Origin: an uncultured archaeon
GTDB taxonomy: Archaea; Asgardarchaeota; Thorarchaeia; Thorarchaeales; Thorarchaeaceae
NCBI GenBank assembly: GCA_964473825.1
Contig: CAYYQL010000010.1
Coordinates: 1-64,000, forward strand
Direction of reading: 5' to 3'
Length of the DNA stretch: 64,000 bases
The position numbers were made by a program, and so were the translations under genes. Of this stretch, positions 1 to 64,000 are shown piece after piece (position 1 is the first letter of the stretch; each line of letters opens with the position of its first letter). The notes under the pieces are model-generated. The model had not been told where the DNA came from. It did no database searches and worked only from the letters and a program-made list of their open reading frames with translations.

Positions 1-1337
1 CAAGCTGCACCGACCTGCAGAGAATCTATCTCTGGGGGAACCGGTTGCAGGAGCTAGACCTCAGCCCCCTGGCTAGTTGCACCAGCTTGCAGGAACTCGA
101 TCTTCGTAAGAACCAGTTGCAGGAGCTGGACCTCAGCCCCCTCTCAAGCTGCACCGGCCTGCAGACACTCAATCTCTATGGGAACCAGTTGCAGGAGCTG
201 GATCTCAGCCCCCTGGCCAGCTGCACCAGCCTGCAGACACTCAATCTCAGTTATAACCAGTTGCGGGAGCTGGACCTCGGCCCGTTGAGCAGCTGCACCG
301 GCCTGCGGGAACTCTGGCTTATCGGGAACCAGTTGCAGGGTCTGGACTTCAGCCCCCTGGCCAGCTGCACCAGCCTGCAGACACTCAATCTCAGGTGGAA
401 CCGGTTGCAGGAGCTGGATCTCAGCCCCCTGGCCAGCTGCACCAGCCTGCAGACACTCAATCTCAGTTATAACCAGTTGCGGGAGCTGGACCTCGGCCCG
501 TTGAGCAGCTGCACCGGCCTGCGGGAACTCTGGCTTATCGGGAACCAGTTGCAGGGTCTGGACTTCAGCCCCCTGGCCAGCTGCACCAGCCTGCAGACAC
601 TCAATCTCAATTATAACCGGTTGCAGGAGCTGGACCTCGGCCCGTTGAGCAGCTGCACCGGCCTGCGGGAACTCTGGCTTATCGGGAACCAGTTGCAGGG
701 TCTGGACCTCAGCCCCCTCTCAAGCTGCGCCGGCCTGCAGACACTCAATCTCAATTATAACCAGTTGCGGGAGCTGGACCTGAGCCCCCTGAGCAGCTGC
801 ACCAGCCTGCAGGAACTCGATCTTCGTAAGAACCAGTTGCAGGAGCTGGACCTTAGTCCCCTGGCCAGCTGCACCAGCCTGCAGGAACTCGACCTTCGTA
901 AGAACCAGTTGCAGAAGCTGGATCTGAGCCCGTTGAGCAGCTGCACCAGCCTGCAGACACTCAATCTCAATTATAACCGGTTGCAGGAGCTGGATCTGAG
1001 CCCGTTGAGCAGCTGCACCAGCCTGCAGACACTCAATCTCTATGGGAACCAGTTGCAGGAGCTGGATCTGAGCCCGTTGAGCAGCTGCACCAGCCTGCAG
1101 GAACTCGACCTTCGTAAGAACCAGTTGCAGGAGCTGGACCTCAGCCCCCTCGCCAGCTGCACCGACCTACAGAAAATCTATCTCTGGGCGGACCAGTTGC
1201 AGGAGCTGGACCTTAGTCCCCTGGCCAGCTGCACCAGCCTGCAGACACTCAATCTCTTTGGGAACAGGGAATTGCAGGAGCTGGACCTCAACCCCCTCTT
1301 AGGCTGCACCAGCCTGCAGTACCTCCGTCTCTATGAT
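1..1337 (+). repeat. 72-bp tandem repeat array encoding the LRR units
   Basis: Period of 72 nt from position 45. Units 3-5 and 6-8 form a near-identical 216-bp higher-order repeat. Confidence 0.95.
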
Positions 1338-2309
1338 ATTTCTGGTGTTATGCTCCTTTCTCGCGAGGCCATAATGAGTCAGAACCCCTTGCTGGCGATA
1401 GGCCGAGAGATCAGATATGATCGTCCTCTACACATCGACGGTCTGAAACATCTCAGGTTTCTCTCCCATCTCGTTCATGAACTCGAACCAGACACATGGA
1501 AGGGCATTCATCTGAATCAGGGGCTTCTCACGGCGCTAGACCTGGACGAACTCCCCCTGCTGGACATCACTAACGAGGAGCGGGCCTCCATCCTGGGTGA
1601 AACAGACAGCGACTCGATGCGAGAGAGAATCATCGACGCTGTCTGTAGACAGATAGACGAGGGCGGAACCACTATCGGCATGGATGCACAACGAACAGTA
1701 TTGATCCATGGTAATGTCGCTGTGCGAATGAACAGGCTCCTCGAGTTACGAAAGCACGAGCTGCAGGATTTGAGATTGAGCCTGTGTGTTCACACCGGTG
1801 ATAGGATGATTGCGGATCAGTTACGAAAGCACGAGCTGCAAGATTTTAGATTGAGCCTCAAGGTTACAGACCCGAGGTTCTCACCTGAGTGGTTATACGG
1901 CGTGGGGCCAAAGATTCGGGAAAGGCTTGCAAGAAAGGGGTATTCGTCGGTTCATGACTTGGCAACGGCTGATCCCTCAACCCTTGCAAGAGAGGTGAGG
2001 GGGCTCGGCAAGAAATGCGCCGGGCAGGTGATAGAGCGCGCGAGAAGTCTTTGGGGAGTTGACCTCCGCCCCCTCTGGCTCACCGCCTATGGCCATCAGA
2101 TCCTCTCGACCACGGGTCTTGGACTCTCCTGTTCAGTGGAACAGTTCAAGCAGGTAAAGGAGGCCCTGGGAGAACTGGGGTTCGAGATTGAGACGACCGA
2201 TTCCTCCGAACCTGTGTATCCCCCCACGAAGATCTCGCAGCAGCTGAAGGAGTACATCTGGTTCATGGCGGACTACAACAGGAAGACAGCCGAGTCCTCA
2301 GGTCCATGA
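3..2309 (+). CDS. Leucine-rich repeat protein (5' truncated by the window edge) with an inserted helix-hairpin-helix module
   Basis: Frame is open from position 3 (SCTDLQRIYLWGNR...). At least 18 LRR units of 24 aa (LQELDLSPLxSCTxLxxLxLxxNx). HhH-like segment LYGVGPKIRERLARKGYSSVHDLATADPSTLAREVRGLGKK near the C-terminus. Confidence 0.9.
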   Translation, partial: SCTDLQRIYLWGNRLQELDLSPLASCTSLQELDLRKNQLQELDLSPLSSCTGLQTLNLYGNQLQELDLSPLASCTSLQTLNLSYNQLRELDLGPLSSCTGLRELWLIGNQLQGLDFSPLASCTSLQTLNLRWNRLQELDLSPLASCTSLQTLNLSYNQLRELDLGPLSSCTGLRELWLIGNQLQGLDFSPLASCTSLQTLNLNYNRLQELDLGPLSSCTGLRELWLIGNQLQGLDLSPLSSCAGLQTLNLNYNQLRELDLSPLSSCTSLQELDLRKNQLQELDLSPLASCTSLQELDLRKNQLQKLDLSPLSSCTSLQTLNLNYNRLQELDLSPLSSCTSLQTLNLYGNQLQELDLSPLSSCTSLQELDLRKNQLQELDLSPLASCTDLQKIYLWADQLQELDLSPLASCTSLQTLNLFGNRELQELDLNPLLGCTSLQYLRLYDISGVMLLSREAIMSQNPLLAIGREIRYDRPLHIDGLKHLRFLSHLVHELEPDTWKGIHLNQGLLTALDLDELPLLDITNEERASILGETDSDSMRERIIDAVCRQIDEGGTTIGMDAQRTVLIHGNVAVRMNRLLELRKHELQDLRLSLCVHTGDRMIADQLRKHELQDFRLSLKVTDPRFSPEWLYGVGPKIRERLARKGYSSVHDLATADPSTLAREVRGLGKKCAGQVIERARSLWGVDLRPLWLTAYGHQILSTTGLGLSCSVEQFKQVKEALGELGFEIETTDSSEPVYPPTKISQQLKEYIWFMADYNRKTAESSGP
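1744..1858 (+). repeat. 40-bp direct repeat (1744-1783 / 1819-1858, 38/40 identical)
   Basis: agttacgaaagcacgagctgca(g/a)gattt(g/t)agattgagcct occurs twice, immediately before the HhH insert. Confidence 0.9.
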
Positions 2310-2327
2310 GTACTGGCCTCTCTGAGC

Positions 2328-2442
2328 TCACAGCGAAGCATCTATAAGACAAATCCCCGCAGACTCGGAACGGGGCCGTAGTCTAGCATGGTCTCTGGAG
2401 GTCTCCCCTTCAGGGCTGTACATAAGGCACCAGCCTGCGGTA
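2328..2442 (+). repeat. Left copy of a 115-bp direct repeat (tRNA promoter + 5' half of tRNA-Arg); att-like
   Basis: 110/115 identical to 8058-8172. All mismatches lie in the leader (2) or intron 1 (3). Confidence 0.92.
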
Positions 2443-2482
2443 GACTCTAAATGTCTGCAGAGAGTTGGTAATCGCCCGAATC
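2372..2482 (+). pseudogene. tRNA-Arg(GCG) pseudogene with two BHB introns; T-arm and 3' acceptor strand are decayed
   Basis: 5' exon identical to 8102ff. Intron 1 at 2392-2421. A different intron 2 at 2441-2462 still forms a perfect BHB. GTTGG closes the anticodon stem, followed by GCCCG-AATC with no TTCG and no 3' acceptor strand. Confidence 0.8.
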
Positions 2483-2527
2483 AGCCATCCTAATACCGAG
2501 AAGACTGGTGAACCGATATGAACGAAT

Positions 2528-3355
2528 CTAGAGTTGAGCCTGATCCTGAAGACTACGGTAGACACGTACAATGTAGTCGCGGATTGATGCTATCCGCGAA
2601 TTAATTAGATCATAGTCCTCGTTACTATAGACCCAATCAGTGCTTTCTCTGACCTGAAGTCTGAGTCCATCAGACAGCTTTCTCTGCAGTCGGTAGTAGA
2701 TGTCATGTATAGTTCTGTAGGACGGGCCAAGCAACTTCCTTAGGAATTCCCTTTTCGTCTGAGGGTGAATTTCGTCCAGCAGGATGAGTTTCTCGATGTA
2801 ATAGTACGTTCCCAAGATGCTCATCAGGTCTATACATATCCCGCTGAAATGCGTGTGAGAATCCAGATTTGAAACACATCGGTTGAACTTATCAATCAAC
2901 TGTCCGGAAATTCTGATTACCCTACTGTAGTCAGGAGGAACGCACATCTCTCGGAAATCTCCACAGATGGCTTTTCCCATTCTGAGGCGAGTCCACATAG
3001 TGAAGTATTCTTGGTCTTTCAGATTCTCTTTCATACTCGAATCGCTTAGAAAAGAAATATCAATGAGGGTGCGTTCGCCTCTTCTATGAGTCGGTCTAAG
3101 CTTCTGGACCAGTTTCTCCGTGCGATCTCTTCTCTGGTCTTCTACGACAAAAACGAGGTCGATGTCACTGTGTAAATCGTTCTCTTGAACTGCCCACGAT
3201 CCTGTCAGGATTATGGCCTCAGTAAGCAGACATGCCTTATCTAGAAGCACTCTAAGCTTGCCAGTTACATCCTCGGGCAGTCTTCCAGAATTCAGAATGC
3301 CATCAATGTATTTCCGGGTTCTCAATGCTTTTTCTCCCTGCTCTGCTAGCTTCAA
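2528..3355 (-). CDS. Pol-beta-type nucleotidyltransferase (MNT-like) with a helical C-terminal domain
   Basis: IILTGSWA...SDIDLVFVV (hGS...DxD) motif, with a later DI acidic residue. Confidence 0.75.
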   Translation of the reverse strand: MKLAEQGEKALRTRKYIDGILNSGRLPEDVTGKLRVLLDKACLLTEAIILTGSWAVQENDLHSDIDLVFVVEDQRRDRTEKLVQKLRPTHRRGERTLIDISFLSDSSMKENLKDQEYFTMWTRLRMGKAICGDFREMCVPPDYSRVIRISGQLIDKFNRCVSNLDSHTHFSGICIDLMSILGTYYYIEKLILLDEIHPQTKREFLRKLLGPSYRTIHDIYYRLQRKLSDGLRLQVRESTDWVYSNEDYDLINSRIASIRDYIVRVYRSLQDQAQL

Positions 3356-3455
3356 TCTTGGCTTCAGATGTTTACGGGAAATAGGTTTTCTCCCGATTGC
3401 TACAAAGATTAAATAGGAAGAAAGAAGAGTAAATATCTAAGGAATTGTTAGGACT

Positions 3456-5306
3456 ATGGATTGCAGAATATGCGCAATCCGGGGAGTGCTTTCGGTCCTG
3501 AACAGGGGAAAGATTCTCGGGAATGTGTCTAGCACTAATAACAAGAGGCGACTCTGGACAGTTTCTTTCAGCTTGCTGATTCTGGTCGGAATCGTGACGT
3601 CTAATGTGGATTCGGGTTCCATAGACAGCAGGCTTATTGGCCAAGCCCGTAGCATTGGCATCGAGGTGGATTCAGAAGAATTCCGTGCAGTTCACAAAGC
3701 TTGGAAAATCGTGGAGCCGGGCGGAAACACTGTTCTGGTATCAGTAGGCAGGATAGACACTAGATGGGTTGTCGAATTTGAGAAGAATATGAAATATCGA
3801 ATTCAAATCGAGCTTCGGAGCGGAAGCCACGAGATGATATTTCTCAGTGATGAATCTAAGCGGCCAAGAGGAGATGAGTCTTGGGATGTAACAGCTGAAC
3901 AAGCGATTATGATAACGCAGAGATTCCTTGAAAAGCTAGCTCTCAACGGCTATTCTGATGTTTCCGATAGAGTACTCGGTAGTGTACGGAATGAACGAAA
4001 CTGCTGGCGGATTGGATTTTTGCATCGCATCGGGGAACACAACGTCAAGAATGACTTCATTTCTGTCCGTGTGAATCCAGTGACTGGGGCGATCTGTTCC
4101 TTTGCCGCCAGTTGGGGACGGCCAGACATGACGCACCATACGATATTGGATGAAAGAGAAATGCTTGCAGTATTTGATTCTATTTTCGAAACGAACCATG
4201 ATTTTGAACCCACGTTAGAGATAGGTCTTGTGTCCGCTGATTTTGGTGGTGAGGGAAGACTTCTCCGCAATGCATGGGTTGTTGCCGCGATAGCAGGCGG
4301 AGTATGTGTGGAGTATTGGTTCGATGCAGCGAATGGAGCCTTGATTGGCTCTAACCAGACACTCGGAGGCAGCTTTGGTTCAGCCTATTGTGGAGGCACA
4401 GCGATAGGATATGGATCGCCTGACATCTCGTGGCAGATAGCAAATGAGGTACATGATAGACTCAGAACAGACAACTATGATTCGGAGCTTGATTACTATG
4501 TAACCCCGACGGATCTTGATTTTGCCTTCAATTATGATGAGGTCGTCCTTTTTGTAGGGCACTGCGATCACTCAGGATACCCGCTGCTAAGCCAATACCT
4601 TGTCACGAGCTATGGTTTCTACGGGTCCGAACACCTGCCGATGTATATCAATTCTAAACTGTTCTTTGCTTGTGCCTGCGGCAGTGCACTTAGCGAGTCT
4701 TGGTTTGGAAATTCGCTTCCGGAACGTGCATTGCTAGCAGGTCTTGACTGCTATTGTGGCTGGGTAATTGATATCAATGTGGAACTCGCAAAGGAGTTTG
4801 TGAAGTTCTTCTTCGACAAGGCTGTATTGGGCGAAACCTTCTATGACTGCAAGGATTATGCAGTCGCGAAGACCTCTGTTATCCCCTCGGATTTCTCAGT
4901 CCTTGGTGATGGGAATGCTCATCTTGAAGTGTGGGATATTACACCAAGCTTCTGCTATGATAGCCAGAAGTACGACCACGATGTCGGACAGTCTGGTTGG
5001 GCTTGGTATATCAATGATGAACCGCTCTGGTGTGGGGATATTGATGCTCTGAAACATAATGAAGACATAAGTCACAACATTGAGCTCATGGTTACGCCCA
5101 GTGATGAGATGTATGTGAATGTGAAAGTCTACTACTGGTTTTCCGACTACAAGTGGCTCTTGTACGCGGAAAGAACCAGCACGAGCCCAAGGGATTCCAT
5201 CAGTATGACGTGGGGTTCGGGCCCAAAAGAGTATCTAATAGTCATCAGCAGCACCTCAAGCCCGCATGGAGGATACTACGACTTGGACTTCTGGTGCCAA
5301 TCCTAG
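3456..5306 (+). CDS. Secreted or membrane-anchored protein: PepSY/YcdB-like repeats plus a caspase/gingipain-fold peptidase-like domain
   Basis: N-terminal hydrophobic segment; VRVNPVTGAI and YWFDAANGAL PepSY-type motifs; VVLFVGH and FFACACGS His/Cys dyad. Confidence 0.6.
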   Translation: MDCRICAIRGVLSVLNRGKILGNVSSTNNKRRLWTVSFSLLILVGIVTSNVDSGSIDSRLIGQARSIGIEVDSEEFRAVHKAWKIVEPGGNTVLVSVGRIDTRWVVEFEKNMKYRIQIELRSGSHEMIFLSDESKRPRGDESWDVTAEQAIMITQRFLEKLALNGYSDVSDRVLGSVRNERNCWRIGFLHRIGEHNVKNDFISVRVNPVTGAICSFAASWGRPDMTHHTILDEREMLAVFDSIFETNHDFEPTLEIGLVSADFGGEGRLLRNAWVVAAIAGGVCVEYWFDAANGALIGSNQTLGGSFGSAYCGGTAIGYGSPDISWQIANEVHDRLRTDNYDSELDYYVTPTDLDFAFNYDEVVLFVGHCDHSGYPLLSQYLVTSYGFYGSEHLPMYINSKLFFACACGSALSESWFGNSLPERALLAGLDCYCGWVIDINVELAKEFVKFFFDKAVLGETFYDCKDYAVAKTSVIPSDFSVLGDGNAHLEVWDITPSFCYDSQKYDHDVGQSGWAWYINDEPLWCGDIDALKHNEDISHNIELMVTPSDEMYVNVKVYYWFSDYKWLLYAERTSTSPRDSISMTWGSGPKEYLIVISSTSSPHGGYYDLDFWCQS

Positions 5307-5406
5307 AATGAGGTCTAGTCGGAAGAATAAGAGAAGAAGGAGTACTGCGGCGAGAAACGTACACAGAGCGAAAGACTGCCAGTCATGTGAAGTCTAGGCT
5401 GCCAAG

Positions 5407-6585
5407 TCAGTCTTGCGCAACGTCCCTTCTCGGTAAGAGCTGATACCGAGCAATCCGCCGGCCAACAAGAGCGAGAAGGAGGGCTACGCCAAACAGATAG
5501 GCGATTCTGGCATATGGAGAATACAGCAGGATATCTTGGCTCCCACCCAAGAGTGGAACGGCCTCGAGGATGACACCTGTATTGGCATCGACCACGTATC
5601 TTGTCCCCCACGTTGTGACAAGCGTCAACTCGTATGCCAGTGTCATCTCGAAAGCGGTTTCGCTGGGATTGACTGCCCTTGTCCTCAGCTCGAGTATCGA
5701 ATCGACGATGTTTCCCATGGAAGGGTCTGGAAGGCTCTCCAAGACTCTATTCCGTGCCGCTTCATCACTGATTATGCCCTGAAGTGAAACCGATCGAATG
5801 TCAATCCATCTGTAGGTGAATGATCTTACTAGCCCCGTGTCTGATTGAACTTCGACGCAGATATATCCCCATGGAATGTGTACCCCCTGAACGAACTGAC
5901 GAAAGCTAATATAATGAGTAGACGAGTAACTCTTGCTTTCCCATGGCACATTCCATGGAATCTCAGAGTAGAAGGCATCGGGCGGAAGAGTGTAGTTCTG
6001 CAGGAGAAGAAAATCCTTGGCAATCATCTCTGCTTCACTCTTGTTCAACGGAGAATCTCGATGGAACCCTGCAGACTCCAATGCTGAACTGCCAGTACTA
6101 AGGTAAGCATCAACAACAGTCCCAGTAACGGCATTGACAAAGATAGTTGCACGAAACGAATCCGAAACCAGTGTTAGTCCCCAGCGGGGCCAGAAGTAGT
6201 CTAGGATGATTTGTGGTGCGCCCGGCCACAAGTATTCATGAGGAAGTGCCACTCGAAGTCCCGTTGTGAGATTCTCTGGCAAATACCGCGATACGAACTT
6301 CATCGATGTATTCACAGCCTCTCCCTCCGAGACCTGAATATCCTTCGAGTAGTTCCCGATTATCTTGAACACCGGGCTTTCCTCTGTCTGATACGTTGCT
6401 GGATACACAGCCGGATCTCTCTCCTCCAGCACCAGTGATGCGAAAACAGTCTGATTCACCGGCGTATAGACCTCCCCTCGAAAGGCAAACCCCTCCATGT
6501 CTACTTGGGCGTAGGCTATTGAAACCGCTGAAGGGAGGAGCAATGCTGCGATAACAAGCGACACTCCATATACGTTCCGTTTCAT
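5407..6585 (-). CDS. Exported protein with PepSY/YcdB-like repeats and a C-terminal TM anchor
   Basis: Signal peptide; IFVNAVTGTV, VEVQSDTGLV and YVVDANTGVI repeats; C-terminal TM followed by RRIAR. Confidence 0.7.
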   Translation of the reverse strand: MKRNVYGVSLVIAALLLPSAVSIAYAQVDMEGFAFRGEVYTPVNQTVFASLVLEERDPAVYPATYQTEESPVFKIIGNYSKDIQVSEGEAVNTSMKFVSRYLPENLTTGLRVALPHEYLWPGAPQIILDYFWPRWGLTLVSDSFRATIFVNAVTGTVVDAYLSTGSSALESAGFHRDSPLNKSEAEMIAKDFLLLQNYTLPPDAFYSEIPWNVPWESKSYSSTHYISFRQFVQGVHIPWGYICVEVQSDTGLVRSFTYRWIDIRSVSLQGIISDEAARNRVLESLPDPSMGNIVDSILELRTRAVNPSETAFEMTLAYELTLVTTWGTRYVVDANTGVILEAVPLLGGSQDILLYSPYARIAYLFGVALLLALVGRRIARYQLLPRRDVAQD

Positions 6586-6655
6586 CTCTAAGACCCATCA
6601 GTTACATGCTCAATGACTACTATAATCCTATGTTTAGTAGGGTCGTGTACTAAAA

Positions 6656-7108
6656 CTAGAAGGGTTGGTGTTTCCACGTTCTGATGGTTTCAAACCAAGA
6701 AGAGATGGCTCCGAAGGCCAACACAGCGTAGCAGATGATGAGGATGGGACTGGGGTAGATGGGAAAGAGAATCGGCATCAGCAGCAGACAGGATGTGTAG
6801 AAGAGCGCGTAGAAAAGGTATCGTGGGAAGATGAGATGGCCAACACTGGCAAAGAACTTCAGGAGGCCAGCACTCACCTCCCGCGATATATGATGCATTC
6901 CATCCCTATCAGTTCGCACGAGACCGATGTCCTTGAGCTTGTCGATGTGATAGATCGCGAGGCTGGGACTTGAAAATCCAAGTGCTCGTTGCACCTCGCG
7001 ACCACTACAAGGGCCCGGATGACTCAGAAGCCACCAATACACACTCAGAGTCTTTCCCCGCAGGGCAGACTCGATCTCTTCCTGAAACACTAATTCCTCT
7101 TCATCCAA
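6656..7108 (-). CDS. Membrane-tethered winged-helix transcription regulator (wHTH + 2 TM)
   Basis: REVQRALGFSSPSLAIYHIDKLKDIGLV ArsR-like wHTH followed by two hydrophobic helices. Confidence 0.8.
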   Translation of the reverse strand: MDEEELVFQEEIESALRGKTLSVYWWLLSHPGPCSGREVQRALGFSSPSLAIYHIDKLKDIGLVRTDRDGMHHISREVSAGLLKFFASVGHLIFPRYLFYALFYTSCLLLMPILFPIYPSPILIICYAVLAFGAISSWFETIRTWKHQPF

Positions 7109-7347
7109 TCAGACCAACCACCACTCGATTCTGTAACGACCACTGTGTATTGGGGTGGTCATCCCCGAAATCCCGGTTCACGCACCTTTCGATCATGAAT
7201 TACATGCATACGCCATTGCGGTCAACGGTCATGATGCACCTCTGACTAGTTAGAATGAAGACGTTCAGGCCTAAAAAGACCCCCGTTCATTCTCATTTGG
7301 ATGCTTTATAACACTCCATCCGCTACCATAGGGTGGTGACCACCCCC

Positions 7348-7560
7348 ATGACGCTACTCAACTCGGAGACCGAACGGCGCGCCTGCGAGGTCGCCGAGAA
7401 GTTCGCCCGCTACCTCAACAGCCACTCTGGCAGGAACGTTCTCCAGAACCTGGACGAGGGTGAGAGCTTCATCCTCCAGACCGTCGAGGCCACCATGCGC
7501 GTGACCAAGGTGGGTGGGCGGCCGAGGTCGTTCTCCTCCACTAGACTGCGACCGTTCTGA
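7348..7560 (+). CDS. Small hypothetical protein
   Basis: GC3-rich codons; upstream TATA-like ctttataa. The 3' end may be frameshifted. Confidence 0.45.
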   Translation: MTLLNSETERRACEVAEKFARYLNSHSGRNVLQNLDEGESFILQTVEATMRVTKVGGRPRSFSSTRLRPF

Positions 7561-7595
7561 ATCACGCAGTCTTACCGGTACCCCGAGGGGTTTCC

Positions 7596-7979
7596 CTACT
7601 CCTCCATATTCTCCTCGATGCGCGCCCTGATTAGCTTCTCAAGGAGCGAGCGCTGGAGTGGTCGGGCCGGAGTGAAGTGTATCGTGGCATCCGTAGTGCC
7701 ATACGCAACCAGGTCGGCCCTGTGTTCCTCCAGGACGGACGGACTCATGACGTGGAAACTCAGGTGGTTCTTGGCTGCCGAGAACGCCACCAGCGGTTTC
7801 CCTCTGTACTTGATGGTCGGAATCCTGTAATTGATGGTTTCGACAGCATCCGGCACGATAGATCTGATGTTCTGACGAAGATTCCTCAGCACAATCTGCG
7901 ATTCCTCCGAGAGCGTGGCTAGATACTCGTCCACGTTCGTCGGACCGGGGATACCTTTGGGTGAAGCTTCATCGTTCAT
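7596..7979 (-). CDS. DUF1801/YdhG-like protein
   Basis: VDEYL...LRQNIRSIVPDAVETINYRIP...AFSAAKNHLSFH family pattern. Confidence 0.8.
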   Translation of the reverse strand: MNDEASPKGIPGPTNVDEYLATLSEESQIVLRNLRQNIRSIVPDAVETINYRIPTIKYRGKPLVAFSAAKNHLSFHVMSPSVLEEHRADLVAYGTTDATIHFTPARPLQRSLLEKLIRARIEENMEE

Positions 7980-8062
7980 GGCATTGAGATATACACCGGT
8001 CGGAGTTAACTATTGTGATTCAGGCCAACAGAAGCGAGGAATGTAAGACAGCGGGGGTCACA

Positions 8063-8080
8063 GCGAAGCATCTATAAGAC
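8063..8080 (+). promoter_or_regulatory. Archaeal BRE/TATA promoter of tRNA-Arg (duplicated at 2333-2350)
   Basis: gcgaagca-tctataag about 30 nt upstream of the mature 5' end. Confidence 0.6.
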
Positions 8081-8101
8081 AAATCCCCGCAGAATCGAAA
8101 C

Positions 8102-8228
8102 GGGGCCGTAGTCTAGCATGGTCTCTGGAGGTCTTCCCCCCAGGGCTGTACATAAGGCACCAGCCTGCGGTAAGCTTTCGCTTGTAGTTAGCTGGGGTTC
8201 CCCCGTTCGAATCGGGGCGGTCCCGCCA
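8102..8228 (+). tRNA. tRNA-Arg(GCG) with two introns (8122-8151 in the D-loop at 19/20; 8171-8189 canonical 37/38) and encoded CCA
   Basis: Acceptor GGGGCCG/CGGTCCC; D-stem GTCT/AGGC; anticodon stem CCAGC/GCTGG with GCG at 8167-8169; T-arm CCCCG-TTCGAAT-CGGGG; discriminator G, then CCA. Strict BHB at intron 2, relaxed BHB at intron 1. Splicing restores A20, the Arg identity base. Confidence 0.92.
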
Positions 8229-8570
8229 TCTGTTTTCTCAGTGTATCCTGATGACCGTGTTCATTGCTACTGATGCTCTCGATAGATGACAAGTCGCGGC
8301 CCGGGGCGTGATTCATTGTAGACATCTGTCCAATTGCCATACTGAAGGGGAACTCATAACCGCCGTTCCTACCACTTCGGCACCTATTGGCGCTCAATAG
8401 TAATAACAGGGACTCTTTCGCGGTTAAGACTTGGAGAGGGCTTAGCATAACCGATTTTGGTGTCCGACCTACATCTTATCTCTTCTCTCGCGAATGCTGT
8501 TGTGAATGAGAAACGGGGCAGGCGGGCACCTCGGCTCCTGTCTTCCCCGGTACAGGAGGTATAGGTATAC

Positions 8571-11500
8571 ATGTTGAAAGCACGAGGCGCGTCAAAACGA
8601 GTCGAGAGTCTGGCAAGAGCACGGTTCTTCTCCGGATTGCTCCCGACGGCTGCTATGGGCATTGCAGTAGGCCTTCTGGGCCTTGCACCCGCCCTCTGGG
8701 ATACGTCTGTCATGACCGGACTCTTTCGGTTGTCTGGCAAGTGGGTATCTGGAGCACATCTCATGAGGCCTATCATGCCGAGATACACGCTCCTAACGGC
8801 TCTGCTGTTTCTGTCAACCTTGATGTTTGAAAGCAGCTTTGAACTAGTTCTGGATTCTCTGGTCGCATTCCAGCAAGTTCTTGCATCTGTGGCGGTGGGA
8901 ACTGGATTCGTGTTCTTCCCATTCTACGTACACAGCAAGCATTCGATTCTGGCGGCTTCGAAGAACACCACAGAAAGGAGCATACTCCAACGAGTTGGCA
9001 AGGCACTTGCATCTCTCATCGGGCGAAGCAAGAAGGTATTTGGAGGTGTGGAGGTGACGCAGATACCCAGCACGTACATGACGGACGGTGACACAAGGGA
9101 GGAGGCGATCCATCGTGCCGAGATGTTCTATCAGATAATCAGGGCTGTGCGGATGAGCGGTATCCCATTCGGATTCATGTTGAAGCGGAGCATAGGGAAA
9201 CTCCGTCTCATCTATCTCACCTATGCTGAGGACACATCCGAACTACGAAACAGAGTCTGGAAGCTTCAGAACATACTGTCAAGTTCTCTCAAGGGGTTTA
9301 CTCTGACAACGCACAACGAGTTTGTCATTGAAGAGCAAAATCCACGAGATGCTGAGGTCACTGCCTACCTCGACGGTCCGCTTGCTCCCATCCAGGTCGG
9401 CCAAGAGGCGGCCGATGGACTGACCATTGCTATCGGATACCTCAGAAGCATTGGGGCAGGATCCATCCAAGTCTTGATTGAGCCAGCGCGTCCGTCACGG
9501 TGGAAACTCAATGGTCTGAAACGGGACTTTGAGTACGCGACAGGCCGCGCATCAAGGACGGTCTCGCATACGGGTGGCGGCATCCTTCGACAGAACAATC
9601 ACGAATCCGTTACCTTCACAGACATTGATGCATCCAACGAGGCGAGAGACCTGGCCATGCAGATAAGGCGCCAAGAGGCAACTGATGCCTGTAAGGCGTC
9701 GATCTCTGTGACATGTGAGGGATATACCCGTAGTGTTGCAGAGCAGTGTGCAAAGGATATACTGGCGGCAATCATGGGGCGCGTTCGACCCTCCTCTGAT
9801 CGCACTGGACTGTCAATCAAGACCAAGAAGAGTAACAACACTCTCAGGGCACTGACAAATGGCAGGCAACCTCCCAATTGGACCCTCATGGTTCCTGAGG
9901 AGATTGTTCCTGTTATGGTCATCCCACCCATTGATCTCGGCCTTGAGGTGGTCAATCGTGCACGATTCGTAACAGGCAAGACTCAGTCTGGCGAGCACCC
10001 ACCAGCGGAGACCCCGCGGCGCAGAAGCACACCCCCTCAACGGACAGGCAAGTTCAGTCTGGGCTCGGAGCTTGATGAGTCAGGGGCTAAGGTGGGACCC
10101 GTTCACTTCGCGCTTGAAGACATGGTTCGCCATGTGGAGGTATTCGGTGATACTGGGAGCGGTAAGACGTCCACTGTCAAGCGAATACTCAGTTCTGTTC
10201 ACGAGTCCAAGATACCGTTTCTTGTCTTGACCCCCACCCTAACTGATGACTATGTTTCTCTTGCCCGCGAGATCCCCTCATTGCGCTTCTTCACTCCCGG
10301 CGATGAGCGGACGGCTCCGCTACGGTTCAACCCTCATGAATTCTCGGAGGGAGTGTTGGTGAATACCATCCTAGCTGATGTCAAGGCGGCCTACATCGCC
10401 TCTGCACCAAGTATTGGAATCGTGAGGGAGTACACGGAGATGTGCATAGACAATAGTTTCGAACGATGTCAGTATGACCGTAATCACAACGCTCACGGAC
10501 ATGCCGTCCTTATGTCTGACCTCCTTGATTCCGTCGCTCACCTCGAACGTGATGTTCTTGAATACAGTGACAGGCAGAACCAAGACCTCATTGGTGCACT
10601 CCGGGGCAGATTCCGGTCGTTAATGAGTGGCCCACTCTACCGGGTATTCAACACGTTGACTGGCATGACTGTTGAGGAACTGGTCTCGGTTCCAACCGTC
10701 ATAGCATTGGATGGTCTAAGCGCAGATGAGCGGGCACTCTTTGCTTCACTCCTCGTCGTCAATGTGGCTCGGTACTTCCAGGCAAAAGCTCTGGAGATGA
10801 CAGCGGCGAAACCTCTGCGATTCCTGCTCGTATTGGAGGAGGCACATCACTTTCTTGTTCGAACTGGTGAGCGATCGGTGGATGAGGAGCACGCAGCCCG
10901 AAGCCATGCCATCCGTTCCATTGTGGAGGTACTGCGCGAGTCGCGTCGTAATGGTTTGGGGGTTGTGATCTTAGATCAACTTCCCTCCAGTCTTGACGAA
11001 CACGCCATGAGCCTTCCGGTCACCACCATCTTACATCGTCTGTCTACAGGTGTAGACCGGAGAACGATAGCGATGAAACTTGACCTCAACGAGGAGCAGC
11101 TGAAGATGGTCGGTTCTCTCCCTGTGGGACATGCTATTGCCAAGTTCGCAGGTGATGGGCAACCCATGTACATTTCGGTGCATCCTCCTCCAAAGAGAGC
11201 ACCCGTCGGGGCAGGGACGAAAACCAGTCTGAGAGACTGGGTACGAGAGCGCATGACGCAGGTCTACAAGGAGCACCCGGCAATCAGTGCAGGGCTCAGC
11301 AATCCCTTCGTGTTTCTTGAGGCCTCGGAATCCCCCACCGGTGCATCAGTCGAGATTGACCTCAGAGTAGCATGGAATGTAGTGGGTTTTGCTCGTTCCG
11401 ATTTTCTCGTAAACAACTACATGGCTTTCCTCAGAAGGGAGAAAATAATACTGTTGACCAAGCTAGCCGAACTGCTCTGGATTGTTCTTGAACGCATTAC

Positions 11501-12113
11501 CGGATCTTCACTCTCTGAGCCTCTTGTGAGCCTCTTCCTTCAGATACTGTGTCCTGATAGCATGGAGGAATCAGAGGCTGCACGGCACGAGATACTGGTG
11601 GAGAAGTTATGGGCTCATTTCGGACAAAGACAGCTCGACCTTCAAGAAAGGCTATACAAGGAACGAATCGCAGTTCTGCTTAAGGTTGTAGACGAGTACA
11701 GCCCGCATGTTGTGAGGCGGATATCCATTCCCTTCAAAGATATCCTCCAAGAAGAACTGGCACTTCTCAAGAAGAAATGGGATGCGTCTGAGGCAGCGGA
11801 GCAAAAAGAAGCCCCAATAGTTCAGCAGACTGAGCAAGACCTTGATGCCGAAACCCAACGGTTCTTCCTAGCTGCAATCGAAACGCATAGCTTTTCTTCG
11901 ATGTACTACGAGAGTCTAAGAGAGGCAGTAGATGGGGATCTTAGCAAGATAAGACGTATGCTGATTCGATTTGCTGAGAAATTTGGCCCTGAGGGCTGCA
12001 ATGCGCATCATGTCGCCGAGTGGTTGTTTGAGCGTGCTGTGGTGATTCTTGATGCTCCACAGGATGTGCTCATGCAGGAGTCCATCCGGCGAGCAATCCA
12101 AGGAACTGCTTGA
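8571..12113 (+). CDS. Membrane-anchored HerA/VirB4/FtsK-superfamily ATPase
   Basis: N-terminal TM helices; RHVEVFGDTGSGKT Walker A; LLVLEEAHHF Walker B; RESRRNGLGVVILDQ arginine-finger/Gln motif; FNP motif. Confidence 0.85.
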   Translation: MLKARGASKRVESLARARFFSGLLPTAAMGIAVGLLGLAPALWDTSVMTGLFRLSGKWVSGAHLMRPIMPRYTLLTALLFLSTLMFESSFELVLDSLVAFQQVLASVAVGTGFVFFPFYVHSKHSILAASKNTTERSILQRVGKALASLIGRSKKVFGGVEVTQIPSTYMTDGDTREEAIHRAEMFYQIIRAVRMSGIPFGFMLKRSIGKLRLIYLTYAEDTSELRNRVWKLQNILSSSLKGFTLTTHNEFVIEEQNPRDAEVTAYLDGPLAPIQVGQEAADGLTIAIGYLRSIGAGSIQVLIEPARPSRWKLNGLKRDFEYATGRASRTVSHTGGGILRQNNHESVTFTDIDASNEARDLAMQIRRQEATDACKASISVTCEGYTRSVAEQCAKDILAAIMGRVRPSSDRTGLSIKTKKSNNTLRALTNGRQPPNWTLMVPEEIVPVMVIPPIDLGLEVVNRARFVTGKTQSGEHPPAETPRRRSTPPQRTGKFSLGSELDESGAKVGPVHFALEDMVRHVEVFGDTGSGKTSTVKRILSSVHESKIPFLVLTPTLTDDYVSLAREIPSLRFFTPGDERTAPLRFNPHEFSEGVLVNTILADVKAAYIASAPSIGIVREYTEMCIDNSFERCQYDRNHNAHGHAVLMSDLLDSVAHLERDVLEYSDRQNQDLIGALRGRFRSLMSGPLYRVFNTLTGMTVEELVSVPTVIALDGLSADERALFASLLVVNVARYFQAKALEMTAAKPLRFLLVLEEAHHFLVRTGERSVDEEHAARSHAIRSIVEVLRESRRNGLGVVILDQLPSSLDEHAMSLPVTTILHRLSTGVDRRTIAMKLDLNEEQLKMVGSLPVGHAIAKFAGDGQPMYISVHPPPKRAPVGAGTKTSLRDWVRERMTQVYKEHPAISAGLSNPFVFLEASESPTGASVEIDLRVAWNVVGFARSDFLVNNYMAFLRREKIILLTKLAELLWIVLERITGSSLSEPLVSLFLQILCPDSMEESEAARHEILVEKLWAHFGQRQLDLQERLYKERIAVLLKVVDEYSPHVVRRISIPFKDILQEELALLKKKWDASEAAEQKEAPIVQQTEQDLDAETQRFFLAAIETHSFSSMYYESLREAVDGDLSKIRRMLIRFAEKFGPEGCNAHHVAEWLFERAVVILDAPQDVLMQESIRRAIQGTA

Positions 12114-15100
12114 TAGGGGTCGTGGCTGTGGTCGACAACCCCGGGCAGGGCAAGGAGTATCAGAAGGATGAGGCTAACGAAGAGTACTCTGATACTGAGG
12201 ATATACGGGAGGATCGGCTCGATGTTGAGAATCAGATGAGCGAGTTCAGAGGAGAAATCGAGGCCGAAGAAGAGCTTGAGTCACGGATAAGTGAATTCAG
12301 GGAGGAGCTGGAACGAGTCGATGTTGATGCGCGGGTCCGCGAGTTCAGGGAGGAACTGGAGCAAGAAGAGAATGTGGAGAATAGTGGCGAAGCCGAGGTG
12401 GATGATGTCGGTGACAACACTGACGGATCACCATCTGAGAGGGCCTCTCAGATAAAGGACACCTCCGAACAACTCCAGGAGCAGTACAGGTCAGAGTTGA
12501 AGGAAAAACTCGACTCAGACGAGGCCGAGGACCGGACTCATACCGAACCCGAAGAAACCCCCGAGCATTCAGACACTGATCAATCGGAGCGGAATGAAGA
12601 TCATTTGGAGGAGAATGCGGGGAGCCAGCAGGTCACAGTCACCATGGAGGTTGAGAGCACCGCAGATCCGGAGGAGGCTACTGAGAAGCGTTTGCAGACT
12701 GAGGATTCAGAGATTGTCACTGAGGAGAAGACAAGTGAAGAGTTCTCCGAAGAATCATCGAGCGAGGTATCTGAAGAAAGCGAGGGGGACGAAAGATCGA
12801 AAGAACGAGAGACCTCGGAGGAAGCACCGGAGAAGGCCGAGGAAGACGATATCAGAACCGTTGAGGAGGATATGGGGTCTAAGGAGAAGCAAACCCTGAC
12901 TCCTCAAGGCATGGAAGTTCCTGAGGGAATGGAGCCAGAGAAGAACTCGAGGGATGATACTGAGCAGGCAGAATCACTTGAACCTGATGTTGAGACTGAT
13001 GCAGTTGAATGCGAGAATACCACTGAGGAAAGGAGAGAGGCTCCCACTGAGAACACATCGGAGAGAGAGGATGCAGTCGACGAGGACGAGGGCGACAGGG
13101 GTAGAAGAAACACCCCCAATGAACACAATACTCGGTTCGAAGGACGCTCAAGGATGTTTCCTGACGGTGAGCCTGTGTGGTCGTCGATGTTCCCTGAAAC
13201 GCGAGAGGAGCGCCTCAGGAGGGTGCTTGAGGAGGAGTTTGACAGACTCTCCGAAGAGGAGAAGGAACAGATACGGGATGCAGCCAAGGATTCCATGAAG
13301 ACAGAAGACCTAGAGAAGCATGTCAATATGCACAGAGAGTCGATTGACGACGATTGCCAAGATGAGAAGATTCGGGATGCAGAGAATTTCATACGGGTGA
13401 GAGAGGCGCTTGAGAACCTGGAAGACCCCGACGGCCTTGGTGAGCTTTCCGAGGAGCTGGGGATCGACAGAGAGAATCTCGAGAAACTCGCAGACGATGC
13501 GAACGCACCCGAGCTTGTGAAGTACATCTGGAACTTGGAGGTGGAACGGCGCTGGGCAGAGATTCTCTTAGGTCAGCTTAACAGACTCTCTGCCAAATCT
13601 GACACAGGTGCGATGGAGAACCCTTTTGAGTCAGCTGAGGATCTCTCTTGGGACAAGCGTTGTATCATTGTCACCGAGCGGCAGTACGAGGAGTCCCTTG
13701 CACGGCATCAGCATCTCAGATTTCGACTGGAATTCGATGATAGAGATAATGACGTGCGCGTGTTCTTCAAACTGAAGAAGTCCCTGGAAGAGGGCGAGGT
13801 CAATCAAAAGGAATTCGCAGAGGAGCACAATGTAGCTGTGTGGAAGATACGTAGATGGGCAAGAGAAGAGGAAATCCCCAGTTTCCTGAGCGAACTCCAT
13901 CGACTGGAGCTTAAACGGTTGTACGTAGAGACCAATGGTGAGCCGCCTGAGGTCTGTATCGAGTCAACAGGCGATATACGGAAACTGGCGGCCAGACACG
14001 GGCGGGAAGAGAAAGTCGACTACGAGATGTGCGAGAAGTACTTCAGTGTACTAGCCGACCCGGAAACCCTGCAAAAGGACTTGGCACTGAAGTATGAGGT
14101 GTCCGATACTACAATCAGTCAGTGGCTGCGAGAAACGGAACCACGTGACATCTCCGACCTGCGGCGACGGGAGGAGGAGATAATTTTGGAAGAGTGGTAT
14201 CAGCGAAAAAGGCTGAAACTGCCCCTAGACGGAAGACTTGAGAACACCGAGCGGTGCATCCGCAGAATCAGTGAACGAGAGGTCCTCGAGTTCGAGCCGA
14301 ATCCCGATCGGATGAGCCTACTCCACATGTATCGTGACCAGTTCTTCTACTTCAAAGATATCAACTCACTAGCCTCGTTGCTGGCTGATGCCAAGGAAGC
14401 CCTAACAGGTGATAGAGGCGGCGATTTGAGAATTATTGTTGAGCGGCTTGAGCTGCTCATGGACAGGGTATTTGGTGAACACAAGGTTCCGCGAGTCAAC
14501 ATCACTAAGATGCGAATGCGTGCTGATCACCTCGAGTTTCTCTTGGGTGTGTCGGGTCAATCAATCCGGGACCTTGAGGGAAAGATATCCAAGATTACGA
14601 CAGAAAACGGGATGGGGGGTATCACCAATCCGAGGTTTCCTTCTCGTGAGGAGCTGCTGGTAATATGGGCTAGGATAATCGCGACCATAGTCTGTGATGG
14701 GAGTCTGAAGAAGACCGCTGCGGTAGCTTACCACGAGCCTGAAATCACGCGGATCGAGATCTTTGAACGGACCGTACAGAGGCTAGGCGCAGTCTTTCTC
14801 GACCCTCAGTGGCGGAAAGACCATAATTGCTACATCGCTCATCTTCCTACCGTGATTGGACGAGTACTGCAAGAGCTCGGTCTACCAACGGGGGACAAGA
14901 CGATCCACAATCCGGAGATAGACATCTCGCTCTTCATGGAGTCTTGGGAGGCTCTCTGCGCGATCATCGAAGACTCCATTCCACAGGATGGCACGGTGTT
15001 GCCGAGGGCGATATCCTGGACATTTTCGAATGCTCTAAATGCAGGGAACAAGAGCGAGGCTTACGACTTCGAGCCAATGCTCGACAAAGAGGAAGTAGCA

Positions 15101-15529
15101 TTCATCAAAAAGTTTGGAAAACTGCGGAGAAAATGCTGGAGTATAGAATGGGGCGAGCTCAAAAGACTTCGCGAATCAGATGACAGAAGGACTGCTCAGC
15201 TTGCAGTTGGCATTGCCAGAAAAATCAAGCAGAACCCAAACCGCCTAGTGATGACTATGGAAGAGATTGGTTCAAGACTAGGGGTGAAGATAGCACGGTC
15301 TCCCGGCACACTACGCCTCATGCGCAGGACTGACAGGGTGTCGATTTCGTGGTATGCACGCACGAAGACCATTGACGACATGATTAGGCTTGCACTCATT
15401 GCACCTCCCAATGACGTCAAGAAGAAGGAGCTTCTCAAAAGGTATCTGGGAAAGAGGGCCGAACGGGTGTCGAAGATAAAGGATAATCTGACTAGAGAAG
15501 GAGTTAAAATTCAAAACGAGGGAATATAA
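12110..15529 (+). CDS. Large protein: acidic disordered N-terminus, three HTH modules, C-terminal LAGLIDADG-like endonuclease domain
   Basis: E/D-rich first ~350 aa. HTHs LSEELGIDRE, FAEEHNVAVWKIRRW and LALKYEVSDTTISQW. IIATIVCDGSL and IIEDSIPQDGTV resemble paired LAGLIDADG motifs. Confidence 0.6.
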   Translation: MIGVVAVVDNPGQGKEYQKDEANEEYSDTEDIREDRLDVENQMSEFRGEIEAEEELESRISEFREELERVDVDARVREFREELEQEENVENSGEAEVDDVGDNTDGSPSERASQIKDTSEQLQEQYRSELKEKLDSDEAEDRTHTEPEETPEHSDTDQSERNEDHLEENAGSQQVTVTMEVESTADPEEATEKRLQTEDSEIVTEEKTSEEFSEESSSEVSEESEGDERSKERETSEEAPEKAEEDDIRTVEEDMGSKEKQTLTPQGMEVPEGMEPEKNSRDDTEQAESLEPDVETDAVECENTTEERREAPTENTSEREDAVDEDEGDRGRRNTPNEHNTRFEGRSRMFPDGEPVWSSMFPETREERLRRVLEEEFDRLSEEEKEQIRDAAKDSMKTEDLEKHVNMHRESIDDDCQDEKIRDAENFIRVREALENLEDPDGLGELSEELGIDRENLEKLADDANAPELVKYIWNLEVERRWAEILLGQLNRLSAKSDTGAMENPFESAEDLSWDKRCIIVTERQYEESLARHQHLRFRLEFDDRDNDVRVFFKLKKSLEEGEVNQKEFAEEHNVAVWKIRRWAREEEIPSFLSELHRLELKRLYVETNGEPPEVCIESTGDIRKLAARHGREEKVDYEMCEKYFSVLADPETLQKDLALKYEVSDTTISQWLRETEPRDISDLRRREEEIILEEWYQRKRLKLPLDGRLENTERCIRRISEREVLEFEPNPDRMSLLHMYRDQFFYFKDINSLASLLADAKEALTGDRGGDLRIIVERLELLMDRVFGEHKVPRVNITKMRMRADHLEFLLGVSGQSIRDLEGKISKITTENGMGGITNPRFPSREELLVIWARIIATIVCDGSLKKTAAVAYHEPEITRIEIFERTVQRLGAVFLDPQWRKDHNCYIAHLPTVIGRVLQELGLPTGDKTIHNPEIDISLFMESWEALCAIIEDSIPQDGTVLPRAISWTFSNALNAGNKSEAYDFEPMLDKEEVAFIKKFGKLRRKCWSIEWGELKRLRESDDRRTAQLAVGIARKIKQNPNRLVMTMEEIGSRLGVKIARSPGTLRLMRRTDRVSISWYARTKTIDDMIRLALIAPPNDVKKKELLKRYLGKRAERVSKIKDNLTREGVKIQNEGI

Positions 15530-15531
15530 CA

Positions 15532-16122
15532 ATGAGTAAGATGCTGGAAAAAGATGTCACAATTCTCATGGATTTGCTAGATACGTGTGACCAGACAGGG
15601 TTGCCTCTTGAGGACCTGGAAGAAGCTCTGGAGGACCGGATTGAATCTCACGACGACCTGAAAGAACCAGGTCTGGCAAATCAGGCAATCCGGCATGCCC
15701 TAGATAACTGGCTCATTGATAAGACCATTGACTATCGTCGCAACAAGAGCGGTGAAGAGGTTGGAGCACTCATCTGGTTCTGCCGAAAACTCACACAGGA
15801 CGAATCTGAGAAACTGAGGCGACTATCTGAAATCGAGAAAGAAACGATACGGATTCTGAGAGCACAGGAAACCGAGGAAGGGCTTGGAACGATGCGGGAG
15901 AGAGATCTTCTGGAGTATCTCAGAGCCAAAGGATTCGAAACGGACTTTGCTCCGTCGATTGAGGACTATGTATCGGATTATTTCAAAACGGAAGACGGTG
16001 AGAACGTCGAGTGGATCTATCTGGTTCCCCAGTTTGAGCTGACCGAGGAATACAAGCAAGGTATGAGAGAGCTTGATGAGATGTCTTTGCAGAAGGAGCT
16101 TAGGCGCGAGCGGGAAGGGTGA
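15532..16122 (+). CDS. Acidic tandem winged-helix-like protein, paralog 1
   Basis: Shares ALDNWLIDKTIDY and KGFET..PxFELTE motifs with 16239-16817 and 20450-20666. Confidence 0.75.
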   Translation: MSKMLEKDVTILMDLLDTCDQTGLPLEDLEEALEDRIESHDDLKEPGLANQAIRHALDNWLIDKTIDYRRNKSGEEVGALIWFCRKLTQDESEKLRRLSEIEKETIRILRAQETEEGLGTMRERDLLEYLRAKGFETDFAPSIEDYVSDYFKTEDGENVEWIYLVPQFELTEEYKQGMRELDEMSLQKELRREREG

Positions 16123-16238
16123 CTCAGCCCGTTGTTCAGGTCTCCATGCTTCATGCAGTAGGGTGTCCTCGCGGAAGGCACCGGAGTCACCATTCTGATG
16201 ATTCTATGGTGTTCAAATCCAAGGGAGAGGAATCAATC

Positions 16239-16817
16239 GTGAGAAGGATGTTTGATAGATTAATCTTGCTTCTTTTGGAGATACTGCGCGAGGCCGGACC
16301 TCAGGGACTGCCAGTTGAAGACGTAAGAGCCCTGCTTGAGAAGAGAATCGACTATCAAGATGCGGGTTCACCTGACCAAGTTATCGAGTATGCCTTAGAC
16401 AATTGGCTCATTGACAAGACAATCGATTATTGCCGTGACACCAGGGGCGTAGAGGTTGGAGAGTTGCGCTGGTTCTTGCGTGCACTCAGTGAAGAAGAGT
16501 CTGAGGAATTGAAGCAGTTGCCTGATATCAAGAAGCAAATCATAAGAATCCTTAGGCGTCAGGAGACCGAGCGGGGATTGGGGATGATAAGAGCCGAGGA
16601 GCTCTTGGAAAAACTGCGAAACAAAGGATTCGAAACTCAGTATGTCCCAATCGCTGATATTCGTGTTTCTGATGTCTTCAAGGCTGAAGAAGGCAAACTT
16701 GTGAAATGGATCCGCCTGATTCCCGAGTTCGAGCTCACTGAGGACTTCAAACAGACTATGAAAGAGCTTGAGGATATGTCACTAAGAAAGGACATCCGAC
16801 GCGAACGAACATATTGA
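16239..16817 (+). CDS. Acidic tandem winged-helix-like protein, paralog 2
   Basis: GTG start with upstream GGGAGAGG aligns with the paralog 1 N-terminus (MRRMFDRL vs MSKMLEKD). Confidence 0.75.
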   Translation: MRRMFDRLILLLLEILREAGPQGLPVEDVRALLEKRIDYQDAGSPDQVIEYALDNWLIDKTIDYCRDTRGVEVGELRWFLRALSEEESEELKQLPDIKKQIIRILRRQETERGLGMIRAEELLEKLRNKGFETQYVPIADIRVSDVFKAEEGKLVKWIRLIPEFELTEDFKQTMKELEDMSLRKDIRRERTY

Positions 16818-16901
16818 GTCATCCGGGCACACGCTGACCTCGTCTGTTCAACTCTAAGGGTTCCACTGAAAATCCCCGTCTTCTTCATGGACTCAGATAT
16901 A

Positions 16902-17297
16902 CTAGTAGCACTCTACTCTGACTCTTGGCACCCTCTTGAAATGCTCGTGGTTTCTCGTTAGAATCTCATAATCGCAGGCTCTTGCCGTTCCTGCAATCAT
17001 GATGTCTGGAATATCAATCATCTGGCCGGTGGTGTGTAGGTAGCCGTGGACCTGCCCAGATTCCACTGCACTTCTTTCATCGAATTCAACGATTCGCATC
17101 TTTGACAGCGCAGTTTCTACCTTCTTCTTTTCGTTCTTCATTTTCACTGCCTGAGAAACCCCTGCGTATAACTCGTACATTGTGATAGTCGATACAAGAA
17201 GGGAAATTCCCCCTCTCTTCAACTCCTCTAGCTTCTTATAGGCTGCTTTTTCCCCTTTCATCACATCAATGATGAAAGAGGTATCAGCTAGAATCAT
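16902..17297 (-). CDS. vapC: VapC/PIN-domain toxin
   Basis: ILADTSFIID, STITMYEL, DIMIAGTA and LTRNHEHF PIN motifs. Confidence 0.92.
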   Translation of the reverse strand: MILADTSFIIDVMKGEKAAYKKLEELKRGGISLLVSTITMYELYAGVSQAVKMKNEKKKVETALSKMRIVEFDERSAVESGQVHGYLHTTGQMIDIPDIMIAGTARACDYEILTRNHEHFKRVPRVRVECY

Positions 17298-17631
17298 CTG
17301 ATGTCTCCCAGAGTCTTTTCCTCATATCTTCCGAGAATCTCTCTCTCACTTCCCTCATAGCCTCGGTCAACTCGGCGCTTTCTTCTTCGCCCAATATGCC
17401 GAATATTGAAAATAAAGCATCGAGTGTCGGATTGCCGCCATAAATCAGGTATCGGCCTGTGACATCGACCTCAGAACCCTCTAATCTACATTCGATTTCA
17501 CTGATATGTATCCTAATCTCAACTACGAGAAACGGAGTGCTTTCGAATGAATCCTCCGGAACATACCACCCCGGTATTGCTGAATCCCTCTCGGTGGTTT
17601 CATCTGGTAATACTCGGCTACACAGAGTCAT
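17284..17631 (-). CDS. Putative antitoxin (VapB-like C-terminal helix)
   Basis: Overlaps vapC by 14 nt; FGILGEEESAELTEAMREVR resembles archaeal VapB C-termini. Confidence 0.5.
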   Translation of the reverse strand: MTLCSRVLPDETTERDSAIPGWYVPEDSFESTPFLVVEIRIHISEIECRLEGSEVDVTGRYLIYGGNPTLDALFSIFGILGEEESAELTEAMREVRERFSEDMRKRLWETSDDSS

Positions 17632-18013
17632 TTTCTTTTTCCTCGTCGTACAATTCCGTCTGCAATTTCCTTTCTATACCATCAATTTCCTTGACCTTCT
17701 CATGCAGAAACCGTGAGAGTTCTCTTACCGCGTTAAACGAGAGGTTCAAACCCACTATAAACTTTCGCTCTACGGTTCGTGGTCCATCTACAGGATCTTC
17801 TGGCCGTATCTCTCGCTGACCATCCTTATGCTCAATCATTACTTCATTCATGGAACGGAACTTCAGTTTGTCCTTGTAGAAGTACATCCTTAAGTGGTAT
17901 ATATTCTGGAGCCCTCCTCTTGCGCCTGTTACGTAATACTCACGAAAATCAGGGTCATAAGAATACTCAAACCTGACTAGTTCTTTGTCCATTTCCTCTT
18001 TCTCTTCGCTCAA
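17618..18013 (-). CDS. DUF3467-like protein
   Basis: PDFREYYVTGARGG...MYFY...VGLNLSFNAVREL pattern; overlaps the next gene by 14 nt. Confidence 0.55.
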   Translation of the reverse strand: MSEEKEEMDKELVRFEYSYDPDFREYYVTGARGGLQNIYHLRMYFYKDKLKFRSMNEVMIEHKDGQREIRPEDPVDGPRTVERKFIVGLNLSFNAVRELSRFLHEKVKEIDGIERKLQTELYDEEKENDSV

Positions 18014-18357
18014 TCTTCATTCCACCATGACCATCGTACCATATGGGAGTTTCTACTCTGTGCGGCCAAAGTCGATGCTCCTTTGTGCATAACGATACCC
18101 CCGGATCATATTAATTCCTATCGAAAGCACACCCGCAGACTAGGTCTGTCTCTAGATTAACCTTCTTCTCATCCAAGACCTCCCGATTCTTCACAGAATG
18201 GATTTCTGCAAATCGCCTGTACAGAGGGCTAGCTAGGGGGCGATCTGGTCAGTTGAGGGCGGTATATCCACAGAATATCCTAGGTTAGAAACGGTGTCAC
18301 CGCAGTTGAAGCTTATGAAGGGGTTGCTTGCTAATAACACTGAGGCCAAGTCGCGAC

Positions 18358-18381
18358 TTCAAATCGGGGCGATTCAGCAAT
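18358..18381 (+). repeat. Degenerate copy of the tRNA-Arg 3' end (relict att site)
   Basis: ttcaaatcggggcgattcagcaat vs ttcgaatcggggcggtcccgccat (8206-8229): 19/24 identical; intergenic. Confidence 0.55.
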
Positions 18382-18530
18382 TTATACCTCACCGCACCTT
18401 GCAGCATAGGATGCCTAAGAGTTGCACCGATCTGCAATGAAAAATGGCAGGAAGACTGATTCAACTTAGGACTCGATAAGTCCGCCACCCATCCCACACA
18501 AATAAAGAAATCCGCAAATCTCAGTTCTAA

Positions 18531-19190
18531 TCACCAAGGCTCTCTTGATGGTTTTGGGTTTGCGATTCTCATTATGATCAGCCCCACCACAAGGGTGATG
18601 AATGTGGGCCCCTCATAGAAGAGCTCCCTGAGGAACAATCCTGCTAGGTAGTTAGGGATGAGCATAATCACAACGGGGAGTTGACTGATTAGCCATGTTA
18701 AGACCACTCTCATCCAGCCTGTTTGGCCCTGACAATACTCAATCAGCTCATATACGTAGACGAGGTAGAATGCCAACAAGGTTAGTGACCATGCAAGGTT
18801 CGGCAAAGAAAGCAGGTAGAACCCCCAAGAATCTGTTCCAAACCAGAGAAACCAGAGGAAAGAAACTAGCTGCAGGTTGAAGAAGAACTCCATGGTCGAG
18901 ATATCTGTATAGCCTCGGTAAGATATTCCATACGGGGCCAGCGTGCCCAAGAGGGTCATCATCAGAAACACTGAGGTGACGTCGAGGTGTTTCGCAAACG
19001 TGGTTGGGATTCCGTGACCCTCTCTATCTCTTTGTTGAGAGATTGCTTTTTGCACGATGAAGGCGATACACACCAAGGAAACAAATGCGGTGAGGAGAAT
19101 CCATTCAGATGGGAATTCTATTGGAGGCGCCTCTCTGGGCGGTACTGCCTGAAGCAGCGTTTGGTCAGTCACCATCTCAAATAACGACAT
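18531..19190 (-). CDS. Multi-pass membrane protein
   Basis: About six hydrophobic helices. Confidence 0.7.
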   Translation of the reverse strand: MSLFEMVTDQTLLQAVPPREAPPIEFPSEWILLTAFVSLVCIAFIVQKAISQQRDREGHGIPTTFAKHLDVTSVFLMMTLLGTLAPYGISYRGYTDISTMEFFFNLQLVSFLWFLWFGTDSWGFYLLSLPNLAWSLTLLAFYLVYVYELIEYCQGQTGWMRVVLTWLISQLPVVIMLIPNYLAGLFLRELFYEGPTFITLVVGLIIMRIANPKPSREPW

Positions 19191-19550
19191 GCCTACTCAC
19201 CTTGTCGCCAAGTGACCGGCTATTCTTTAGTTTTCCGACATTTCAGACCCAACCTGTAGATTCGAGTATTCTAAGCGTCTGCGGACTATCCTGTCGAAGC
19301 CGGCTCTTGTAGCGGTATGTGCATAAATCCAAATGGCTTGTTTCTCACATGACGGCCCACATTGTTGCAGAAAACGCGAGATGGGCATTCTGTAGAGGGC
19401 TGCGGTAGTGAAATACCTCACTTTCATCTAAACAACTGTGTGCTATTGTGATGAAGCGTCGGACCCGTAAGTTCGATGAATTCTTATGCAAGGTGGGTAT
19501 AAGGTCGTACGGATGAGTTGCTCATCCGGTAACTAAGGGGGTTAACATTA

Positions 19551-20393
19551 TTGACCTTGCTAAGTAAATCAACTGCATCTGCAGTCACAATTGCACTAGC
19601 ATTATCGATTGCGCAATTCGGTCTTGTTGTGAACGTTACGAATGAGTATCAGCAGACTCCTCCACCAGAGGCGATGCGCATGCCTCCCATATCAGGAAGC
19701 GGCCTGAATGCAATGAATGAAACCCAAGGGTATCAAACATCTGATCCAGGCTTTTCGGCTCACTGGTGGAGAGGTACAATCTGTCCTTGGGCGATGGGGA
19801 CCACGGACTACCTTTGCACCACAATTAGAACCCCGGATGGTCTGCTTGGCAGCCAAGAGTTCTATTATGTCTTGATCTCTTGCTTCGATGACGCTGGTAG
19901 CTACAATCAAATCTGATTCTCAGCTTGCTATGGCCACTGGGGTCTTACGTGGAGTTGGACTACTCCCAATTGGGATGGTTCGATGCAGTATCACTATGAC
20001 GCCAGTGCAATCACTCTGTCCACAGACACCAGCTATATGTTTGAGATGTACTTGAACAACGGCTACCTCACATACAACCTTGTTGTGGGGGGATGGATAA
20101 ATTGGACCAAAACAGTATATACAGGCGGTAGTGAATTCCAGCTGACGGATACCTGGCATGTTGGCATTATTCCATGGACAGGCTGGTATTCTTGTTTCAC
20201 TCTCTATGAAGAGATATACGAAACCGATGCCCAGACACCAGACTTTAACTTCAGATTCCAGAGCACACAGACTGCGGGAGGTTATTGGGATAGCTGGAAT
20301 CATCTCTCTTCAGGAAACCCTCCAGCTGGCATTGGTGTGACTATTAGCACATCATATCACTATGTATGGATAACAAATCCTGATGCGTCCTGA
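19551..20393 (+). pseudogene. Secreted beta-rich protein interrupted by one in-frame TGA (19914-19916)
   Basis: ORFs 19551-19916 and 19983-20393 share a frame. Read-through gives YNQI*FSACYGHWGLTWSWTTPNWDGSMQY. Confidence 0.75.
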
Positions 20394-20413
20394 TTGTAGA
20401 TGGATTCCCTAGC

Positions 20414-20455
20414 GTTTCTGGAGCCAAAGACGCTCCAGAAACCTCCTTTTCTTTT
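20414..20455 (+). terminator. Perfect 11-bp hairpin plus pyrimidine tract
   Basis: GTTTCTGGAGC-caaagac-GCTCCAGAAAC, then ctccttttctttt. Confidence 0.55.
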
Positions 20456-20666
20456 GGAGCATCTGAGGACGAAAGGATTCGAAACGGACTTCGCTCCGAC
20501 GATAGGGGACTATGTGTCTGACTATTTCACCACGGAGGATGGCGAGAACGTCGAGTGGATCTATCTACTTCCCCAATTCGAGCTTAATGGGGACTACAAG
20601 CAAATGAACGAAGAGATCGATGAAATGTCCCTTCGGAAGGAGCTTCGACGCGAGCGAGAAGGCTGA
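20450..20666 (+). pseudogene. 5'-truncated third paralog of the acidic winged-helix family
   Basis: LLEHLRTKGFETDFAPTIGDYVSDYF...KELRREREG closely matches the C-terminal third of 15532-16122. Confidence 0.85.
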
Positions 20667-20809
20667 GTGTAGGCCACCCCACTGAATACTCCTAAGACTG
20701 CTCTTGCTCTGATAATTGTACTGCATTCTCACTCAAGTCTGGCTGGTCATACTATACTTCTGCACGGCACGTGCTCTATTAGGGATTCTAGAAGCATCCT
20801 GGAGAATGA

Positions 20810-21031
20810 CTAGTTCTCCCACTCGACGCCGAGGAAGGTCAGGGCTCCAAGGAGCATCACAATCAGCAATCCTTCTATGATACCTATCACCCTTACTACG
20901 TTCGATATTTGTGAGAGCTGAGAGGCATCCAAGGACTCTGTAATAATGCGTATGCTCAAGACAATATCGAATGTGAAGACCAAAAAGAGGGCGAAGAACA
21001 ACACAACACAGAGAAGTCTATCACGGTCCAT
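20810..21031 (-). CDS. Small 2-TM membrane protein
   Basis: Two hydrophobic helices; GGAGGTG Shine-Dalgarno upstream. Confidence 0.6.
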   Translation of the reverse strand: MDRDRLLCVVLFFALFLVFTFDIVLSIRIITESLDASQLSQISNVVRVIGIIEGLLIVMLLGALTFLGVEWEN

Positions 21032-21133
21032 CCTTATGTTTCACCTCCTCTGCCATATTAGGCCCCCTTGAGCTGTTTTGAATACACAGTCATCCGTCCA
21101 CTCCTACTACCCGATAGTGTCTCCAGATTGCAA

Positions 21134-21952
21134 CTAGAGTTTTCCACCGCAGTGCGGGCAGAAGGCCATTCCCCCCTCGATTCTTGCCGAGCAGAAGGGA
21201 CACTTGTTTCCCGCTCTCAGAGACTCCTCCGACCTGACAACCTGAATGGAAACATCTACCGTCTTGGTTGTCCGCAGAGAGTACCCGTTGTCGAACACAA
21301 CGAGCAGGGGTTCGCTCTTCGTACAGTGGTACTCGACATCTATCTCTCCCAGTTTCTCTTTGCTCCAATAGGATTTGTCTAGGTGAATAGTATCGGGGGT
21401 TTCGTACATCTTGCTGAGTATGTGAACATTGATATCATTGCCGCTTGTGACGCGCCCGAAGACTCGGATGACATCGCCTCTGTTAACGTTCACATCGATA
21501 GTTTCCAAATAGCCGGCGTCCACCTCGAAACTCTCACGCAAGGGCTCATCGCCTACTTCTAGTGGCGGGTGATCAACGCAGACATGCACATCGATTGCTT
21601 TCCATCTTGATTTTGCATGCATGTTATCTAGGAAGAGATAGTACACAGTACGACAATCAGCTGTGTGGGAGTGGTCTACGCTCGACACCTTCTCCTTGCT
21701 CCAAAGAACATCCTCCGTATTGAAGTCGAGAGTCTTCTTGCCAAGAATCGGTATCTTTTCGAGAGCTCCTCCTATCAGAGGGATACGTTTGATATCATCG
21801 GACTTGAGCAGATACGCACTGAAGTCATCACCGTCCTCTTCGGCTGCTCTGATGGTAATCTCAGTTCCTTCTCGGCAGGGTATCTCCACATAGTCCCAGT
21901 CGCCAGCTTCAAGATTCACAGTCTTACGGAGTTCTCCACCACGTACTTTCAA
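21134..21952 (-). CDS. Tandem GOLD/emp24-like beta-sandwich protein with a C-terminal zinc ribbon
   Basis: Two internal repeats ending YYLFLDNMHAKSRWKAIDV and LLVVFDNGYSLRTTKTVDV; CPFC...CPHC. Confidence 0.6.
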   Translation of the reverse strand: MKVRGGELRKTVNLEAGDWDYVEIPCREGTEITIRAAEEDGDDFSAYLLKSDDIKRIPLIGGALEKIPILGKKTLDFNTEDVLWSKEKVSSVDHSHTADCRTVYYLFLDNMHAKSRWKAIDVHVCVDHPPLEVGDEPLRESFEVDAGYLETIDVNVNRGDVIRVFGRVTSGNDINVHILSKMYETPDTIHLDKSYWSKEKLGEIDVEYHCTKSEPLLVVFDNGYSLRTTKTVDVSIQVVRSEESLRAGNKCPFCSARIEGGMAFCPHCGGKL

Positions 21953-22078
21953 CAGAATCTGACCTCCTTACCTACGAACCTAAGCGAGAGCTTTCACTAA
22001 AGTCTATCGGCAATCAGGATGTCTACCCGTATTGTAGGTTCTGAGTGTGCCTAGATGTTGTCTGCCACATTTTCTGAA

Positions 22079-22105
22079 GCTCAAGTCTGGCCGGTCCCGC
22101 CATCT
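22079..22105 (+). repeat. attR-like copy of the tRNA-Arg 3' end
   Basis: 22/27 identical to 8205-8231, including 14 exact bases. Confidence 0.75.
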
Positions 22106-22214
22106 TCTCTTAGAGCATTTTTTCCATGACGCATGCGAGAGGCTTAAATGCCTGACAATGTCGAACGGGAAGTTGCGATGGATTACGCATCCTGGATGTG
22201 CATATGCTTGAGGA

Positions 22215-23351
22215 ATGTATGAAATGCAGTTCACGCCACAAAGACTTGAACGGGTTCACCGGTCAATGGATCATGAAGGAGTAGAAGCCATCATAGCGAC
22301 GCGTCGGTCTGACGTGCAGTATATGACCGGCTACGAGAGCCCACATGACCACCTTCCGACGGGATGCCTAATTGTCAAGAATGAGAACCCCAAGCTCATA
22401 GTGTCCGAACTCCAGCGTGAGCTCCTTGTGGCCGAGTCGGTGATGGGACAAGTACTCACGTTTCAGGATGAGACCACAGAACGTTGGTACTCAACATACA
22501 CTCCTCAGTTCTGGAGGCGTATTGTGCAGGCTATACGTGACTCTGGGGTAGACAAGTCGGTAATCGGCCTTCAACATGACTGGCTCACCATAGATGAATT
22601 CGATTTGCTGAAGAGCTCCCTTCCCGGTGCTGGATTCAAGGACTATTCTCCAGCTCTATACAGGCTCAGACAGGTGAAGGATCACTCAGAGATAGATACC
22701 ATCCGCCGTGCAATCAGTGTGGCGGAGATTGGGATCAGAACCGCTCTCGAGATTGTGACCGCCGGAAAGACAGAGAGTGAGGCCTCGCTTGAGATTGAAG
22801 CAGCGATGCGTGGGGCTGGAGGTCAGCTGAGAGGCATCAGGGCTGCTGTACTCACAGGCTCACATGCGAGATATCCCTTTGCTCAACCCGGTGTCCAGCG
22901 GATCGAGGAGGACGACCTTGTGATCATTGATATCACTGTGAGCCATCTAGGTTACTTCGCAGAGATTGCGCGCACCGTCCATGCAGGATCCCCTTCTGAA
23001 GAGCAGTCTGCAGCATTCAATGGCATCTTAGGCCTGACAACAAGATTTGAGGATATTCTTGTTTCGGGAACTCCAGTGCGAGAAGTGGGCATGGCAATCC
23101 ATGACGAGTTCCAGAACTGCGGACTCTCATGGAATCTCTACAAGCCATACGGAAACTCAATCGGACTTGACCTGATCGAGCCTCCGTTTCTCATGCCAGA
23201 ATCTGAAGGCACTCTCAAGGAGGGCATGGTCCTATCGCTGACTCCCATGTGTGCTGACTCTGACGAGGGGGCTGTGAAGATATCTGATATGTATCTGATC
23301 ACAGAAAATGGTCCAGAGAATATGACCAATCTATCTCGTGAAACCATGTGA
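22215..23351 (+). CDS. Xaa-Pro aminopeptidase (M24B)-fold protein with degenerate metal ligands
   Basis: Creatinase-N domain plus pita-bread fold (LRQVKDHSEI, IIDIT, RTV). Confidence 0.85.
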   Translation: MYEMQFTPQRLERVHRSMDHEGVEAIIATRRSDVQYMTGYESPHDHLPTGCLIVKNENPKLIVSELQRELLVAESVMGQVLTFQDETTERWYSTYTPQFWRRIVQAIRDSGVDKSVIGLQHDWLTIDEFDLLKSSLPGAGFKDYSPALYRLRQVKDHSEIDTIRRAISVAEIGIRTALEIVTAGKTESEASLEIEAAMRGAGGQLRGIRAAVLTGSHARYPFAQPGVQRIEEDDLVIIDITVSHLGYFAEIARTVHAGSPSEEQSAAFNGILGLTTRFEDILVSGTPVREVGMAIHDEFQNCGLSWNLYKPYGNSIGLDLIEPPFLMPESEGTLKEGMVLSLTPMCADSDEGAVKISDMYLITENGPENMTNLSRETM

Positions 23352-23352
23352 C

Positions 23353-23877
23353 CTATACAGTTAGCTGCCAGGCCCTGAGTTTCTGGAACACCTGGGCGAT
23401 GATTTCCGCTCTATAGGTCTGTTTCTCCACTTCTTCACGAGAGAGTTCTCTCACCTGAGCTGCAGGGGCACCACTGTTGAGGCTTCTGGGCGGGATGACA
23501 ACATTGGCGGGCACGATACTTCCGGGTGTGAGTAATACCCCTTCTCCTAGCGTGGCACCATCGAACACAACACAGCCCTCTCCGATATTGGCAGCATCTC
23601 CCAGATATACACCATGAAGCACTGAAGCACTACCGATCACAGTCTTGCTACCAATGATGGCGGGGTTATCCTCCTCATGGGCATGGATAACAACGCTATC
23701 CTGAACACAGGTCTCTTCTCCTATTCTCACCGAAGCATAGTCGCCTCGGATGACAGCTCCAGGCCAGATGCTGGTTCTCTCACCTATTTCCACGTCTCCG
23801 ACAATGGTGGCCTGTGGACTTACGAATGCTGTTGAGTGAATACTTGGGTTCTTATCACCAAAGGGTAGTATGGGCAT
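23353..23877 (-). CDS. Gamma-carbonic anhydrase family (LbH) protein
   Basis: IVGDVEIG...IWPGAVIRGD...VQDSVVIH hexapeptide repeats. Confidence 0.88.
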   Translation of the reverse strand: MPILPFGDKNPSIHSTAFVSPQATIVGDVEIGERTSIWPGAVIRGDYASVRIGEETCVQDSVVIHAHEEDNPAIIGSKTVIGSASVLHGVYLGDAANIGEGCVVFDGATLGEGVLLTPGSIVPANVVIPPRSLNSGAPAAQVRELSREEVEKQTYRAEIIAQVFQKLRAWQLTV

Positions 23878-23953
23878 TATCTGTTCCTCCGAGTGGTCTG
23901 TTGTCTAGAAGACTGTCTTCTCGGATATAAACCATCATATAATATAGCCCGAG

Positions 23954-24331
23954 CTAGAGAAATTGCTCAATGACGAACTCATAATCTTCGGGCGCCCTCA
24001 AGCCAATGATTCGATCGGTTTCAATCCGCGATTCTTTTGGTCCTGGAATGTCAAACTTGACCCTGTTTCCCTTGTGATATACCAGCACACAGGGAATTGC
24101 AGAGATACGATTGCTGGAAGCAAAATCCCGATGCTCTTGAACGTCAATCTTCAGAAAGGCAATACCATCTCTATCCGAGTACTTCGACTCCAGCTCTTCC
24201 AGTATTGGCCCCAGTGTTCGACACGGTCCGCACCAGGGAGCCCAACAATCTACAATGACCAATTCCTTAGAATCTGCAATTCTTTGAATGTCGATGGGAG
24301 CAGCGTCCTTTACCAAGTCAATCACGCTCAC
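23954..24331 (-). CDS. trxA: Thioredoxin
   Basis: WAPWCGPC motif. Confidence 0.9.
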   Translation of the reverse strand: MSVIDLVKDAAPIDIQRIADSKELVIVDCWAPWCGPCRTLGPILEELESKYSDRDGIAFLKIDVQEHRDFASSNRISAIPCVLVYHKGNRVKFDIPGPKESRIETDRIIGLRAPEDYEFVIEQFL

Positions 24332-24432
24332 TGGCGCCAGTATGGTCGACGCCTATGAATGTAACTAGTGTGTCAGCAGAATAAGAAAAGAGGGAGGGAA
24401 CGTGGCCCTCCTAGTGTTCCACGTCTGTTCGA

Positions 24433-24798
24433 TTATGCCGTAGATTGAGCAAGCAGGTTCTCAACAAGCTCGCCGTAGACTTCTGGTGGCATGACTCCTA
24501 CGAGCTTGTCTGTCTTCTTTCCGCTTCCATCGTCGAAGACGACTCTCTGCCCATCAGTATAGACCAGAACACTTGGCACGCCTGTTATTCTATTCTCGGC
24601 GCTAAACTGTCGGTTCTGATCAACATCCAACTTGACTGCCTTGAAGCCCTTTTCAGAGTACTTTTCATGAAGCTCTTCCATAATCGGGGTAAGCATCTTG
24701 CAGGGTTGACACCAGACTGCGTGACAGTCCACAAAGACCACCTTGTTCTCAGCGATTACTTTCTCAAGTTCGTTTGCATTGATTTCTTCTACCATCAA
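24433..24798 (-). CDS. Thioredoxin (tandem paralog)
   Basis: AVWCQPC motif. Confidence 0.9.
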   Translation of the reverse strand: MMVEEINANELEKVIAENKVVFVDCHAVWCQPCKMLTPIMEELHEKYSEKGFKAVKLDVDQNRQFSAENRITGVPSVLVYTDGQRVVFDDGSGKKTDKLVGVMPPEVYGELVENLLAQSTA

Positions 24799-24917
24799 TC
24801 ATCATCTCCCGATTCTAACGGGCGGTTGTGTAAATTTTCTGCACACCCGTTAAAAGTATTGTGATGTATCATCATCATTGGGATGGGTCCTACTCGGGCG
24901 CAAGCCCCTTGTAAACC

Positions 24918-27593
24918 TTGATAAGAACCTCAGAAGACACTTGCTCGATTGATGTGCCAGTACTGCATTGTGCCAAATGTGGCTCAAAGCTTGATATATT
25001 CAAGAGCGGTGGTATATGGACAGTCCTCTGTCCATCGTGCAATGCAGAGATTTCCCTAGACGGCAGAAGAAACGATCTCTTTGATGCCTACGATGCGTAC
25101 ACCAAGGCAATCCAGAGTGGGTCTATAGGAACACCTCAATCTGGTGACCAGACTGTGAAAACCGAGGTCTCCACCTCTCAAGCGCCCAGAAAGAGGCGGG
25201 GTAGAAGTTCATCTTCCAAGGTGCAGTCGGTGGACAAGATTCGAGAGCTTGTATCTGAAGAAGGCGTTGGATTCAACGACCTTTCCGAACAGATCCGGAC
25301 ACTCCTCTCCGCCGGGAGGGACTACCTGGTTGCATACAAGTATTTTCCAACGAGCGAAGCAGAATATGGCGAGGATCTCGAGGAACTCAAGATTCCGACA
25401 CGACTCAAAGAGCATCTACTATCAAAGGGCATTGCGCGGTTGTACAATTTTCAGACTGAAGCCTACAACGCCATCCAGGATGGTGAGGATGTCGTCATTG
25501 CAGCTCCAACTGCCCAAGGTAAGACGGAAGCCTTCATACTCCCAATCATCAGGCTATTGTTGCTCGGTGCTCGGGAGTCTTTTGGAAATCCTGGCGTCCG
25601 AGCGCTCTTGATTTATCCAACAAAAGCTCTGGCAAGAGACCAATATGAGAAGATCCAGAGGATGTGCGAGGAGTCCACTCTCACAGTGGGTATCTTCGAC
25701 GGAGATGTCGGACAGAATGCAAGACGCAAGATCTATGCGCGGCCTCCTGATATCCTCCTGACGAATCCGGATGTACTGCACTATCATCTGGGATGGAATC
25801 GTTCTCGGCTGATACCGATCCTTCGCACAGTACAGTATGTTGTCTTGGATGAGATTCACCTCTATACTGGTTCCATGGGTTCGAATGTCTACTATATTCT
25901 CAGGCGTCTTGCTCTGGAGTCCGGTGAGTTTCAGAAGATTGGAGCATCTGCTACTGTTTCAAACCCCAAGGAATTTGCTGAACAGGTGTTCGATTCAGAT
26001 GTCAGACTGATTGAATCGGACAGCGCCAAGCGAGGTCCAATCCACTTCATGATGTACTATCCTGGTGAGCGAAGCAAGTACAGCATGATTGTTGATATTG
26101 TTGGAATGCTCCAGAGAGGCGGTTTCAAGACTCTTGTCTTCGGTAACACTCACTCAGAGGCCGAAGTACTGAACATGCTCATCAGCGAACAGGGAATGAG
26201 ATCCAGGGTCCATAGAGCAGGCCTTCCCAAGAAATACAGAAATGAAGTTGAAGAGCAGTTTCGTTCAGGCGACCTGTCGGTGATTGTATCTACACCCACT
26301 CTTGAGCTCGGTATTGACATCGGGGACCTTGATAGCGTTGTGAGTATGATTGTATCCATCACTCGCCTGACCCAGAGGATTGGACGTGCAGGGAGACAGG
26401 GCCAAGAGAGTGTTGCTGTTCTTGCCCTCAGAGAGAACGACCCAATCTCTTCTTTCTACAGACACAAACCCGAGAAGTACTTCACGGACATCGATGCGGC
26501 ATACATGGAGTCGGATAACGAAGTTGTGGGGTACTACCAGATCATTGCTGCAGCGATGAGTGGCAAGCTGACAGCTGATACCTTCCCTCGTCAGCGCAGG
26601 ATTCTTTCTCGCTTAGAAGACGAGGATATTGTTGAAGTATCGGAGGACGGAGCAGTCACTGTGATTGACCCTCAGAGAGCTCAGCGCGAGTGGCGGAGCT
26701 ACTCAATTCGGGGGATAGGTGACACCGTCCAGATCAAGTCCGGAAAGAAGACACTCGGCGAACGAAACATGCCTATGGCCGCCCAGGAGTTACACCCGGG
26801 CGCAATCTATCTGCACGGGGGCAAGAACTACAAATCGATTGAGTTTGACTACACAAAGGGACTGGGGCGTGCCACCGTTGTTCCTTACCGGGATCGGTCC
26901 ATCCACACACGACCCCTGTATAGTACGATGCCACGTATCGTCGAGGTTCATGAGGAACAGGACCTCCTCGGGCTTGGAGTGATATACTGTACGCTTGAGA
27001 TGACTCAGACGGTTGACGGTTATGTGACAAAAGCGACCCGTAGTGGTAGAGTAGTTTCACGCTCCCAGCTTGATTTTCCCCTCGAGTATAGCTATCTAAC
27101 TCGCGGCTTTGCCTTCAAATCTCCTGAGCCTGTAAAATCTGTTAACGAATACCTGGGAGGTTCACTCAGTCATCTAGCGGGCGATCGGATGGGTCCACCG
27201 GAGCTATATGGCGGAGCATTTCACGCATTTGAACATGTGTTGATTGAATCCAGCGATATGCTCACTGGGGGTAGCACGCGGGAGATTGGCGGTGTCTCTA
27301 TGGGCGATTCGGGAATCATCTTTGTCTATGATGGTAGCCCGGGCGGCAACGGTGCTTCCAAGCTTCTCTATGGTCGCCTCCGGGAGGCCTTTGAACGTAC
27401 CGAAACCATATTGGCGAAGTGTGATTGTAAGACCGTGGACGGTTGTCCTCTCTGTACTTATTCATATCAGTGCGGCAACAACAATAAACCGCTCTTTCGA
27501 TATGGCGCTCTTGATGCTGTGCGGCAAGTACTGGCTGGAACAGAGACGAGTGTTGATACGAAAGCCTACAGAAGGTATGAACCACTGGTCTAG
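24918..27593 (+). CDS. DEAD/DEAH helicase with DUF1998 Zn domain (Hrq1/YprA-like)
   Basis: APTAQGKT, YPTKALARDQ, DEIH, SAT, TLELGIDIG, QRIGRAGR; C-terminal CDC...GCPLC; N-terminal zinc ribbon. Confidence 0.9.
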   Translation: MIRTSEDTCSIDVPVLHCAKCGSKLDIFKSGGIWTVLCPSCNAEISLDGRRNDLFDAYDAYTKAIQSGSIGTPQSGDQTVKTEVSTSQAPRKRRGRSSSSKVQSVDKIRELVSEEGVGFNDLSEQIRTLLSAGRDYLVAYKYFPTSEAEYGEDLEELKIPTRLKEHLLSKGIARLYNFQTEAYNAIQDGEDVVIAAPTAQGKTEAFILPIIRLLLLGARESFGNPGVRALLIYPTKALARDQYEKIQRMCEESTLTVGIFDGDVGQNARRKIYARPPDILLTNPDVLHYHLGWNRSRLIPILRTVQYVVLDEIHLYTGSMGSNVYYILRRLALESGEFQKIGASATVSNPKEFAEQVFDSDVRLIESDSAKRGPIHFMMYYPGERSKYSMIVDIVGMLQRGGFKTLVFGNTHSEAEVLNMLISEQGMRSRVHRAGLPKKYRNEVEEQFRSGDLSVIVSTPTLELGIDIGDLDSVVSMIVSITRLTQRIGRAGRQGQESVAVLALRENDPISSFYRHKPEKYFTDIDAAYMESDNEVVGYYQIIAAAMSGKLTADTFPRQRRILSRLEDEDIVEVSEDGAVTVIDPQRAQREWRSYSIRGIGDTVQIKSGKKTLGERNMPMAAQELHPGAIYLHGGKNYKSIEFDYTKGLGRATVVPYRDRSIHTRPLYSTMPRIVEVHEEQDLLGLGVIYCTLEMTQTVDGYVTKATRSGRVVSRSQLDFPLEYSYLTRGFAFKSPEPVKSVNEYLGGSLSHLAGDRMGPPELYGGAFHAFEHVLIESSDMLTGGSTREIGGVSMGDSGIIFVYDGSPGGNGASKLLYGRLREAFERTETILAKCDCKTVDGCPLCTYSYQCGNNNKPLFRYGALDAVRQVLAGTETSVDTKAYRRYEPLV

Positions 27594-27605
27594 ATATTGA
27601 GGTGA

Positions 27606-29540
27606 TTGAAGATGTTGATGATCGAACGGGGGCACTACGGTCCGGCAAGAATTGGGCACATCGAACTGAATGGAACGAAGATTCCTCTTCCTGCTCTCCT
27701 GCAGCTGGACGAAAAGACCGGTTCAGCTGGTTGTTACAGGTTTCTCGATATTTGGGGCCGAGAGTCACAGGATGCGCGCATCTATTCGCTCTCTGAGGGA
27801 TTTTTCACAAAGGTAATTGACATCACTGAGACCGCCCTCTACCTCCTCCCCTCTCTGCCAGGCTCTTCGATCTTGGGTGAGGCTATGGGACAGCATATTC
27901 TCGAGAGGCAACTGGAAATACTGAGGGACAGCGAGCTTCACCCGGATCCAGAGCGAGCGATTGTTCGCATTCCAAACCGGGTGTCCTCGAGAGTCCTATC
28001 TGAGTCAATATCGGCCTTTGAGAACCTGGGTGTGCGTGCCGCATCGTTTACTTTCGACGGAACATTTGGACCACATGACATGAGGGCAGTCTACCTTCGA
28101 AGGATTCTGCCGCTTAACTGGACCTGCCTAGCTTTGGGCAGAATTGAACCAGCACACATCCCTCTGCTCTACTATCTCGGCTTTGATGTTCTCGACACGG
28201 CATTCTCCCAGCGCGCAGCTGCTACTGATATCCGATTATGGAGGGATGGAATAGAGCGCGTGACAGAGAAACATATTGCTCCGAGGTATTGTGCCTGCAG
28301 TTTCTGCAGAGGTAAGCATCTGACTGAACTGACCAAATCGGTGCGCTACGACACCATCACAGGGCACAACCTTGAGATGTACAGAACCGTACTCTCTGAG
28401 GCTCGTCACGGGATGGACACAGGGCATCTCAGAGCACTTGTTGAGGCCATGACGCATAGGAGCCCCTCTCTTGCATCAGCGCTACGCAGGGTTGATGCGG
28501 ATCTGTACGATTTCATCGAGGAGTTCACACCGACGGCAGGAGATCAAGTCCTACCCTTGATTGGCCCCGAGAGTTACAACGCACCTGCAGTGCGTCGCTT
28601 CCGAGAACGTCTGGCTGAGCGTTACACGCCTCCGACGAGAAAGAAGATTGTCCTCCTCTTGCCCTGTTCAGCCAGGAAGCCCTATTCCGAGTCACGTTCG
28701 CATCATATCTTTGACCGCGCGATTTCGTCAGCAATCGGTGGCGCCCGCCGCGAGGTTGTTGAAACGATACTCACCTCCCCACTAGGTGTTATTCCCCGTG
28801 AGCTTGAAAGGATATTCCCCGTGGCGAACTACGACATTCCCGTGACCGGTGACTGGGATATGGAAGAGTTGAGGCTATCAGCAGATGCTCTGGTCAATCA
28901 CCTATCGAAATTCTCTGACGAAGTTGTGGTCGTGGCTCACGTTTCTGGTGGATACCGTCAGGTAGTTGCAGAGGCTGAGGACAGAGTTCAGCAGCCAATA
29001 ATCTACACCGACTCTGCTGACTCTGCAACACGGCGCGATGCTCTGTCTTCATTGGAGGCCACACTCACTGATATGCGCGATGTTATCCCGCTGGAGGGGG
29101 GACCTCCTATGAAACGCGAGGAAGCCCTTCGAGCCACAGCCGATTTCCAGTTCGGCAGAGGAGCAGGCCGATTATTGATACCTGAAGATGCTGCCCTCCG
29201 CGGCAAGCTCTTTCATCTGGTAATCTGTGAACTGGATGGCTCGCAGTTGTGTTCCTTTGTCGGACAGAATGGCCTTCTATCCTTGACCTTGGAGGGAGGA
29301 GCCATTCTGAAGGAGACTGGTCGGTATTGGGTCAGATTCGACGGAAAACGCATCCGGGGTGGTTCTCTGTTTGCTGTTGGCGTATCTGATGCTGATTCGT
29401 CCATTCGGCCGGGTGATGAGGTCGTCGTAATAAACGTCGATGACGAGGTAGTGGGCGTGGGAAAGAGTGAGATGTCTGGTCGTGAGATGTGTGACTTTCA
29501 TAACGGGAGAGCCATATCATTGCGGCATACTCTGGAGTGA
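27606..29540 (+). CDS. arcS: Archaeosine synthase alpha subunit (TgtA2) with PUA domain
   Basis: LLPCSARKPYSESRSH, TSPLGVIPRELE, YDIPVTGDW and a PUA domain; adjacent to RaSEA. Confidence 0.9.
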   Translation: MKMLMIERGHYGPARIGHIELNGTKIPLPALLQLDEKTGSAGCYRFLDIWGRESQDARIYSLSEGFFTKVIDITETALYLLPSLPGSSILGEAMGQHILERQLEILRDSELHPDPERAIVRIPNRVSSRVLSESISAFENLGVRAASFTFDGTFGPHDMRAVYLRRILPLNWTCLALGRIEPAHIPLLYYLGFDVLDTAFSQRAAATDIRLWRDGIERVTEKHIAPRYCACSFCRGKHLTELTKSVRYDTITGHNLEMYRTVLSEARHGMDTGHLRALVEAMTHRSPSLASALRRVDADLYDFIEEFTPTAGDQVLPLIGPESYNAPAVRRFRERLAERYTPPTRKKIVLLLPCSARKPYSESRSHHIFDRAISSAIGGARREVVETILTSPLGVIPRELERIFPVANYDIPVTGDWDMEELRLSADALVNHLSKFSDEVVVVAHVSGGYRQVVAEAEDRVQQPIIYTDSADSATRRDALSSLEATLTDMRDVIPLEGGPPMKREEALRATADFQFGRGAGRLLIPEDAALRGKLFHLVICELDGSQLCSFVGQNGLLSLTLEGGAILKETGRYWVRFDGKRIRGGSLFAVGVSDADSSIRPGDEVVVINVDDEVVGVGKSEMSGREMCDFHNGRAISLRHTLE

Positions 29541-30658
29541 TGATGATGTCAAGAGCACTGGCAGACATTGGACAACTGATTCGGGAGGCAAATATACGGG
29601 CCAGGAAATCCTCGATATCTCGCAGAAGAACACGTGACCCTACAAGACCGGCTGCAAAATGGGTAGCCTCCGCACCGATCGGGCAGGCGACGGGAACTGC
29701 TCTCTCTCTAGTTCTCTCGACACATGGTTGTTCATATGCCCTCAGCGAGGCTGGGGGGTGTACCATGTGTAGCTACCTTCTTGACGGCACGAATAGTGCG
29801 GTGTCCTCAGAACATCTCTTGTCACAGTTCGAGAAGGGCATGGACGCATTAGCAGGAGAAACAGGTCCACTCTCGGTGAAGATATACACAAGTGGCAGTT
29901 TTCTTGACGAAAGCGAGGTACCACTAGACGCCAGGAGAGCAATAGTTGAACATCTGGGCAGTGATGACCGTGTCAAAGAAGTGGTCCTTGAGTCGAGACC
30001 TGAGTTTGTTACTGAGAATGCCCTTCAGTTCATCGCTCAGACACTTGAGAACAAGCATATTGAGATTGGGATGGGTCTTGAGAGCAGCAATGACCTCGTC
30101 AGACAGATATGCATCAACAAGGGTTTCAGCACGGAGGACTTTACGTCGGCGGTGAAGAGGGCACTGGAATTTGGAGTGGGAACCCGAGCATATGTCCTGG
30201 TCAAGCCCCCCTTCATGACCGAGCGAGCTGCTCTGGAGGATGCAGTCCAAACGATATCAGATGCGGCAGCTTTGGGGGTCACCACTGTGTCGATCAACCC
30301 TGTCAACATCCAGCGCTTCACACTGGTCGAGCAGCTCTGGCGGAGAGGTGACTATCGTCCACCCTGGCTCTGGACCTTGATTGAGGTACTTCGCCGGTCT
30401 CGAGAGTCACATCCTATCAGTATGAGAATCCTCTGTGATCCTGTAGCTGGGGGTAAGTCGCGTGGCACTCACAACTGCGGGAGATGTGATTCGACCATCG
30501 TCAAGGCAATCCGTGAATACTCCTTGACCCAGGATGCCCAGAGGCTTCCCAACGGAGAATGTGACTGCAAGCGTCTTTGGGAACATACCCTTCTTCATGA
30601 GGGGCCATCGATGTTTGTGCACGAGGATATCGGCCGAGGTCCTCTAGGAAATGCTTAA
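29537..30658 (+). CDS. raSEA: Radical SAM archaeosine synthase beta subunit (RaSEA)
   Basis: GCSY...GGCTMC, KIYTSGSFLD, ESRPE, YRPPWLW, RGTHNCGRCD. Confidence 0.9.
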   Translation: MMMMSRALADIGQLIREANIRARKSSISRRRTRDPTRPAAKWVASAPIGQATGTALSLVLSTHGCSYALSEAGGCTMCSYLLDGTNSAVSSEHLLSQFEKGMDALAGETGPLSVKIYTSGSFLDESEVPLDARRAIVEHLGSDDRVKEVVLESRPEFVTENALQFIAQTLENKHIEIGMGLESSNDLVRQICINKGFSTEDFTSAVKRALEFGVGTRAYVLVKPPFMTERAALEDAVQTISDAAALGVTTVSINPVNIQRFTLVEQLWRRGDYRPPWLWTLIEVLRRSRESHPISMRILCDPVAGGKSRGTHNCGRCDSTIVKAIREYSLTQDAQRLPNGECDCKRLWEHTLLHEGPSMFVHEDIGRGPLGNA

Positions 30659-30710
30659 AGGATTTGTCTGTGCGATGCATCTGTTCAAGACAGTGGAGGT
30701 CTCTGATTAG

Positions 30711-31055
30711 ATGTCTGTTTATGTTACACGAGTCAGCGTATGGTTCAACAGTGAAGGTGCAGCACCCTCTCTTATCATCCAGAAACTACTGGAGCTCGGA
30801 TTCACACCCATTCGCGGTGCCTATGATTTTGTCTACGAGCATTCTGAGGAGGACATGAGTGAGAAGGACATCACCACGGCAATTATCGAGATTGCCAATG
30901 CACTTCATGCAACGCTTGCTGGGTTCAACGTCCTCTACACGCTGGATACGCATCCGATGGAAGAAGATGAGGACTATATTCCGCTGGAAGATATAGATGC
31001 GGAGCTGGAAGCCACAAGAAAGGAGCTCCAAGAGCTCGAAAAGGAAGTATCTTAG
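30711..31055 (+). CDS. Conserved archaeal hypothetical protein
   Basis: FNSEGAAPS...LGFTPIRGAYDFVY; GGAGG Shine-Dalgarno. Confidence 0.7.
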   Translation: MSVYVTRVSVWFNSEGAAPSLIIQKLLELGFTPIRGAYDFVYEHSEEDMSEKDITTAIIEIANALHATLAGFNVLYTLDTHPMEEDEDYIPLEDIDAELEATRKELQELEKEVS

Positions 31056-31123
31056 TTCTTTAGGGGAAGGTGGGGGGCCGAAGTCCCCATCACCAACCTT
31101 AGCCAAGTTCGTTGAGCAGTCTG

Positions 31124-32905
31124 CTAGTCAGAGATGACTTTGGGCTCACGTCGCTCGTATTCTCCCTCGCCTCTGACATGGACCCTAAGCTTCTTCTTAT
31201 CTCCCGGATTCATTCTTGTCCAGAGCCATGTGATATTGGTACCGTCCTCAACTTGGGCCAGAGCGGGTTCCTCTTCAGGAGGCTCGACCGAAACAAATTC
31301 GAACCCTAGTGGAATCCAGTCCGTGACTTTCACATTCTCGACGGTCACTTCACCTCGATTCTCTACAACAAGAAGCACAGAGTACTCGCCGGCGCCAGCC
31401 CCTTTGTTTATGGCTTTCTTGGTTGATATACGCCGCTTCTTGTAAACAACTCCAATCTTGTGTTTGCCTTTTTCACTGCTGATCTCGGTCACAAGCCCTG
31501 GAGGATGTATGTTGGCTCCAACTCGAACCGGACTTGGGTAATCCTTTTCGGGGCGGCTCTTCCATGCCATCACAGCATAATTGATCTTCAGACTCTTCCC
31601 TGGTTCAAGCGCCCCAACAATCTCTTTTAGCCCTTCTATTGTGAAGGTCAGTTTGTGAGGGGTCTCAGGGTCTTGATCATCGGGTTCCATGACGAGATTA
31701 AATGGCCCATTATACTCCTCACCGCCAATCCAGATTGTGACATGTTCCTTCTTCGGAGGCATGACATCATCAGGCAGATGATCTTCGATGACTATCTCAT
31801 TGATAGGCGCAGTACCTGTGTTCTTAACGTCAATATTGACCTCAATGGGTGTCTTATCGAAACTGCTCACCTCCGGCGGGTCAAAGGTCTTCGAATACTC
31901 AATCTCATAGACAGGAATCTGTTGTGGCTCTTTCATTATTCTGCCAAGCACTCGTTTCTCTATGACTCGCATCGGAGTATAGATGACTTCTTGGGTGCAT
32001 TTTGGAGGCGACTTGCTCTCAACCTCGAAGAAAGTTGTCCATTCTAGGCCCGGCTCCATTTCTAGTGCGGGGCTGTCGTCCACCATGAGTTGTTTTTCTC
32101 CTCCCTCTTCAGGGTGGAGAAATATCTGTGCCTTGTCTAGACGAACCATGAGATTGCTCTCGTTGGAGCATTCAAGAGTGACCTTCCAACAATTCGGTTC
32201 GGTCTCTGCTGTTTCTATTCCTGTCAGAAACTCGGTCAGACCTGTCAAATCTGGATTGAGGGACGATCTCTGTTGCCCTTCAGCGCGATAGCTGACAACA
32301 AGCTCGCCCGCATTCTTCATCTCAGAGTCTTCCACTTCTCCGATGGCTGTAATCGAGAGTCTGGCCTTTTCACCCGGATCAACCTTAATATCTTTCCAGA
32401 AGACTTGCTTGGTTCCCTCGTCGTACTCCGCGCTTCCTTTCTCTGAGACTTGAACCGTAACCTGACTCAGTTCGTTCGGAATTGTCTTGTTCACGATTAT
32501 GTTATCGATGACTCCATTGCTGTTGTTCTTCACTGTAAGAAGAATCTCAACCAGGTTCTTCTTACCGAATGCATACGCCCAGTGTGGGTCTTCAGTGTGC
32601 ACTTCCGAACATGTATTGAAAATCTCATTCACCACCAACAGTGGTGCATCTATGTCGACGGCATAGTTGTATTCCCATTCAGCTGCGGCATCGATCTCTC
32701 CGGCAACAAGGTCTTCATCATCAATGTCTGTTCCGCTCGTTGAATCTGCAAGGTGTACCCTCACGTTCCAGATTCTATTCTTCTCCGAGACGTTCTTGAC
32801 ACTGAGGACTGAAGATACCTCCGCCTTTTCCAGTTCATTGAACTGGCCTGTCTGGCACTTCTCGTTCTCTTCGAGGTCGATTACGATTGTCTTATGACTA
32901 TTCAA
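31124..32905 (-). CDS. All-beta protein: mu-homology-domain-like N-terminal half plus Ig-like repeats
   Basis: Strand pattern matches AP-mu/delta-COP MHD; C-terminal DUF11-like repeats (VKNTG..IEDHLP, VENRG..VTDWIP). Confidence 0.55.
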   Translation of the reverse strand: MNSHKTIVIDLEENEKCQTGQFNELEKAEVSSVLSVKNVSEKNRIWNVRVHLADSTSGTDIDDEDLVAGEIDAAAEWEYNYAVDIDAPLLVVNEIFNTCSEVHTEDPHWAYAFGKKNLVEILLTVKNNSNGVIDNIIVNKTIPNELSQVTVQVSEKGSAEYDEGTKQVFWKDIKVDPGEKARLSITAIGEVEDSEMKNAGELVVSYRAEGQQRSSLNPDLTGLTEFLTGIETAETEPNCWKVTLECSNESNLMVRLDKAQIFLHPEEGGEKQLMVDDSPALEMEPGLEWTTFFEVESKSPPKCTQEVIYTPMRVIEKRVLGRIMKEPQQIPVYEIEYSKTFDPPEVSSFDKTPIEVNIDVKNTGTAPINEIVIEDHLPDDVMPPKKEHVTIWIGGEEYNGPFNLVMEPDDQDPETPHKLTFTIEGLKEIVGALEPGKSLKINYAVMAWKSRPEKDYPSPVRVGANIHPPGLVTEISSEKGKHKIGVVYKKRRISTKKAINKGAGAGEYSVLLVVENRGEVTVENVKVTDWIPLGFEFVSVEPPEEEPALAQVEDGTNITWLWTRMNPGDKKKLRVHVRGEGEYERREPKVISD

Positions 32906-32965
32906 CGTGTCCTCACCAACTTGGCTTCTCTAGGCTCTTGGCTACGAATAGGCAACGGAAGGATA

Positions 32966-33664
32966 TTAGCTTACTTCGTATCTGAACTCATTCCCTGCGG
33001 CCCATTGCGTTTCGATAGTCTGGTTGTCTTCCATCACAAGGGGTGTAACACCCTGTGCGAATTGGTCGAGATATTTCGCAAACTTCTGGGGCTGGTCATC
33101 TGAGACCCATCTCATGGGTATTCCCAGTTTTGGTTTGGCATCGATACAGAGTCCCACTGCATCCTTGACTGGAAAGACACCATCTCCACCGATTGGCACA
33201 ATGATAATGTCAACCTCAAACTGCCCAAACGGCCCTCTAACCTTTGAGTCTCCAAGATAGGCCACTCTCATCTTGCCTATCTCCAGATAGAGGCCGAGGT
33301 TCTCCATGGGTTCTCCTGTTTCAGGATGATCTCTCTTCAGAGAGTAAGGTATCACTCTCAGACCGGGAATCTTGTAGGGCTCCTCTGCTTTGAGGACATG
33401 AAGAAGCCACGGTTTTCCACCCTGCTGCTTCACTACTTCGATTGTGGACTCGTTGCCCAGTATCCATGCCTTAGAGTTTGTTGCCACTTCAGTTGCGTTC
33501 CCCAGGGCATCTATTGCCTCATTAGTCGCGATGATGACCTTAGATTCGGTGTCAACGGGCGTGACGGCCTCTCCCTGCCATATTCCCGGATTGAGCAGGA
33601 CCGACATCTCATCTGATTCTAATCTGAATGATGTTTTTCCTAGATAGGTAATCCTGAGCACCAA
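32966..33664 (-). CDS. UPF0173-like metallo-beta-lactamase-fold protein lacking HxHxDH
   Basis: ITYLGKTSFRL, YLGDS, IVPIGG, LGIPM; the metal motif is replaced by TNEAIDA. Confidence 0.75.
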   Translation of the reverse strand: MVLRITYLGKTSFRLESDEMSVLLNPGIWQGEAVTPVDTESKVIIATNEAIDALGNATEVATNSKAWILGNESTIEVVKQQGGKPWLLHVLKAEEPYKIPGLRVIPYSLKRDHPETGEPMENLGLYLEIGKMRVAYLGDSKVRGPFGQFEVDIIIVPIGGDGVFPVKDAVGLCIDAKPKLGIPMRWVSDDQPQKFAKYLDQFAQGVTPLVMEDNQTIETQWAAGNEFRYEVS

Positions 33665-33897
33665 ATCACATCCATCCTAGAGTACCGATTCACAAGTAGC
33701 CCGAGCACATGCGGCTGAGTACCTGATGCTTGTCCTTACTTAAAAGGAAATTGGGCACCGGTTGGCTTGTTGGAGATACTTGTGGACTCTGGTGGAAGAC
33801 TCGTCCTTGCCGAGTGCTATGTTTTTATGAATCAGTCGATGACATAACCATGACCACCAGCCAGCTGCCAATGTAGTGAACAAGGACAAGGGGCACC

Positions 33898-35190
33898 ATG
33901 CTCGAACGAATCCTAACGAAGAAATTCAGGGACTCGCTTAAGGCGACCTTTATGGATATCCAGCAACAGCAGGACATCCGTGATGAGAAGGAGTTCGCAA
34001 AAGACGAGGCGCGCATTAAGGAGCAGTTGTTAGACACTGTAGAGCCCTTCTCTCAAGATGTTGTCTTCGACAAGGATTTCCTTGTTGGGGCTGTGGACGG
34101 ATCCGGGAGTGACGGTCTTACTCTACTTGACGATGTGAGGGTACATCTTTTCAGCACAGCCTGCGTCATCCTCAATACCGGCACCACGTCTGGTAATCTC
34201 TTCACTCCTCTTGACGGTGATGAGATAGAAGAATGCCTGGGCACTAGCCAGCCGCATCTTGAAACCTTCTGGTATACTGGGGTCAAGGACGATGCACGGA
34301 CGAAGATGGCTGAATACATCGAGTACATTTCTTCAGTTTCCGATCCGGTCAAGCTTGTCCTGCCTTTCTTTCGAGACTTCACTCGTGGTGCGATTGATTC
34401 TTGGAGCGACCTCAAGAATTCCAAGTATGCCAAGTACCTTTCTCGACTGGAGGGCATCCGGAGCCTGATATCCAGGGCGAATCTGACCAACAGCACCGTG
34501 CATGACCAATTGCGAACTGTTTCCGAATACGCAGCTGCTCGGAAGATTCTTGACAGCCGACTGTGTCCAAAGTACCTGTTGCTCGATGGCGCCATGTCGG
34601 TCTTCATGCATTACGCCCGGAAATATCCGTCGATGCCGAGCGGGTTTTTACTCAGAGAGATGTGTGCACGGGCACGAAAAGAAGGAGTGATTCTCTGTGC
34701 AGTGAGCAAGACCCACACGATACCCTTTGCGCACAGGATTGCTCAGATGGCCGAAGATGTATTTGGTGGAAGTAGCAAGTGGTTCTGTCATCTTCCCGGC
34801 AGTGAAGACCCCGGAGGTGGCCTTCACATTACACAGTCGCGCACGTACATTCCCCCGATGCTAGCTGTTCCGTATCTCTTTAGCTTCTCTCGCGACAACC
34901 GTCCCTCGCGGATAGACTTCGATAGGATCTGGTGGTTAGAAAACATATTTGTTGAGAATGACCCCATAGCCACTCGAGAGAACGAGAAGTCGTTGTTCAG
35001 AGAGATAGAGTTCATGTCAAGAGATGCTAGATGGTATGGGTATCCTGTTCCCCTTGCTGTCGCTCACGAGCAGTGCAAGTTGAGTTATCAGGATGTCCGC
35101 CTGGCCAGAGAGATATGCTGGGACGTGAGGCGGGAGATGGGTATGGACGAACGGAGAATGGAACCTCCTCGAACTGATTTCAATCTGTGA
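33898..35190 (+). CDS. nurA: NurA nuclease
   Basis: GAVDGSG, LLLDG, AVSK, GYPVPLAVAH; operon context. Confidence 0.88.
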   Translation: MLERILTKKFRDSLKATFMDIQQQQDIRDEKEFAKDEARIKEQLLDTVEPFSQDVVFDKDFLVGAVDGSGSDGLTLLDDVRVHLFSTACVILNTGTTSGNLFTPLDGDEIEECLGTSQPHLETFWYTGVKDDARTKMAEYIEYISSVSDPVKLVLPFFRDFTRGAIDSWSDLKNSKYAKYLSRLEGIRSLISRANLTNSTVHDQLRTVSEYAAARKILDSRLCPKYLLLDGAMSVFMHYARKYPSMPSGFLLREMCARARKEGVILCAVSKTHTIPFAHRIAQMAEDVFGGSSKWFCHLPGSEDPGGGLHITQSRTYIPPMLAVPYLFSFSRDNRPSRIDFDRIWWLENIFVENDPIATRENEKSLFREIEFMSRDARWYGYPVPLAVAHEQCKLSYQDVRLAREICWDVRREMGMDERRMEPPRTDFNL

Positions 35191-35202
35191 GTATGATTCA
35201 TA

Positions 35203-36969
35203 ATGACATTAGACAAAGAAAAACTCGGGAAGCTCTACGGGCGCGCTGGAGTCGGCGACCAGAACATGCTGGGCCTTATGGGTCGTAATCAGGACATCAG
35301 CGTTGGAGAGATTTTCATGATATACTCCGAGCGCGAGGGCCATGAACGGGTCTTCTTCTTCAGAGTATTGGGGCTTCAGAACTACTTGCGACAGGTTGAT
35401 GATATTGGTCGCGTTGCCAGTACCTTGATGGTCGAAGGTGACTCATATCTGTCGGGCATTGATAGGAACAAGCTGCTTTCAATCGATGGCAAGATGTTGG
35501 GTTATGCCGAACGAGGCCATGGCGGGGATTGGGCCTTCCGCCCTCCCAGACGCCTTCCTGATCACCTTGCAGAGGTCTATAGGCCGGTACCCGGAACCTC
35601 CGATGAGACGGTTCGTGACATGCTAACGAGCCAGACAGGCGGCGAGGTATTTGTTGGTGACTTACAGGTTGGAGAAGACACTCTGGATGTTCCTGTACAC
35701 ATTCCTGCTAAGTACCTGCCTATGCACGTGGGTATCTTCGGCGCCACCGGGTCGGGTAAGAGCAACTTGATGCTGGTTCTCATCAAGTCTATCATAGATA
35801 ACAATCTGGACCGACTGTCCGGAGAGTCGGCTGGACGATTCAACATCTCAGCATTCTGTATCGATCCTCATGACGAGTTCGCTCAGGGCGTCGACAAACA
35901 TGGCATCCAAGACATTGTGGAATCCATGGATGCAAAGACGCGTCAGGAAGTGCTGGGCGATTTCTACTACCTGACCACACATCTTCAGGCGGCTCCCCGA
36001 GAAGTGAGGCGTTACGGGAAGGAACTGCGTATCTTGTGGGAGGAGATCAAGCCGCAGGACCTCTATTCCATTATGGACTTCACAGGACAGATGTATGCAT
36101 TCATCGATATGATATACTCACGAGCCAGGGATGATTGGATTGCAGAGATCCTCGATATGGATGAAGATCCTGATGGCACACCAAAGGGTACTCTTCGTGC
36201 TGTCCAGAGACGTCTTCGTTTTGTTGATCGTTCTCCTCTCTTCATACGTAGCGGGAGTTCTGTATTGGGTGATATTTACGAGTCGATGGAGACCGGTAGA
36301 ATCCTTGTGGTCAACACGAGTCTGATGAGCGACATGGAGCAGTTCCTACTTACCACTGTTGTTACGCGAACGCTGTCAGACCTACGGAAGGCTCTGAAGA
36401 GCAGCGGCAATCTGGGCGATTTCGATGCACAGGCCGGAATGAGACTGCCAGGTTCCTTCTTCAAGAGAGTTCGAGAGCGGGCGCGAGCATTCTACGGTTT
36501 TGGTGGTACCAGCGACTCTGCCTCGGTTAAGGACCCACGAAGTCTTCCTGTACTCTTGGTCACGGTCGAAGAGGCCCCTTCGATACTGAATCCTCAACTC
36601 ATGCGCGGACAGTCAGTCTTCAAGGACATATCACGACAGGGAAGAAAGTTCAACATCGGGCTCCTCGTCATTAGCCAGCAGGTAAGCGTCTTGGACAATG
36701 TCATCCTGAGTCAGATGAATACAGAGATAAATCTCCGACTGGGCAATGAACGAGAAATCAAGTCATGCATCGAGAATGCCAGTGTCAATATATCTGGATT
36801 TCAGAATGAGTTCAGGGTCATGTCTCGGGGGGAGGCTCTAGTGACGGCATCGTATCGCGAGTTACCCCTCCCAGTTAAGATTCCACTATTTGATGATTTG
36901 TTTGAGGAGGACAAGCCACGTTACAAGGGCAAGGTGTCCAGTACAGCTGCTGAGAAACACGTCTTATGA
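35203..36969 (+). CDS. herA: HerA helicase/translocase
   Basis: HVGIFGATGSGKSN, IDPHDEF, VEEA, RQGRKF, ISQQ. Confidence 0.9.
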   Translation: MTLDKEKLGKLYGRAGVGDQNMLGLMGRNQDISVGEIFMIYSEREGHERVFFFRVLGLQNYLRQVDDIGRVASTLMVEGDSYLSGIDRNKLLSIDGKMLGYAERGHGGDWAFRPPRRLPDHLAEVYRPVPGTSDETVRDMLTSQTGGEVFVGDLQVGEDTLDVPVHIPAKYLPMHVGIFGATGSGKSNLMLVLIKSIIDNNLDRLSGESAGRFNISAFCIDPHDEFAQGVDKHGIQDIVESMDAKTRQEVLGDFYYLTTHLQAAPREVRRYGKELRILWEEIKPQDLYSIMDFTGQMYAFIDMIYSRARDDWIAEILDMDEDPDGTPKGTLRAVQRRLRFVDRSPLFIRSGSSVLGDIYESMETGRILVVNTSLMSDMEQFLLTTVVTRTLSDLRKALKSSGNLGDFDAQAGMRLPGSFFKRVRERARAFYGFGGTSDSASVKDPRSLPVLLVTVEEAPSILNPQLMRGQSVFKDISRQGRKFNIGLLVISQQVSVLDNVILSQMNTEINLRLGNEREIKSCIENASVNISGFQNEFRVMSRGEALVTASYRELPLPVKIPLFDDLFEEDKPRYKGKVSSTAAEKHVL

Positions 36970-36977
36970 GATGATGA

Positions 36978-38291
36978 ATGATGTCTGCTAGAATCGCACA
37001 TCTATCGGATACGCATCTTGGGGCAAGACCCCGGGAGGGTATCAAGCAGAACGTGTGGGCTGTGGAGCTGAGGGTTCGCCTCTTGGAAGACGACTTCTAC
37101 CAGCGGTTTCAGGAGGTCTTCGATAGGATTGCAGCTCTTGACCCACCTGTCGACCTGGTGGTTCACTCTGGAGACCTCTATGACTCTCCTTGGGAGGGCA
37201 ATCCCTCTCAGCCCCCTGTGGTTGCCCAAGAGACCGCCCTCACAGTACTGAAGGGTTTCATAGAGACGACGGGCATTCCTGTGCTGATTATTGAGGGAAA
37301 TCACGGGCTCTATCGTACTCTGGATGTTTCTCTCTTGGACTCTCTGAACATATCGATTGAGAAGATGAATGTAGCCACCCAAGTAGACCTCAAGCGGGCT
37401 CTTTCTGCAGGGAAGCCGCTCAAGTTCTCGTATGATAAACTCGATGTATTCTGTTTCCCATTCATAGAACAGTCTGTTCTCGAATCAGCAAATCTGGTCG
37501 CCGATTTCAATGATTGGATCACAACGTATCAGAAGCCTGACAGCAAACGGCCGTCTGTGGCGGTGGCTCACGGAATGGATCTAGATCAGAGCCTGTTTGG
37601 TGGGATATTCAGTATGAACTATGACTATATCGCTCTGGGCCACGATCATCACCTACACAAGCATTCAGATAAGGCGTGGTATGCTGGTTCACCAGAGCGA
37701 TGGCGATTCGATGAGGTCCGTCATGAGAAGGGCTTCCTAGAGGTCGATATTGAGCACGGAAAGACGCCCGAGGTCACCAAGCACATTCTCGAGTATACCC
37801 GACCTGTGTTGAACAAGGTGATAGAGATCGAGGTTGACGATACGGTCCAGAGCGTCTTGGCAAAGATACAGGACCTCTTCGCAGAGGAGAGTCTGCGAGC
37901 GGATTGGAACCCGAGTACTGCTGCACGAGTGAGGCTTGTCTTCAGTGGGGACTCGCCACGATTCAGCGGACTTGACCTAACAGTGGCCATGGAGGGAATG
38001 AGGGTTGATGTCTTATCTCCTGACTCCGATTACAACATCTCTCAGCTCGTATGGTCGATTAAGCAGAGGGACCTCATTCATGATCCTGCGGCCTATCCCG
38101 AGATTGAGTCCGAATATCTCATCGAGGACCCCCAGAAAGACTTTCAGTCCTATCTGGACACCCTGAAGATTGGCGAGGAGTATGACTCTGACCTTCTGAC
38201 AAAGGTGGCTGTGAGGGCACTTGAGTTTGCAGTGGGACGGGATGAGGGTAATTTCACGATTGATACACTCTCGAAGGAGGGCTCTGACTGA
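36978..38291 (+). CDS. mre11: Mre11 nuclease
   Basis: HLSDTHLG, HSGDLYD, EGNH, AHG, YIALGHDH, YAGSPER. Confidence 0.92.
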   Translation: MMSARIAHLSDTHLGARPREGIKQNVWAVELRVRLLEDDFYQRFQEVFDRIAALDPPVDLVVHSGDLYDSPWEGNPSQPPVVAQETALTVLKGFIETTGIPVLIIEGNHGLYRTLDVSLLDSLNISIEKMNVATQVDLKRALSAGKPLKFSYDKLDVFCFPFIEQSVLESANLVADFNDWITTYQKPDSKRPSVAVAHGMDLDQSLFGGIFSMNYDYIALGHDHHLHKHSDKAWYAGSPERWRFDEVRHEKGFLEVDIEHGKTPEVTKHILEYTRPVLNKVIEIEVDDTVQSVLAKIQDLFAEESLRADWNPSTAARVRLVFSGDSPRFSGLDLTVAMEGMRVDVLSPDSDYNISQLVWSIKQRDLIHDPAAYPEIESEYLIEDPQKDFQSYLDTLKIGEEYDSDLLTKVAVRALEFAVGRDEGNFTIDTLSKEGSD

Positions 38292-40375
38292 AGATTCTGC
38301 GAGTATCCCTGAAGAACTTCAAACCTTTCCGTGACTTGGAGCTCCCTCCGCAGGGCGACTTACCAGACGGTCTGATTCTCGTTCGGGGACCGAATTCTAC
38401 AGGCAAATCGTCTCTCTTTGAGGGGATACTCTGGGGTCTCTGGGGACCAAATGCAGTTGACCCCACAAATGAAGAACTCATCAGTTTCGCATCTTCATTC
38501 TGCAATGCTGTCGTTGTCTTCGAAGTCGATGGGATACGATACAAGATTGACCGTTCATATGACCCCGCACAGGGCACATCTGCAGTACTCTATGTGGGGA
38601 AGAAGGATCTATGGAAGAAGATTGCGGACAAGGCCACATCGGTTGAAAGAAGCCTAGAAGACATTCTCAACTTGCAGCTGAATCAGGCACTGAATACACT
38701 CCTTGTCAGACAAGGGGAGGTCGCAAAGATTGCCACTGCGTCCGCATCAGACTTGAGAGAGCTTCTTGTCAAGGTGTACAATATCGAGCTTCTCGATCAG
38801 ATGTCCAAGCATCTTGACTACTTCGAGAATGACCTCTCAGCACGGATTCGCAGTCTGCAAGATGACTATCAGAAACCCGACCGGATTCTTGAGAAGATAG
38901 AGGGACTCAAGGAGAGGCTTGAAGAGCACAAGGAAAGGATGAAGGAAACTGAGGAATCTATGGAAGAGCTCGGGAAGCTGGTGGAGAGGGCTCCAGACGA
39001 AGAGATTCTCTCTGATATAGAGAACCTGTCGAAGACTGTAGAGCAGCACCGACGTGACTATGATCGTGCTCTCAGAGAGATGGAACGGGAGTTCGATGGG
39101 ACTGGCCTGTCGAGTACCGATGAAGATGAGATCGAGGGGAGAATCGAGTACTTGGAGTTGGAGCGAGACCGTCTGAAGGAGTTGAGGGACACCCTTGAGT
39201 CTGATATGTCTGCTATCAACCAGAAGATTGGTAGTATCCAAGGAATGATTGCAGATCTTAAGGAGAAGATTGCTCTCTTGAAGCGCCCCTCAGCTTCTGG
39301 TGATGACTCCGTATGTCCCACATGCTCAAAACCTCTCACTTCGGAAGAGCGCGACTCCCTGCTGGATGAATACAACACCCGAATCGCGAGCGGAACAGCT
39401 GATATTGAGCGTCTGAAGATCCAAAGGGACGAGAAACAGAAACGCATGAAAAAGTCTGATGATCGATTGGCAAAGGTCATTCGAACACTGGATACTATCG
39501 AACGGATTACTGACAGAAAGGCGCAGGTTGACTCCACCAAGTTCAAGCTCGAAGAACAAGAGATGAAGCTGAAAGAAACGATAAGCGGGTTAGAGGTCGA
39601 AGATTTGGACTTACTGATAGAATCCTTTGATGCGGATGACCTCTCTGACTTGAAGCGGAAGGTAGCAGTTCTGAGAACAAAAATCGATTCTCTTGTGCGG
39701 GAACAGAATCTGATTCAAGGTAACCTGCAGAAAGACACAGAAGAGATTGCTAATCTGGAACAAGAAGTCACCCGAATGAGGGAACTTGGCGCCCAGATCG
39801 AGTCATATCAGATGCTCGAAGAACATGCCAAGTATGTTCGACGAAAACTGGTCAGAGGGTTTGTTTCGGACTGGGTCTTCCAGAAGCGCCTCATTGGTAT
39901 CATCCGCACGGCCACCAATCAATATGTCCGCGCCTTCACGAACAACCAATATTCCTCAGTGGACCTTGAGCCTACACCTGCAAGGGGCCGTTCCGGTGCC
40001 GGCCTGCAACTCCTGATTCGGGATGAACGTGACAATGCCACCAAGAAGACCTCTCAGCTCAGTTTCGGCGACAGGACCGCCATAAGTCTAGGGCTTCGTC
40101 TGGGTATCAGTCGTACCATGAGTGGTATCCGCCCGCTGAAGGACACACCAATGACAGCTCCACGAGTACGGTCTGTGCTTCTGGATGAACCTCTCGGCGG
40201 CCTGGATCGGAATCGAAGGCTATCTGTTGTCAGGACCCTTGTGAATGACCAGAGTTTCGAACAGATATTCCTGATCACACACACTGACGTACAGGGATGG
40301 GAGGGAGTCCCAGTGATTGATATTGCCAAGAGCGGCGCTTCCAGTACTGCTACTCTGCAGATGAGCCCTGAGTGA
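38288..40375 (+). CDS. rad50: Rad50 SMC-like ATPase (probable CTG start)
   Basis: (M)KILRVSLKNFKPF, GPNSTGKS, CPTC zinc hook, LSFGD signature, LLDEP, ITH. Confidence 0.9.
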   Translation: MKILRVSLKNFKPFRDLELPPQGDLPDGLILVRGPNSTGKSSLFEGILWGLWGPNAVDPTNEELISFASSFCNAVVVFEVDGIRYKIDRSYDPAQGTSAVLYVGKKDLWKKIADKATSVERSLEDILNLQLNQALNTLLVRQGEVAKIATASASDLRELLVKVYNIELLDQMSKHLDYFENDLSARIRSLQDDYQKPDRILEKIEGLKERLEEHKERMKETEESMEELGKLVERAPDEEILSDIENLSKTVEQHRRDYDRALREMEREFDGTGLSSTDEDEIEGRIEYLELERDRLKELRDTLESDMSAINQKIGSIQGMIADLKEKIALLKRPSASGDDSVCPTCSKPLTSEERDSLLDEYNTRIASGTADIERLKIQRDEKQKRMKKSDDRLAKVIRTLDTIERITDRKAQVDSTKFKLEEQEMKLKETISGLEVEDLDLLIESFDADDLSDLKRKVAVLRTKIDSLVREQNLIQGNLQKDTEEIANLEQEVTRMRELGAQIESYQMLEEHAKYVRRKLVRGFVSDWVFQKRLIGIIRTATNQYVRAFTNNQYSSVDLEPTPARGRSGAGLQLLIRDERDNATKKTSQLSFGDRTAISLGLRLGISRTMSGIRPLKDTPMTAPRVRSVLLDEPLGGLDRNRRLSVVRTLVNDQSFEQIFLITHTDVQGWEGVPVIDIAKSGASSTATLQMSPE

Positions 40376-40403
40376 GTCTTCCGGATTGAAGACAAGTATA
40401 TGA

Positions 40404-42038
40404 GTGACTTCTACATCCTGCCACCCTATGGACTCTCGTCGCATCGGCAAGCGATTCCTTCGCTTCGTCTTCGAGTACTGGATACTTGCAGTTGTGCTGA
40501 TCATCGCGGCCTTCGTTTGGTCCATGGTGTTTGATGCTGCAGTAGCTGACTACTTCAGTACGAACAACTGGAATACAAGGGCTGTATGGAGAGGCGACGG
40601 AGTGTATGAGATATTTGGCTATACTGTTCAGTATCAACTCGAGGGTTACAGCGACTACTCATTCTTTTACGTTCATTGGGGTCACAATATGCTGAAAGGC
40701 GTGATGCCGTACTGCGATGAATTCGGACATCTTCTTCGTGACGGTATTCTCAACAAGAATGGTCTTTACATATTTCCGCCTTTCACTGCTTATCTGTACG
40801 GCCTGGGAACAGCTCTTCCCTTTGGAGACCTCGGTATCGCCTATCTCATCGTATCTCTTGGATACCTGACAGTGTTTCCGGTATATGGCCTAGCAAGAGA
40901 GTTCTCTGGGAATCGGCACGTTGGTGAGATTGCAGCCCTGACTTACTTGCTTAACCCGATGATTCTGTATCATATAGTATTCTCTTGGTTCAATCCTGCA
41001 CCCTTCATCTTTTTCTTTATGAGTGGCTTCTACTTCTTGGTCCGTGGCAAACGGCACCTTGGAACACTCTCGATTGTAGTAGCCGCGTTGTTTAAGCAGA
41101 CCGCGTGGTTCTTGGGAATTCCTCTTGTGGTCTATCTACTTCTCAGAGCGAGACCTGTTGTGTCTGAAACCTCCTCTGACACAGACACGGAAAGTCGTAA
41201 GATTGGTGATCTTCTGGTCAACGGCTTTCGAAAGGCTGTGAGCTATGTGGATCCCCGAGGATTTGCAATGAGCACAATCATGGTTCTTTCCTTTGTTCTC
41301 GCCGCGATGTTTCCGTTCTTGTTGGCACAGGAACACACACTACTCTTCATGAGCTTGGCTGCTGGAGGGTATCCCCTCGATTCTTTCACTGAAGTACCTA
41401 GTTACACCAGTCCGATGCGTCTGCAGGTCCTCCCGGTTGTTGCTGGATTGCCGGAGGTCGCTCAAATCATGGATATGCTTGTGTACAACAAGTTCCTGTT
41501 ATTAATTGGCACAGTTGTCTTTGCCGGTGTTATGCTTATGGAACCCAAGAGGTATGGTGACGAAAGACGATTCTTAAGACGGCTGCTGTATTTTGCAATG
41601 CTGTTGATGCTCTGGGTGAATCTAACTGGTCCTCGCGGTGTATACAAATACTACTTCACCCTGTTTGCACCCTTCTTTTCGATATTCTCATCGCGACGGA
41701 TGATAGAGAGCGATAGCTCGGGAACGGGCCCATCTCTCTCAATGCTGGTGTTGCCCTTTCTGCTGACTGCTGCAATTCTTCTTCCGAGTCGGACTGTTTA
41801 TCTCTTCGCCGTTTTTCTTATATTCGTGGGGTTTGTGTTGTCAGAGCAGGTCGGTCGGTTTTGTAGGATTGTGACAGTGCCAGTCCGTTACTTGTCCGGC
41901 GTCATCAGCAATCATACTCAACACAGATTTCAGTTCTTGCGGAGCAGATGGCGAGGTTTTGTGAAATGGTTATATCACAATGACTCGGTAGCAAATGGCA
42001 GGACCCCACAGAATGCGCCGAAAGAGATGGCTGTCTAG
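40404..42038 (+). CDS. GT-C fold membrane glycosyltransferase (GT87/PIG-M-like)
   Basis: Multi-TM; first luminal loop EGYSDY...PY...YIFPP; LLNP; KQ. Confidence 0.75.
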   Translation: MTSTSCHPMDSRRIGKRFLRFVFEYWILAVVLIIAAFVWSMVFDAAVADYFSTNNWNTRAVWRGDGVYEIFGYTVQYQLEGYSDYSFFYVHWGHNMLKGVMPYCDEFGHLLRDGILNKNGLYIFPPFTAYLYGLGTALPFGDLGIAYLIVSLGYLTVFPVYGLAREFSGNRHVGEIAALTYLLNPMILYHIVFSWFNPAPFIFFFMSGFYFLVRGKRHLGTLSIVVAALFKQTAWFLGIPLVVYLLLRARPVVSETSSDTDTESRKIGDLLVNGFRKAVSYVDPRGFAMSTIMVLSFVLAAMFPFLLAQEHTLLFMSLAAGGYPLDSFTEVPSYTSPMRLQVLPVVAGLPEVAQIMDMLVYNKFLLLIGTVVFAGVMLMEPKRYGDERRFLRRLLYFAMLLMLWVNLTGPRGVYKYYFTLFAPFFSIFSSRRMIESDSSGTGPSLSMLVLPFLLTAAILLPSRTVYLFAVFLIFVGFVLSEQVGRFCRIVTVPVRYLSGVISNHTQHRFQFLRSRWRGFVKWLYHNDSVANGRTPQNAPKEMAV

Positions 42039-42048
42039 AAAAGGGTAG

Positions 42049-43524
42049 ATGGGAAGAATGGAGCTGGTCCAGAAAGCAAGAGAACGACTGCGGGAGTACT
42101 GGTTACTCCTCTTTGTTCTCGTCGTGGGATGTATAGTCTGGTGGATCGTCTTCGACAGTGCATGCTCCACCTTTGGAGGTATCCGCCCCTATCAGGCTGT
42201 TTGGAATGGTGCCGGAGAGTTTCCGATCTTCGGTTATACAATCAAGTACAATTTTGAGGGATGGGCGGACTATGACTACTACTACATTAGCTGGGCCGAT
42301 CAGTTCCTCGATGGTTATCTTCCCTATACGGATGCTTTCAACCACCCGATTATAGATGGCACGGAGTATCACACTCCCTACTTCTTTCCTCCGCTCTATG
42401 TCTACCTCTGCGCGTTCGGAAGGTTGCTTCCCGTTCAACCCTGCGGTATTGGGCTGGTCATCACAGTCTTTGGCTTCCTGACAGCGTTTCCTATATACGG
42501 TATTGCTGAGTATCTATCCTCGAATCGCCGGGTGGCGGCCATATCAGTTGCCACCTACTTGTTGAACCCGCTCACGCTTTACTATGTTGCATTCGAGTGG
42601 CTGAACCCTGCTCCCTTTGTCTTCTTCTCCCTGCTCGGTTTCTTCCTGTTGATGCGAAAGAAACGGATTCCGGGGGTCTTGGCCATTGTCATGGCCGCTC
42701 TCTTGAAGCAGACTGCTTTTTTCTTCGGGCTTCCTCTGGTCGCCTATATCTTGAAGCGTGCTCCAGAAGAATCACCCCTACAGGACGAGACGTATGACGG
42801 GCGACCTCCAGGTGATGAACTGGATCTTGTGGGGTTTGGGAAGATAGCGCTTATGGTGATTGTCTTTGTCGGAGCAGTCTCTCTTCCTTATCTCCCGGAT
42901 ATCGGCAACTACTTTGAGTACATCTTCCAGCGTGCCGGAGCTACTCTCCTCCAAGACCTCACAGTCGTGCCGGCAAGTAACAGTCCAATCACACTGGCCG
43001 TTCCTTTCATAGCCCTAGAATTTCCTCCGTGGTTCATCCAGGGCATCAATCTGGTATCTTACTACTCGGTAGGTCTTGTGGCTGGTGTGATTCCTCTTCT
43101 CGCCTTGATGATGTTGAAAGAGAAGGATGACAGAACCCTAAGAGAATACTGGAGAACCATCTTCTATCTGACGCTCTTGCTGGTTCTATGGTTGCATATC
43201 TGGTCTCCCAGAGGTATCTACAAGTACTACACTGTGGCAATACTTCCATTCATCACTATACTGTCCTCCTCACGTATGTGCTCAGCGCGAACGGAGCCTG
43301 TTTCAATATCCCCCAGTATGGTGATCTTACCAATTGGTTGGAGTTTCTTAATTGTCCTCGCTGACCGTAACATCTACATCATCTATTTGGTCCTTACACT
43401 ACTGCTCTATCTTCTGTATAGAGTGGGAATTGGAAGGATCGTTTCCCGCTTACGAAGTGTGTTCTCACAACGGGTCATGTTGGTGCGTAGAGGGCTTGAA
43501 AGGCAGTCGGCTCTAGGTGGTTAG
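42049..43524 (+). CDS. GT-C fold glycosyltransferase, tandem paralog
   Basis: EGWADY...PY...YFFPP, WLNPAPF, KQTA and PRGIYKYY are shared with the upstream gene. Confidence 0.75.
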   Translation: MGRMELVQKARERLREYWLLLFVLVVGCIVWWIVFDSACSTFGGIRPYQAVWNGAGEFPIFGYTIKYNFEGWADYDYYYISWADQFLDGYLPYTDAFNHPIIDGTEYHTPYFFPPLYVYLCAFGRLLPVQPCGIGLVITVFGFLTAFPIYGIAEYLSSNRRVAAISVATYLLNPLTLYYVAFEWLNPAPFVFFSLLGFFLLMRKKRIPGVLAIVMAALLKQTAFFFGLPLVAYILKRAPEESPLQDETYDGRPPGDELDLVGFGKIALMVIVFVGAVSLPYLPDIGNYFEYIFQRAGATLLQDLTVVPASNSPITLAVPFIALEFPPWFIQGINLVSYYSVGLVAGVIPLLALMMLKEKDDRTLREYWRTIFYLTLLLVLWLHIWSPRGIYKYYTVAILPFITILSSSRMCSARTEPVSISPSMVILPIGWSFLIVLADRNIYIIYLVLTLLLYLLYRVGIGRIVSRLRSVFSQRVMLVRRGLERQSALGG

Positions 43525-44718
43525 TGTTCGGAGTTCATCCCTTTTCCCATCGAGCCTTTTTTCGAGCCTCTCCAGACGCGCTTCAAGTTTCTTGGATTGC
43601 TCCTCGTAGGTTTCTCTGGATATGGCTCCCGATTCATGTCTCTGAGCGACGTGATCTCGAAGCTGTGTCACCGACTTGACTTCTTTCTCAAGGGCCGATA
43701 TATCCCCCTCTAGATCAGCCACGATGTTCTCCTCTTCTGTCTTGAATTGTTTCGCAGGAATGATGAGACCGAGCTGATCTTGTGTCTTCTCTGCAAAGCT
43801 CTGGAATTGTTCCCGAAGGCGCGCGATGCTGGTGTCAGTGCCATCTATCTTCTCTTCGAGCCCTCTGATGTCTTTCTGGAGGTCGAAGACCGCATTGACC
43901 AGTCTCTTCATGGTCTTGTCTAGCTCTCCCTGAACGACCTCAGCAGTTTCTGAGTCCTCTCCCGCTTCGGTGGAACCAGATCTCTTCTCTTTCTCCTTCA
44001 TCAGTCGTTCATCTCCACAGAGCCATCTGAATGCACTAAGCGCGAATTTTCTATTTCCGTCGCCCTTCATCCCTCCTCCTCGTCTGAACACCTCATAGCT
44101 GCCCACGCAGACTACTCTGCCCTTCCCCTTCTCTGCAACTGCAATCACAGGTTGAGCTGGGGGATCTGCGGTAGCCGATGTAGTTCCCACAACTTTGGCC
44201 TTCCCTGATGTTTTCAATGTGCAGGCTGATGGAAGCAATAGACTGTCAACTCCCTCGGTAATGGGGTGGCCCTCAAAATCGGCAATGATTGGCATTGTGG
44301 GTAAGCCTGCATTCATTCGTTCATCTTTGACTGCTGTATTCTCGAACGTGATTCCAAAATTCTCCGAAAGCCTACTCAAGTTGTTCATGAGTCCCTTATC
44401 TCCGCCAGAGAGAGCCAGTAACATGAGACCCCCGCCGCCTTCGACATACGCCTTGAGCGCACCAATCTCATTGGCCCGTAGTTTCGAGCTGTTGGGGCAG
44501 CCAAAGACTATAGCGTCAGCATTCTCTATCTTGTTCTTGAGAATCATGAACTCAGTGTAGGCTTCCACATCATAGTCGTTGTCCTCCAGGAGGTGTGCCA
44601 ACTCAGAGTAAGTTGAATCGATTTTCCCTCTTTCATTCTGCGTTTGGTCGAAAAATACTTGCTTTCTTCGGCTCACTGAAGGCCCACCTGATGCAATCGT
44701 CGATTCATGGTGTGTCAA
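43513..44718 (-). CDS. GIFT (GldG/IFT52) domain protein with C-terminal coiled coil
   Basis: FFDQTQNE, IVFGCP, EIGALKAYVEGGGGL, FGITFENTAV, GRVVCVGS, NRKFALSAFRWL; no signal peptide. Confidence 0.75.
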   Translation of the reverse strand: MTHHESTIASGGPSVSRRKQVFFDQTQNERGKIDSTYSELAHLLEDNDYDVEAYTEFMILKNKIENADAIVFGCPNSSKLRANEIGALKAYVEGGGGLMLLALSGGDKGLMNNLSRLSENFGITFENTAVKDERMNAGLPTMPIIADFEGHPITEGVDSLLLPSACTLKTSGKAKVVGTTSATADPPAQPVIAVAEKGKGRVVCVGSYEVFRRGGGMKGDGNRKFALSAFRWLCGDERLMKEKEKRSGSTEAGEDSETAEVVQGELDKTMKRLVNAVFDLQKDIRGLEEKIDGTDTSIARLREQFQSFAEKTQDQLGLIIPAKQFKTEEENIVADLEGDISALEKEVKSVTQLRDHVAQRHESGAISRETYEEQSKKLEARLERLEKRLDGKRDELRTLTT

Positions 44719-44790
44719 ATGATTAATGAGACTTCCGCAGATATTATCGAGGCGCAGTCTTTATGTTGAGTCCATGATATTCAAGAGCCC

Positions 44791-45219
44791 ATGAACAACT
44801 CTGAAGATTGTATATTCTGCAAGATAGTTAGAGGAGAGATTCCCTCTTCTAAGATATTCGAGGATGAAATCTGCATGGCTTTCATGGATGTGTTCCCCGT
44901 TAGAGAGGGACACTCTCTGTTGATACCCAAGGAGCATTATCAAAACCTTCTTGATGTTGAAAAAGACGTAGCGGCTCACCTAGCCAGAAGACTGGTGGAT
45001 TTGACACGTAAGGTGAACAAGGTGATAGAACCGGATGGGATTCTGACTTCTGCCGCGAACGGGAAAGGCGCAGGTCAGGAGATACCCCATCTCCACTTCC
45101 ACGTGATTCCCCGTAATCACGGCGATGATTTTGGATTCCGTTTCCCTGAGGGCTACAGAAGCGAGATGGCTGATCGTGATCGCCTTGATAAAATCGCGTC
45201 AGAGATCAATAAGGCCTAG
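44791..45219 (+). CDS. HIT family hydrolase
   Basis: CIFCKI; AGQEIPHLHFHVIPR. Confidence 0.93.
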   Translation: MNNSEDCIFCKIVRGEIPSSKIFEDEICMAFMDVFPVREGHSLLIPKEHYQNLLDVEKDVAAHLARRLVDLTRKVNKVIEPDGILTSAANGKGAGQEIPHLHFHVIPRNHGDDFGFRFPEGYRSEMADRDRLDKIASEINKA

Positions 45220-45241
45220 ACGCCCAGCCTTGACATAGGTC

Positions 45242-45676
45242 TTAGATATCCAGAAGATTGAGTCCTGTCGCCTTGTCCTTGTCTCGGTAGATGTCCCCCT
45301 CTAGTTCAATAATAACAACTTCAATCGTGACCGAGACCACACATCCTTTCATGAGGTGGCCCCCATGACACTTGCCTTGCTCGTCCGCCACCACCATATG
45401 TGCGTGTACTGCCACTTCATCATTTCTTAATCGCGCGATGTTTCCAACGCAAGAGACAACCTCTAGGTCTTCATCGATTGAGAAATCCCGATACTCACCG
45501 GTGTGTCTGTCGAAGTAGCCTAGTGTTGCTTGTTTGATGGCTCCTATCAGGCTTATCTGTCCGCTTCTAATCCCATGTTCATCTGCCAATGCCTCAATGG
45601 ATTCGAGGATGTCCTCTCCGGGCATAAGGCGTGCGACTATTGTCCTTGCAGAATCTGTAACAGTTGATTTGACCAT
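45242..45676 (-). CDS. PPC/DUF296 domain protein
   Basis: EVVSCVGNI, HAH, GGHL. Confidence 0.9.
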   Translation of the reverse strand: MVKSTVTDSARTIVARLMPGEDILESIEALADEHGIRSGQISLIGAIKQATLGYFDRHTGEYRDFSIDEDLEVVSCVGNIARLRNDEVAVHAHMVVADEQGKCHGGHLMKGCVVSVTIEVVIIELEGDIYRDKDKATGLNLLDI

Positions 45677-45776
45677 ATGACCACTACCTCATTCCTTGTC
45701 TTCTTGTCCTCTCTCAGGATAGGAAGTGCTTATCAAGGCTACCTCCTCCACGAAAGACAGTGGGGTCTCATTTCGA

Positions 45777-48593
45777 ATGACCGAAGACAATCAGCCTTCT
45801 CTTGAAGACTACATGAGCTCTTCAGAACCTGAGAGTCAAGATAGGACAAGCCCTACAACTCGCGCAGGAAAAGACATACCTGCTCAGTCTGAGACCACCT
45901 CTGCAGCGGGGCGGTCCACAAGATCTCGTGCAACAATAGTCGACCTAGAGGACAGCCTCGAAGAAGAAGGTGTTGTTGATGAAGAGGAGTCTGCGGGGGA
46001 GTACGTCATTGGTGAACGTGATGTGCCACAAAATCTTCCCCCCTCCTTTTTACTATCAGTGGACTATGATGGACAGAAGGCGAAGGCCATTGCGCGGCTC
46101 TATCGCCCGGAAACGAAGGAGTTGTTCTTCTGGTTCGATGACACAGGTCACAAACCCTACTGCCTGACAGATTTTCCGCCGCAAGTTGCCCGGCAGAAAG
46201 CAGGAAGACACCCCGGCTTCTCTCAAACCGAAACGGTCGAGCTTCGGGACTTGCTTAGAGACAAGGAAGTTACTATGACCAAGGTTCTTGCAGAAGATCC
46301 TCTAAGCATCGGTGGTCGCCAAGGATCAATCAGGGAGTTGCTCAGCGAGAGAGTATCAACTGGTGACCCTTCCAATCCTTATGAGGAAGTGAGTCACGCT
46401 TGGGAGGCCAACATAAGATATCGCAATACGTACACCTACGACCGAGAGATTGTAGCCGGGCTGATGTACAAGGTTGAAGATGGACACCTCGTTCCATGTC
46501 CTCCAAAGCTGGACAAAGAAACGCTTGATGAGTTCAAAGAAACCCTCGATCCAGATGAAGGACTAGACCGAATAATCTCTACTTATGCGCCTATGTTCTT
46601 CACAGAGGTTCCGGATGTGAAACGGCTTGCCTTAGACATCGAGGTATACTCACCCGTGAAGAATCGTATTCCTGATGCGTCTACGGCTCCGTATCCTGTC
46701 ACTGCAGTTGGGCTATCAGACAATGACGGCTTCAACAAGTGCTTTGTTCTTGAGCGGAAAGGTCAGGAGATGGGCCAGAAGACATCTGATTATCCTGAAG
46801 AACTGGAACTCGTCTTCTATACAGATGAGAGAGAGATGATTCTTGAGGTCTTCAAACTAGTTGACCAGTATCCCATCGTTCTCACCTTTGTTGGAGATGC
46901 ATTCGACCTGAACTATCTCTATCATCGTGCCAAGAAGATTGGTATAGATATCCAGACACAGTGTCCAATATACTTGGGTCGTGAGGTTGCGCTTCTCAAG
47001 AGAGGTATTCACGTTGACCTTTACCGGTTTCTGAAGAACCCCTCTGTGCGAATCTATGCTCTCTCGGGGGCATATGAACGAAACAATCTGGAATCCATCG
47101 CTCAGGGGATACTGGGAATTGGAAAGCTTGAATTGAGTACTGAGATTTCCGACTTACCCTATTACGAACTAGCACACTATTGCTGGCTCGATGCCAATAT
47201 CACACTCCGAATTACAACTTTCAAGAACAACCTGCTCTTTCGCCTCATTGTGCTGCTCATGCGTATCTCACGACTCTCTATGGAGGATGTGACCCGACAG
47301 GGAATATCTTCATGGATTCAATCCCTGTTCAGACAGGAGCATCGGTCACGAAAGGCACTCATTCCCAAGCGTGACGACATCGAGTCGATGAAACCGTCTG
47401 AGGCTCATACTGAGGCGATGATAAAAGACAAGAGCTTCAAGGGTGCCATCGTGATTGAACCAGTTGCTGGTGTTCATTTCAATGCCACAGTTCTGGACTT
47501 TGCAAGTCTGTATCCCACCATCATGAAGCGGCACAACATAAGCTATGAGACCGTTGACTGCCCACACGAGAGCTGCCGGACTGCAACCGATAATCGTGTG
47601 CCTGAAACCGATCACTGGACTTGCAAGAAACGCACTGGGATGATCAGCGAAACGATAGGTTTCTTCAGAGATACCAGAGTGCGCTGGTTCAAGAGGAAGA
47701 GCAAGGACGGCTCCTTGGATGAGAGAACACGGGACTGGTACTCAGTTGTGGAGAAAGCACTAAAGGTCTTCGTCAACGCGGCCTACGGGGTCACAGGGGC
47801 TCAGCATTTCGAGCTCTTCTGTATGCCCGCTGCCGAGAGCGTGACAGCATATGGGCGACACGCAATCATCAGAACGAAAGAGAAAGCAGAGTCCATGGGT
47901 GTTCGGGTTCTCTATGGCGACACCGACTCTGTGTTTCTGGACAATCCGACCCTTGAACAACAAGCTGAGCTTGTCAAATGGTCCCAAGATGAACTGGGTA
48001 TAGACCTCGAGGTGGAGAAGACCTACAAATATGTTGCACTCTCCGATCGAAAGAAGAACTACATCGGCGTCTATGACTCGGGTTATGTTGAAGTCAAGGG
48101 TCTCAGTGGAAAGAAACGTAACACTCCCGACTTTGTGCAAGACGCCTTCAGAGAGATGCTCGATGTTTTGAGCCGTGTTGACAACAGAGAGGGATTCAAA
48201 GCAGCAAAAGACGAGATTCGTGAGATCGTCAATGTTGTTCTTGATAGGCTTGAAGGGAAGACTGAACCGTATAGTCCCGAAGACCTAGCCTTCCGGGTTC
48301 AGATGACCAAGGAGATAGCACAATATGGTAAGACGACACCACAGCATGTCCGTGCTGCAATCCAGCTTCGTGATGCAGGCTATGAGGTACCGTCGGGAAC
48401 TATTGTTGAATATATTAAGACTAAAGGTCCCGAGGGCGTCCTTCCCGTTGAATTGGCCGAGGAGGGGACCTATTTCATTGACAAGGACAAGTACATCGAC
48501 ACTCTGAGGTCAGTATTCGGTCAGGTTTTGGATTCTGTTGGTATCGACTTCGAGGAACTCATGGGATTCACCACACTTGACCAGTTCTTTTAG
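45777..48593 (+). CDS. polB: Family B DNA polymerase (B1-type)
   Basis: DIEV, GDAFD, YCWLDA, DFASLYP, KVFVNAAYG, YGDTDS, KKNY; C-terminal PIP box TTLDQFF. Confidence 0.95.
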   Translation: MTEDNQPSLEDYMSSSEPESQDRTSPTTRAGKDIPAQSETTSAAGRSTRSRATIVDLEDSLEEEGVVDEEESAGEYVIGERDVPQNLPPSFLLSVDYDGQKAKAIARLYRPETKELFFWFDDTGHKPYCLTDFPPQVARQKAGRHPGFSQTETVELRDLLRDKEVTMTKVLAEDPLSIGGRQGSIRELLSERVSTGDPSNPYEEVSHAWEANIRYRNTYTYDREIVAGLMYKVEDGHLVPCPPKLDKETLDEFKETLDPDEGLDRIISTYAPMFFTEVPDVKRLALDIEVYSPVKNRIPDASTAPYPVTAVGLSDNDGFNKCFVLERKGQEMGQKTSDYPEELELVFYTDEREMILEVFKLVDQYPIVLTFVGDAFDLNYLYHRAKKIGIDIQTQCPIYLGREVALLKRGIHVDLYRFLKNPSVRIYALSGAYERNNLESIAQGILGIGKLELSTEISDLPYYELAHYCWLDANITLRITTFKNNLLFRLIVLLMRISRLSMEDVTRQGISSWIQSLFRQEHRSRKALIPKRDDIESMKPSEAHTEAMIKDKSFKGAIVIEPVAGVHFNATVLDFASLYPTIMKRHNISYETVDCPHESCRTATDNRVPETDHWTCKKRTGMISETIGFFRDTRVRWFKRKSKDGSLDERTRDWYSVVEKALKVFVNAAYGVTGAQHFELFCMPAAESVTAYGRHAIIRTKEKAESMGVRVLYGDTDSVFLDNPTLEQQAELVKWSQDELGIDLEVEKTYKYVALSDRKKNYIGVYDSGYVEVKGLSGKKRNTPDFVQDAFREMLDVLSRVDNREGFKAAKDEIREIVNVVLDRLEGKTEPYSPEDLAFRVQMTKEIAQYGKTTPQHVRAAIQLRDAGYEVPSGTIVEYIKTKGPEGVLPVELAEEGTYFIDKDKYIDTLRSVFGQVLDSVGIDFEELMGFTTLDQFF

Positions 48594-48695
48594 CCTTCTT
48601 GAGCCTCTCTTTCTCGAACTAGTCCGACTAAGAAATTCTTATAGCCCACTCCAGACCTTGTGACAATCTGAGCCATAACCGAATGTGATATTCCG

Positions 48696-49748
48696 GTGCC
48701 CGGGGATTCAAAGATGAAGATGAACTACAGAGAATTCTTGATGAGTGATTTGCTCGTCGTGTTTCGACCTGAAGATGTAGAGATGGAAGCCAAGGAGTTC
48801 ATGTCCACGTTCGCCTCTTATATGCAGGGAGCGGGGCTTGTGGGCAAGCGCCCAGATGGACATACGATATATCCAAGTAGGACTGCACCCGTCGATGAGG
48901 AGCATTCCAAGTTCTTCGACGACTGGGTCACTCTTGCGGATGCTCTCGAACTGAATTCCGCTTTGAGCATGGACTTCTACACAGATGCTTGGTTCGGTCG
49001 TGACCCGAAATATCAGACTGTCAATGCACGGGGGAACGCAATGAGCCACCAGATTTGCCCTAACCGGGAGGAGTTCTGGCAGTATGGCGCAGAGATTGTG
49101 AAGGAGATGGGATCATATCCAATCAATGAGGTTCTCTTATTCGGCACCGGTTTCATTAGAGACCAGTTCTGCTTCTGTGACCGCTGCAGGAAAGAATTTG
49201 CGCCCATGGTAAATCAGGAACCTGAGCGTCTGAGCTATCAGTATATCATTGAGAATCCTGACTATCACAAGAAGTGGCACAGCTGGAGAACAGACAAAGT
49301 AATGCAGGGCGTCATATACTTGCAGGACGCTGCAAGAGATGCCGATGAGATGGTTGGAAGAGAGAACCCCCTGAGGATTACCGTTGAGATTCTGATGGAT
49401 CCTGAAACCGGACTTGCAGAAGGAGGGAAGAACGAGTATGGCTATGACTATTCGCGAATCAACGAGATTACGGGTAACCTGCTAATCAACCTCTATCCTT
49501 GGTCACCACTTCTTCCCGGCAAAGGGAGTAAGGAGTACTCGGAGCTCGTTGAGTCTTTGTATTTCGTTAAAGAGTTCGAGCGCCGCGGAGGACATGTCTC
49601 ACTATTCCGATGGGGAGTCACTGAGATGGGCCAGGTGCGGGAGATGAAGGCAATTGCGCAAGATGCAGGTATTAGCCGACTCATTACAAGCTTCCACTAT
49701 CCGGCGGATTACTCAGCACGTCGTGAAGCTGCAATAGGCAACTATTGA
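48696..49748 (+). CDS. Glycoside hydrolase-like TIM-barrel protein with CxCxxC
   Basis: ICPNREE and FCFCDRCRKEF...W..WR pattern of GHL families. Confidence 0.55.
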   Translation: MPGDSKMKMNYREFLMSDLLVVFRPEDVEMEAKEFMSTFASYMQGAGLVGKRPDGHTIYPSRTAPVDEEHSKFFDDWVTLADALELNSALSMDFYTDAWFGRDPKYQTVNARGNAMSHQICPNREEFWQYGAEIVKEMGSYPINEVLLFGTGFIRDQFCFCDRCRKEFAPMVNQEPERLSYQYIIENPDYHKKWHSWRTDKVMQGVIYLQDAARDADEMVGRENPLRITVEILMDPETGLAEGGKNEYGYDYSRINEITGNLLINLYPWSPLLPGKGSKEYSELVESLYFVKEFERRGGHVSLFRWGVTEMGQVREMKAIAQDAGISRLITSFHYPADYSARREAAIGNY

Positions 49749-50620
49749 GAAGCTCCGCAGTATGGGCATCTCCCTGTCCCCCTCTCTATGGTTCGCCCGC
49801 AAGAGAAACAGAAAGAGGGTCGTGATTGTTCACCCTCCATTTCCTCGTTGAATGGGCTCAACTCACCTTGGGTAAATAGTGCTCCTAACCCCTCAACTGA
49901 TTCATCGGTGTTCAGGTTGCAGCCACCGAATGAGCCACTCCCACTTCTTCCATGATCCTTGAATCGGCGTCTATCCAAAGGAACCTCTTTGAATGGTTCT
50001 CTTTCTCGACTAGGGTGCCTGGATGCTGCTCGTGCTGATTCTTGCCTATCCCGCCCATCGCGATAATGACTCTCACTTGATGACTCTCTCCGGTCGCGGT
50101 CTTGAAGTGCGCGGTCCAGAGTATCGAAATCGCGCCTGTAATCATCGGAGCCAAATCCTGTGTCGATGGCTGGTCTATTCACCGAACGCCCGTTAACGTC
50201 ATAATTCCACTGACTGCCTGTCGGACTGAATCCTTTTGATGCGTCCATGAACATGGAGTGGGAACCACTCTTCAGCTGCTCGTAATCCTCCTTGGTCAGG
50301 CTTAGCACCTCAAGAGCGCGATCCCGCTCTGCACAACGTTTTGAGAGGGGACAACAATATGCTAGGCTTCCATGACATAGCGATGCCATGGCCCTCTCTT
50401 GGCTTGACTTAAAAATAGGCGTTATTCTCTTTCTTCCAAGGACAAGCGAGTCGCCGTTTGCCCTGAGTTCGGCGTATCCACTTTGGGCTAGAGCCTCCAC
50501 AAGCTCTCTTGCAGGATAGGCTTTTCCCTCGATTACTACGAATCCTTCTGTCCTATCGAGTCTAACTGGTCGTTCACTGTCTCGCTCTTCGCGGTAGGAA
50601 TCGTATTTCGTAATGGCCAC
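49742..50620 (-). CDS. Protein with a Cys-rich methanogenesis-marker-9-like module and a C-terminal zinc ribbon
   Basis: CHGSLAYCCPLSKRCAERDRAL...EDYEQLK; CFSC...CPYC. Confidence 0.6.
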   Translation of the reverse strand: MAITKYDSYREERDSERPVRLDRTEGFVVIEGKAYPARELVEALAQSGYAELRANGDSLVLGRKRITPIFKSSQERAMASLCHGSLAYCCPLSKRCAERDRALEVLSLTKEDYEQLKSGSHSMFMDASKGFSPTGSQWNYDVNGRSVNRPAIDTGFGSDDYRRDFDTLDRALQDRDRRESSSESHYRDGRDRQESARAASRHPSREREPFKEVPLDRRRFKDHGRSGSGSFGGCNLNTDESVEGLGALFTQGELSPFNEEMEGEQSRPSFCFSCGRTIERGTGRCPYCGASQ

Positions 50621-50783
50621 CTCAGAGTGAAATGCAGATGAAACCAGGCATTATGGAAATACAACTCCGAGTATTACGCCAGTAATTCTCACGTGATGGG
50701 GCCTGGGCAGACAAGACTTTCGCAAACTATATCTTCTGTAACTCCAATCTACTTGATATCCGGTCAATTAGGAGAGATAGAAA

Positions 50784-51167
50784 ATGGGTGCGAAAGCTGA
50801 AGGTGCTGCACAAGGATATACTCTACTAGGAGCAATAGTGCTTGTTGTATTTGCTTTACTCCAGCTGCTGATTCCAGGAGTCAACGCGGCTCTGGGTGGT
50901 AGTTTCGATGGGGTCATCAATACTGTTCTTGGTATTCTTTTACTGCTTATGGCATTGCTGGGAATAGACGCATGTGGATTCATCTACTGGAAAATCAGAC
51001 GGAGCGGAGCTCTACTTGCTCTCTTTGGATTCCTCTCCATTGTCATAGTTGGCAGAGGGCTTAATTTTGACATCTTGTCTTGGCTTCAGAATATCGGCAT
51101 GCTAGCAGGCCTCATGTTCCTCATCGCAGGTCTTCTTATAATGACGAGAAGCAGTCCGCGTGGGTGA
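50784..51167 (+). CDS. Small 4-TM membrane protein
   Basis: Gly/Leu-rich hydrophobic helices. Confidence 0.7.
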   Translation: MGAKAEGAAQGYTLLGAIVLVVFALLQLLIPGVNAALGGSFDGVINTVLGILLLLMALLGIDACGFIYWKIRRSGALLALFGFLSIVIVGRGLNFDILSWLQNIGMLAGLMFLIAGLLIMTRSSPRG

Positions 51168-51550
51168 TTCCGGTTAACAGCTCAGAGGAAGATGCTCTTC
51201 GCATCGGTGAAGTCATGGTTCTGACGGGGGGAGGCATTGACCTAGTAATCGGTGCGCTCTTCTTCCTCAATTTCGGGGTATTCGTCAGCTTCGGTATTCC
51301 ATATGTCGATCTGAGCGTAATCTTTCTCGGTCTGGGATCCATCCTGCAGGGCTTGGTCCTCGTGATTCTCTCTGCGCTTGTTCTCTGGACACGAGGCAGC
51401 ATCCACCTGGATTTCATCCGATCGACCAGAGCTTGGCAGTTTCTTCTTATCATTGGCCTCATAATGATGCTCTTTGGTGGTCACATCGGCGCAATACTCA
51501 TAGTTCTCGGAGCGGTTCTGCAGAGTCGTATCTATCATCCGCCTGAATAG
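51164..51550 (+). CDS. Small membrane protein
   Basis: GTGA overlap with the previous stop; similar to 53147-53482. Confidence 0.65.
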   Translation: MIPVNSSEEDALRIGEVMVLTGGGIDLVIGALFFLNFGVFVSFGIPYVDLSVIFLGLGSILQGLVLVILSALVLWTRGSIHLDFIRSTRAWQFLLIIGLIMMLFGGHIGAILIVLGAVLQSRIYHPPE

Positions 51551-51677
51551 ACTGTACACTGTCCGATTCAAATGGATCACCGTCTGTAGGCTATAGGGTT
51601 GTTTAGGTGGCCGGCATAGCAAATTAGATAACACAGGTTCTATCTGGCAGCGCGTGTCGATTCCGTGGATTGTGTAG

Positions 51678-53033
51678 ATGATGGACGAAAAGGACTTCGA
51701 TCTTTTGGAAGAATTGGGCTTCAGGGATATTGGTCCAGATAAGATGACGAATGATTACTGGAAGAAACGTGGTGCCGATACTCTGGCAATCACTACTCAA
51801 GCACGTGACATATACGGATGTCTGGATCATACTAGGGGTGAGGGGCTGGATCTCTATGACATAGAGGGCACAAAGTACCTTGACATGACCGGCGGGGTGG
51901 CGGTTCGTGCACTTGGCCTCCGGTACAAGCCCTTCATGGATTTCGAGATACGGGTCAACGATGTCATCAAGGAACTGCCAGGTATGGACTTTGATGCCAT
52001 CCCTCAGACTCTATTGGCCGAGAAGATTATCTCATTAATCGCTGGTAATGGCAGGAGACGGGTGACGTTCACAACATCTGGCAGCCGGGCCGTAGAGGGC
52101 TGTATGAAGTCGGCCATGGACTTGAGTAACAAGAACCGGTTCATTGGGTTTCGCCCCGCTTTTCATGGACGAACTGGATACGCGCTCGCCGTTACAGCAT
52201 CCAATTCCAAGCACAAAGTAGGCTATCCTCAGGGGGTCGACGTGATTCGTGTATTCTACCCTTACTGCTATCGTTGCCCCTATGGACAGAATGTTGAGGA
52301 CTGCAACATCGAATGTGTGGAGGCTCTGCGCTACGCCCTCCAAGTTGAGGGTAATGACATTGCAGCGACAGTAATGGAGCCATTATGTGGTGAGGGTGGG
52401 TTGATTGTACCACCGAAGAAGGCAGTACAGGGCATCCATGAGGTCACAAAAGACATTGGTGCATACTTGATATCGGATGAGGTACAGGCCGGAATGGGTC
52501 GAACAGGGAAATGGTGTGCCATTGAGCACTTCGACATAACGCCCGACTACGTGGCACTTGCGAAGGCATTGGGCGGTGGCTATCCTCTAGGTGCCTCTAT
52601 TGGCCCAGCTCCTATGTTCACAGGACCTGCTCGTCACTCTGAGACCTTCTCTGCTGAACCGAAGATGTCTCTCATCGCGCTGTGGCATCTGAAACACATA
52701 GAAGATGGAGGATATCTCGAGAGAAATGTTGAGATGGGCAACTACCTAATGCAACGCCTGAACGAACTGAAGGAGAAACATGAAGTCATTGGCGATGTTC
52801 GAGGGATGGGCCTTATGGTAGGAATCGAGCTTGTCAAAGATCCGAAGACGAAGGAGAAGGCCATTGATTATCGAAATAGGCTGGTGAAGAATCTGGTCCA
52901 GAAACAGAAGCTATGGGTTCTCGGTTCGGGCCAGAACTGTATTCGATTCACTCCGAGCTACGTAATAACGAAAGAGCAGATTGATGACATGGCAGAACGC
53001 CTTGACAACGCTCTCTCAACAACTGATCTTTGA
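51678..53033 (+). CDS. Class III PLP-dependent aminotransferase
   Basis: FHGRT, EPLCGEGG, DEVQAGMGRTG, AKALGGG, DVRGMGLM. Confidence 0.93.
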   Translation: MMDEKDFDLLEELGFRDIGPDKMTNDYWKKRGADTLAITTQARDIYGCLDHTRGEGLDLYDIEGTKYLDMTGGVAVRALGLRYKPFMDFEIRVNDVIKELPGMDFDAIPQTLLAEKIISLIAGNGRRRVTFTTSGSRAVEGCMKSAMDLSNKNRFIGFRPAFHGRTGYALAVTASNSKHKVGYPQGVDVIRVFYPYCYRCPYGQNVEDCNIECVEALRYALQVEGNDIAATVMEPLCGEGGLIVPPKKAVQGIHEVTKDIGAYLISDEVQAGMGRTGKWCAIEHFDITPDYVALAKALGGGYPLGASIGPAPMFTGPARHSETFSAEPKMSLIALWHLKHIEDGGYLERNVEMGNYLMQRLNELKEKHEVIGDVRGMGLMVGIELVKDPKTKEKAIDYRNRLVKNLVQKQKLWVLGSGQNCIRFTPSYVITKEQIDDMAERLDNALSTTDL

Positions 53034-53146
53034 AAGGAGAAGACCTTCGACGGTTAGCTAGAACTCCTATCTGACCCCGAGGGACATGGAAAAAGAAAGA
53101 GTGTCCATACCATAAGCATATCTCAATGGTATGGACCAGTACTTCT

Positions 53147-53482
53147 CTATAGCAGCATCAGGATGGCGCCAACAATCACTAGGATTCCTGGCAGACCGCC
53201 TCCGAAGACGTAGAGGAGGATTCCCAGAATCAACATGATTATCCAATTCTTCTCCAACTTCAGAGCAGGTATGTTGATCACTCCACTTGTTGTCAAGACA
53301 ACAAGAGAGAGTATGATGAGGATTATTCCGGTGATCAGACCACCAAGAAGACCCCCTATACCCAGACCTGGAAGGAGAGCAAAACCCATTCCCAATATCT
53401 GCAGAATCCCATATAGCAGACCAAGGAGTCCGCCTATGAGGCACAACAGCTCACCAATCTTCGTAGTTTGACTCTTTACCAT
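53147..53482 (-). CDS. Small membrane protein
   Basis: IGELLCLIGG...FGGGLPGILVIVGAIL parallels 51164-51550. Confidence 0.7.
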   Translation of the reverse strand: MVKSQTTKIGELLCLIGGLLGLLYGILQILGMGFALLPGLGIGGLLGGLITGIILIILSLVVLTTSGVINIPALKLEKNWIIMLILGILLYVFGGGLPGILVIVGAILMLL

Positions 53483-53688
53483 TATATTCACTCCGCTCTC
53501 GAGAGCATAGTTATTGAAGGGCGCTAGGATATAACTATAATGCACTCTTTTGAATGCAGATTTAGACAATTGCCGTATTTGCAAGAGTTGTTCTGTGGGA
53601 TGTAACCTTCGATTCCATCCATAGTGCGGCTAGATTAATAACTGCGTGCAGTTATTTGGCCTCTGTCTACCACGGAGATTGACATTCA

Positions 53689-55035
53689 TTGGATATATCG
53701 TCGGACTCCTCCTGTGGAGAGGACTCATCGAGTGAACATGATGGGCTATTGGAGATTGAAGGTGATATCGATCCGAAGAAAGAGATTCCTGATGGTTCAC
53801 GTATTCTGGTTATCAGTAATGACCAGTCGTACCTGACTCATGGGATACACAAATTTCCTGCCAAGTTCTTCCCGGAGTTACCTCGATACTTGATCAGGAT
53901 GTATTCTCATCGGATGGATTCTGTACTCGATCCCATGTGCGGCAGTGGAACGGTTGTGTTGGAGGCTATGCTTAGCCAGAGGAGAGCAATTGGTATAGAT
54001 ATTGATCCGATTGCCCGTCTCGTCACACGCGTCAAGACCACGCCTCTGAATCCGGATACGCTTGTGTTGGCAACAGAGCGTCTGAGCCAAGAATTGAATG
54101 CCCGATTTGCTTCGGGTCATCAGCCGCCAATACCAGAATTCCATTATCGTGATTCTTGGTTTCAGTCTCACGTGTTACGAGAACTGGGCATCATCTTAGA
54201 ATGTATCAGAGACCGTGAGCTATGGGCTGAGGGTATTGAAACACGCGAACAGGATAGGTTGTTCAACTTCTTTCGAGTAATGTTCTCCTCCATCGTGCGT
54301 GGCGTGTCAAATGCCGATCCTCACTGTACGCGAACCGTCATTCGCAAGAACAATATCCGCAACATACGTTCTGGAGAAACATTGCAGGAGTTCTCTGAAG
54401 TCCTGGAGGCACAGATCGATGCAATGAGTGAGTTCTGGACACTCTATAATGAGGTTGCCCCTCCCTCACCGAGTCTGCCACGAAGCACAGCAACAGAAAC
54501 GGGCTTGGAGGCACAGTCTATCGACCTTGCTATCACCTCGCCGCCCTACATCAATGCAGTAGACTATCCACGAACGCACCAGCTAGAGATGTACTGGTTA
54601 GACATGGTTCCGGATGGTCCTCTCTCTCAGATGAAACGGAAGTACATAGGGACAGAAACAGTCTACAAAGAGGACTACAAGAATCTCCATGTTTCTGGTC
54701 TGGATTCGCTTGACCGACTGCTCGAGTCCATCTTCAAGGTCGACCCCAGACGATCCTATATCGTATACAAGTTCTTCAAAGATATGGAGGAGCAATTCTT
54801 TGAGATGCGTCGAGTCTTGAGGTCTGATGCGCGCTATTGCGTTGTGATTGGCAACAATGTCATCCGTGGCCATGAGATTCCTTCTCAAGATATCCTCTCC
54901 GAAATAGCGGTTAGACATGTGGGGTTCGAGCTGGAGAAGCGCTTCTTCTCTGGTCTCATCAGACATTTCATCAGGATCCCTCGTCCTGAGAGAATGAACG
55001 GCGAATGGGTGTTGGTGTTCAGAAAGCCGTCCTAG
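53689..55035 (+). CDS. Amino-DNA methyltransferase (N4-cytosine type)
   Basis: HKFPAKF, DPMCGSGT (motif I), ITSPPY (motif IV). Confidence 0.88.
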   Translation: MDISSDSSCGEDSSSEHDGLLEIEGDIDPKKEIPDGSRILVISNDQSYLTHGIHKFPAKFFPELPRYLIRMYSHRMDSVLDPMCGSGTVVLEAMLSQRRAIGIDIDPIARLVTRVKTTPLNPDTLVLATERLSQELNARFASGHQPPIPEFHYRDSWFQSHVLRELGIILECIRDRELWAEGIETREQDRLFNFFRVMFSSIVRGVSNADPHCTRTVIRKNNIRNIRSGETLQEFSEVLEAQIDAMSEFWTLYNEVAPPSPSLPRSTATETGLEAQSIDLAITSPPYINAVDYPRTHQLEMYWLDMVPDGPLSQMKRKYIGTETVYKEDYKNLHVSGLDSLDRLLESIFKVDPRRSYIVYKFFKDMEEQFFEMRRVLRSDARYCVVIGNNVIRGHEIPSQDILSEIAVRHVGFELEKRFFSGLIRHFIRIPRPERMNGEWVLVFRKPS

Positions 55036-55133
55036 TTCCCGAGAAGCAATCCTTAAGTGGAAACACGTAAGGTCATGCACAACATAACTAAGGAGGTCTA
55101 CTATAGACATGGCAACAATTCAATGGAGGAATC

Positions 55134-55367
55134 GTGTTTGCCCGTCGCTCATTCTTGTCACTACCTCCCTCCGCCAAATTCCTGTACGTGCTGCTTAAGC
55201 GCGAGCGACGTATGTCGCGGCAGGATTTGATCAGCACAACCTACCTGCCTCCCCGAACGGTCAACTATGGTCTGAGCCGATTGAAGGATCTGGGTCTGGT
55301 CAAGGAAAAGGAGCATGCTGAAGACGGAAGGATGGCAGTATATGAGCTCACGGAAACGCCTTTCTAG
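55134..55367 (+). CDS. Small winged-helix (MarR-like) regulator
   Basis: LPPSAK...LPPRTVNYGLSRLKDLGLV...DGR..VY. Confidence 0.8.
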   Translation: MFARRSFLSLPPSAKFLYVLLKRERRMSRQDLISTTYLPPRTVNYGLSRLKDLGLVKEKEHAEDGRMAVYELTETPF

Positions 55368-55460
55368 CCCACAACCAAGGTCAGAGACACGAGCGATAAG
55401 CCAAAAGCCTCATAATCTGTTAACTCCCGACTTGACTAGTCCCAATGCGAGGATGCAGTA

Positions 55461-56816
55461 ATGAAGTTCTATGAAGATGCAGGTGTGCACCCTATTGGTG
55501 CCAAAAGGACTCACTACACCATCGAACTGAGTCCAGACAATGTCGGCGAAACGGTGGTTCTCTTCGGCTGGGTTCATATTCTCCGTGATAAGGGTGGAAT
55601 CAAGTTTCTCATCCTCAGAGATGAACGCGGTCTGATTCAGGTCACCATTCCTAAGAAGAAAGTCACCTCTGAGGTATTCGAGGTCTCTGACAGCCTTGGC
55701 GCGGAGTACGCCGTCGAGGTCATCGGGGAAGTAGTTTCAACGAAGCACACAGAGTCTGGCATAGAGATCATTCCTAGTTCGCTCAAGGTGATCAATACAT
55801 CGGAACGACTGCCAATTGATGTTGTCGAGGACAAAGTGGATATCGACCTTGATACAAGGCTGAACTATAGAATTCTTGACCTGCGGAAACCTCGCGTCAA
55901 TGCAGTGTTCAGAGTGCAGCATAGTCTTGCAAGATTCTCCCGAGAATACCTTGAGAGAGATGGATTTGTGGAGATTCATACGCCAAAAATAGTGGCCGAG
56001 TCCACAGAGGGAGGTGCGAACCTCTTCGAGATCAAGTATTTCGACAGACCGGCCTATCTGGCACAAAGCCCACAGTTCTACAAACAGCTCATGCTCCTCG
56101 CTGGCTTTGGCAAGGTCTTTGAGATTGGCCCCGTCTTCCGAGCAGAGAAACACAATACACGCCGTCATGTCAACGAATACACATCATTCGACTTGGAGAT
56201 GGCATGGATCAGCAGTGTAGAAGACATCATGGAAGTGGAAGAGAAGATGCTTCATTATGCCTTCCAGAAGACCGCTGAAACGGCATCCACCGAACTGGAA
56301 CTACTCGGGGTGCAGCTAGAAGTGCCCTCTCTTCCTTTCAAACGAATCAAGTACTCGGAGGCAATCGATATCCTTCGGGATGAGGGGAAAGAGATAACCC
56401 TTGAAGACGATCTCGATCCTGAGAGCGAGAGGATTCTTGGTGAAGTTTTTCCGGAGAGATTCGGGACCAACATGGTCTTCATCACACAGTATCCTCTGGA
56501 ACTACGTCCCGCCTATACAATGCCAAGTATGACGGATGAGGGCATGACTGAGAGCTTCGATTTGACCTACAAGGGAATGGAGATCACAACAGGTGGTCAA
56601 CGGATACATCTCTATGACTTGCTTGTGGAACGCTTCAAGGCCAAGGGGTTCAATCCGGATCATTTCACCTTCTATCTCGAACCCTTCAAATTCGGTGCTC
56701 CTCCACACGGAGGATTTGGCCTTGGTCTCGAGAGACTAACAATGCAGCTGTTGGGCATCGAGAATATCCGAGAGGCAACACTTCTTCCGAGAGATCGAGA
56801 TCGGCTCATGCCATAG
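55461..56816 (+). CDS. aspS: Aspartyl-tRNA synthetase (archaeal type)
   Basis: GWVH OB fold, LAQSPQFYKQ, FRAE, GAPPHGGFGLGLER, PRD. Confidence 0.93.
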   Translation: MKFYEDAGVHPIGAKRTHYTIELSPDNVGETVVLFGWVHILRDKGGIKFLILRDERGLIQVTIPKKKVTSEVFEVSDSLGAEYAVEVIGEVVSTKHTESGIEIIPSSLKVINTSERLPIDVVEDKVDIDLDTRLNYRILDLRKPRVNAVFRVQHSLARFSREYLERDGFVEIHTPKIVAESTEGGANLFEIKYFDRPAYLAQSPQFYKQLMLLAGFGKVFEIGPVFRAEKHNTRRHVNEYTSFDLEMAWISSVEDIMEVEEKMLHYAFQKTAETASTELELLGVQLEVPSLPFKRIKYSEAIDILRDEGKEITLEDDLDPESERILGEVFPERFGTNMVFITQYPLELRPAYTMPSMTDEGMTESFDLTYKGMEITTGGQRIHLYDLLVERFKAKGFNPDHFTFYLEPFKFGAPPHGGFGLGLERLTMQLLGIENIREATLLPRDRDRLMP

Positions 56817-56912
56817 CGGTCAGCCGAACAAAGAATGGCTCCATTGGCTTTCTTACGGCATCAGACAGATCGCCAAGACAACTTAGTCCGCGTTTTGGCC
56901 CCTCAGCCGAGA

Positions 56913-57608
56913 CTAGGTGATGGAATGGAGATGGGCTCTTCCGCGTCTACCTACTAGCTTCACGATTCCTATCTTTCTGAGAGTGTACGTCATTTTCCTT
57001 GCCAGCGCAGGTGGCCGCTTGATTTGCTCTGCGAGTTCAGCATTGGTGAACGGACTCGTCAGGTCTTCTGGGATGAGTTTCAGTAAGTCTGATGGGCTCT
57101 CAAACAACTGACTATCCACTACTTCCACTAGATTAGTATCAACGATACTCCAACCTCTGCGTCTCCAACTTCCATGCCCGTCCTGCCTGCGAGTCTCCTC
57201 TGCCCTGACCTGCAGGACATCAATACTGAAACGAGCATGTTCAATGAGTCTGGGAAGGTAGACCATCTCATAGAAGACGTCGTGGAAACTCTCCTTCTTG
57301 GGTGAGAGACGCTTCTCAATTACTTCTGATCCATCTGGTGTTTCTTTCACTATGTACTTCTCTGATATCACAGGATAGACCAGGCGCACTCTGTGTCTGG
57401 TGAGAAGATCCCGGAGTTTCGCTTTGATCGCTGAGAAACTTGTGGTCTGTATCTCGATTAAGAGATCATCTCGTACGATATCGATTACATAACCATCTAC
57501 CTCGAACTCAACACAATCGCCAGGTTCTGTATACCACTCCTTCAGTCCGGCATGGAGTGAGCGCTCTTGTAGCGTTCCGATATGCGGGCTCGAGGGATTT
57601 TTCGCCAT
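56913..57608 (-). CDS. PD-(D/E)xK nuclease-like protein with C-terminal wHTH
   Basis: ERSLH...E..VDGYVIDI...LIEIQT. Confidence 0.7.
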   Translation of the reverse strand: MAKNPSSPHIGTLQERSLHAGLKEWYTEPGDCVEFEVDGYVIDIVRDDLLIEIQTTSFSAIKAKLRDLLTRHRVRLVYPVISEKYIVKETPDGSEVIEKRLSPKKESFHDVFYEMVYLPRLIEHARFSIDVLQVRAEETRRQDGHGSWRRRGWSIVDTNLVEVVDSQLFESPSDLLKLIPEDLTSPFTNAELAEQIKRPPALARKMTYTLRKIGIVKLVGRRGRAHLHSIT

Positions 57609-57733
57609 ATTACTGCACTCGCTGTACACAATCTCCAGCTTTCCACTTGGGATGAACAGGCCAATAGTCGGGGTGAAAAAAGACACGGCCGAGGATTCAG
57701 CCCACGGCCTATTCTAGATGGCGGATATCGCTT

Positions 57734-57898
57734 CTATTCCTTCAGCGTCAAGTCGTCACCGCAACAAGTGAAACTACAGCCGCACTGGTCCTCGTCGTTG
57801 CAGCACTCCGTACACTCGCTGAGGATTTTGATTTCAAGTCCACAGGTCTCGCATGCATAGACCTGTCCTTTTTTCATATCATGACAATGTAGTGACAT
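57734..57898 (-). CDS. Small Cys-rich metal-binding protein (desulforedoxin-like)
   Basis: GQVYACETCG...FTCCGDDL with an extra Cys-rich loop. Confidence 0.75.
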   Translation of the reverse strand: MSLHCHDMKKGQVYACETCGLEIKILSECTECCNDEDQCGCSFTCCGDDLTLKE

Positions 57899-58074
57899 TT
57901 CTTCAACCTCTCCACAATTTCGTGTCTTCCCGATATGTTTTGTACATATGTTCTTTGTGCTATCTCGAAGCGTTGTGCTTGGGTTGGTGCTCAATAATAC
58001 TCCCTCTTAAAGGAGGCTGCTTCCAACTCACTCTAGTATAGAGTCGACCGTATAAACGCGAGGTAGCAATAGAG

Positions 58075-58833
58075 ATGGATGATCATGTTGAATCTGAGCT
58101 CTACGCGTCGATAGCCACGCTGGATCAGTTCAAGAAGATGTTCGACATGGGCGCTGTGGATGTTCGTTCCTACGAGCGCGAATCAGAGGCTCTTGTCATG
58201 GATATCCGAGAGAATCTTGATAGATTGCGTCGGATGGGCAGAGATGTAACCGGATTCTTTGAGAGTGAGGGCATTGTTTCCCGTTTTCCCGAAGCCGCAG
58301 GAGTGCTTCGAATTCTACCACAACAGTCTGCTGCTTCCATGCAGGGGATGACGTCGGATGAATACTATGACTACATTGGTCTGGCGGTGCTTGACGTTGC
58401 AACTGAGAACGCAACAAAGGGTCTTATGGGTTTGGCAGAGCTGATTGTGGACGTTGTACGACGAACCCCCGAACTCAAATCCGTCAGCTATAATGATGTG
58501 ATAGAGGCAGTGGATCGAGTTGCAGAGCACGGTCTCATTCCAGGAATTCGAACACTAAGCGGAGGCGTCAAAGTTGTTGAATTGAGGCCTTTGGAACTTC
58601 GGCAAGACCAGGCTGATGTCATCAATCTCGCAGCGTCCAAAGGATTTGTTTCTATTGAGGAAGTAATCATGAAGCTGAAATGGTCTGAAGACCACGCTCG
58701 AACCGTCCTCTCAAGCCTTGTGGAGGCAGGCATGGCTGTGGCCGACATCCGATTCAGCACGGGGGGAAGATACTACTTTCCCGGCCTAAGATCAAGGACA
58801 GATGTTGACTCGAATGGCAAGCATAACCGCTAG
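58075..58833 (+). CDS. ESCRT protein: Vps28-N-like domain fused to a Vps22/36 (EAP30) domain
   Basis: N-terminal ELYASIATLDQFKKMFDMGAVDVRSYE. C-terminal DEYYDYIG...GLMGLAEL...VSYNDVIEAV...LKWSEDHARTVLSSLVEAGMAVAD...YYFPG. Confidence 0.8.
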   Translation: MDDHVESELYASIATLDQFKKMFDMGAVDVRSYERESEALVMDIRENLDRLRRMGRDVTGFFESEGIVSRFPEAAGVLRILPQQSAASMQGMTSDEYYDYIGLAVLDVATENATKGLMGLAELIVDVVRRTPELKSVSYNDVIEAVDRVAEHGLIPGIRTLSGGVKVVELRPLELRQDQADVINLAASKGFVSIEEVIMKLKWSEDHARTVLSSLVEAGMAVADIRFSTGGRYYFPGLRSRTDVDSNGKHNR

Positions 58834-58837
58834 CCTG

Positions 58838-59542
58838 TCATACGACCAGCACAACAGCGCCGCGTTCCTTGTCTACCCATCTCGCATAACCACGTTCTAC
58901 AAGCAGTTCCATGATACGGCGAAGGTCGCCCTCCGGGAGGCGTCCGAAACCTTCTCTACCCTGTTGGATGACAATCGACTTAACATCAAGATGCATCAAG
59001 CCCGTTTCAAGTGCCCAACGGTAGATATGGTCAGCCCAGTCCTCCAAAGGTCGCCAGTAGACCCGAAGCTGACGCTTCTCATCTCCGATCCACTGTGCTA
59101 TGTTCTTTTCTACAAGGGTATCTCCAAGGATCTCAAACGCATCAGCCTTACCGACAATCCCGCTAAACGGACTCTCGGTTATGAAAGTCGTAATCGATAT
59201 GACGTGAAGCTTCTGGCTCTCCATCCATGTGAGTATGAAGTCTGTCCAATCTCGTGCCCAGAGTTGTATGCCCTCTTCGTAATCTGGAACCTGATACATC
59301 CACTCCGCCTCTTCGGCATTCCCCCAGCGCGGCTGGATCTCCTCGGCTTCAATTGCAGTCTCTCGTGATACAGCAGCCTCTTCTTCGGACTCTGTGACGG
59401 TCACAGCTTCTTTTACACTGACTTCGGGTACGTGTTGATCCGTAGAAGTCTTGGTCACGATTTGCTCTTCTGACTCTTCTTCCGACTCGCGCTTCTTCTC
59501 GACGTTCTTCTCCTTCTCTTTTGATCTCTCACGAACATTCAT
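58838..59542 (-). CDS. vps25: ESCRT-II Vps25
   Basis: WxxDWTDFIL, VYWRPLEDWADHIYRW, LLVERGYA. Confidence 0.88.
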   Translation of the reverse strand: MNVRERSKEKEKNVEKKRESEEESEEQIVTKTSTDQHVPEVSVKEAVTVTESEEEAAVSRETAIEAEEIQPRWGNAEEAEWMYQVPDYEEGIQLWARDWTDFILTWMESQKLHVISITTFITESPFSGIVGKADAFEILGDTLVEKNIAQWIGDEKRQLRVYWRPLEDWADHIYRWALETGLMHLDVKSIVIQQGREGFGRLPEGDLRRIMELLVERGYARWVDKERGAVVLVV

Positions 59543-59545
59543 CAG

Positions 59546-60754
59546 CTACGAGCCCTCCGCCCAGTCTATATATCGCTTGACATCTTCGGGCGACGTTGCA
59601 GGTCTGATATTCTCGATAGCTGATAAGAAGTCATAGCGCTCAACAGGTCTCAAGTCGAATATTTCCGACTCTTCATCCAAACGTCCACTTGTTTGAAGTT
59701 CTCGAATCGGCTCCATTGCCGCCTCTCGGCACACAACACTGATGTCCCGTCCACTGTATCCCTCTGTCAGGTCAGCCAACTCCGCGAAGTCTACGCTGGG
59801 GGCTATCTCTATCTCCTCCATATGAATATTGAATATCTTCTTTCGAGCCTCGCCACCTGGCAATGGCACATGGATTCTTTTCTCAAATCTTGACCGCAGA
59901 GCAAAGTCGAGCTCCCAAGGAAGGTTTGTGGCTCCGATCACTGTGATTCTCTCGTCCTCGCGACTACCAAGGCCCTGTAACTCGGTCAGCAGCTGCGTCT
60001 TCAGACGCCTTTCACCTCCAACATCATCACCGGACCTGGAAACTCCTATAGAATCGAGCTCATCGATGAATATTATAGCGGGTGGATGCTTTCGTGCCAG
60101 TTCGAAGAGAGTCATTACCAGTCGTTCTGATTCGCCGAGCCACTTGCTTACTATATTGCCGGCTGACACATTGAAGAATGTCGCGTCAATCTCTGAGGCC
60201 ACGGCCTTTGCTATGAGTGTTTTACCACATCCCGCAGGACCATAAAGCAAGATGCCTCTCCAGGGTTGTCTCGCCTTTCCACGGAAAAGCTCGGGATGCT
60301 TCATGGGCGCAAGAATCGCGTCATCAATTGCCTGCTTTGCATCCTCGAGATCTGCGACCTCTGACATTCTAACATCTGGGCGCTCCGAAACTATTGTATC
60401 TTCTATCATATCTCGCAGTCTGACGGTATCCTCGTCAATCTCTTTCTCTTCGGCAGAGACTTGAGCAGGCACTGGCTCTTCTCTCTCAAGGGGGTCTGGT
60501 GGTGTTTCGAGTCCATGGACAGGTCCTGACTTCTTCTTGATGCCGGAGAGATACCGGACCCTGTCAACGCACTCTTGTGCTCTCTTGAGATAGTGTTTCC
60601 TGATAGAGGGCAATGCTGCCGAGTTTGACAGTTTAATCAGCACCTTGCTGGCCTTTAGATAATACTGGCAGGCCTCCTTTCCCATCCCTCTCTTGTCTAG
60701 GTCTATAGCCTTGTCAAGTAGCGCTTTGAGACCCTGATCTATTCTATCCACCAT
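59546..60754 (-). CDS. vps4: Vps4 AAA+ ATPase with MIT domain
   Basis: MIT domain (KAIDLD...YLKRA); PWRGILLYGPAGCGKT, SKWLGESE, IDELD, ATNLPWELD, RFEKRI. Confidence 0.93.
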   Translation of the reverse strand: MVDRIDQGLKALLDKAIDLDKRGMGKEACQYYLKASKVLIKLSNSAALPSIRKHYLKRAQECVDRVRYLSGIKKKSGPVHGLETPPDPLEREEPVPAQVSAEEKEIDEDTVRLRDMIEDTIVSERPDVRMSEVADLEDAKQAIDDAILAPMKHPELFRGKARQPWRGILLYGPAGCGKTLIAKAVASEIDATFFNVSAGNIVSKWLGESERLVMTLFELARKHPPAIIFIDELDSIGVSRSGDDVGGERRLKTQLLTELQGLGSREDERITVIGATNLPWELDFALRSRFEKRIHVPLPGGEARKKIFNIHMEEIEIAPSVDFAELADLTEGYSGRDISVVCREAAMEPIRELQTSGRLDEESEIFDLRPVERYDFLSAIENIRPATSPEDVKRYIDWAEGS

Positions 60755-60914
60755 TGAACCTCACTCGCGATTAGATGTCTTCCGTTAAGAACTTCAGTAT
60801 TTCCCATTCACCATCTGGCTCATATGTCGAAGTGGTTACTCGTTCTACGAAGGTTTAAACGGTCTACATTCATTGCATCTATGTACAGCAATAAGATTGA
60901 CGAGGGAGTGACTC

Positions 60915-61529
60915 TTGGGTCCAATTCGAAAGGCTTTCAGATGGGGCAAAAAACGCCCAGATGTCGGTGAAGTTTCAAGTCAGCTTCGGGTTCTGTCAAA
61001 ACAGCTGGCGCGAGAACGCAACAAACTCGAGAAAGAAGCTCGTGATACTAGGGCTCGAGCTGTACGTGCCAGGAAGGAGGGCAGGATTGACGCGTACAAG
61101 ACCTATGCCGCTGAGATGGTCCGGTTCCGACGCTTCGCTCTCTCTGTGGACAAGTCCCGTCTTCAAATCCTGAAGATCTTGGCCTATATCACTCGAGCGC
61201 AGACCACAGCCAAGGCTAATGTTGCACTGGAGAAAGTCGCTGACATCCTGGGGCTCTTAGGTGACACCACGGACACACTGAAGGTCGTGGAGAATGTGGA
61301 TGAGATTGGTCGTCGGTTGGAGCAGTTTGAGATAGAGTCCAGCATGTCGACAGAAGCCCTCGACACGACTGAGATTGGTGAAGTCACTTCAGAAGAGCTC
61401 GCTACGGCCATGGCCGAGATAGATGCAGAAGCGGGTGCATCCACATCTCGCGCGAAAAAGGCTCCTATGACAGAATCTGAAGAACTAGAGGCTGAGATCA
61501 AATCACTGGAACAAGAACTAGGTGTCTAG
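60915..61529 (+). CDS. ESCRT-III, Vps2/24/46 class
   Basis: Basic N-terminal helices aligning with CHMP1-3, an acidic C-terminus, and a MIM1-like EELEAEIKSL. Confidence 0.85.
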   Translation: MGPIRKAFRWGKKRPDVGEVSSQLRVLSKQLARERNKLEKEARDTRARAVRARKEGRIDAYKTYAAEMVRFRRFALSVDKSRLQILKILAYITRAQTTAKANVALEKVADILGLLGDTTDTLKVVENVDEIGRRLEQFEIESSMSTEALDTTEIGEVTSEELATAMAEIDAEAGASTSRAKKAPMTESEELEAEIKSLEQELGV

Positions 61530-61530
61530 C

Positions 61531-63081
61531 TCACCAGGAAGAATCAGATCTCTGCTTCATGGCCTCATACATTTCTTTCCGAGTTCTGTAGGAGTCGAGC
61601 ATTAGACTCCTGTATCTTCTCACGAAATCTTCAGGGACAAGCCGTCGATTCCTAAATAGGTCCACGGTTCGCGAAACTGCCTGCTGCAAGTCTCTGGCAT
61701 CTCTTTTGAGGTGCTGTATCTGGGGGTCGGCACCTCCGAGTCGGTCTTCACGTCCGAGAGATGCTCGAGAGAGGACGTCCTCAAGGTGGTCGGTGAAATG
61801 CTGAGCTCCATACTTGTCCATGGTGCCATAGCCTGCTGCAGGGCGTTTCTGATAGTGATATCTCTCATTCATAGTGAGGTTTTCTGCGCGTTTCCGATTG
61901 CCTGAAGACAAGAGTGAATACACAAGTTCTTCTATCTTGAGACGTACGTCACTGATATTGAAACTCGACTGTTCAATGCGCCTCACCCGCTGCATATCCG
62001 TCTGCATGTATCTATCGAACTTCTTTGCTATCTCTAGATAGTCTGGAAGAACCTCCTCGGTCTGCTCGTCACAGGATATCTTTAGGTCTCCCTGTTTCAT
62101 CTTGAGAACGAGGCGCTTTCTGATCCTCCCGTCCTCCTCCATGGAGTTGAGATAGACGAGGGGGAAATCGAAGAGGACTTCCATCTTCTTTCGAAAAGTT
62201 CCCACTTCGGCTATGAACACAATTCTCTTGTTCGTTATATAGAGTGTCCCCGTTGCCTTGTCGTGCTTAAGGAAATCGCTACCTGTAACTCGAATCTCGG
62301 GCAATGCGCAGACAGGGAGTTCATTGACAGACAGTTCAGCGTGTTCGTAGAATCCCGCAAATTCCTTACGATAGTAGTCAAGGCCCTCAAGCTGGGTTGT
62401 CGATTCGTCTAGTCGAACAACGCAGTCATCCAACGCATCATCAACACCAGACTTGAAATGCTCTCCCAGTTCTCCAATTCGGTTTGCAACACCCTCAATA
62501 AACGGAAACTGATCGGGGGTCCAGCCATTGGGGTCGATTATTCCCTTGGTCTCGGCAGCCATCTGACGTCCGACCATATCTGCTTGGTTGACAACTCTCT
62601 TTTTCACGGCCAATGCTTCATCTTGGATTCTCTCGATATTGTCTTCAATCCAGTGATAATGGAGAAAATTGGCCATTCTCAATGAAACCAGTAGCCTCTT
62701 CGAGGCAGTAAGCTTGCTGTTGAACTCCCTCAACTTGAGATGACCATACTGGAGTGACATAATGGACTCTCGCAGCTTCTTTCCAAGGTTCCTTCTCTTG
62801 TCAGCTATAGCGACTATCTTGGAGGAGTGACATCGGGGGCAGATCTCTTCTATTCTTTTCCCAATGCTCAGTTCTTCACACTCGCATTCGGGGCACTTTT
62901 CGAAGGGCCCCCCGGCCTCTGGAGTTCCTAGAGTATGATGGCACTCTGAACAGACATAGTACTCCGTGGTCTTACTCTCAAGACAATCCAGACAGAAGTT
63001 CTCGCCGCAGTCTTCGCACATGTGAGTTGCCGTGATTCTCTCGCAAACTCTGCATTTTCTGTGGGAGCTGCCTACCTTCAA
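61531..63081 (-). CDS. B-box/Zn-finger, coiled-coil, GRAM(PH)-like and steadiness-box-like protein
   Basis: CRVC...CEDC...CLDC; three further CxxC pairs; GTLYITNKRIVF; C-terminal DLFRNRRLVPEDFVRRYRSL. Confidence 0.7.
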   Translation of the reverse strand: MKVGSSHRKCRVCERITATHMCEDCGENFCLDCLESKTTEYYVCSECHHTLGTPEAGGPFEKCPECECEELSIGKRIEEICPRCHSSKIVAIADKRRNLGKKLRESIMSLQYGHLKLREFNSKLTASKRLLVSLRMANFLHYHWIEDNIERIQDEALAVKKRVVNQADMVGRQMAAETKGIIDPNGWTPDQFPFIEGVANRIGELGEHFKSGVDDALDDCVVRLDESTTQLEGLDYYRKEFAGFYEHAELSVNELPVCALPEIRVTGSDFLKHDKATGTLYITNKRIVFIAEVGTFRKKMEVLFDFPLVYLNSMEEDGRIRKRLVLKMKQGDLKISCDEQTEEVLPDYLEIAKKFDRYMQTDMQRVRRIEQSSFNISDVRLKIEELVYSLLSSGNRKRAENLTMNERYHYQKRPAAGYGTMDKYGAQHFTDHLEDVLSRASLGREDRLGGADPQIQHLKRDARDLQQAVSRTVDLFRNRRLVPEDFVRRYRSLMLDSYRTRKEMYEAMKQRSDSSW

Positions 63082-63258
63082 CTGACTGCCTCCGCTGGTC
63101 TTGTACTAGTGTCCACTATAGCTCACAATAACCTGAGTATTATCATGACAATACTCGTGCGCATGTTGAATCAGCGCAGTTGTCGCTCATTCGCGGTGTG
63201 TTGCGTCTTCAAAGGAGTTATATCAATAACAGCGGGCTGAGCTCTGACGGATGCATCC

Positions 63259-64000
63259 ATGGAAGACCTTGCGCAAGCTGCTATTGAGGGTGCCCTCAAC
63301 AACGGGGCGTCGTTTGCCGATGTTCGTATCGAGAATACTGTGACCACAGTCATTGAGATCTCTGATGGCATAACAAGAAAGGCCCTTGCATCGCGACTGA
63401 AGGGGGCAGGAATACGAGCTTTTGTTGACGGCGCATGGGCGTTCGCCCAGGCCACCAATCTCACTGCGAAGAGTCTGAGAGAAACAGGTGAGTCGGTGGC
63501 GCGGCTGGCAATGGCAACCACGGACCATGTTGCAGACCGCTTTACCATTGATGGGCCTACTTTCACGGACCGAGTCACACTTAACGTTCGTAAGCCCTTT
63601 GAAGACATTCCAATAGAGGATAAGATGGACTTTGTGAAGCGGATTGACAAACAAGCCCTAGACTTTGACAATCGGATTGTAAACTCACGAACAATCTATG
63701 GTGATTTGTCTTCGAGCATCTTTGTGGCCAACTCCTTAGGAACTAGTGTACATTTCGAGAATTCTCTTCCTCGGATAGTATCTGCACCGACAGCAAAGGA
63801 GGGAAGCAATCGGCAACGAGCTCATAAATCGGTCGGGATTCGTGGCGGGTATGAGGCAATGGAGAGTGAGGCCGCTCAAACGGTTGGAACACGCGCCGCA
63901 AGACAGGTGATTGACCTTCTTTCATCCGTTGCAGCAAAGGGCGATACCTACGATGTCGTTTTGGACCCCGTCTTGAATGGTGTTATGGTGCACGAAGCCT
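63259..64000 (+). CDS. tldD: TldD/PmbA family metalloprotease (3' truncated by the window edge)
   Basis: MEDLAQAAIEGALNNGASFADVRIE...GAGIRAFVDGAWAF...VLDPVLNGVMVHEA. Confidence 0.88.
   Translation, partial: MEDLAQAAIEGALNNGASFADVRIENTVTTVIEISDGITRKALASRLKGAGIRAFVDGAWAFAQATNLTAKSLRETGESVARLAMATTDHVADRFTIDGPTFTDRVTLNVRKPFEDIPIEDKMDFVKRIDKQALDFDNRIVNSRTIYGDLSSSIFVANSLGTSVHFENSLPRIVSAPTAKEGSNRQRAHKSVGIRGGYEAMESEAAQTVGTRAARQVIDLLSSVAAKGDTYDVVLDPVLNGVMVHEA

What the first reader, a model, noticed from the sequence alone, without database searches (positions are those of the whole stretch)
2328..2489. Second tRNA-Arg copy: same promoter and 5' exon, a different but perfect anticodon intron, and a destroyed 3' end
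Seen: identity to the real gene ends two bases into intron 2. The unrelated sequence beyond (tagactctaaatgtctgcagag) still builds a perfect BHB and closes the anticodon stem. The intron-1 differences keep or improve its stem. The tail GCCCG-AATC-A-GCCATC looks like the tRNA 3' end with two deletions. Inference: an att junction of an element whose attP carried a promoter-containing, intron-containing tRNA from another host, with crossover in the 5' half. That would defeat the proposed anti-integration role of tRNA introns. The copy could also be transcribed as a spliceable tRNA fragment or decoy.
Basis: partly seen in the sequence, partly recalled or inferred. Interest (0 to 1): 0.7.

Follow-up and report, generated by a model that had tools for sequence, protein, structure and literature searches.

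The report
Broken second tRNA from congener recombination
This Asgard archaeon carries a working arginine tRNA gene and, 5.7 kb upstream, a broken second copy whose introns match the intact gene of a related species. It is most likely the scar of lopsided recombination between two neighbouring tRNA genes, not a mobile element's way around tRNA introns.

Summary
2328-2442 is 96% identical to 8058-8172 (promoter, 5' exons, D-loop intron of tRNA-Arg(GCG)), followed by a different 22-nt intron with a perfect BHB and a wrecked T-arm. The interpretation needs revising. The 22-nt intron is the genus' normal one: a congener's intact gene matches the copy at 95% over 148 nt, through both introns into the T-stem. 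So the junction lies at the T-arm, not in the 5' half. 5489-8058 lies upstream of the single gene in two congeners, so the interval is not a simple element. The repeated unit is small gene + promoter + tRNA of the ancestral Arg(CCG)-small gene-Arg(GCG) pair, in a tract exchanged between species. Similar damaged promoter-bearing copies occur at this locus in four other Thorarchaeota genomes, most without introns. Best reading: unequal recombination between two lineages' haplotypes at the shared tRNA-Arg 3' ends, then loss of function. Which copy came in is unresolved. The att remnants lie 3' of both introns, so the anti-integration idea is not tested. Precedent: Caldiarchaeum tRNA-Thr; this scan noted a similar case in a thaumarchaeon.

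The parts
2328..2371 (+). Promoter of the copy (BRE about 2334-2338, TATA-like box 2341-2348) and leader. Core identical to that of the working gene.
   Evidence: BRE/TATA assignment from archaeal promoter knowledge and conservation across the family
2372..2391 (+). Copy, exon 1 (positions 1-19), unchanged
2392..2421 (+). Copy, D-loop intron (30 nt, relaxed BHB); loop allele shared with the intact L060 gene
2422..2440 (+). Copy, exon 2 with anticodon GCG, unchanged
2441..2462 (+). Copy, 37/38 intron (22 nt, perfect BHB); 21/22 identical to L060, homologous to G002
2463..2476 (+). Copy, start of 3' exon (anticodon stem, variable loop, first three T-stem bases) of the L060 type; end of homology
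   Evidence: 95.3% over 2329-2476
2477..2490 (+). Damaged tRNA 3' end, the junction; resembles the decayed remnant at 18370
2528..7108 (.). Four-gene cassette: nucleotidyltransferase (-), 616-aa protein (+), PepSY-like protein (-), HTH protein (-). Same order in G029; only the last two genes in G002 and L060.
7266..7294 (+). Strongly decayed tRNA-3'-end-like stretch closing the cassette (tentative)
   Evidence: alignments
7348..7560 (+). Small gene copy B, with a 1-nt deletion near 7520 that changes its last residues. Copy A lies intact on contig C96, directly after tRNA-Arg(CCG).
8058..8228 (+). Working tRNA-Arg(GCG) with promoter: exons 8102-8121, 8152-8170, 8190-8228; introns 30 nt and 19 nt. 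G002-type 3' exon, with an intron 2 found in no other genome examined.
18359..18383 (+). Decayed att-like remnant with the T-arm of the working gene
20733..20748 (+). Partial att-like remnant with the L060-type T-arm
22081..22105 (+). Intact att-like remnant before the core M24 peptidase gene. L060-type T-arm, identical to the 3' end of this genome's tRNA-Arg(CCG) and complementary to the copy's first T-stem bases.

Best explanation
The copy is a recently inactivated tRNA-Arg(GCG) gene at the junction of a tandem duplication. In this family tRNA-Arg(CCG) and tRNA-Arg(GCG) lie in direct orientation about 0.45 kb apart around a small gene, and they share their 3' ends (shown). DNA of two lineages of the genus recombined out of register: the GCG gene of one haplotype was joined at its T-arm to the DNA that follows the CCG gene in the other (inferred from gene order). 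The product is CCG - small gene A - ZnF - LRR - copy - four-gene cassette - small gene B - DUF1801 - working GCG (shown). Being redundant, the upstream gene lost its 3' end, at the junction or soon after, and small gene B took a frameshift (sequence shown, order inferred). The perfect intron and promoter are inherited from a gene that worked until recently. Whether RecA/RadA-type recombination or an integrase acting in trans made the join is not known. Which haplotype was resident is unresolved: I put about 50:35 on the copy being the displaced resident rather than the import.
For: Intact congener gene matches the copy through both introns, 95.3% over 148 nt. Ancestral order CopG-CCG-small-GCG-core genes in a dozen family genomes. 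C96 joins C10 by a 54-nt exact overlap and carries CCG plus a second small gene, 11% from copy B. The DNA after the copy is what follows CCG in G002 and L060. Fourfold-site distances collapse from 0.21/0.55/0.55 in core genes (n=1921) to 0.34/0.39/0.38 in the tract (n=327; chi-square p about 3e-20). G082 has a GCG-promoter/CCG-flank hybrid plus a 95.8%/120-nt damaged copy, and G074 has a damaged GCG copy before the small gene. There are no changes in 39 exon bases or in the promoter core of the copy, unlike an old pseudogene.
Against: Only three lineages of the genus could be compared and the exact donor was not found. The island is a mosaic, so the direction is ambiguous: CopG is closest to L060, and att remnants do not always track the resident gene. 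The tail may come from a separate, older att remnant (shared changes with 18370, post hoc p about 0.009 and 0.004), which would add a step. The links 2328-2413 and 6783-8143 rest on the one assembly.
Confidence: 0.68

Rival explanations
1. One reading: an element integrated by crossover in the 5' half, so the copy is host promoter and 5' exon fused to a foreign intron 2 and a degenerate 3' end, and 2443-8057 is the element.
For: Near-identical promoter-bearing direct repeats flank the interval. The interval contains a mobile four-gene cassette. A similar layout was described in Caldiarchaeum (PMC3293823).
Against: The copy matches L060 on both sides of the supposed crossover. 5489-8058, including a family-core small gene, is present in single-copy congeners. 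No tyrosine integrase match at the locus. DNA upstream of the copy is not the DNA upstream of the gene in the congeners.
Confidence: 0.07
2. Old duplication within this lineage, before the working gene acquired its G002-type 3' exon and 19-nt intron; the copy preserves the ancestral allele.
For: The copy's variable loop and T-stem start resemble the outgroup L056 and the family consensus. Small gene A is slightly closer to B (11%) than to G002 or L060 (13-14%).
Against: It needs independent loss in G002, and survival of about 60 constrained bases without a change across a branch where fourfold sites differ by 0.2 between G000 and G002. It does not explain the collapse of the species tree in the tract.
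Confidence: 0.1
3. The copy is kept as a functional RNA: a transcribed, spliceable anticodon-arm decoy, an antisense RNA to the downstream nucleotidyltransferase gene, or half of a trans-spliced tRNA.
For: Promoter core, exons and both BHB motifs are intact, and differences from L060 fall in unpaired or leader positions. Transcription would run antisense into the gene ending at 2528.
Against: Recent inactivation explains the same pattern. The copy was not found in G002 or L060. The damaged copies of other genomes break in different ways. No pairing leader or BHB links the tail to the 3' remnants (cofolds), and positions 52-54 are in neither piece.
Confidence: 0.08
4. Assembly chimera of two co-occurring strains or species.
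For: The genome is a 103-contig bin with 4.4% contamination. The Logan contig stops at 6783 for no reason visible in this genome.
Against: The longest exact match between the copies is 36 nt, below the 54-nt contig overlap. 2413-6783 and 12224-33351 are reproduced at 100% by Logan contigs. The bin has one CopG/CCG locus. Natural analogues exist.
Confidence: 0.06

Closest known systems
Caldiarchaeum subterraneum tRNA-Thr(GGU) locus (Sugahara et al. 2012, PMC3293823)
   Same: A 5' tRNA piece with its upstream sequence lies upstream of an intact gene with a different intron set. The authors invoke recombination with DNA carrying an intron-containing tRNA sequence.
   Different: There the insertion encodes a putative recombinase, the piece stops at position 27 and the variation is among strains. 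Here the piece runs to position 51 with both introns, no integrase match lies at the locus, the interval includes core genes, and the two alleles match different species.
att remnants of elements integrated at archaeal tRNA 3' ends (SSV1 at tRNA-Arg, pNOB8 type; as summarised in PMC3293823)
   Same: Short T-loop-to-3'-end repeats bound cargo modules downstream of the working gene (18359, 20733, 22081).
   Different: The flagged copy duplicates promoter and 5' part rather than the 3' end, does not restore a tRNA, and has no integrase beside it.
Unequal crossing-over between tandem paralogous genes, followed by reciprocal pseudogenisation (general knowledge, not cited)
   Same: Direct repeats (CCG and GCG genes), duplicated interval, hybrid middle copy, one copy of each duplicated gene damaged.
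   Different: The two partners carry species-level different alleles, so exchange between lineages is involved.
Split or trans-spliced archaeal tRNAs (Nanoarchaeum, Caldivirga; own knowledge)
   Same: A promoter-bearing 5' piece, and 3' pieces elsewhere.
   Different: No complementary leaders or BHB at the break, bases missing from both pieces, and an intact gene is present.

Membership tests
Archaeal BHB tRNA intron at 37/38 | 4-bp central helix between two 3-nt bulges, flanked by outer helix and anticodon stem | tested here: met
   (4/4, 4/4, 5/5; 0 of 200,000 shuffles)
Archaeal BHB tRNA intron at 37/38 | Excision by EndA in vivo | not testable with these tools
Functional tRNA gene | Cloverleaf with T-arm, paired acceptor stem and discriminator/CCA end | tested here: not met
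   spliced length 66 nt, no T-arm
attL/attR of an integrated element (5'-crossover type) | DNA between the repeats absent from empty-site relatives | tested here: not met
   5489-8058 present in G002 and L060 with one gene; only 2477-5488 is absent there
attL/attR of an integrated element (5'-crossover type) | Each copy a host/element hybrid switching in the 5' half | tested here: not met
   copy groups with L060 from intron 1 to position 51
attL/attR of an integrated element (5'-crossover type) | Integrase encoded in or next to the element | tested here: not met
   only PF00589 match is on contig C1; no recombinase family among the 20 locus ORFs scanned against Pfam; other recombinase families were not searched genome-wide
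attL/attR of an integrated element (5'-crossover type) | Circular form with attP | not testable with these tools
   no reads; no match of the promoter-side or 3'-end patterns in viral contigs
Duplication by unequal recombination between paralogous tRNA genes | Direct-repeat paralogues flanking a duplicated interval | tested here: met
Duplication by unequal recombination between paralogous tRNA genes | Middle copy has the upstream flank of the 3' paralogue and the downstream flank of the 5' paralogue | tested here: met
   GCG promoter followed by the cassette that follows CCG in congeners; met at gene-order level, the exact junction bases are damaged; explicit hybrid in G082
Duplication by unequal recombination between paralogous tRNA genes | Parent haplotypes and direction identified | tested here: inconclusive
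Split or trans-spliced tRNA | Complementary leaders forming a BHB at the split, all exon bases present | tested here: not met

The most novel reading that the evidence does not exclude
The Arg(CCG)/Arg(GCG) pair is a standing exchange site through which whole intron-bearing tRNA genes move between Thorarchaeota species and displace the resident allele. Some apparent terminal gains or replacements of Asgard tRNA introns would then be horizontal swaps. The complete, compensated turnover of the T-stems of just these two tRNAs would reflect escape from, or overwriting by, elements that use their 3' ends.
Probability: 0.3. Interest if true: 0.6.

Novelty: new member of a known kind. Interest (0 to 1): 0.33.

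Why it matters
It is a traceable case of two species-level alleles of one two-intron tRNA gene side by side, with the intact counterpart of the broken one found in a congener. A 2026 census found no general route by which Asgard tRNA introns arrive; a word search of its text found no mention of horizontal transfer, recombination or gene conversion (10.64898/2026.10.13.758758). This locus suggests that route for the spread or replacement of intron alleles, though not for their origin. It does not bear on the idea that introns protect against integration, because the att-like sequences lie 3' of both introns.

Tried and rejected
Exact patterns for intron 1 and for the intron-2 junction found nothing in JGI metagenome contigs or viral contigs; the tool may withhold very close records. 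In GTDB contigs the junction pattern gave G002, one other Thorarchaeota genome (L056, unrelated 29-nt intron) and an Acidobacteriaceae contig that I did not examine. G001 lacks the locus in its assembly (87% complete). Neither intron 2 matches another place in this genome, so copying from another tRNA gene was rejected. My first idea, that the copy plus the 22081 remnant prove the copy is the split resident gene, was weakened: L060 and G001 carry remnants of the other T-arm type. The idea that block B is surely vertical because G002 and L060 share it was also weakened, since their PepSY and HTH genes are too close for the species tree. The nucleotidyltransferase showed no HEPN or toxin domain, so a decoy for a neighbouring tRNA-cleaving toxin has no support. 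Williams 2002 was not available. The sigma-70 promoter scan does not apply to archaea.

Full report
Observation. The window holds a two-intron tRNA-Arg(GCG) at 8102-8228 that ARAGORN and Rfam miss, and a 115-nt, 95.7% identical copy of its promoter and 5' part at 2328-2442. In the copy, intron 1 (2392-2421) keeps its stem. Intron 2 (2441-2462, 22 nt, against 19 nt in the working gene) forms a complete BHB and closes the anticodon stem, which no shuffle of 200,000 achieved. After three T-stem bases (2474-2476) the sequence degenerates, and the spliced product cannot fold as a tRNA. A Logan contig present in two samples reproduces 2413-6783 exactly. The longest exact match between the copies (36 nt) is shorter than the contig overlap seen in this assembly (54 nt), so a misjoin at this repeat is unlikely. 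No reads could be examined. Relatives name the host group as Thorarchaeota.

Where the other intron comes from. The sister species G002 has one intact gene, syntenic with the working copy, whose 37/38 intron is a 22-nt homologue of the copy's. A more distant congener (L060, a JGI contig) has an intact gene 95.3% identical to the copy over 148 nt. It shares the intron-1 loop allele, 21 of 22 bases of intron 2, and the anticodon-stem and T-stem start. In the shared 115 nt, three informative sites group the copy with L060 and none give another grouping. The 22-nt intron is therefore the normal one of this genus, and the 19-nt intron of the working gene is the odd one, either diverged or replaced. 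Most family members examined have no intron at this position. There is no switch of ancestry in the 5' half; the break is at the T-arm.

What is duplicated. In a dozen family genomes the order is CopG - tRNA-Arg(CCG) - small gene - tRNA-Arg(GCG), followed by M24 peptidase or the next core gene. The two tRNAs lie about 0.45 kb apart with near-identical 3' halves. In this genome contig C96 overlaps the start of the window by 54 exact bases and carries CopG, the CCG gene, a second small gene (A), a zinc-finger-like ORF and the start of the LRR gene. So the order is CCG - small A - ZnF - LRR - copy - nucleotidyltransferase - 616-aa protein - PepSY - HTH - small B - DUF1801 - working gene - HerA island - M24. 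G002 and L060 have CCG - PepSY - HTH - small - DUF1801 - GCG - HerA. The four genes after the copy form one cassette, found in the same order in G029 and truncated in G002 and L060. The copy thus has the promoter of a GCG gene and is followed by the DNA that follows the CCG gene in congeners. This is the expected middle product of out-of-register recombination between the two paralogues (inference). Small A is intact while small B has a 1-nt deletion near 7520; the reverse holds for the tRNAs.

Exchange between species. At fourfold sites, core genes give 0.21 (G000-G002), 0.55 and 0.55 (each to L060). The genes around the CCG tRNA give 0.34, 0.39 and 0.38, with a strongly shifted site pattern (p about 3e-20; sliding windows). 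Among about 25 syntenic tRNA pairs of G000 and G002 none changes its T-stem or swaps an intron, whereas the CCG T-stem differs completely with compensation. The locus is a mosaic, so direction is unsettled. For the copy as displaced resident: its T-arm type recurs in this genome's CCG gene and in the two outer remnants (20733, 22081), and small A keeps the ancestral position. For the copy as import: CopG and the CCG intron are closest to L060, and L060 and G001 show that remnants need not match the resident gene. The absence of any change in exons or promoter core argues that the copy worked until recently (inference). Its tail shares three derived changes and a 5-base flank with the decayed remnant at 18370 (post hoc p about 0.009 and 0.004), so it may be a piece of an older att site rather than the copy's own end.

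Recurrence. A pattern survey of 86 family genomes and inspection of flagged loci showed four similar cases. G082 has a GCG-promoter/CCG-flank hybrid and a 95.8%/120-nt copy with a broken acceptor stem. G074, of the same genus and perhaps the same event, has a damaged promoter-bearing copy. G008 has an anticodon-arm fragment 7.5 kb upstream of its intact gene. G009 has a promoter with a 20-nt stub followed by a foreign-type Arg(GCG) gene. The G082 and G074 genes have no introns, so introns are incidental to the process.

A junction with DNA of another lineage is supported. A 5'-half crossover, an element between the copies and a defeat of intron protection are not. No tyrosine integrase match lies at the locus, and all att-like remnants run from the T-loop to the 3' end, where introns at 19/20 and 37/38 cannot interfere. 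Transcription of the copy is plausible from its promoter and would run antisense into the nucleotidyltransferase gene, but a function is unsupported. Trans-splicing is excluded by the lack of pairing leaders.

Comparison and verdict. The closest published case is the Caldiarchaeum tRNA-Thr locus, where a promoter-side fragment lies 1.8 kb from an intact gene with a different intron set (PMC3293823). This scan noted a similar thaumarchaeal case (not tested here). The present case differs in lacking a recombinase and in that both alleles can be matched to intact genes of different congeners. That is of some use for the open question of how Asgard tRNA introns arrive (10.64898/2026.10.13.758758), but it shows spread or replacement, not origin. 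Verdict: a real feature, a new member of a known kind, interest 0.33.

Noticed in passing
window 8102-8228, contig C96 2116-2004, L060:7940 and 10755, L061:7933 and 10758: The T-stems of tRNA-Arg(CCG) and (GCG) differ completely, with compensation, among three congeners, while about 25 other tRNA pairs of G000/G002 keep theirs. Possible turnover of an att site.
   Followed up: partly
window 2528-7108; L125 (G029), L132 (G108), L127, L131: Nucleotidyltransferase + 616-aa protein + PepSY-like + HTH is a four-gene cassette that recurs in other Thorarchaeota genera. A distant pair sits in the islet behind tRNA-Arg(TCT) in G002.
   Followed up: partly
window 15532-16817, 20450-20666; contig C6 110956-111324; L085:1137-1790; L131:7616-8160: Genes of the acidic wHTH family are repeatedly followed within about 100 nt by a tRNA-Arg 3'-end remnant, at both the GCG and the TCT locus, with no integrase match nearby. 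They look like att-bounded cassettes moved in trans.
   Followed up: partly
L081:400-720 (G009): Promoter plus a 20-nt stub of the native tRNA-Arg(GCG), followed 180 nt later by a complete Arg(GCG) gene of a different sequence type with its own promoter: apparent replacement by a foreign gene.
   Followed up: no
L078 reverse strand 8250-8900 (G008): No tRNA-Arg(CCG) gene was detected between CopG and the small gene; a GCG anticodon-arm fragment follows the small gene.
   Followed up: no
L056:5564 and 6133: Both Arg genes carry the same D-loop intron (copied between paralogues) but different 29-nt anticodon introns.
   Followed up: no
window 1-54 and contig C96 1-54: Exact 54-nt overlap: C96 (reverse) continues into the window and supplies the start of the LRR gene.
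   Followed up: yes
window 7348-7560: Conserved 65-70 aa gene that sits between the two Arg tRNA genes in nearly all family genomes examined; no Pfam hit on record, function not examined.
   Followed up: no
window 1744-1858: 40-nt repeat (95%) inside the C-terminal part of the LRR gene, just before a helix-hairpin-helix domain.
   Followed up: no

Follow-up and report, generated by a model that had tools for sequence, protein, structure and literature searches.

Homing endonuclease genes that stand free at the ends of other genes have been described as the seg and mob genes of phages and as the "mobile ORFs" of fungal mitochondria. LAGLIDADG enzymes cut long, specific sites; WhiA has the same fold with the catalytic acidic residues lost, followed by a C-terminal HTH domain. 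Genes for HerA-clade ATPases adjoin a nuclease or effector gene in NurA-HerA, which acts in end resection, and in Sir2-HerA and DUF4297-HerA, which act in defence, the paired products presumably working together, and ATPases of the wider FtsK/HerA superfamily export toxins in type VII secretion. In polymorphic toxin systems a constant trafficking domain at the N-terminus is combined with many toxin folds that are unrelated to each other, and tyrosine integrases classically leave direct repeats of a tRNA 3' end as their footprint. CedD, a component of the Ced system of Sulfolobales, is required for DNA import (PMC11868833).

The window analyzed here (64,000 nucleotides, positions 1 to 64,000 of contig CAYYQL010000010.1 from an uncultured archaeon of the Thorarchaeaceae) contains three coupled genes, all on the plus strand, that encode in turn a membrane ATPase, a LAGLIDADG protein and a small acidic protein. 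The first-pass annotation had reported this gene order and its tight coupling, both of which are real, and had stated that it knew of no described system with this composition; our search of the literature on HerA with LAGLIDADG, on Asgard defence and on archaeal polymorphic toxins likewise found no description of the module. We tentatively regard the three genes, at somewhat short of an even chance, as the core of an integrase-free, homing-type family of mobile islands in Thorarchaeota that would possess its own membrane DNA motor.

The first gene (8571..12113, plus strand) encodes a membrane-anchored protein of 1180 aa, in which transmembrane helices (about 8625-8933) are followed by an N-domain (9018-10070), a P-loop domain (10083-11180) with the Walker A motif GDTGSGKT (10146-10169) and the Walker B motif LLVLEEAH (10824-10847), and a helical C-terminus. 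Judged by its sequence, this ATPase is a member of the HerA clade of the FtsK-HerA superfamily: it bears the DUF87/HerA central-domain signature PF01935 (35.8 bits against a cut-off of 23.2), and HerA chains of solved structure match its profile with E-values from 1e-12 down to 1e-14, anti-phage HerA proteins being the best solved relatives. NCBIfam models score only 22-57 bits against cut-offs of 600-970, with part of the model covered; they include the equivalog models for HerA of double-strand break repair (21.7-38.6 bits, cut-offs 800-970) and the anti-phage HerA models (27-35 bits, below cut-offs of 800-850). The neighbors of the ATPase gene encode the LAGLIDADG protein and the winged-helix protein, with no NurA, Mre11 or Rad50 among them. 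A VirD4/T4CP or VirB4 signature was not found (TrwB_AAD_bind scores 13 bits against a cut-off of 20.5, in the P-loop region only), and the profile matches IcmO across just 40 residues (E 2e-4). The N-domain (residues 140-505) retrieved from the ESM Atlas unnamed clusters and DUF8128 at 0.89, which we treat as a lead only. In bacteria, ATPases with a related P-loop half are encoded beside dynamin-like GTPases; these were set aside as parts of a different system.

The ATPase resembles CedB and CedD in its succession of a transmembrane domain, an N-domain and a HerA/VirB4-like ATPase domain, and CedD is its top NCBIfam match (E 1.9e-15). It differs from them in the score of this match, 56.5 bits where the cut-off is 600, in belonging to a different phylum and in being linked to a nuclease; none of the Ced partners (CedA, pilin genes) is encoded among its neighbors. 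As in the HerA pairs mentioned above, its gene adjoins that of a nuclease, but here the partner is a LAGLIDADG protein, and the ATPase itself has transmembrane helices, an N-domain of 350 aa and a C-terminal extension of 300 aa. These pairs provide the model for one alternative, namely that the module is anti-virus or anti-plasmid defence cargo on tRNA islands, in which a membrane HerA-type hexamer would act with a LAGLIDADG effector that the small protein holds off until foreign DNA or infection releases it. The anti-phage affinities of the profile, together with matches to the PADLOC HerA and mad8 models, speak for this alternative, although the HerA match is partial (E 4e-16) and the NCBIfam scores lie far below the equivalog cut-offs. 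We consider defence unlikely, if still a serious candidate; we know of no defence system with a LAGLIDADG protein, whose long specific sites count against such a role.

The second gene (12110..15529, plus strand) encodes a protein of 1139 aa that begins with an acidic region of disorder type with repeated EFRxE-type motifs (residues 1-480, 12110..13549), continues with HTH-like repeats (residues 481-700, 13550..14209) and ends with a double LAGLIDADG endonuclease fold (residues 844-1121, 14639..15472), in which both LAGLIDADG helices keep their terminal Asp (D863, codon 14696-14698; D960, codon 14987-14989). In an alignment of 21 sequences D863 and G961 are invariant and D960 is conserved in at least 90%, and residue 174 of the model was matched by offset to D21 of I-DmoI; the domain is thus apparently an active homing endonuclease, as far as conservation of the motifs can tell. 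The C-terminal nuclease fold and the lack of an intein splicing domain noted in the first-pass annotation are therefore both borne out, and so is the hyper-acidic N-terminus, while the three HTH domains that it listed correspond to weak matches only. No Pfam model exists for the nuclease or for the small protein, and their profiles retrieved nothing useful from PDB sequences. With the endonuclease domains of I-DmoI, I-Tsp061I, PI-PfuI and TliVMA the domain shares 14-17% identity, and unlike them it resides in neither intron nor intein, gene 2 being a free-standing ORF without a Hint domain. It further differs from the archaeal monomeric enzymes by about 840 additional N-terminal residues (the acidic region and the HTH-like repeats), by an insert of ~80 residues in subdomain 2, and by its coupling to a membrane ATPase and a predicted binding partner.

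A WhiA-type regulator was considered and rejected, because gene 2 retains the pair of catalytic Asp residues and its HTH-like repeats lie N-terminal, not C-terminal, to the fold. The same observation bears on a broader proposal that we hold to be very improbable, in which the module merely travels as a passenger on islands that an unseen recombinase mobilizes, the LAGLIDADG protein being a WhiA-like DNA-binding regulator or partition factor and the ATPase a motor for segregation or repair: both catalytic acidic residues are conserved across the family, unlike in WhiA, and no recombinase gene was found within any island examined.

The third gene (15532..16122, plus strand) encodes an acidic protein of 196 aa (pI 4.5) with an N-terminal winged helix, a second winged-helix-like unit and a long C-terminal helix. 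In a wide VIA search the winged-helix placement covered only the first 88 residues, and Foldseek returned no match below E 1e-3. In the modeled complex with the nuclease the small protein sits on the DNA-binding saddle and the active site (ipSAE 0.82, best control 0.00), and it is accordingly predicted to cap the beta-saddle and active site of the nuclease; the binding proposed in the first-pass annotation is to this extent supported by a model. A paralog with 56% identity follows (16119..16817, plus strand); its real start is probably near 16239, and it probably represents the final gene of an older element that has since decayed. A third, truncated copy (20400..20666, plus strand; homology 20448-20663), also reported earlier, was confirmed, and orphan or extra copies of the small gene pile up both in the window island and in congeners, in agreement with the multiple paralogs previously described. 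The small gene is present at 9 of 21 loci, and the majority of family members lack it.

The order ATPase, LAGLIDADG protein and, in some cases, small protein recurs in many Thorarchaeota loci at 23-40% identity, so that the co-occurrence of the genes as a pair or triplet, on which the earlier proposal depended, is conserved across diverged loci. A search of 76 genomes of the family detected the module in 45, frequently as several copies, with a patchy distribution and fast turnover; paralogs within one genome are only 23-40% identical and hence give no sign of recent bursts. The nuclease family comprises 868 representatives, all with the same C-terminal domain, and all LAGLIDADG C-termini found fall into two subfamilies. 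Where the partners of variant ATPases contain a detectable nuclease it is another LAGLIDADG subfamily, while the partners at two loci (L055 and L058) contain no detectable nuclease domain. The acidic N-terminus accompanies ATPases with transmembrane helices and is missing in one lineage in which the ATPase lacks the transmembrane part.

Compared across the loci, the ATPase and the N-terminal half of gene 2 form a constant front, the nuclease domain and the small gene a swappable back. Synonymous divergence rises from a dS of 0.1-0.25 upstream of the cassette border to 0.4-1.3 downstream of it, which shows at the level of sequence that nuclease domain and small gene are replaced together as one cassette. 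Positive selection at the interface of the two proteins was considered and rejected, since dS is high there and dN/dS low (0.08-0.37); the faster change of the interface is thus allele replacement and bears no sign of an arms race.

The original interpretation was that of a polymorphic nuclease toxin exported by the membrane ATPase, with immunity proteins and orphan immunity genes nearby. The loci do resemble CDI, Rhs and LXG-T7SS systems in the constant N-terminal part, the exchangeable C-terminal nuclease, the predicted cognate binder encoded downstream and the spare copies that follow it; the tight predicted interface over the active site, the association of the acidic N-terminus with membrane-bound ATPases and the export role of related ATPases also count for a toxin. 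They differ from those systems in having one nuclease fold (LAGLIDADG is the only one seen among the 868 representatives and the variant ATPase partners), no known trafficking domain, signal or secretion apparatus, and a small gene that is mostly absent; the ATPase does not group with a known protein exporter, its match to EccC being limited to the P-loop (E 0.024). The low dN/dS, too, counts against toxin and immunity proteins, and LAGLIDADG enzymes, as cutters of long sites, would make poor general toxins. A toxin, which would also leave the tRNA-end repeats and the empty site described below unexplained, is in our opinion improbable; part of its evidence stands, namely the nuclease fold, the predicted binding, the swappable back and the orphan small genes.

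ARAGORN and Rfam (at the gathering threshold, and at E of at most 1 on 6500-9000) called no tRNA in the window. An intron-containing tRNA gene (8102..8228, plus strand) was identified by direct reading of the sequence, and we accept it because orthologous tRNAs were called at three other loci (L023, L043 and L044) and repeats were found. A second copy of its first 71 nt lies at 2372-2442, and its 3' end (8205-8228) forms the left att-like repeat of the island. Further repeats of the 3' end on the plus strand are a degenerate internal copy (18357..18380, 18/24), to which the orthologous site in congener G002 corresponds at 23 of 24 positions, and a right-hand copy (22079..22105, 19/24, with an exact match over the final 14 nt plus TCT) where the island borders on a conserved peptidase-M24 flank; an att-like remnant that resembles the latter variant (20733..20748, plus strand) lies 66 nt past the truncated small gene. 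The same pattern of tRNA 3'-end repeats is seen in relatives, which also lodge at the ends of housekeeping genes. In congener G023 a tRNA-Thr site, at about 3700-4200 of locus L061, is empty, whereas another congener carries there an island of 3.95 kb with the LAGLIDADG nuclease as its sole large gene, and in many loci the nuclease stop codon lies at most 10 nt from the end of a tRNA or other gene. The possibility that a solo nuclease cassette in G002 provides a new 5' end for the flanking ORF was rejected, the N-termini being unrelated.

In their tRNA 3'-end repeats, in their tandem accretion and in a variable cargo to which defence genes belong, these islands resemble those of tyrosine integrases, from which they differ in that no integrase or recombinase family was found among the ORFs of any island examined and the tRNA-proximal position is taken by the LAGLIDADG gene or the ATPase gene. 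With phage seg and mob genes and the "mobile ORFs" they share a selfish nuclease gene beside a conserved target gene, no integrase, and intact, decaying and lost copies; the Thorarchaeota element is distinguished by a size of up to 8 kb or more, a DNA-motor ATPase, a predicted nuclease cap and the tRNA repeats, its homing being our interpretation. Islands at tRNA ends without an integrase make spread by DNA cutting more likely than a secreted toxin. The occupied and empty states of the tRNA-Thr site and the repeat-bounded islands without an integrase are indirect evidence that the islands may insert by homing.

Several observations count against homing. Repeats of a tRNA 3' end point classically to a tyrosine integrase, and the genome contains one such gene, its single match to PF00589, which lies on another contig and could act in trans. 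The loci most similar to that of the window (L025-L027) show no tRNA in their vicinity and no repeats at their flanks (a search for direct repeats of at least 12 nt around these three and L038 found none), there is no clear repeat after the first small gene in the window, there is no sign of recent bursts, and a viral-contig scan with the protein as query found no relative, nor was an extrachromosomal copy found. A homing endonuclease gene normally requires neither an inhibitor nor a membrane ATPase of 1180 aa. The flanks carry many genes of defence and toxin-antitoxin systems (PIN, AbiEii, AbiTii, PLD nuclease, Schlafen-like, Mrr, HEPN), which would suit defence cargo equally well. The patchy distribution, the fast turnover and the predicted occlusion of the nuclease also speak for defence. 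Defence, however, does not account for a repeat-bounded island made by the nuclease gene alone, for the empty site in a congener, or for the nuclease stops so close to tRNA and gene ends.

In the homing-type reading that we favor, the LAGLIDADG domain would cut an unoccupied target and repair would copy the island in, or the same cut would retain the island in place. The small protein, with its tandem winged helices on the beta-saddle and active site, would restrain the nuclease or change its targets, while the acidic N-terminus of gene 2 would dock the nuclease to the ATPase motor, which, with its CedD-like layout, may transport DNA at the membrane or through it and so carry the element into new cells. 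A minimal DNA-transfer module, the alternative named in the first-pass annotation, is closer to this evidence than the toxin. We consider it quite unlikely, though conceivable, that the locus is a self-transmissible element of a new class, in which the HerA-type motor would move element DNA between Asgard cells; the nuclease, which its polyanionic N-terminus would thread or dock, would lose its winged-helix cap and cut the empty tRNA site of the recipient as a pilot nuclease, and the three-gene element would be copied in without integrase, relaxase or transposase.

Eukaryotes have their closest known relatives in the Asgard archaea, and to our knowledge very little has been established about the movement of DNA among these archaea. 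A role in defence or as a toxin, should the module have that instead, would make it the first such system with a LAGLIDADG effector. If the favored reading is true, integration at tRNA genes would proceed without an integrase, by a homing nuclease that comes equipped with a membrane DNA motor and a cap; the family would be a source of natural nucleases with long sites, each paired with its matching protein inhibitor, and would constitute a new route of gene flow that also spreads the defence genes carried by the islands.

The four open reading frames of the first-pass annotation were recovered at the same positions, all on the forward strand: an ATPase gene (8571-12113), a LAGLIDADG protein gene (12110-15529) whose TTG start overlaps the TGA of the former, and two small genes (15532-16122 and 16119-16817). 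The ATPase contains a HerA/DUF87 P-loop that scores above the Pfam cut-off (Walker A, residues 526-533; Walker B, residues 752-759), and has hydrophobic helices within the first 121 residues. In a search of solved proteins, a profile of 12 homologues matched HerA structures, anti-phage and from Saccharolobus, at 1e-12 to 1e-14, and no FtsK or VirB4 structure. The top NCBIfam match is CedD (56 bits, far below the cut-off of 600), which Sulfolobales need in order to import DNA (PMC11868833). Because it shares with CedD the layout of TM segment, N-domain and HerA-type ATPase, we read it as a putative DNA motor. Bacterial ATPases of ~1150 aa that have the P-loop half in common with it are encoded directly 3' of dynamin-like GTPase genes in Microbispora (locus L047) and in a metagenome (L048); this pairing looks like a different system, also undescribed.

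Residues 1-480 of the LAGLIDADG protein are extremely acidic (pI about 4.1, D+E 31-39%), and its HTH matches (residues 561-586 and 655-678) are weak. The strong positive GC and AT skew over this gene (up to +0.26 and +0.28, window 12000-17000) is due to the purine-rich codons of the acidic region, not to replication. Pfam finds no match in the last 450 residues; the AlphaFold2 model of the nuclease domain has a pLDDT of 87.6, and D863 aligns, by alignment offset, with the catalytic D21 of I-DmoI. Across 21 C-termini from the window and its relatives D863 never varies and D960-G961 hardly at all, which excludes an inactive fold of the WhiA type. Among 1.84 billion representative proteins, an HMM search identified 868 family members (241 at E<=1e-30), in which the nuclease domain is always C-terminal and preceded by 0-1100 variable residues; where database names are given, they are those of Thorarchaeota hypothetical proteins.

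The operon recurs: in at least 13 of 20 loci fetched from related genomes the ATPase gene lies immediately 5' of the LAGLIDADG gene, with gaps or overlaps of a few bases and protein identities of 23-40%, and in 9 the small gene comes next. The six three-gene loci form one clade of the nuclease-domain tree (support 100/99), and the nuclease gene is found without module partners in L029 (twice), L032, L035 and L042. In a reverse search from the ATPase side, covering 41 genomes, ATPases without an adjoining nuclease of this family are followed by a large protein that retains the N-half of the LAGLIDADG protein (40-45% identity). In L054, L056, L057 and L059 the C-terminal tip of these proteins is a LAGLIDADG domain of another kind, one that Pfam recognises, while the protein of L055 has only HTH domains and that of L058 gives no Pfam match; no nuclease fold other than LAGLIDADG was seen among the ATPase partners of this search. 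Thus, the link is that of the ATPase with a LAGLIDADG-tipped protein, and different LAGLIDADG subfamilies can supply the tip. Full-text literature searches on HerA with LAGLIDADG, Asgard defence systems and archaeal polymorphic toxins retrieved no description of the module, and HerA and LAGLIDADG both go unmentioned in two recent surveys of archaeal and Asgard immunity. We regard the module as a variant of two known kinds, free-standing homing-endonuclease elements and HerA-nuclease pairs; its three-gene composition is without a described counterpart.

Other genes were noted beside the module copies. Four different copies are accompanied by a protein that combines a GOLD/emp24-like domain with a zinc ribbon at the C-terminus (window 21134-21952, reverse strand; L037:1568-2296; L038:17547-18542; L049:9029-9730). 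The protein encoded at window 45-2309 (754 aa) has leucine-rich repeats and, close to the C-terminus, a helix-hairpin-helix domain; leucine-rich-repeat proteins flank a second copy too (L034:15472-16635). Of the near-identical contigs L049 and L050, one has a LAGLIDADG gene of 936 aa and the other has it broken into ORFs of 353 and 541 aa; both continue with Mrr-like and HEPN/AbiV genes.

The two small proteins are 56% identical, a C-terminal fragment of their family (72 residues) is encoded at 20448-20663, and their homologues are acidic without exception (pI 4.5-5.9). The model of the first (pLDDT 90.3) predicts a helix-helix-helix-hairpin arrangement as the second unit, followed by a long C-terminal helix; the top Foldseek matches are weak and are to tandem-WH "kite" proteins. 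Binding to the nuclease domain is predicted by co-folding (score 0.82, best control 0.00; 58 of 80 solved complexes attain this mark, as do 2 of 110 mismatched pairs, counts that serve only as a rough calibration here because our own alignments were used), with at least 90% of contacts agreeing between runs and a partner pLDDT of at least 86. The predicted interface comprises the four strands of nuclease subdomain 2 (model residues 271-284 and 373-393), and includes the motif-2 Asp and residues 176/186 adjoining the motif-1 Asp. These beta sheets constitute the DNA-binding saddle of LAGLIDADG enzymes, so that the small protein would block both DNA and the active site.

The C-terminus of the LAGLIDADG protein and the downstream small gene also change together, a co-variation for which the first-pass annotation had proposed a test. 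Between the window and its orthologue in the congener G002, synonymous divergence is 0.08-0.25 over the ATPase and residues 1-700 of the LAGLIDADG protein, and 0.44-1.33 over the LAGLIDADG part and 1.25 in the small gene, with dN/dS of 0.08-0.37 throughout. Nuclease domain and small partner have thus been replaced jointly by a diverged allele, under purifying selection, a pattern that suits a matched pair and is at odds with an arms race at the interface. In the orthologous loci L033 and L034 of one genus the ATPases are about 95% identical, the nuclease proteins show 70-96% identity to residue ~300 and only 26-58% beyond, and on the tree the two nuclease domains do not group as sisters. The polymorphic toxin/immunity system first proposed for this operon accommodates such a constant front with a swappable back, as well as the predicted binding partner, but the fold diversity, trafficking domain and known exporter of such systems are missing, and we regard it as improbable.

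The island sits at a tRNA with introns (8102-8228), recognized by direct reading of the sequence; neither ARAGORN nor Rfam detects it in the window, but in three related loci the orthologous tRNA is reported by ARAGORN. Its last 24 nt are repeated at 22079-22105 (19/24, with no mismatch in the final 14 nt or in the TCT after them), which marks the onset of synteny with the peptidase-M24 flank, and again at 18357-18380 (18/24); the orthologous sites in G002 match at 23/24. About 0.005 such matches are expected by chance per window, by our own binomial estimate assuming equal base frequencies. G002 has four tRNA-end repeats, the related genome G001 two and a metagenome orthologue one, and in G001 (twice), G002 and the metagenome orthologue about 50 nt separate the end of a small-gene copy from a repeat; the window's truncated copy has an att-like remnant 66 nt downstream. 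These endings look like tandem accretion of elements that terminate in the small gene, among which the intact three-gene set adjoining the tRNA would be the most recent. Island length varies among these close relatives: 14 kb in the window, about 13 kb in the contig from the metagenome, and about 29 kb in G002, where the two small genes exactly bracket a 13-kb stretch of Schlafen-like and AbiTii-like genes. A partial duplicate of the tRNA (its first 71 nt, without the 3' part) is present 5.7 kb upstream (2372-2442, 95.8% identity), and the G002-type contig L044 carries a copy of the tRNA 3' end (22/26, 3238-3263) upstream of the tRNA. Between the second small gene and the internal repeat, a PIN-domain (VapC-like) gene overlaps an upstream 115-aa ORF (16902-17297 and 17284-17631, reverse strand), probably a VapBC toxin-antitoxin pair.

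In other lineages (L033, L034, L045, L022, L035 and L029) the nuclease gene meets a convergent tRNA, with 6-10 nt between its stop codon and the tRNA 3' end, and L033 has a tRNA-end repeat (18/22) 9.9 kb off, beyond the ATPase. Only 2 nt separate the large-protein stop in L056 from that of a convergent acyl-CoA dehydrogenase gene, and in L037 and L040 the nuclease stop abuts a third, 5'-truncated methylmalonyl-CoA mutase copy. Two genomes possess two intact mutase genes and this third one, which lacks the first ~170 positions and whose start coincides with the LAGLIDADG stop codon (mutase entries L037:10409-11509, L040:5631-6731 and G005:C42:405450-406481). The clearest case is L042 (genome G008), where a 3.95-kb segment behind tRNA-Thr closes with a 20/22 tRNA-end repeat and contains, besides the nuclease gene, three ORFs without family (81-129 aa). 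In the same genus, G246 has a diverged version of this island and G226 a repeat-bounded insert of 1.4 kb, and in G023 and G207 the right-flank gene directly follows the tRNA, with a single att and without the nuclease. No recombinase gene was found in any island scanned, and the only tyrosine-recombinase match in the whole 3.27-Mb genome is on another contig. A 2.2-kb segment with a solo LAGLIDADG gene only (L029:9617-11848) stands in place of 182 bp of the congener (L035:14023-14204), with sharp breakpoints and without terminal repeats. In L054 (4540-6587, reverse strand) a LAGLIDADG_3-tipped relative of the LAGLIDADG protein is directly followed by a 131-aa ORF that has the first ~44 urocanase positions at its end, and the ORF after it begins at urocanase position ~36; the gene start at this end of the element is either duplicated or frameshifted.

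A defence system carried on these islands would explain the pairing of HerA with a nuclease and the defence-rich flanks (PIN, AbiEii, AbiTii, PLD, Schlafen-like, DUF6602, Mrr, HEPN); it gives no account of the junction geometry or of the nuclease-only island, and seems unlikely to us. The reading of the module as the core of an integrase-less island family has difficulties of its own: tRNA-end repeats are left by integrases, a homing gene should need neither cap nor motor, the paralogues are old, and tRNA and repeats were not found at the loci most similar to the window. We nevertheless tentatively favour this reading as the most economical one, in which the LAGLIDADG protein would be the site-specific enzyme of the island family, the small protein its matched cap, and the ATPase a DNA motor at the membrane.

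Follow-up and report, generated by a model that had tools for sequence, protein, structure and literature searches.

The window, i.e. the whole 64,000-nucleotide stretch of DNA that was analyzed (contig C10 of a Thorarchaeia genome that is 95.7% complete), carries a group of ESCRT genes encoding Vps25, Vps4, an ESCRT-III protein, and a Zn-ribbon/PH/coiled-coil/SB protein (Znr_PH_CC_SB, corresponding to ThorAB25_08990, 'SB'). Next to them lies a gene in which the front domain of the ESCRT-I subunit Vps28 continues into the body of the ESCRT-II subunit Vps22, an arrangement that had been proposed in an original prediction from the sequence and is confirmed here (Table 1). A scan for promoters and terminators gave results at chance level, the model used being bacterial and the host archaeal. 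On the other side of the fusion gene, we noticed a small Cys-rich ORF in divergent orientation and a 257-aa ORF resembling PD-(D/E)xK nucleases by eye.

Table 1 Coordinates of the fusion gene, its neighbours, and related genes in this and other genomes.
Feature	Coordinates	Strand	Evidence or remark
257-aa ORF	56913-57686	-	weak C-terminal HTH matches
Small Cys-rich ORF	57734-57994	-	weak Desulfoferrodoxin N-domain match (E 0.047)
Vps28(N/SB)-Vps22 fusion gene	58075..58833	+	252 aa
Vps28 N-terminal domain, aa 1-83	58075..58323	+	profile and structure matches
Variable linker (fusion junction), aa 84-93	58324..58353	+	low model confidence, orthologue alignment
Vps22/Snf8 tandem winged helices, aa 94-239	58354..58791	+	end in YFPGL motif
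Vps25 (ESCRT-II)	58838..59542	-	PF05871 E 2e-11; convergent with fusion gene
Vps4 (MIT + AAA + Vps4_C)	59546..60754	-	Pfam
ESCRT-III (Snf7 family)	60915..61529	+	PF03357 E 5e-8
Znr_PH_CC_SB protein	61531..63081	-	weak PH matches
Vps23/37-like SB, C-terminal 66 aa of the Znr_PH_CC_SB protein	61534-61731	-	predicted partner of the Vps28 head
Coiled-coil/bundle protein (C29)	G000:C29:29996-30514 = L061:5997-6515	+	Vps28-CTD-like structure
C29 paralogue	C38:14366-15115	+	coiled coil, divergent bundle
C29 paralogue	C37:8080-9102	-	coiled coil, divergent bundle
C29 paralogue	C4:33440-34393	-	coiled coil, divergent bundle
Vps22 paralogue, ~770 aa	G000:C4:133438-135771 = L062:6439-8772	+	complete Vps22-like C-terminal region
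SB-only Vps28 (G297), 159-aa frame	L060:6473-6949	-	convergent with vps4
Vps28-C genes after full-length vps28	L043:6561-6842; L044:6840-7124; L049:6852-7163; L054:6944-7237; L058:6795-7190
Odinarchaeia SB-wH2 fusion P0134 (GCA_054383955.1)	L100:8001-8900
Ranarchaeia SB-wH2 fusion P0128 (GCA_054386775.1)	L098:3136-4083

Vps28-type head and Vps22-type body

The N-terminal part of the protein scores poorly in Pfam: VPS28 was not matched in a search with the whole protein, and aa 1-85 alone gave PF03997 as the sole match, below threshold (E 0.18). We dropped the reading of this weak score as a sign that a Vps28 domain is absent after tests with orthologues and profiles. Among 29 orthologous N-termini, 26 match PF03997 (best 1.9e-4), Vps23_core being absent from their top 25 Pfam matches, and the head of a close homologue from the second Thorarchaeia family (locus L041) exceeds the curated cut-off of PF03997 (27 bits). 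With a profile of the head, four yeast Vps28 chains rank first in the PDB, although weakly (E 0.02-0.04); among 1.8 billion proteins, the full-length Odinarchaeia Vps28 P0263 matches aa 5-85 of the fusion (E 6e-6). The Asgard Vps28 HMM finds the head with an E of 7e-18, and hhalign of the head against 13 full-length Asgard Vps28 sequences gives 99.3% (E 1.8e-20 over 80 columns). The assignment of residues ~5-78 to the Vps28 N-terminal domain, as first made by eye, was thus borne out, the domain spanning aa 4-83. The SB of the head is of the Vps28 type and not of the Vps23/37 type, and in other Asgards the matches of the head are full-length Vps28 proteins.

The AF2 model agrees with this assignment. 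It contains a steadiness-box hairpin (helices 2-24 and 30-53) followed by short Vps28-N helices (58-64, 67-70, and 72-78), with a pLDDT of 83-94 in the head and below 50 at aa 81-88; the orientation of the head relative to the winged helices is undefined (pTM 0.41). Residues 1-80 superimpose on human VPS28 from the ESCRT-I headpiece (6VME_E; Z 11.5, rmsd 2.0 Å, 78 aligned), which ranks first of 48,161 chains, and on the yeast N-terminal domains (2CAZ, 2F6M; Z 9.1 for 2CAZ_E). When the full fusion model was used, the top of the Foldseek list was ESCRT-II alone, and the Vps28 match emerged with VIA-align.

The second half was originally described as EAP30 winged helices of Vps22/36 at residues ~95-240. 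The EAP30 domain (PF04157) was indeed found at aa 89-224 (E 6e-14), and this region superimposes on eukaryotic VPS22/SNF8 (3CUQ_A, 1U5T_A; Foldseek to 2ZME_A, E 9e-10). Human SNF8/VPS22 matches aa 94-239 with an E of 5e-15, VPS36 with an E of 0.46, and the Pfam search found no GLUE domain in the fusion protein. Judged by sequence, the fused ESCRT-II subunit is therefore of the Vps22 type, and the Vps36 part of the description falls away.

An ordinary Vps22 begins with N-terminal helices that are common to 17 of 17 Vps22s from the loci sampled outside the Thorarchaeia, to the Loki, Heimdall, and Odin reference Vps22s, and to eukaryotic Vps22. In most of 30 Thorarchaeia loci, the alignment with a profile of these 17 ordinary Asgard sequences starts at profile position ~95-101 of 249, the earliest start being at position 78-83, i.e. 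the ordinary helices (approximately profile positions 1-95) are missing in the fusion and in all 30 loci. The possibility that the N-terminus of the fusion is simply this ordinary arm was rejected on these grounds. The arm has thus been lost and replaced by Vps28-N, rather than the head having been added in front of it. The source genome also encodes a ~770-aa Vps22 paralogue in which the ordinary arm is retained (profile 18-247, E 5e-42). A CarboxypepD_reg (Ig-like) domain precedes its Vps22-like region, and it has many relatives of 760-800 aa.

We also considered an assembly chimera or a read-through. The fusion has 136 homologues, nearly all full-length and 60-90% identical among those listed, and head and winged helices lie in a single frame in 30 of 30 Thorarchaeia loci, which excludes an artefact of this kind.

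The architecture itself was already published in 2024. Makarova et al. (mBio, PMC10936438) describe Asgard Vps22 (cog.002769), in contrast to eukaryotic Vps22, as a fusion with an SB, and their Table S3 lists residues 1-70 of the Thorarchaeota Vps22 KXH75178.1, which according to that entry has the same domain pair as our fusion, as a VPS28 N-terminal domain - SB (PF03997.15, HHpred 99). The HHpred comparison and the literature check proposed with the original prediction therefore both lead to this paper. Our fusion agrees with the published Thorarchaeia type of ~250 aa, SB(Vps28-N) followed by wH2, including the vps25, vps4, ESCRT-III, and Znr_PH_CC_SB neighbours, the last of which Makarova et al. 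name as a likely ESCRT-I component. By description the gene belongs to asCOG cog.002769, and it is also the direct orthologue of ThorAB25_09030, which Hatano et al. (2022, Nat Commun, PMC9192718) used as 'Vps22' in yeast two-hybrid (Y2H) assays; its N-terminus (MHERLHSELFASIATLDQ...) is the same, and the SB, ESCRT-III, Vps4, Vps25, and Vps22 genes have neighbouring locus tags there, as here. In the parts of PMC9192718 consulted, ThorAB25_09030 is treated as a plain Vps22 with no mention of the Vps28 head, and the Thorarchaeia construct list holds no Vps28 other than this orthologue. Our literature search found no later paper devoted to the Vps28-N/Vps22 fusion of the Thorarchaeia. Because the fusion is already published, its value is limited; what is added here (its restriction to the Thorarchaeia, its likely origin by deletion, the arm loss, a probable independent recurrence, and the remaining Vps28-C-like proteins) sharpens the view already in print and does not overturn it. 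In the consulted parts of PMC10936438, unlike in the present analysis, arm loss, deletion origin, and recurrence are not discussed.

Distribution of the fusion and its origin

In a search with the head profile, 69 of the 76 genomes from the family of the window showed a single matching gene, i.e. nearly all Thorarchaeia genomes have one copy; the second Thorarchaeia family was matched too, and most other Asgard families with one gene. We examined 20 loci from outside the family of the window. One holds the same fusion (L041), one a frame with an SB only, and 18 a full-length Vps28, i.e. SB plus CTD, one of these 18 being the Heimdall UEV-Vps23-Vps28 fusion. The SB-only frame lies in an 82%-complete genome (G297), in which a canonical CTD was not found. 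Two large Asgard families (f9 and f24) show weak matches to the CTD profile and are mostly missed by the head profile, suggesting that their Vps28 has strongly diverged, and in the phylum survey neither profile was matched in families f17 and f20. The fusion is a trait of the Thorarchaeia rather than of all Asgards, and in our survey is confined beyond them to two small lineages. This distribution answers the question on its spread across Asgard classes that accompanied the original prediction. It also indicates that the general wording in PMC10936438, in which Asgard Vps22 carries an SB, overstates the spread of the fusion.

The other loci also reveal the arrangement from which the fusion arose. 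In 16 of the 18 non-Thorarchaeia loci with a full-length Vps28, a vps22 with the ordinary arm lies downstream of vps28 on the same strand; nine of these pairs abut and three are separated by a small Vps28-C gene. Stand-alone Vps28-C genes of this kind were described in PMC10936438, and we recorded five immediately after full-length vps28 genes (Table 1). One locus (L054) has the gene order of the window with vps28 and vps22 unfused, and its Vps22 adjoins the Thorarchaeia clade in the winged-helix tree with modest support (81/85). The winged helices of the Thorarchaeia group in a single clade (100/97), which lies within the ordinary Vps22s. The adjacency of vps28 and vps22 is therefore ancestral to the fusion. 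The simplest and most likely origin, inferred from this adjacency and from the distribution, would be an in-frame deletion in the Thorarchaeia ancestor across an adjacent, co-directional vps28-vps22 pair, cutting out everything between Vps28-N and the first winged helix, including both the CTD and the N-terminal helices of Vps22.

Similar fusions occur in the Odinarchaeia (P0134) and in the Ranarchaeia (P0128), each known from 2-3 MAG contigs, and both have a head that is recognized by the Asgard Vps28 profile (E 6e-14 and 1e-12, respectively). P0134 directly follows a UEV-Vps23-like gene at a locus with a ubiquitin and a RING gene, with an ORF that looks kinase-like by eye between P0134 and vps25. 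P0128 has a longer linker and is accompanied by vps25, vps4, ESCRT-III, and an SB-bearing Zn-finger gene in the same order as in the Thorarchaeia. The CTD profile found no CTD at either locus. In the winged-helix tree, P0134 falls inside a starred clade of ordinary Vps22s of Odin and Loki type (95/99); this tree rejects one shared origin for all fusions (p-AU 0.016) and forces at least two changes, with three across the 5-95% bootstrap range. The SB tree, built on 80 columns and with long branches, places P0134 with Odin Vps28 (96/66) and is compatible with a single origin (p-AU 0.33). The winged-helix tree thus points to a probable independent origin of a similar fusion in one Odinarchaeia lineage, and the Ranarchaeia fusion possibly represents a further independent origin.

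These fusions, and the statement in section 6 of PMC10936438 that 'Vps22 family proteins are fused to an SB', could also be read as traces of an ancestral SB-wH2 form of Vps22 present in all Asgards and split in other lineages. This reading is largely refuted, and we consider it extremely improbable, given the ordinary arm in all 17 sampled non-Thorarchaeia, the reference, and the eukaryotic Vps22s, the failure of the fusions to form one clade in the winged-helix tree, and the grouping of the Odin fusion with Vps22 and Vps28 of Odin type.

Fate of the Vps28 C-terminal domain

In eukaryotes, Vps28 and Vps22 are encoded as two chains, and the link between them is made by the Vps28 CTD, which binds Vps36. 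Compared with eukaryotic ESCRT-I/II, the Thorarchaeia fusion comes without a CTD, without Vps36, and without the N-terminal helices of Vps22. The original prediction had taken the fusion as a covalent replacement of the contact between the Vps28 CTD and Vps36. This does not hold: Asgards are without a full-length Vps36, so the link that was replaced is that between Asgard Vps28 and Vps22. A fusion involving Vps28 is also found in the Heimdallarchaeia (UEV-Vps23-Vps28, HeimAB125_14070), likewise lineage-specific and with neighbouring ESCRT genes; that fusion lies within ESCRT-I and, unlike in the Thorarchaeia, the CTD of Vps28 is kept, as is a normal Vps22.

The prediction further held that the CTD is dispensed with, which is right for the cognate CTD and probably too strong for the fold. 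In the fusion protein, the match to the Vps28 profile is limited to profile positions 21-104 of 215, and a profile built from 19 Asgard Vps28 CTDs gave no match. With this CTD profile, a canonical CTD was found in none of 87 Thorarchaeia genomes, and the matches, in 196 of 301 phylum genomes (78 Thorarchaeia, 223-224 others), are all outside the Thorarchaeia, which amounts to 196 of 224 other Asgard genomes. In the source genome, no second Vps28-N was found, and searches with PF03997 and PF09454 returned non-significant matches only, that on contig C25 lying in an unrelated 630-aa frame.

One weak match was obtained in the source genome (E 0.18-0.25), an unannotated 172-aa protein on contig C29 that consists of a coiled coil and a four-helix bundle and is kept in ~80 of 87 Thorarchaeia genomes. 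Among known structures, its bundle is closest to Vps28 CTDs (2J9U_A, Z 11.8, rmsd 2.4 Å over 92), with a CheA HPt domain tying within 1 Z; the top Foldseek match is 2J9W (E 0.14), and hhalign to the Vps28 CTD gives a P of 5e-4. A search of the ESM Atlas with the bundle returned no matches, and a bundle profile did not find Vps28 among PDB sequences. Three paralogues combine a coiled coil with a divergent bundle (Table 1). The one on C38, which has weak BAR/Vps5 matches, is probably the published BAR-Vps28C protein, fitting the Thorarchaeia BAR-Vps28 of Eme et al. (2023) and KXH73277.1 of Makarova et al. Three to four divergent Vps28-C-like bundles thus probably persist in the Thorarchaeia on separate coiled-coil proteins, uncoupled from the fusion locus. 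Four-helix bundles are common, and for this reason the persistence of the domain is probable rather than proven. The ~770-aa Vps22 paralogue is a candidate partner of these orphan domains or of the fusion.

Predicted partner and possible role of the head

The gene for the SB protein is present in 80 of 87 Thorarchaeia genomes, usually on the contig of the fusion and ~3.5 kb away from it, and Vps23_core is matched by the C-terminal SB of 8 of its 28 orthologues (best 1.9e-4). We modelled two copies of this C-terminal SB with aa 1-82 of the fusion, a pairing suggested with the original prediction. The model predicts an SB:SB pair with an ipSAE of 0.84, against 0.00 for the best control; 58 of 80 solved complexes passed the mark used, as did 2 of 110 mismatched pairs, counts that are only roughly applicable here. 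Contacts agree by at least 92% between runs, the partner has a pLDDT of at least 86, and confident contacts are limited to one SB copy of the two. Those with the lowest error place the invariant A11, A14, and T15 of the head against the invariant Y40 and M44 of the partner fragment. As the pair resembles the solved ESCRT-I headpiece, the score may stem from this resemblance, and the model shows likeness rather than binding. Hatano et al. report that the free-standing SB protein of the Thorarchaeia may interact with 'Vps28', a statement that, in the consulted part of the paper, fits a pairing of the SB protein with the fusion head.

Conservation bears on whether the head has a partner at all. 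The head is less conserved than the winged helices, being 45-55% identical to most orthologues compared with ~70% for the whole protein, and neither ubiquitin nor UEV-Vps23 was detected in the source genome, as might be expected of a decayed Vps28 fragment carried along as a vestigial passenger. This seems very unlikely, considering that 13 columns of the head are invariant in 29 orthologues and cluster on the predicted interface, that the head is kept in both Thorarchaeia families sampled, and that it is modelled with the high confidence given above.

A different function is suggested by the self-interaction of Thorarchaeia Vps22 in Y2H (Hatano et al. 2022, PMC9192718): the head could be a self-dimerization module, an SB:SB homodimer that replaces the Vps22 arm and rebuilds the stalk of a Vps22 homodimer. 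Heimdall Vps22 dimerizes partly via aa 41-47, a region deleted in the Thorarchaeia fusion, and Odin Vps28 forms a transient dimer. However, Odin Vps28 is predominantly monomeric and interacts with Vps23, a further dimer surface of Heimdall Vps22 maps to the winged helices (aa 160-167), and both the retention of the nearby SB-protein gene and the score of the hetero SB model favour a heteromeric partner. We regard dimerization, the main rival to a bridging role, as an improbable, though still realistic, role of the head; the two are not mutually exclusive.

[quoted passage not shown] The Vps28 head and the C-terminal SB of the Znr_PH_CC_SB protein, whose PH domain is expected to bind the membrane, would form a headpiece of the ESCRT-I type, as modelled. 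Since the head is covalently tied to the winged helices, the step from ESCRT-I to ESCRT-II would occur within one molecule, and we infer that the covalent link serves as the bridge. From knowledge of eukaryotic ESCRT-II and from Asgard Y2H data, the winged helices would bind Vps25, which would nucleate ESCRT-III, and Vps4 would recycle ESCRT-III. The whole chain would thus run from the PH-bearing SB protein through the SB:SB headpiece, the covalent link, the winged helices, and Vps25 to ESCRT-III/Vps4. It would act in a lineage without detected ubiquitin or UEV: searches for ubiquitin and E2/UEV, run without a positive control, gave no match in the source genome, in agreement with the literature.

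The recurrence of the fusion suggests a further reading. The CTD and the Vps22 arm would have been deleted together and replaced by a short covalent linker at least twice, in all Thorarchaeia sampled and in one Odinarchaeia lineage that still has ubiquitin and a UEV-Vps23-like gene, and possibly also in the Ranarchaeia. This could mean that they were mutual partners, and that the ancestral interface of ESCRT-I and ESCRT-II, predating the Vps36 GLUE/NZF link, was formed by the Vps28 CTD and the N-terminal arm of Vps22. We put this forward tentatively, as plausible but somewhat short of probable; we did not find it stated in the consulted parts of the relevant literature. If true, it would provide a testable model of the pre-eukaryotic link.

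In summary, our results narrow the published claim that Asgard Vps22 generally bears an SB. The Thorarchaeia fusion probably ties two membrane-sorting complexes into one chain, and represents a natural experiment on the handover from ESCRT-I to ESCRT-II in archaeal relatives of eukaryotes that are without Vps36. The SB protein, the fusion, Vps25, ESCRT-III, and Vps4 would constitute a minimal, ubiquitin-free ESCRT chain for reconstitution.

Follow-up and report, generated by a model that had tools for sequence, protein, structure and literature searches.

A Thorarchaeial member of the Znr_CC_PH_SB family and its modelled pairing with a Vps28N-Vps22 fusion

A described family and its Thorarchaeial locus

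The closest described system is the Asgard Znr_CC_PH_SB family (Makarova et al. 2024, mBio; PMC10936438), which combines three zinc ribbons, a PH domain, a coiled coil and a steadiness box and is found in an ESCRT neighbourhood. It has been proposed there as what is likely to be the ancestral ESCRT-I of Asgards, its PH domain being membrane-associated. The same study lists the N-terminus of the Thorarchaeote Vps22 as Vps28-N at 99%. One Thorarchaeote protein, ThorAB25_08990, has been used in two-hybrid tests, where it was called a freestanding steadiness box (SB) and the Vps28N-Vps22 fusion was labelled 'Vps22'; ubiquitin was noted there as missing in Thorarchaeota (Hatano et al. 2022, Nat Commun; PMC9192718). 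The Loki and Thor SB proteins are said there to be possible interactors of Vps28, but the Thorarchaeote two-hybrid set consists of six proteins with no separate Vps28, and the published SB-Vps28 interaction is therefore ambiguous for Thor. Loki- and Thorarchaeia have also been reported to have no UEV-Vps23 (Lu et al., bioRxiv 10.1101/2023.07.25.550441).

We analysed a 64,000-nucleotide stretch of DNA (the window), which is contig 10 of a 3.27 Mb Thorarchaeial genome that is 95.7% complete. An earlier note on the same DNA had described one of its genes as encoding a TRIM-like protein that abuts ESCRT-III, and had suggested that together with a Vps28N-Vps22/36 fusion it forms an ESCRT-I/II recruited by a PH domain rather than by ubiquitin. 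The cluster comprises the following genes.

58075..58833, plus strand: Vps28N-Vps22 fusion, 252 aa (Vps28 hairpin, aa ~3-85, and EAP30 winged-helix pair), the predicted partner
58838..59542, minus strand: Vps25 (ESCRT-II), by Pfam
59546..60754, minus strand: Vps4 (MIT, AAA and Vps4_C), by Pfam
60915..61529, plus strand: ESCRT-III (Snf7 E=4.7e-8), matching ThorAB25_09000 (called ESCRT3A)
61531..63081, minus strand: Znr_CC_PH_SB gene (asCOG cog.011556), 516 aa, TTG start, from the ORF and its homologues

The ORF at 63081..61531 ends in the tail motif quoted in the earlier note, is present as a single copy in the source genome and has 169 homologues (48-93% identity among the 120 matches listed, the named ones being nearly all from Thorarchaeota), and we regard it as a real, conserved gene. 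Its product is an already described Thorarchaeia member of the Znr_CC_PH_SB family (cog.011556; PMC10936438): it shares the three zinc sites, the helical region followed by a PH domain and the C-terminal steadiness box, with nothing different in kind. The assignment rests on this architecture, on gene order and on orthology to ThorAB25_08990. The homologue at locus L067 lies in the order target-MetE-ESCRT-III with a spacing of 1166 bp, as against about 1160 bp in a listed cog.011556 gene. ThorAB25_08990 (listed as 'SB' in Suppl. Data 1 of PMC9192718) is the direct orthologue of our protein and belongs to the same five-gene cluster (08990-09030); the homologues P0076 and P0093, which are 53-54% identical to the target, have exactly its start motif and its tail.

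The published ThorAB25_08990 sequence begins at the equivalent of M21, as do many database copies, and thereby omits the conserved pair C10 and C13 (window 63022-63081, minus strand). Without these two cysteines the published sequence probably has an incomplete first zinc site, and the alignment places the true start upstream of M21.

The gene abuts ESCRT-III as the earlier note had said, the two stop codons being separated by 1 bp; since the genes lie tail-to-tail on opposite strands, they are not co-transcribed. A convergent ESCRT-III gene was found within 200 bp at 44/44 Thorarchaeia loci (37 genomes) and at 19/26 loci of other lineages, with ESCRT-III lying within 2.5 kb at 4 further non-Thorarchaeia loci. 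Synteny with ESCRT thus holds across every Thorarchaeia locus surveyed. The conserved neighbour is ESCRT-III, not Vps28 or Vps22, and this, like the opposite strands of the two genes, counts against the docking on the fusion described below. A scan for promoters and terminators gave a result at chance level. On the other side of the gene, a TldD/PmbA pair (window 63259-63999, plus strand) is divergent from it in 14/14 wide Thorarchaeia loci; the pair is probably not ESCRT-related, because it was not detected at the loci of other lineages.

The novelty implied by the earlier note does not survive this comparison: the family is published (PMC10936438) and is present beside ubiquitin and UEV-Vps23 in other Asgards, and the proposal is a published hypothesis rebuilt from sequence. 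The locus carries little weight as a discovery, since earlier publications cover the family and the cluster as well as the Vps28N-Vps22 fusion and the missing ubiquitin of Thorarchaeia; what is added here to the published account is a modelled three-helix bundle, a GRAM/GLUE-type PH domain, a Vps23-type hairpin and a larger census.

The C-terminal hairpin and its predicted partner

The C-terminal part of the protein, which the earlier note had likened to the Vps23/Vps37 headpiece, consists of two segments.

61732..61884, minus strand: poorly conserved, low-confidence linker, aa 400-450 (alignment and model)
61543..61725, minus strand: Vps23-type steadiness-box helical hairpin, aa 453-513, with a predicted contact face at aa 473-502

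Single-sequence Pfam and PDB searches with the target alone returned nothing significant for a steadiness box, and profiles were needed. A family profile of the hairpin matched yeast Vps23 (E=8.9e-8), TSG101 (E=3.3e-5) and the hairpins of Asgard UEV-Vps23 (about 1e-9). Among 69 homologues, Vps23_core was found in 35 (best 3.1e-7) and Mod_r in 7 (best 1.1e-4). These profile matches support the steadiness-box identity of the tail, and the Vps23 type is preferred over Vps37/Mod_r. Likeness of fold is unspecific here, ribophorin, integrase and Smc hairpins scoring like Vps23. Compared with Vps23/TSG101 and Asgard UEV-Vps23 (PF09454; PDB 2F66, 2P22, 6VME), the target has a homologous C-terminal hairpin with a predicted Vps28-N pairing; it differs in having no UEV domain, in adding zinc and PH modules and in carrying a disordered linker where a coiled-coil stalk directly precedes the Vps23 hairpin.

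The hairpin is also homologous to the N-terminal hairpin of the neighbouring Vps28N-Vps22 fusion (hhalign 94%). The pairing proposed in the earlier note was modelled as a complex of the hairpin with aa 3-88 of the fusion, both given as alignments, and scored 0.84 against 0.01 for the best control; the mark used is reached by 58/80 solved complexes and by 2/110 mismatched pairs. The runs shared at least 95% of contacts, with a partner pLDDT of at least 84, and the modelled contact face (aa 473-502) is the motif that the earlier note had quoted. Interface columns were more conserved than the remainder (0.55 versus 0.40 and 0.71 versus 0.50). The model thus favours an interaction between the tail and the Vps28-N portion of the fusion; because the Vps23-Vps28 headpiece is already solved, a pass of this kind shows likeness, not binding, and may reflect resemblance to that structure. 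A full-length match to Vps28N-Vps22 was confined to the target's own order, Vps28 and Vps22 matching as separate adjacent genes elsewhere. In genome G152, the fusion gene is in three pieces (L060:4934-5697), from frameshifts or sequencing error.

Two other proteins of the source genome end in a similar hairpin and could be real or competing partners of the fusion. One is a 401-aa protein (window 43513-44718, minus strand) with an IFT52 GIFT domain (E=1.1e-15) followed by a coiled coil, whose tail matches the UEV-Vps23 stalk and hairpin (E=5.9e-5), making it a second candidate partner. The other is an ABC-transporter ATPase (L072:4381-5271, equivalent to G000:C14:59380-60270, plus strand) that ends in a hairpin resembling a steadiness box (E about 0.003-0.01); its gene adjoins an ABC permease-like gene.

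We considered the possibility that the protein acts like CdvA: it would serve as a membrane anchor, self-assemble by means of its hairpin and bring in the neighbouring ESCRT-III directly, bypassing ESCRT-II. The convergent ESCRT-III gene at 44/44 Thorarchaeia and 19/26 other loci would fit such a role, as would the fold of the hairpin, which resembles CdvA (Z10.1), and the CdvA Pfam matches in 4/69 homologues. However, unrelated helical hairpins equal CdvA in fold score, and the sequence profile prefers Vps23 (E 9e-8) over CdvA (E 0.15). Furthermore, a Vps28 hairpin has been kept in the Thor fusion though no UEV-Vps23 was found, and it needs a partner. We therefore consider a CdvA-like role unlikely, and docking on the Vps28-type hairpin remains the reading that we favour.

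Zinc module, helical bundle and PH domain

The protein was modelled with AlphaFold2 from a 106-sequence alignment (pLDDT 87); its N-terminal and central parts comprise three units.

62827..63054, minus strand: zinc module, aa 10-85, with 12 conserved Cys (alignment, model and Pfam)
62359..62808, minus strand: bundle of three antiparallel helices, aa 92-241, corresponding to the 'coiled coil' (model; generic fold matches only)
62008..62355, minus strand: PH domain of GRAM/GLUE type, aa 243-358 (fold and conserved K275, R286, K298, R319, R321 and K322)

Each of the 12 cysteines (C10, 13, 22, 25, 30, 33, 44, 47, 63, 66, 81 and 84) is 99-100% conserved in the homologue alignment. They probably form three Cys4 sites, the pairing that we infer being that of a B-box/FYVE-like finger into which a zinc ribbon is inserted. 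In the model, strands 35-44 and 71-80 probably pair as a long hairpin; this would place C44/47 and C63/66 in the inserted ribbon, with C81/84 completing the B-box/FYVE-like finger. The zf-B_box family was matched by 46/69 homologues (best E=2.6e-6), the terminal B-box His pair being absent, and DZR matches were found too; zf-C3HC4_3 gave below-threshold matches in 7/69 homologues. The zinc ribbons of the earlier note are borne out and its B-box-like finger is probable; in place of its coiled coil, the model has a bundle of three helices. This bundle and the PH domain have pLDDT mostly >90. A fold search with aa 5-245 returned generic three-helix bundles only, with BAR, ALIX-V and Atg17 level with designed bundles at Z 8-10, and these tied matches neither support nor oppose a BAR reading of the bundle.

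The PH domain is better seen by fold than by sequence family. Pfam matches of the target alone to PH/GRAM were weak (E 0.07-0.08), and among 39 homologues bPH_3 was matched by 27, GRAM by 19 and Vps36 by 17. The model matched the MTMR2 GRAM domain (Z12.6, rmsd 2.5, 106 aligned), Lam6 (Z11.8) and the EAP45 GLUE domain (Z11.1), in agreement with the GRAM/PH-like domain reported in the earlier note. Compared with Vps36/EAP45 GLUE and GRAM domains (PF11605, PF02893; PDB 2DX5, 2CAY, 1LW3), it is of the same PH subtype by fold (Z 9.8-12.6), at a level that does not tell GRAM, GLUE and bacterial PH apart. Unlike Vps36/EAP45, the target has no winged helices (there is no EAP30 match, and the model ends in a two-helix hairpin), and its zinc fingers precede the PH domain and are not inserted in it. 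The net charge of the PH core was positive in 24/25 diverse members. Given a basic GRAM/GLUE-like domain, the ligand would most likely be an anionic membrane lipid, and recruitment would pass through this domain. Against this reading, the ligands of PH folds are proteins as often as they are lipids.

The TRIM-like label of the earlier note raises the idea of a ubiquitin or Ubl ligase or reader, whose zinc module would be an E3 or bind a small modifier (ubiquitin elsewhere, a SAMP/ThiS-type protein here). The target does resemble TRIM/RBCC proteins in having cysteines spaced as in a B-box ahead of a helical region; the B-box Pfam matches, weak RING/FYVE-type structure matches (RNF4 E=8e-5), and the presence of ThiF and ThiS/MoaD-like genes in the genome agree with this idea, and ubiquitin is bound by the zinc fingers of yeast Vps36 and by EAP45 GLUE. 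The likeness is nevertheless superficial. In Pfam, the target protein has no RING match above cut-off; its zinc sites are all-Cys without the B-box His pair, its helical part is an intramolecular three-helix bundle in the monomer model and not the single long helix of TRIM type, and no E2 was found in its genome. Full conservation of the zinc cysteines in a lineage that gave no ubiquitin match also speaks against the idea. A ligase or modifier reader is accordingly very improbable, and an ESCRT-I adaptor is still the better reading of the protein.

Ubiquitin and the distribution of the gene

The earlier note had found no ubiquitin, E1, E2 or E3 gene in the window, and the whole-genome search extends this: no match to ubiquitin, E2, UEV, RING_2 or Vps28-C was obtained in the source genome (95.7% complete), positive controls for ubiquitin, UEV and E2 being found in other Asgards. 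Outside the window, the genome does contain one ThiF/E1-like gene and six matches of ThiS/MoaD type. The Pfam families VPS28 and Vps23_core gave no match in a six-frame genome scan though both hairpins are present, so that these are weak negatives.

In a single-protein census, the gene was found in 172/251 Asgard genomes, and more were found with a profile; the genomes are a related sample, and the counts are descriptive. The target's own family, f1, has the gene in 57/59 genomes and neither ubiquitin (0/59) nor UEV (0/59), in line with the lack of both for which the earlier note had suggested a check. By comparison, family f9 has the gene in 50/54 genomes, ubiquitin in 53/54 and a UEV Pfam match in 0/54, and the gene co-occurs with UEV in families f15, f16, f19, f21, f27 and f28. 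In genome G029, the gene, E2, ubiquitin, UEV-Vps23, Vps28 and Vps22 all lie within 17 kb. Altogether, 113 genomes outside the target's own order carry the gene. Its apparent absence from f5 and others in the single-protein census was dropped, as the profile search found divergent near-full-length members in f5, f14, f18 and f8; families f3, f13, f17, f20 and f22 gave hairpin- or zinc-level matches only, the full gene not being found in those searched.

We regard the gene as ancestral in Asgard on this distribution. Other Asgard lineages have it alongside ubiquitin, E2, UEV-Vps23 and a full Vps28, and so it was not recruited to replace ubiquitin; the change in Thorarchaeia is a loss of ubiquitin, UEV and Vps28-C together with the Vps28N-Vps22 fusion. 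The strong form of the earlier note, in which the protein replaced UEV-Vps23 in Thorarchaeia after ubiquitin was lost, agrees with the f1 counts, with full-length Vps28N-Vps22 matches only in the target's own order and with family f9, in which the gene is frequent and no UEV Pfam match was obtained, but it is the least credible of the readings, and as the origin of the gene it is refuted by the census (113 carriers outside the order; f9 with ubiquitin; six families with UEV; G029). What stands of the rewired, ubiquitin-free ESCRT-I/II is the lack of ubiquitin and UEV in the lineage and the modelled Vps28-N pairing.

Taken together, these data make it probable that the protein is an ancestral Asgard ESCRT-I adaptor that would sit with its hairpin on a Vps28-type hairpin and with its PH domain at the membrane, and that would work free of ubiquitin in Thorarchaeia. 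Homology of the hairpins suggests that they form an ESCRT-I headpiece, the docking itself being modelled. A free Vps28 would be the partner in most Asgards. In Thorarchaeia the sole Vps28 hairpin detected forms one protein with the winged helices of Vps22, and the hairpin of the adaptor would thereby tie the adaptor straight to ESCRT-II, from which Vps25 would bring ESCRT-III and Vps4, following the known ESCRT order. The flexible linker would suspend the headpiece from a rigid zinc/bundle/PH unit, of which the basic GRAM/GLUE-like PH domain would hold the adaptor at an anionic membrane and the zinc module may pick a protein cargo or partner. With the Vps28-C link removed by the fusion, and with no ubiquitin match, the path in Thorarchaeia would be ubiquitin-free; such working is plausible, and it would stem from the loss of ubiquitin, not from a new gene.

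A bolder version is doubtful. Here, Znr_CC_PH_SB would be an old ubiquitin-independent membrane entry into ESCRT beside the UEV route, forming in Thorarchaeia the core of a ubiquitin-free ESCRT-I/II/III in which a single Vps28N-Vps22 hub serves several hairpin-tailed adaptors; the PH domain of the family would also be the source of the eukaryotic Vps36 GLUE. The locus is well suited to experiment: with six proteins from Thorarchaeia, a ubiquitin-free ESCRT pathway could be reconstituted, which would test whether ESCRT-I first reached membranes via a PH domain. The published orthologue construct is probably missing half a zinc site, which a repeat should mend.

Further ESCRT-related genes were observed. 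A second ESCRT-III gene lies away from the cluster (L073:4299-5024, equivalent to G000:C4:90298-91023, plus strand) and resembles ThorAB25_07240 (ESCRT3B). A 770-aa protein (L074:4463-6775, equivalent to G000:C4:133462-135774, plus strand) has a coiled coil, an Ig-like domain and a C-terminal EAP30 winged-helix pair, and long proteins like it are present in many Thorarchaeia. Two f21 homologues (L044:8526-10340 and L045:8901-10703, in genomes G044 and G053; P0121 and P0123) keep the zinc-bundle-PH part, an EAP30 winged-helix pair (E=1.8e-11) replacing the hairpin. Their domain order is Vps36-like, and a local fusion seems likelier than a Vps36 ancestor because the winged helices are nearer eukaryotic Vps22 (E 5e-6) than Vps36 (3e-3) and the search gave no more than 3 relatives.
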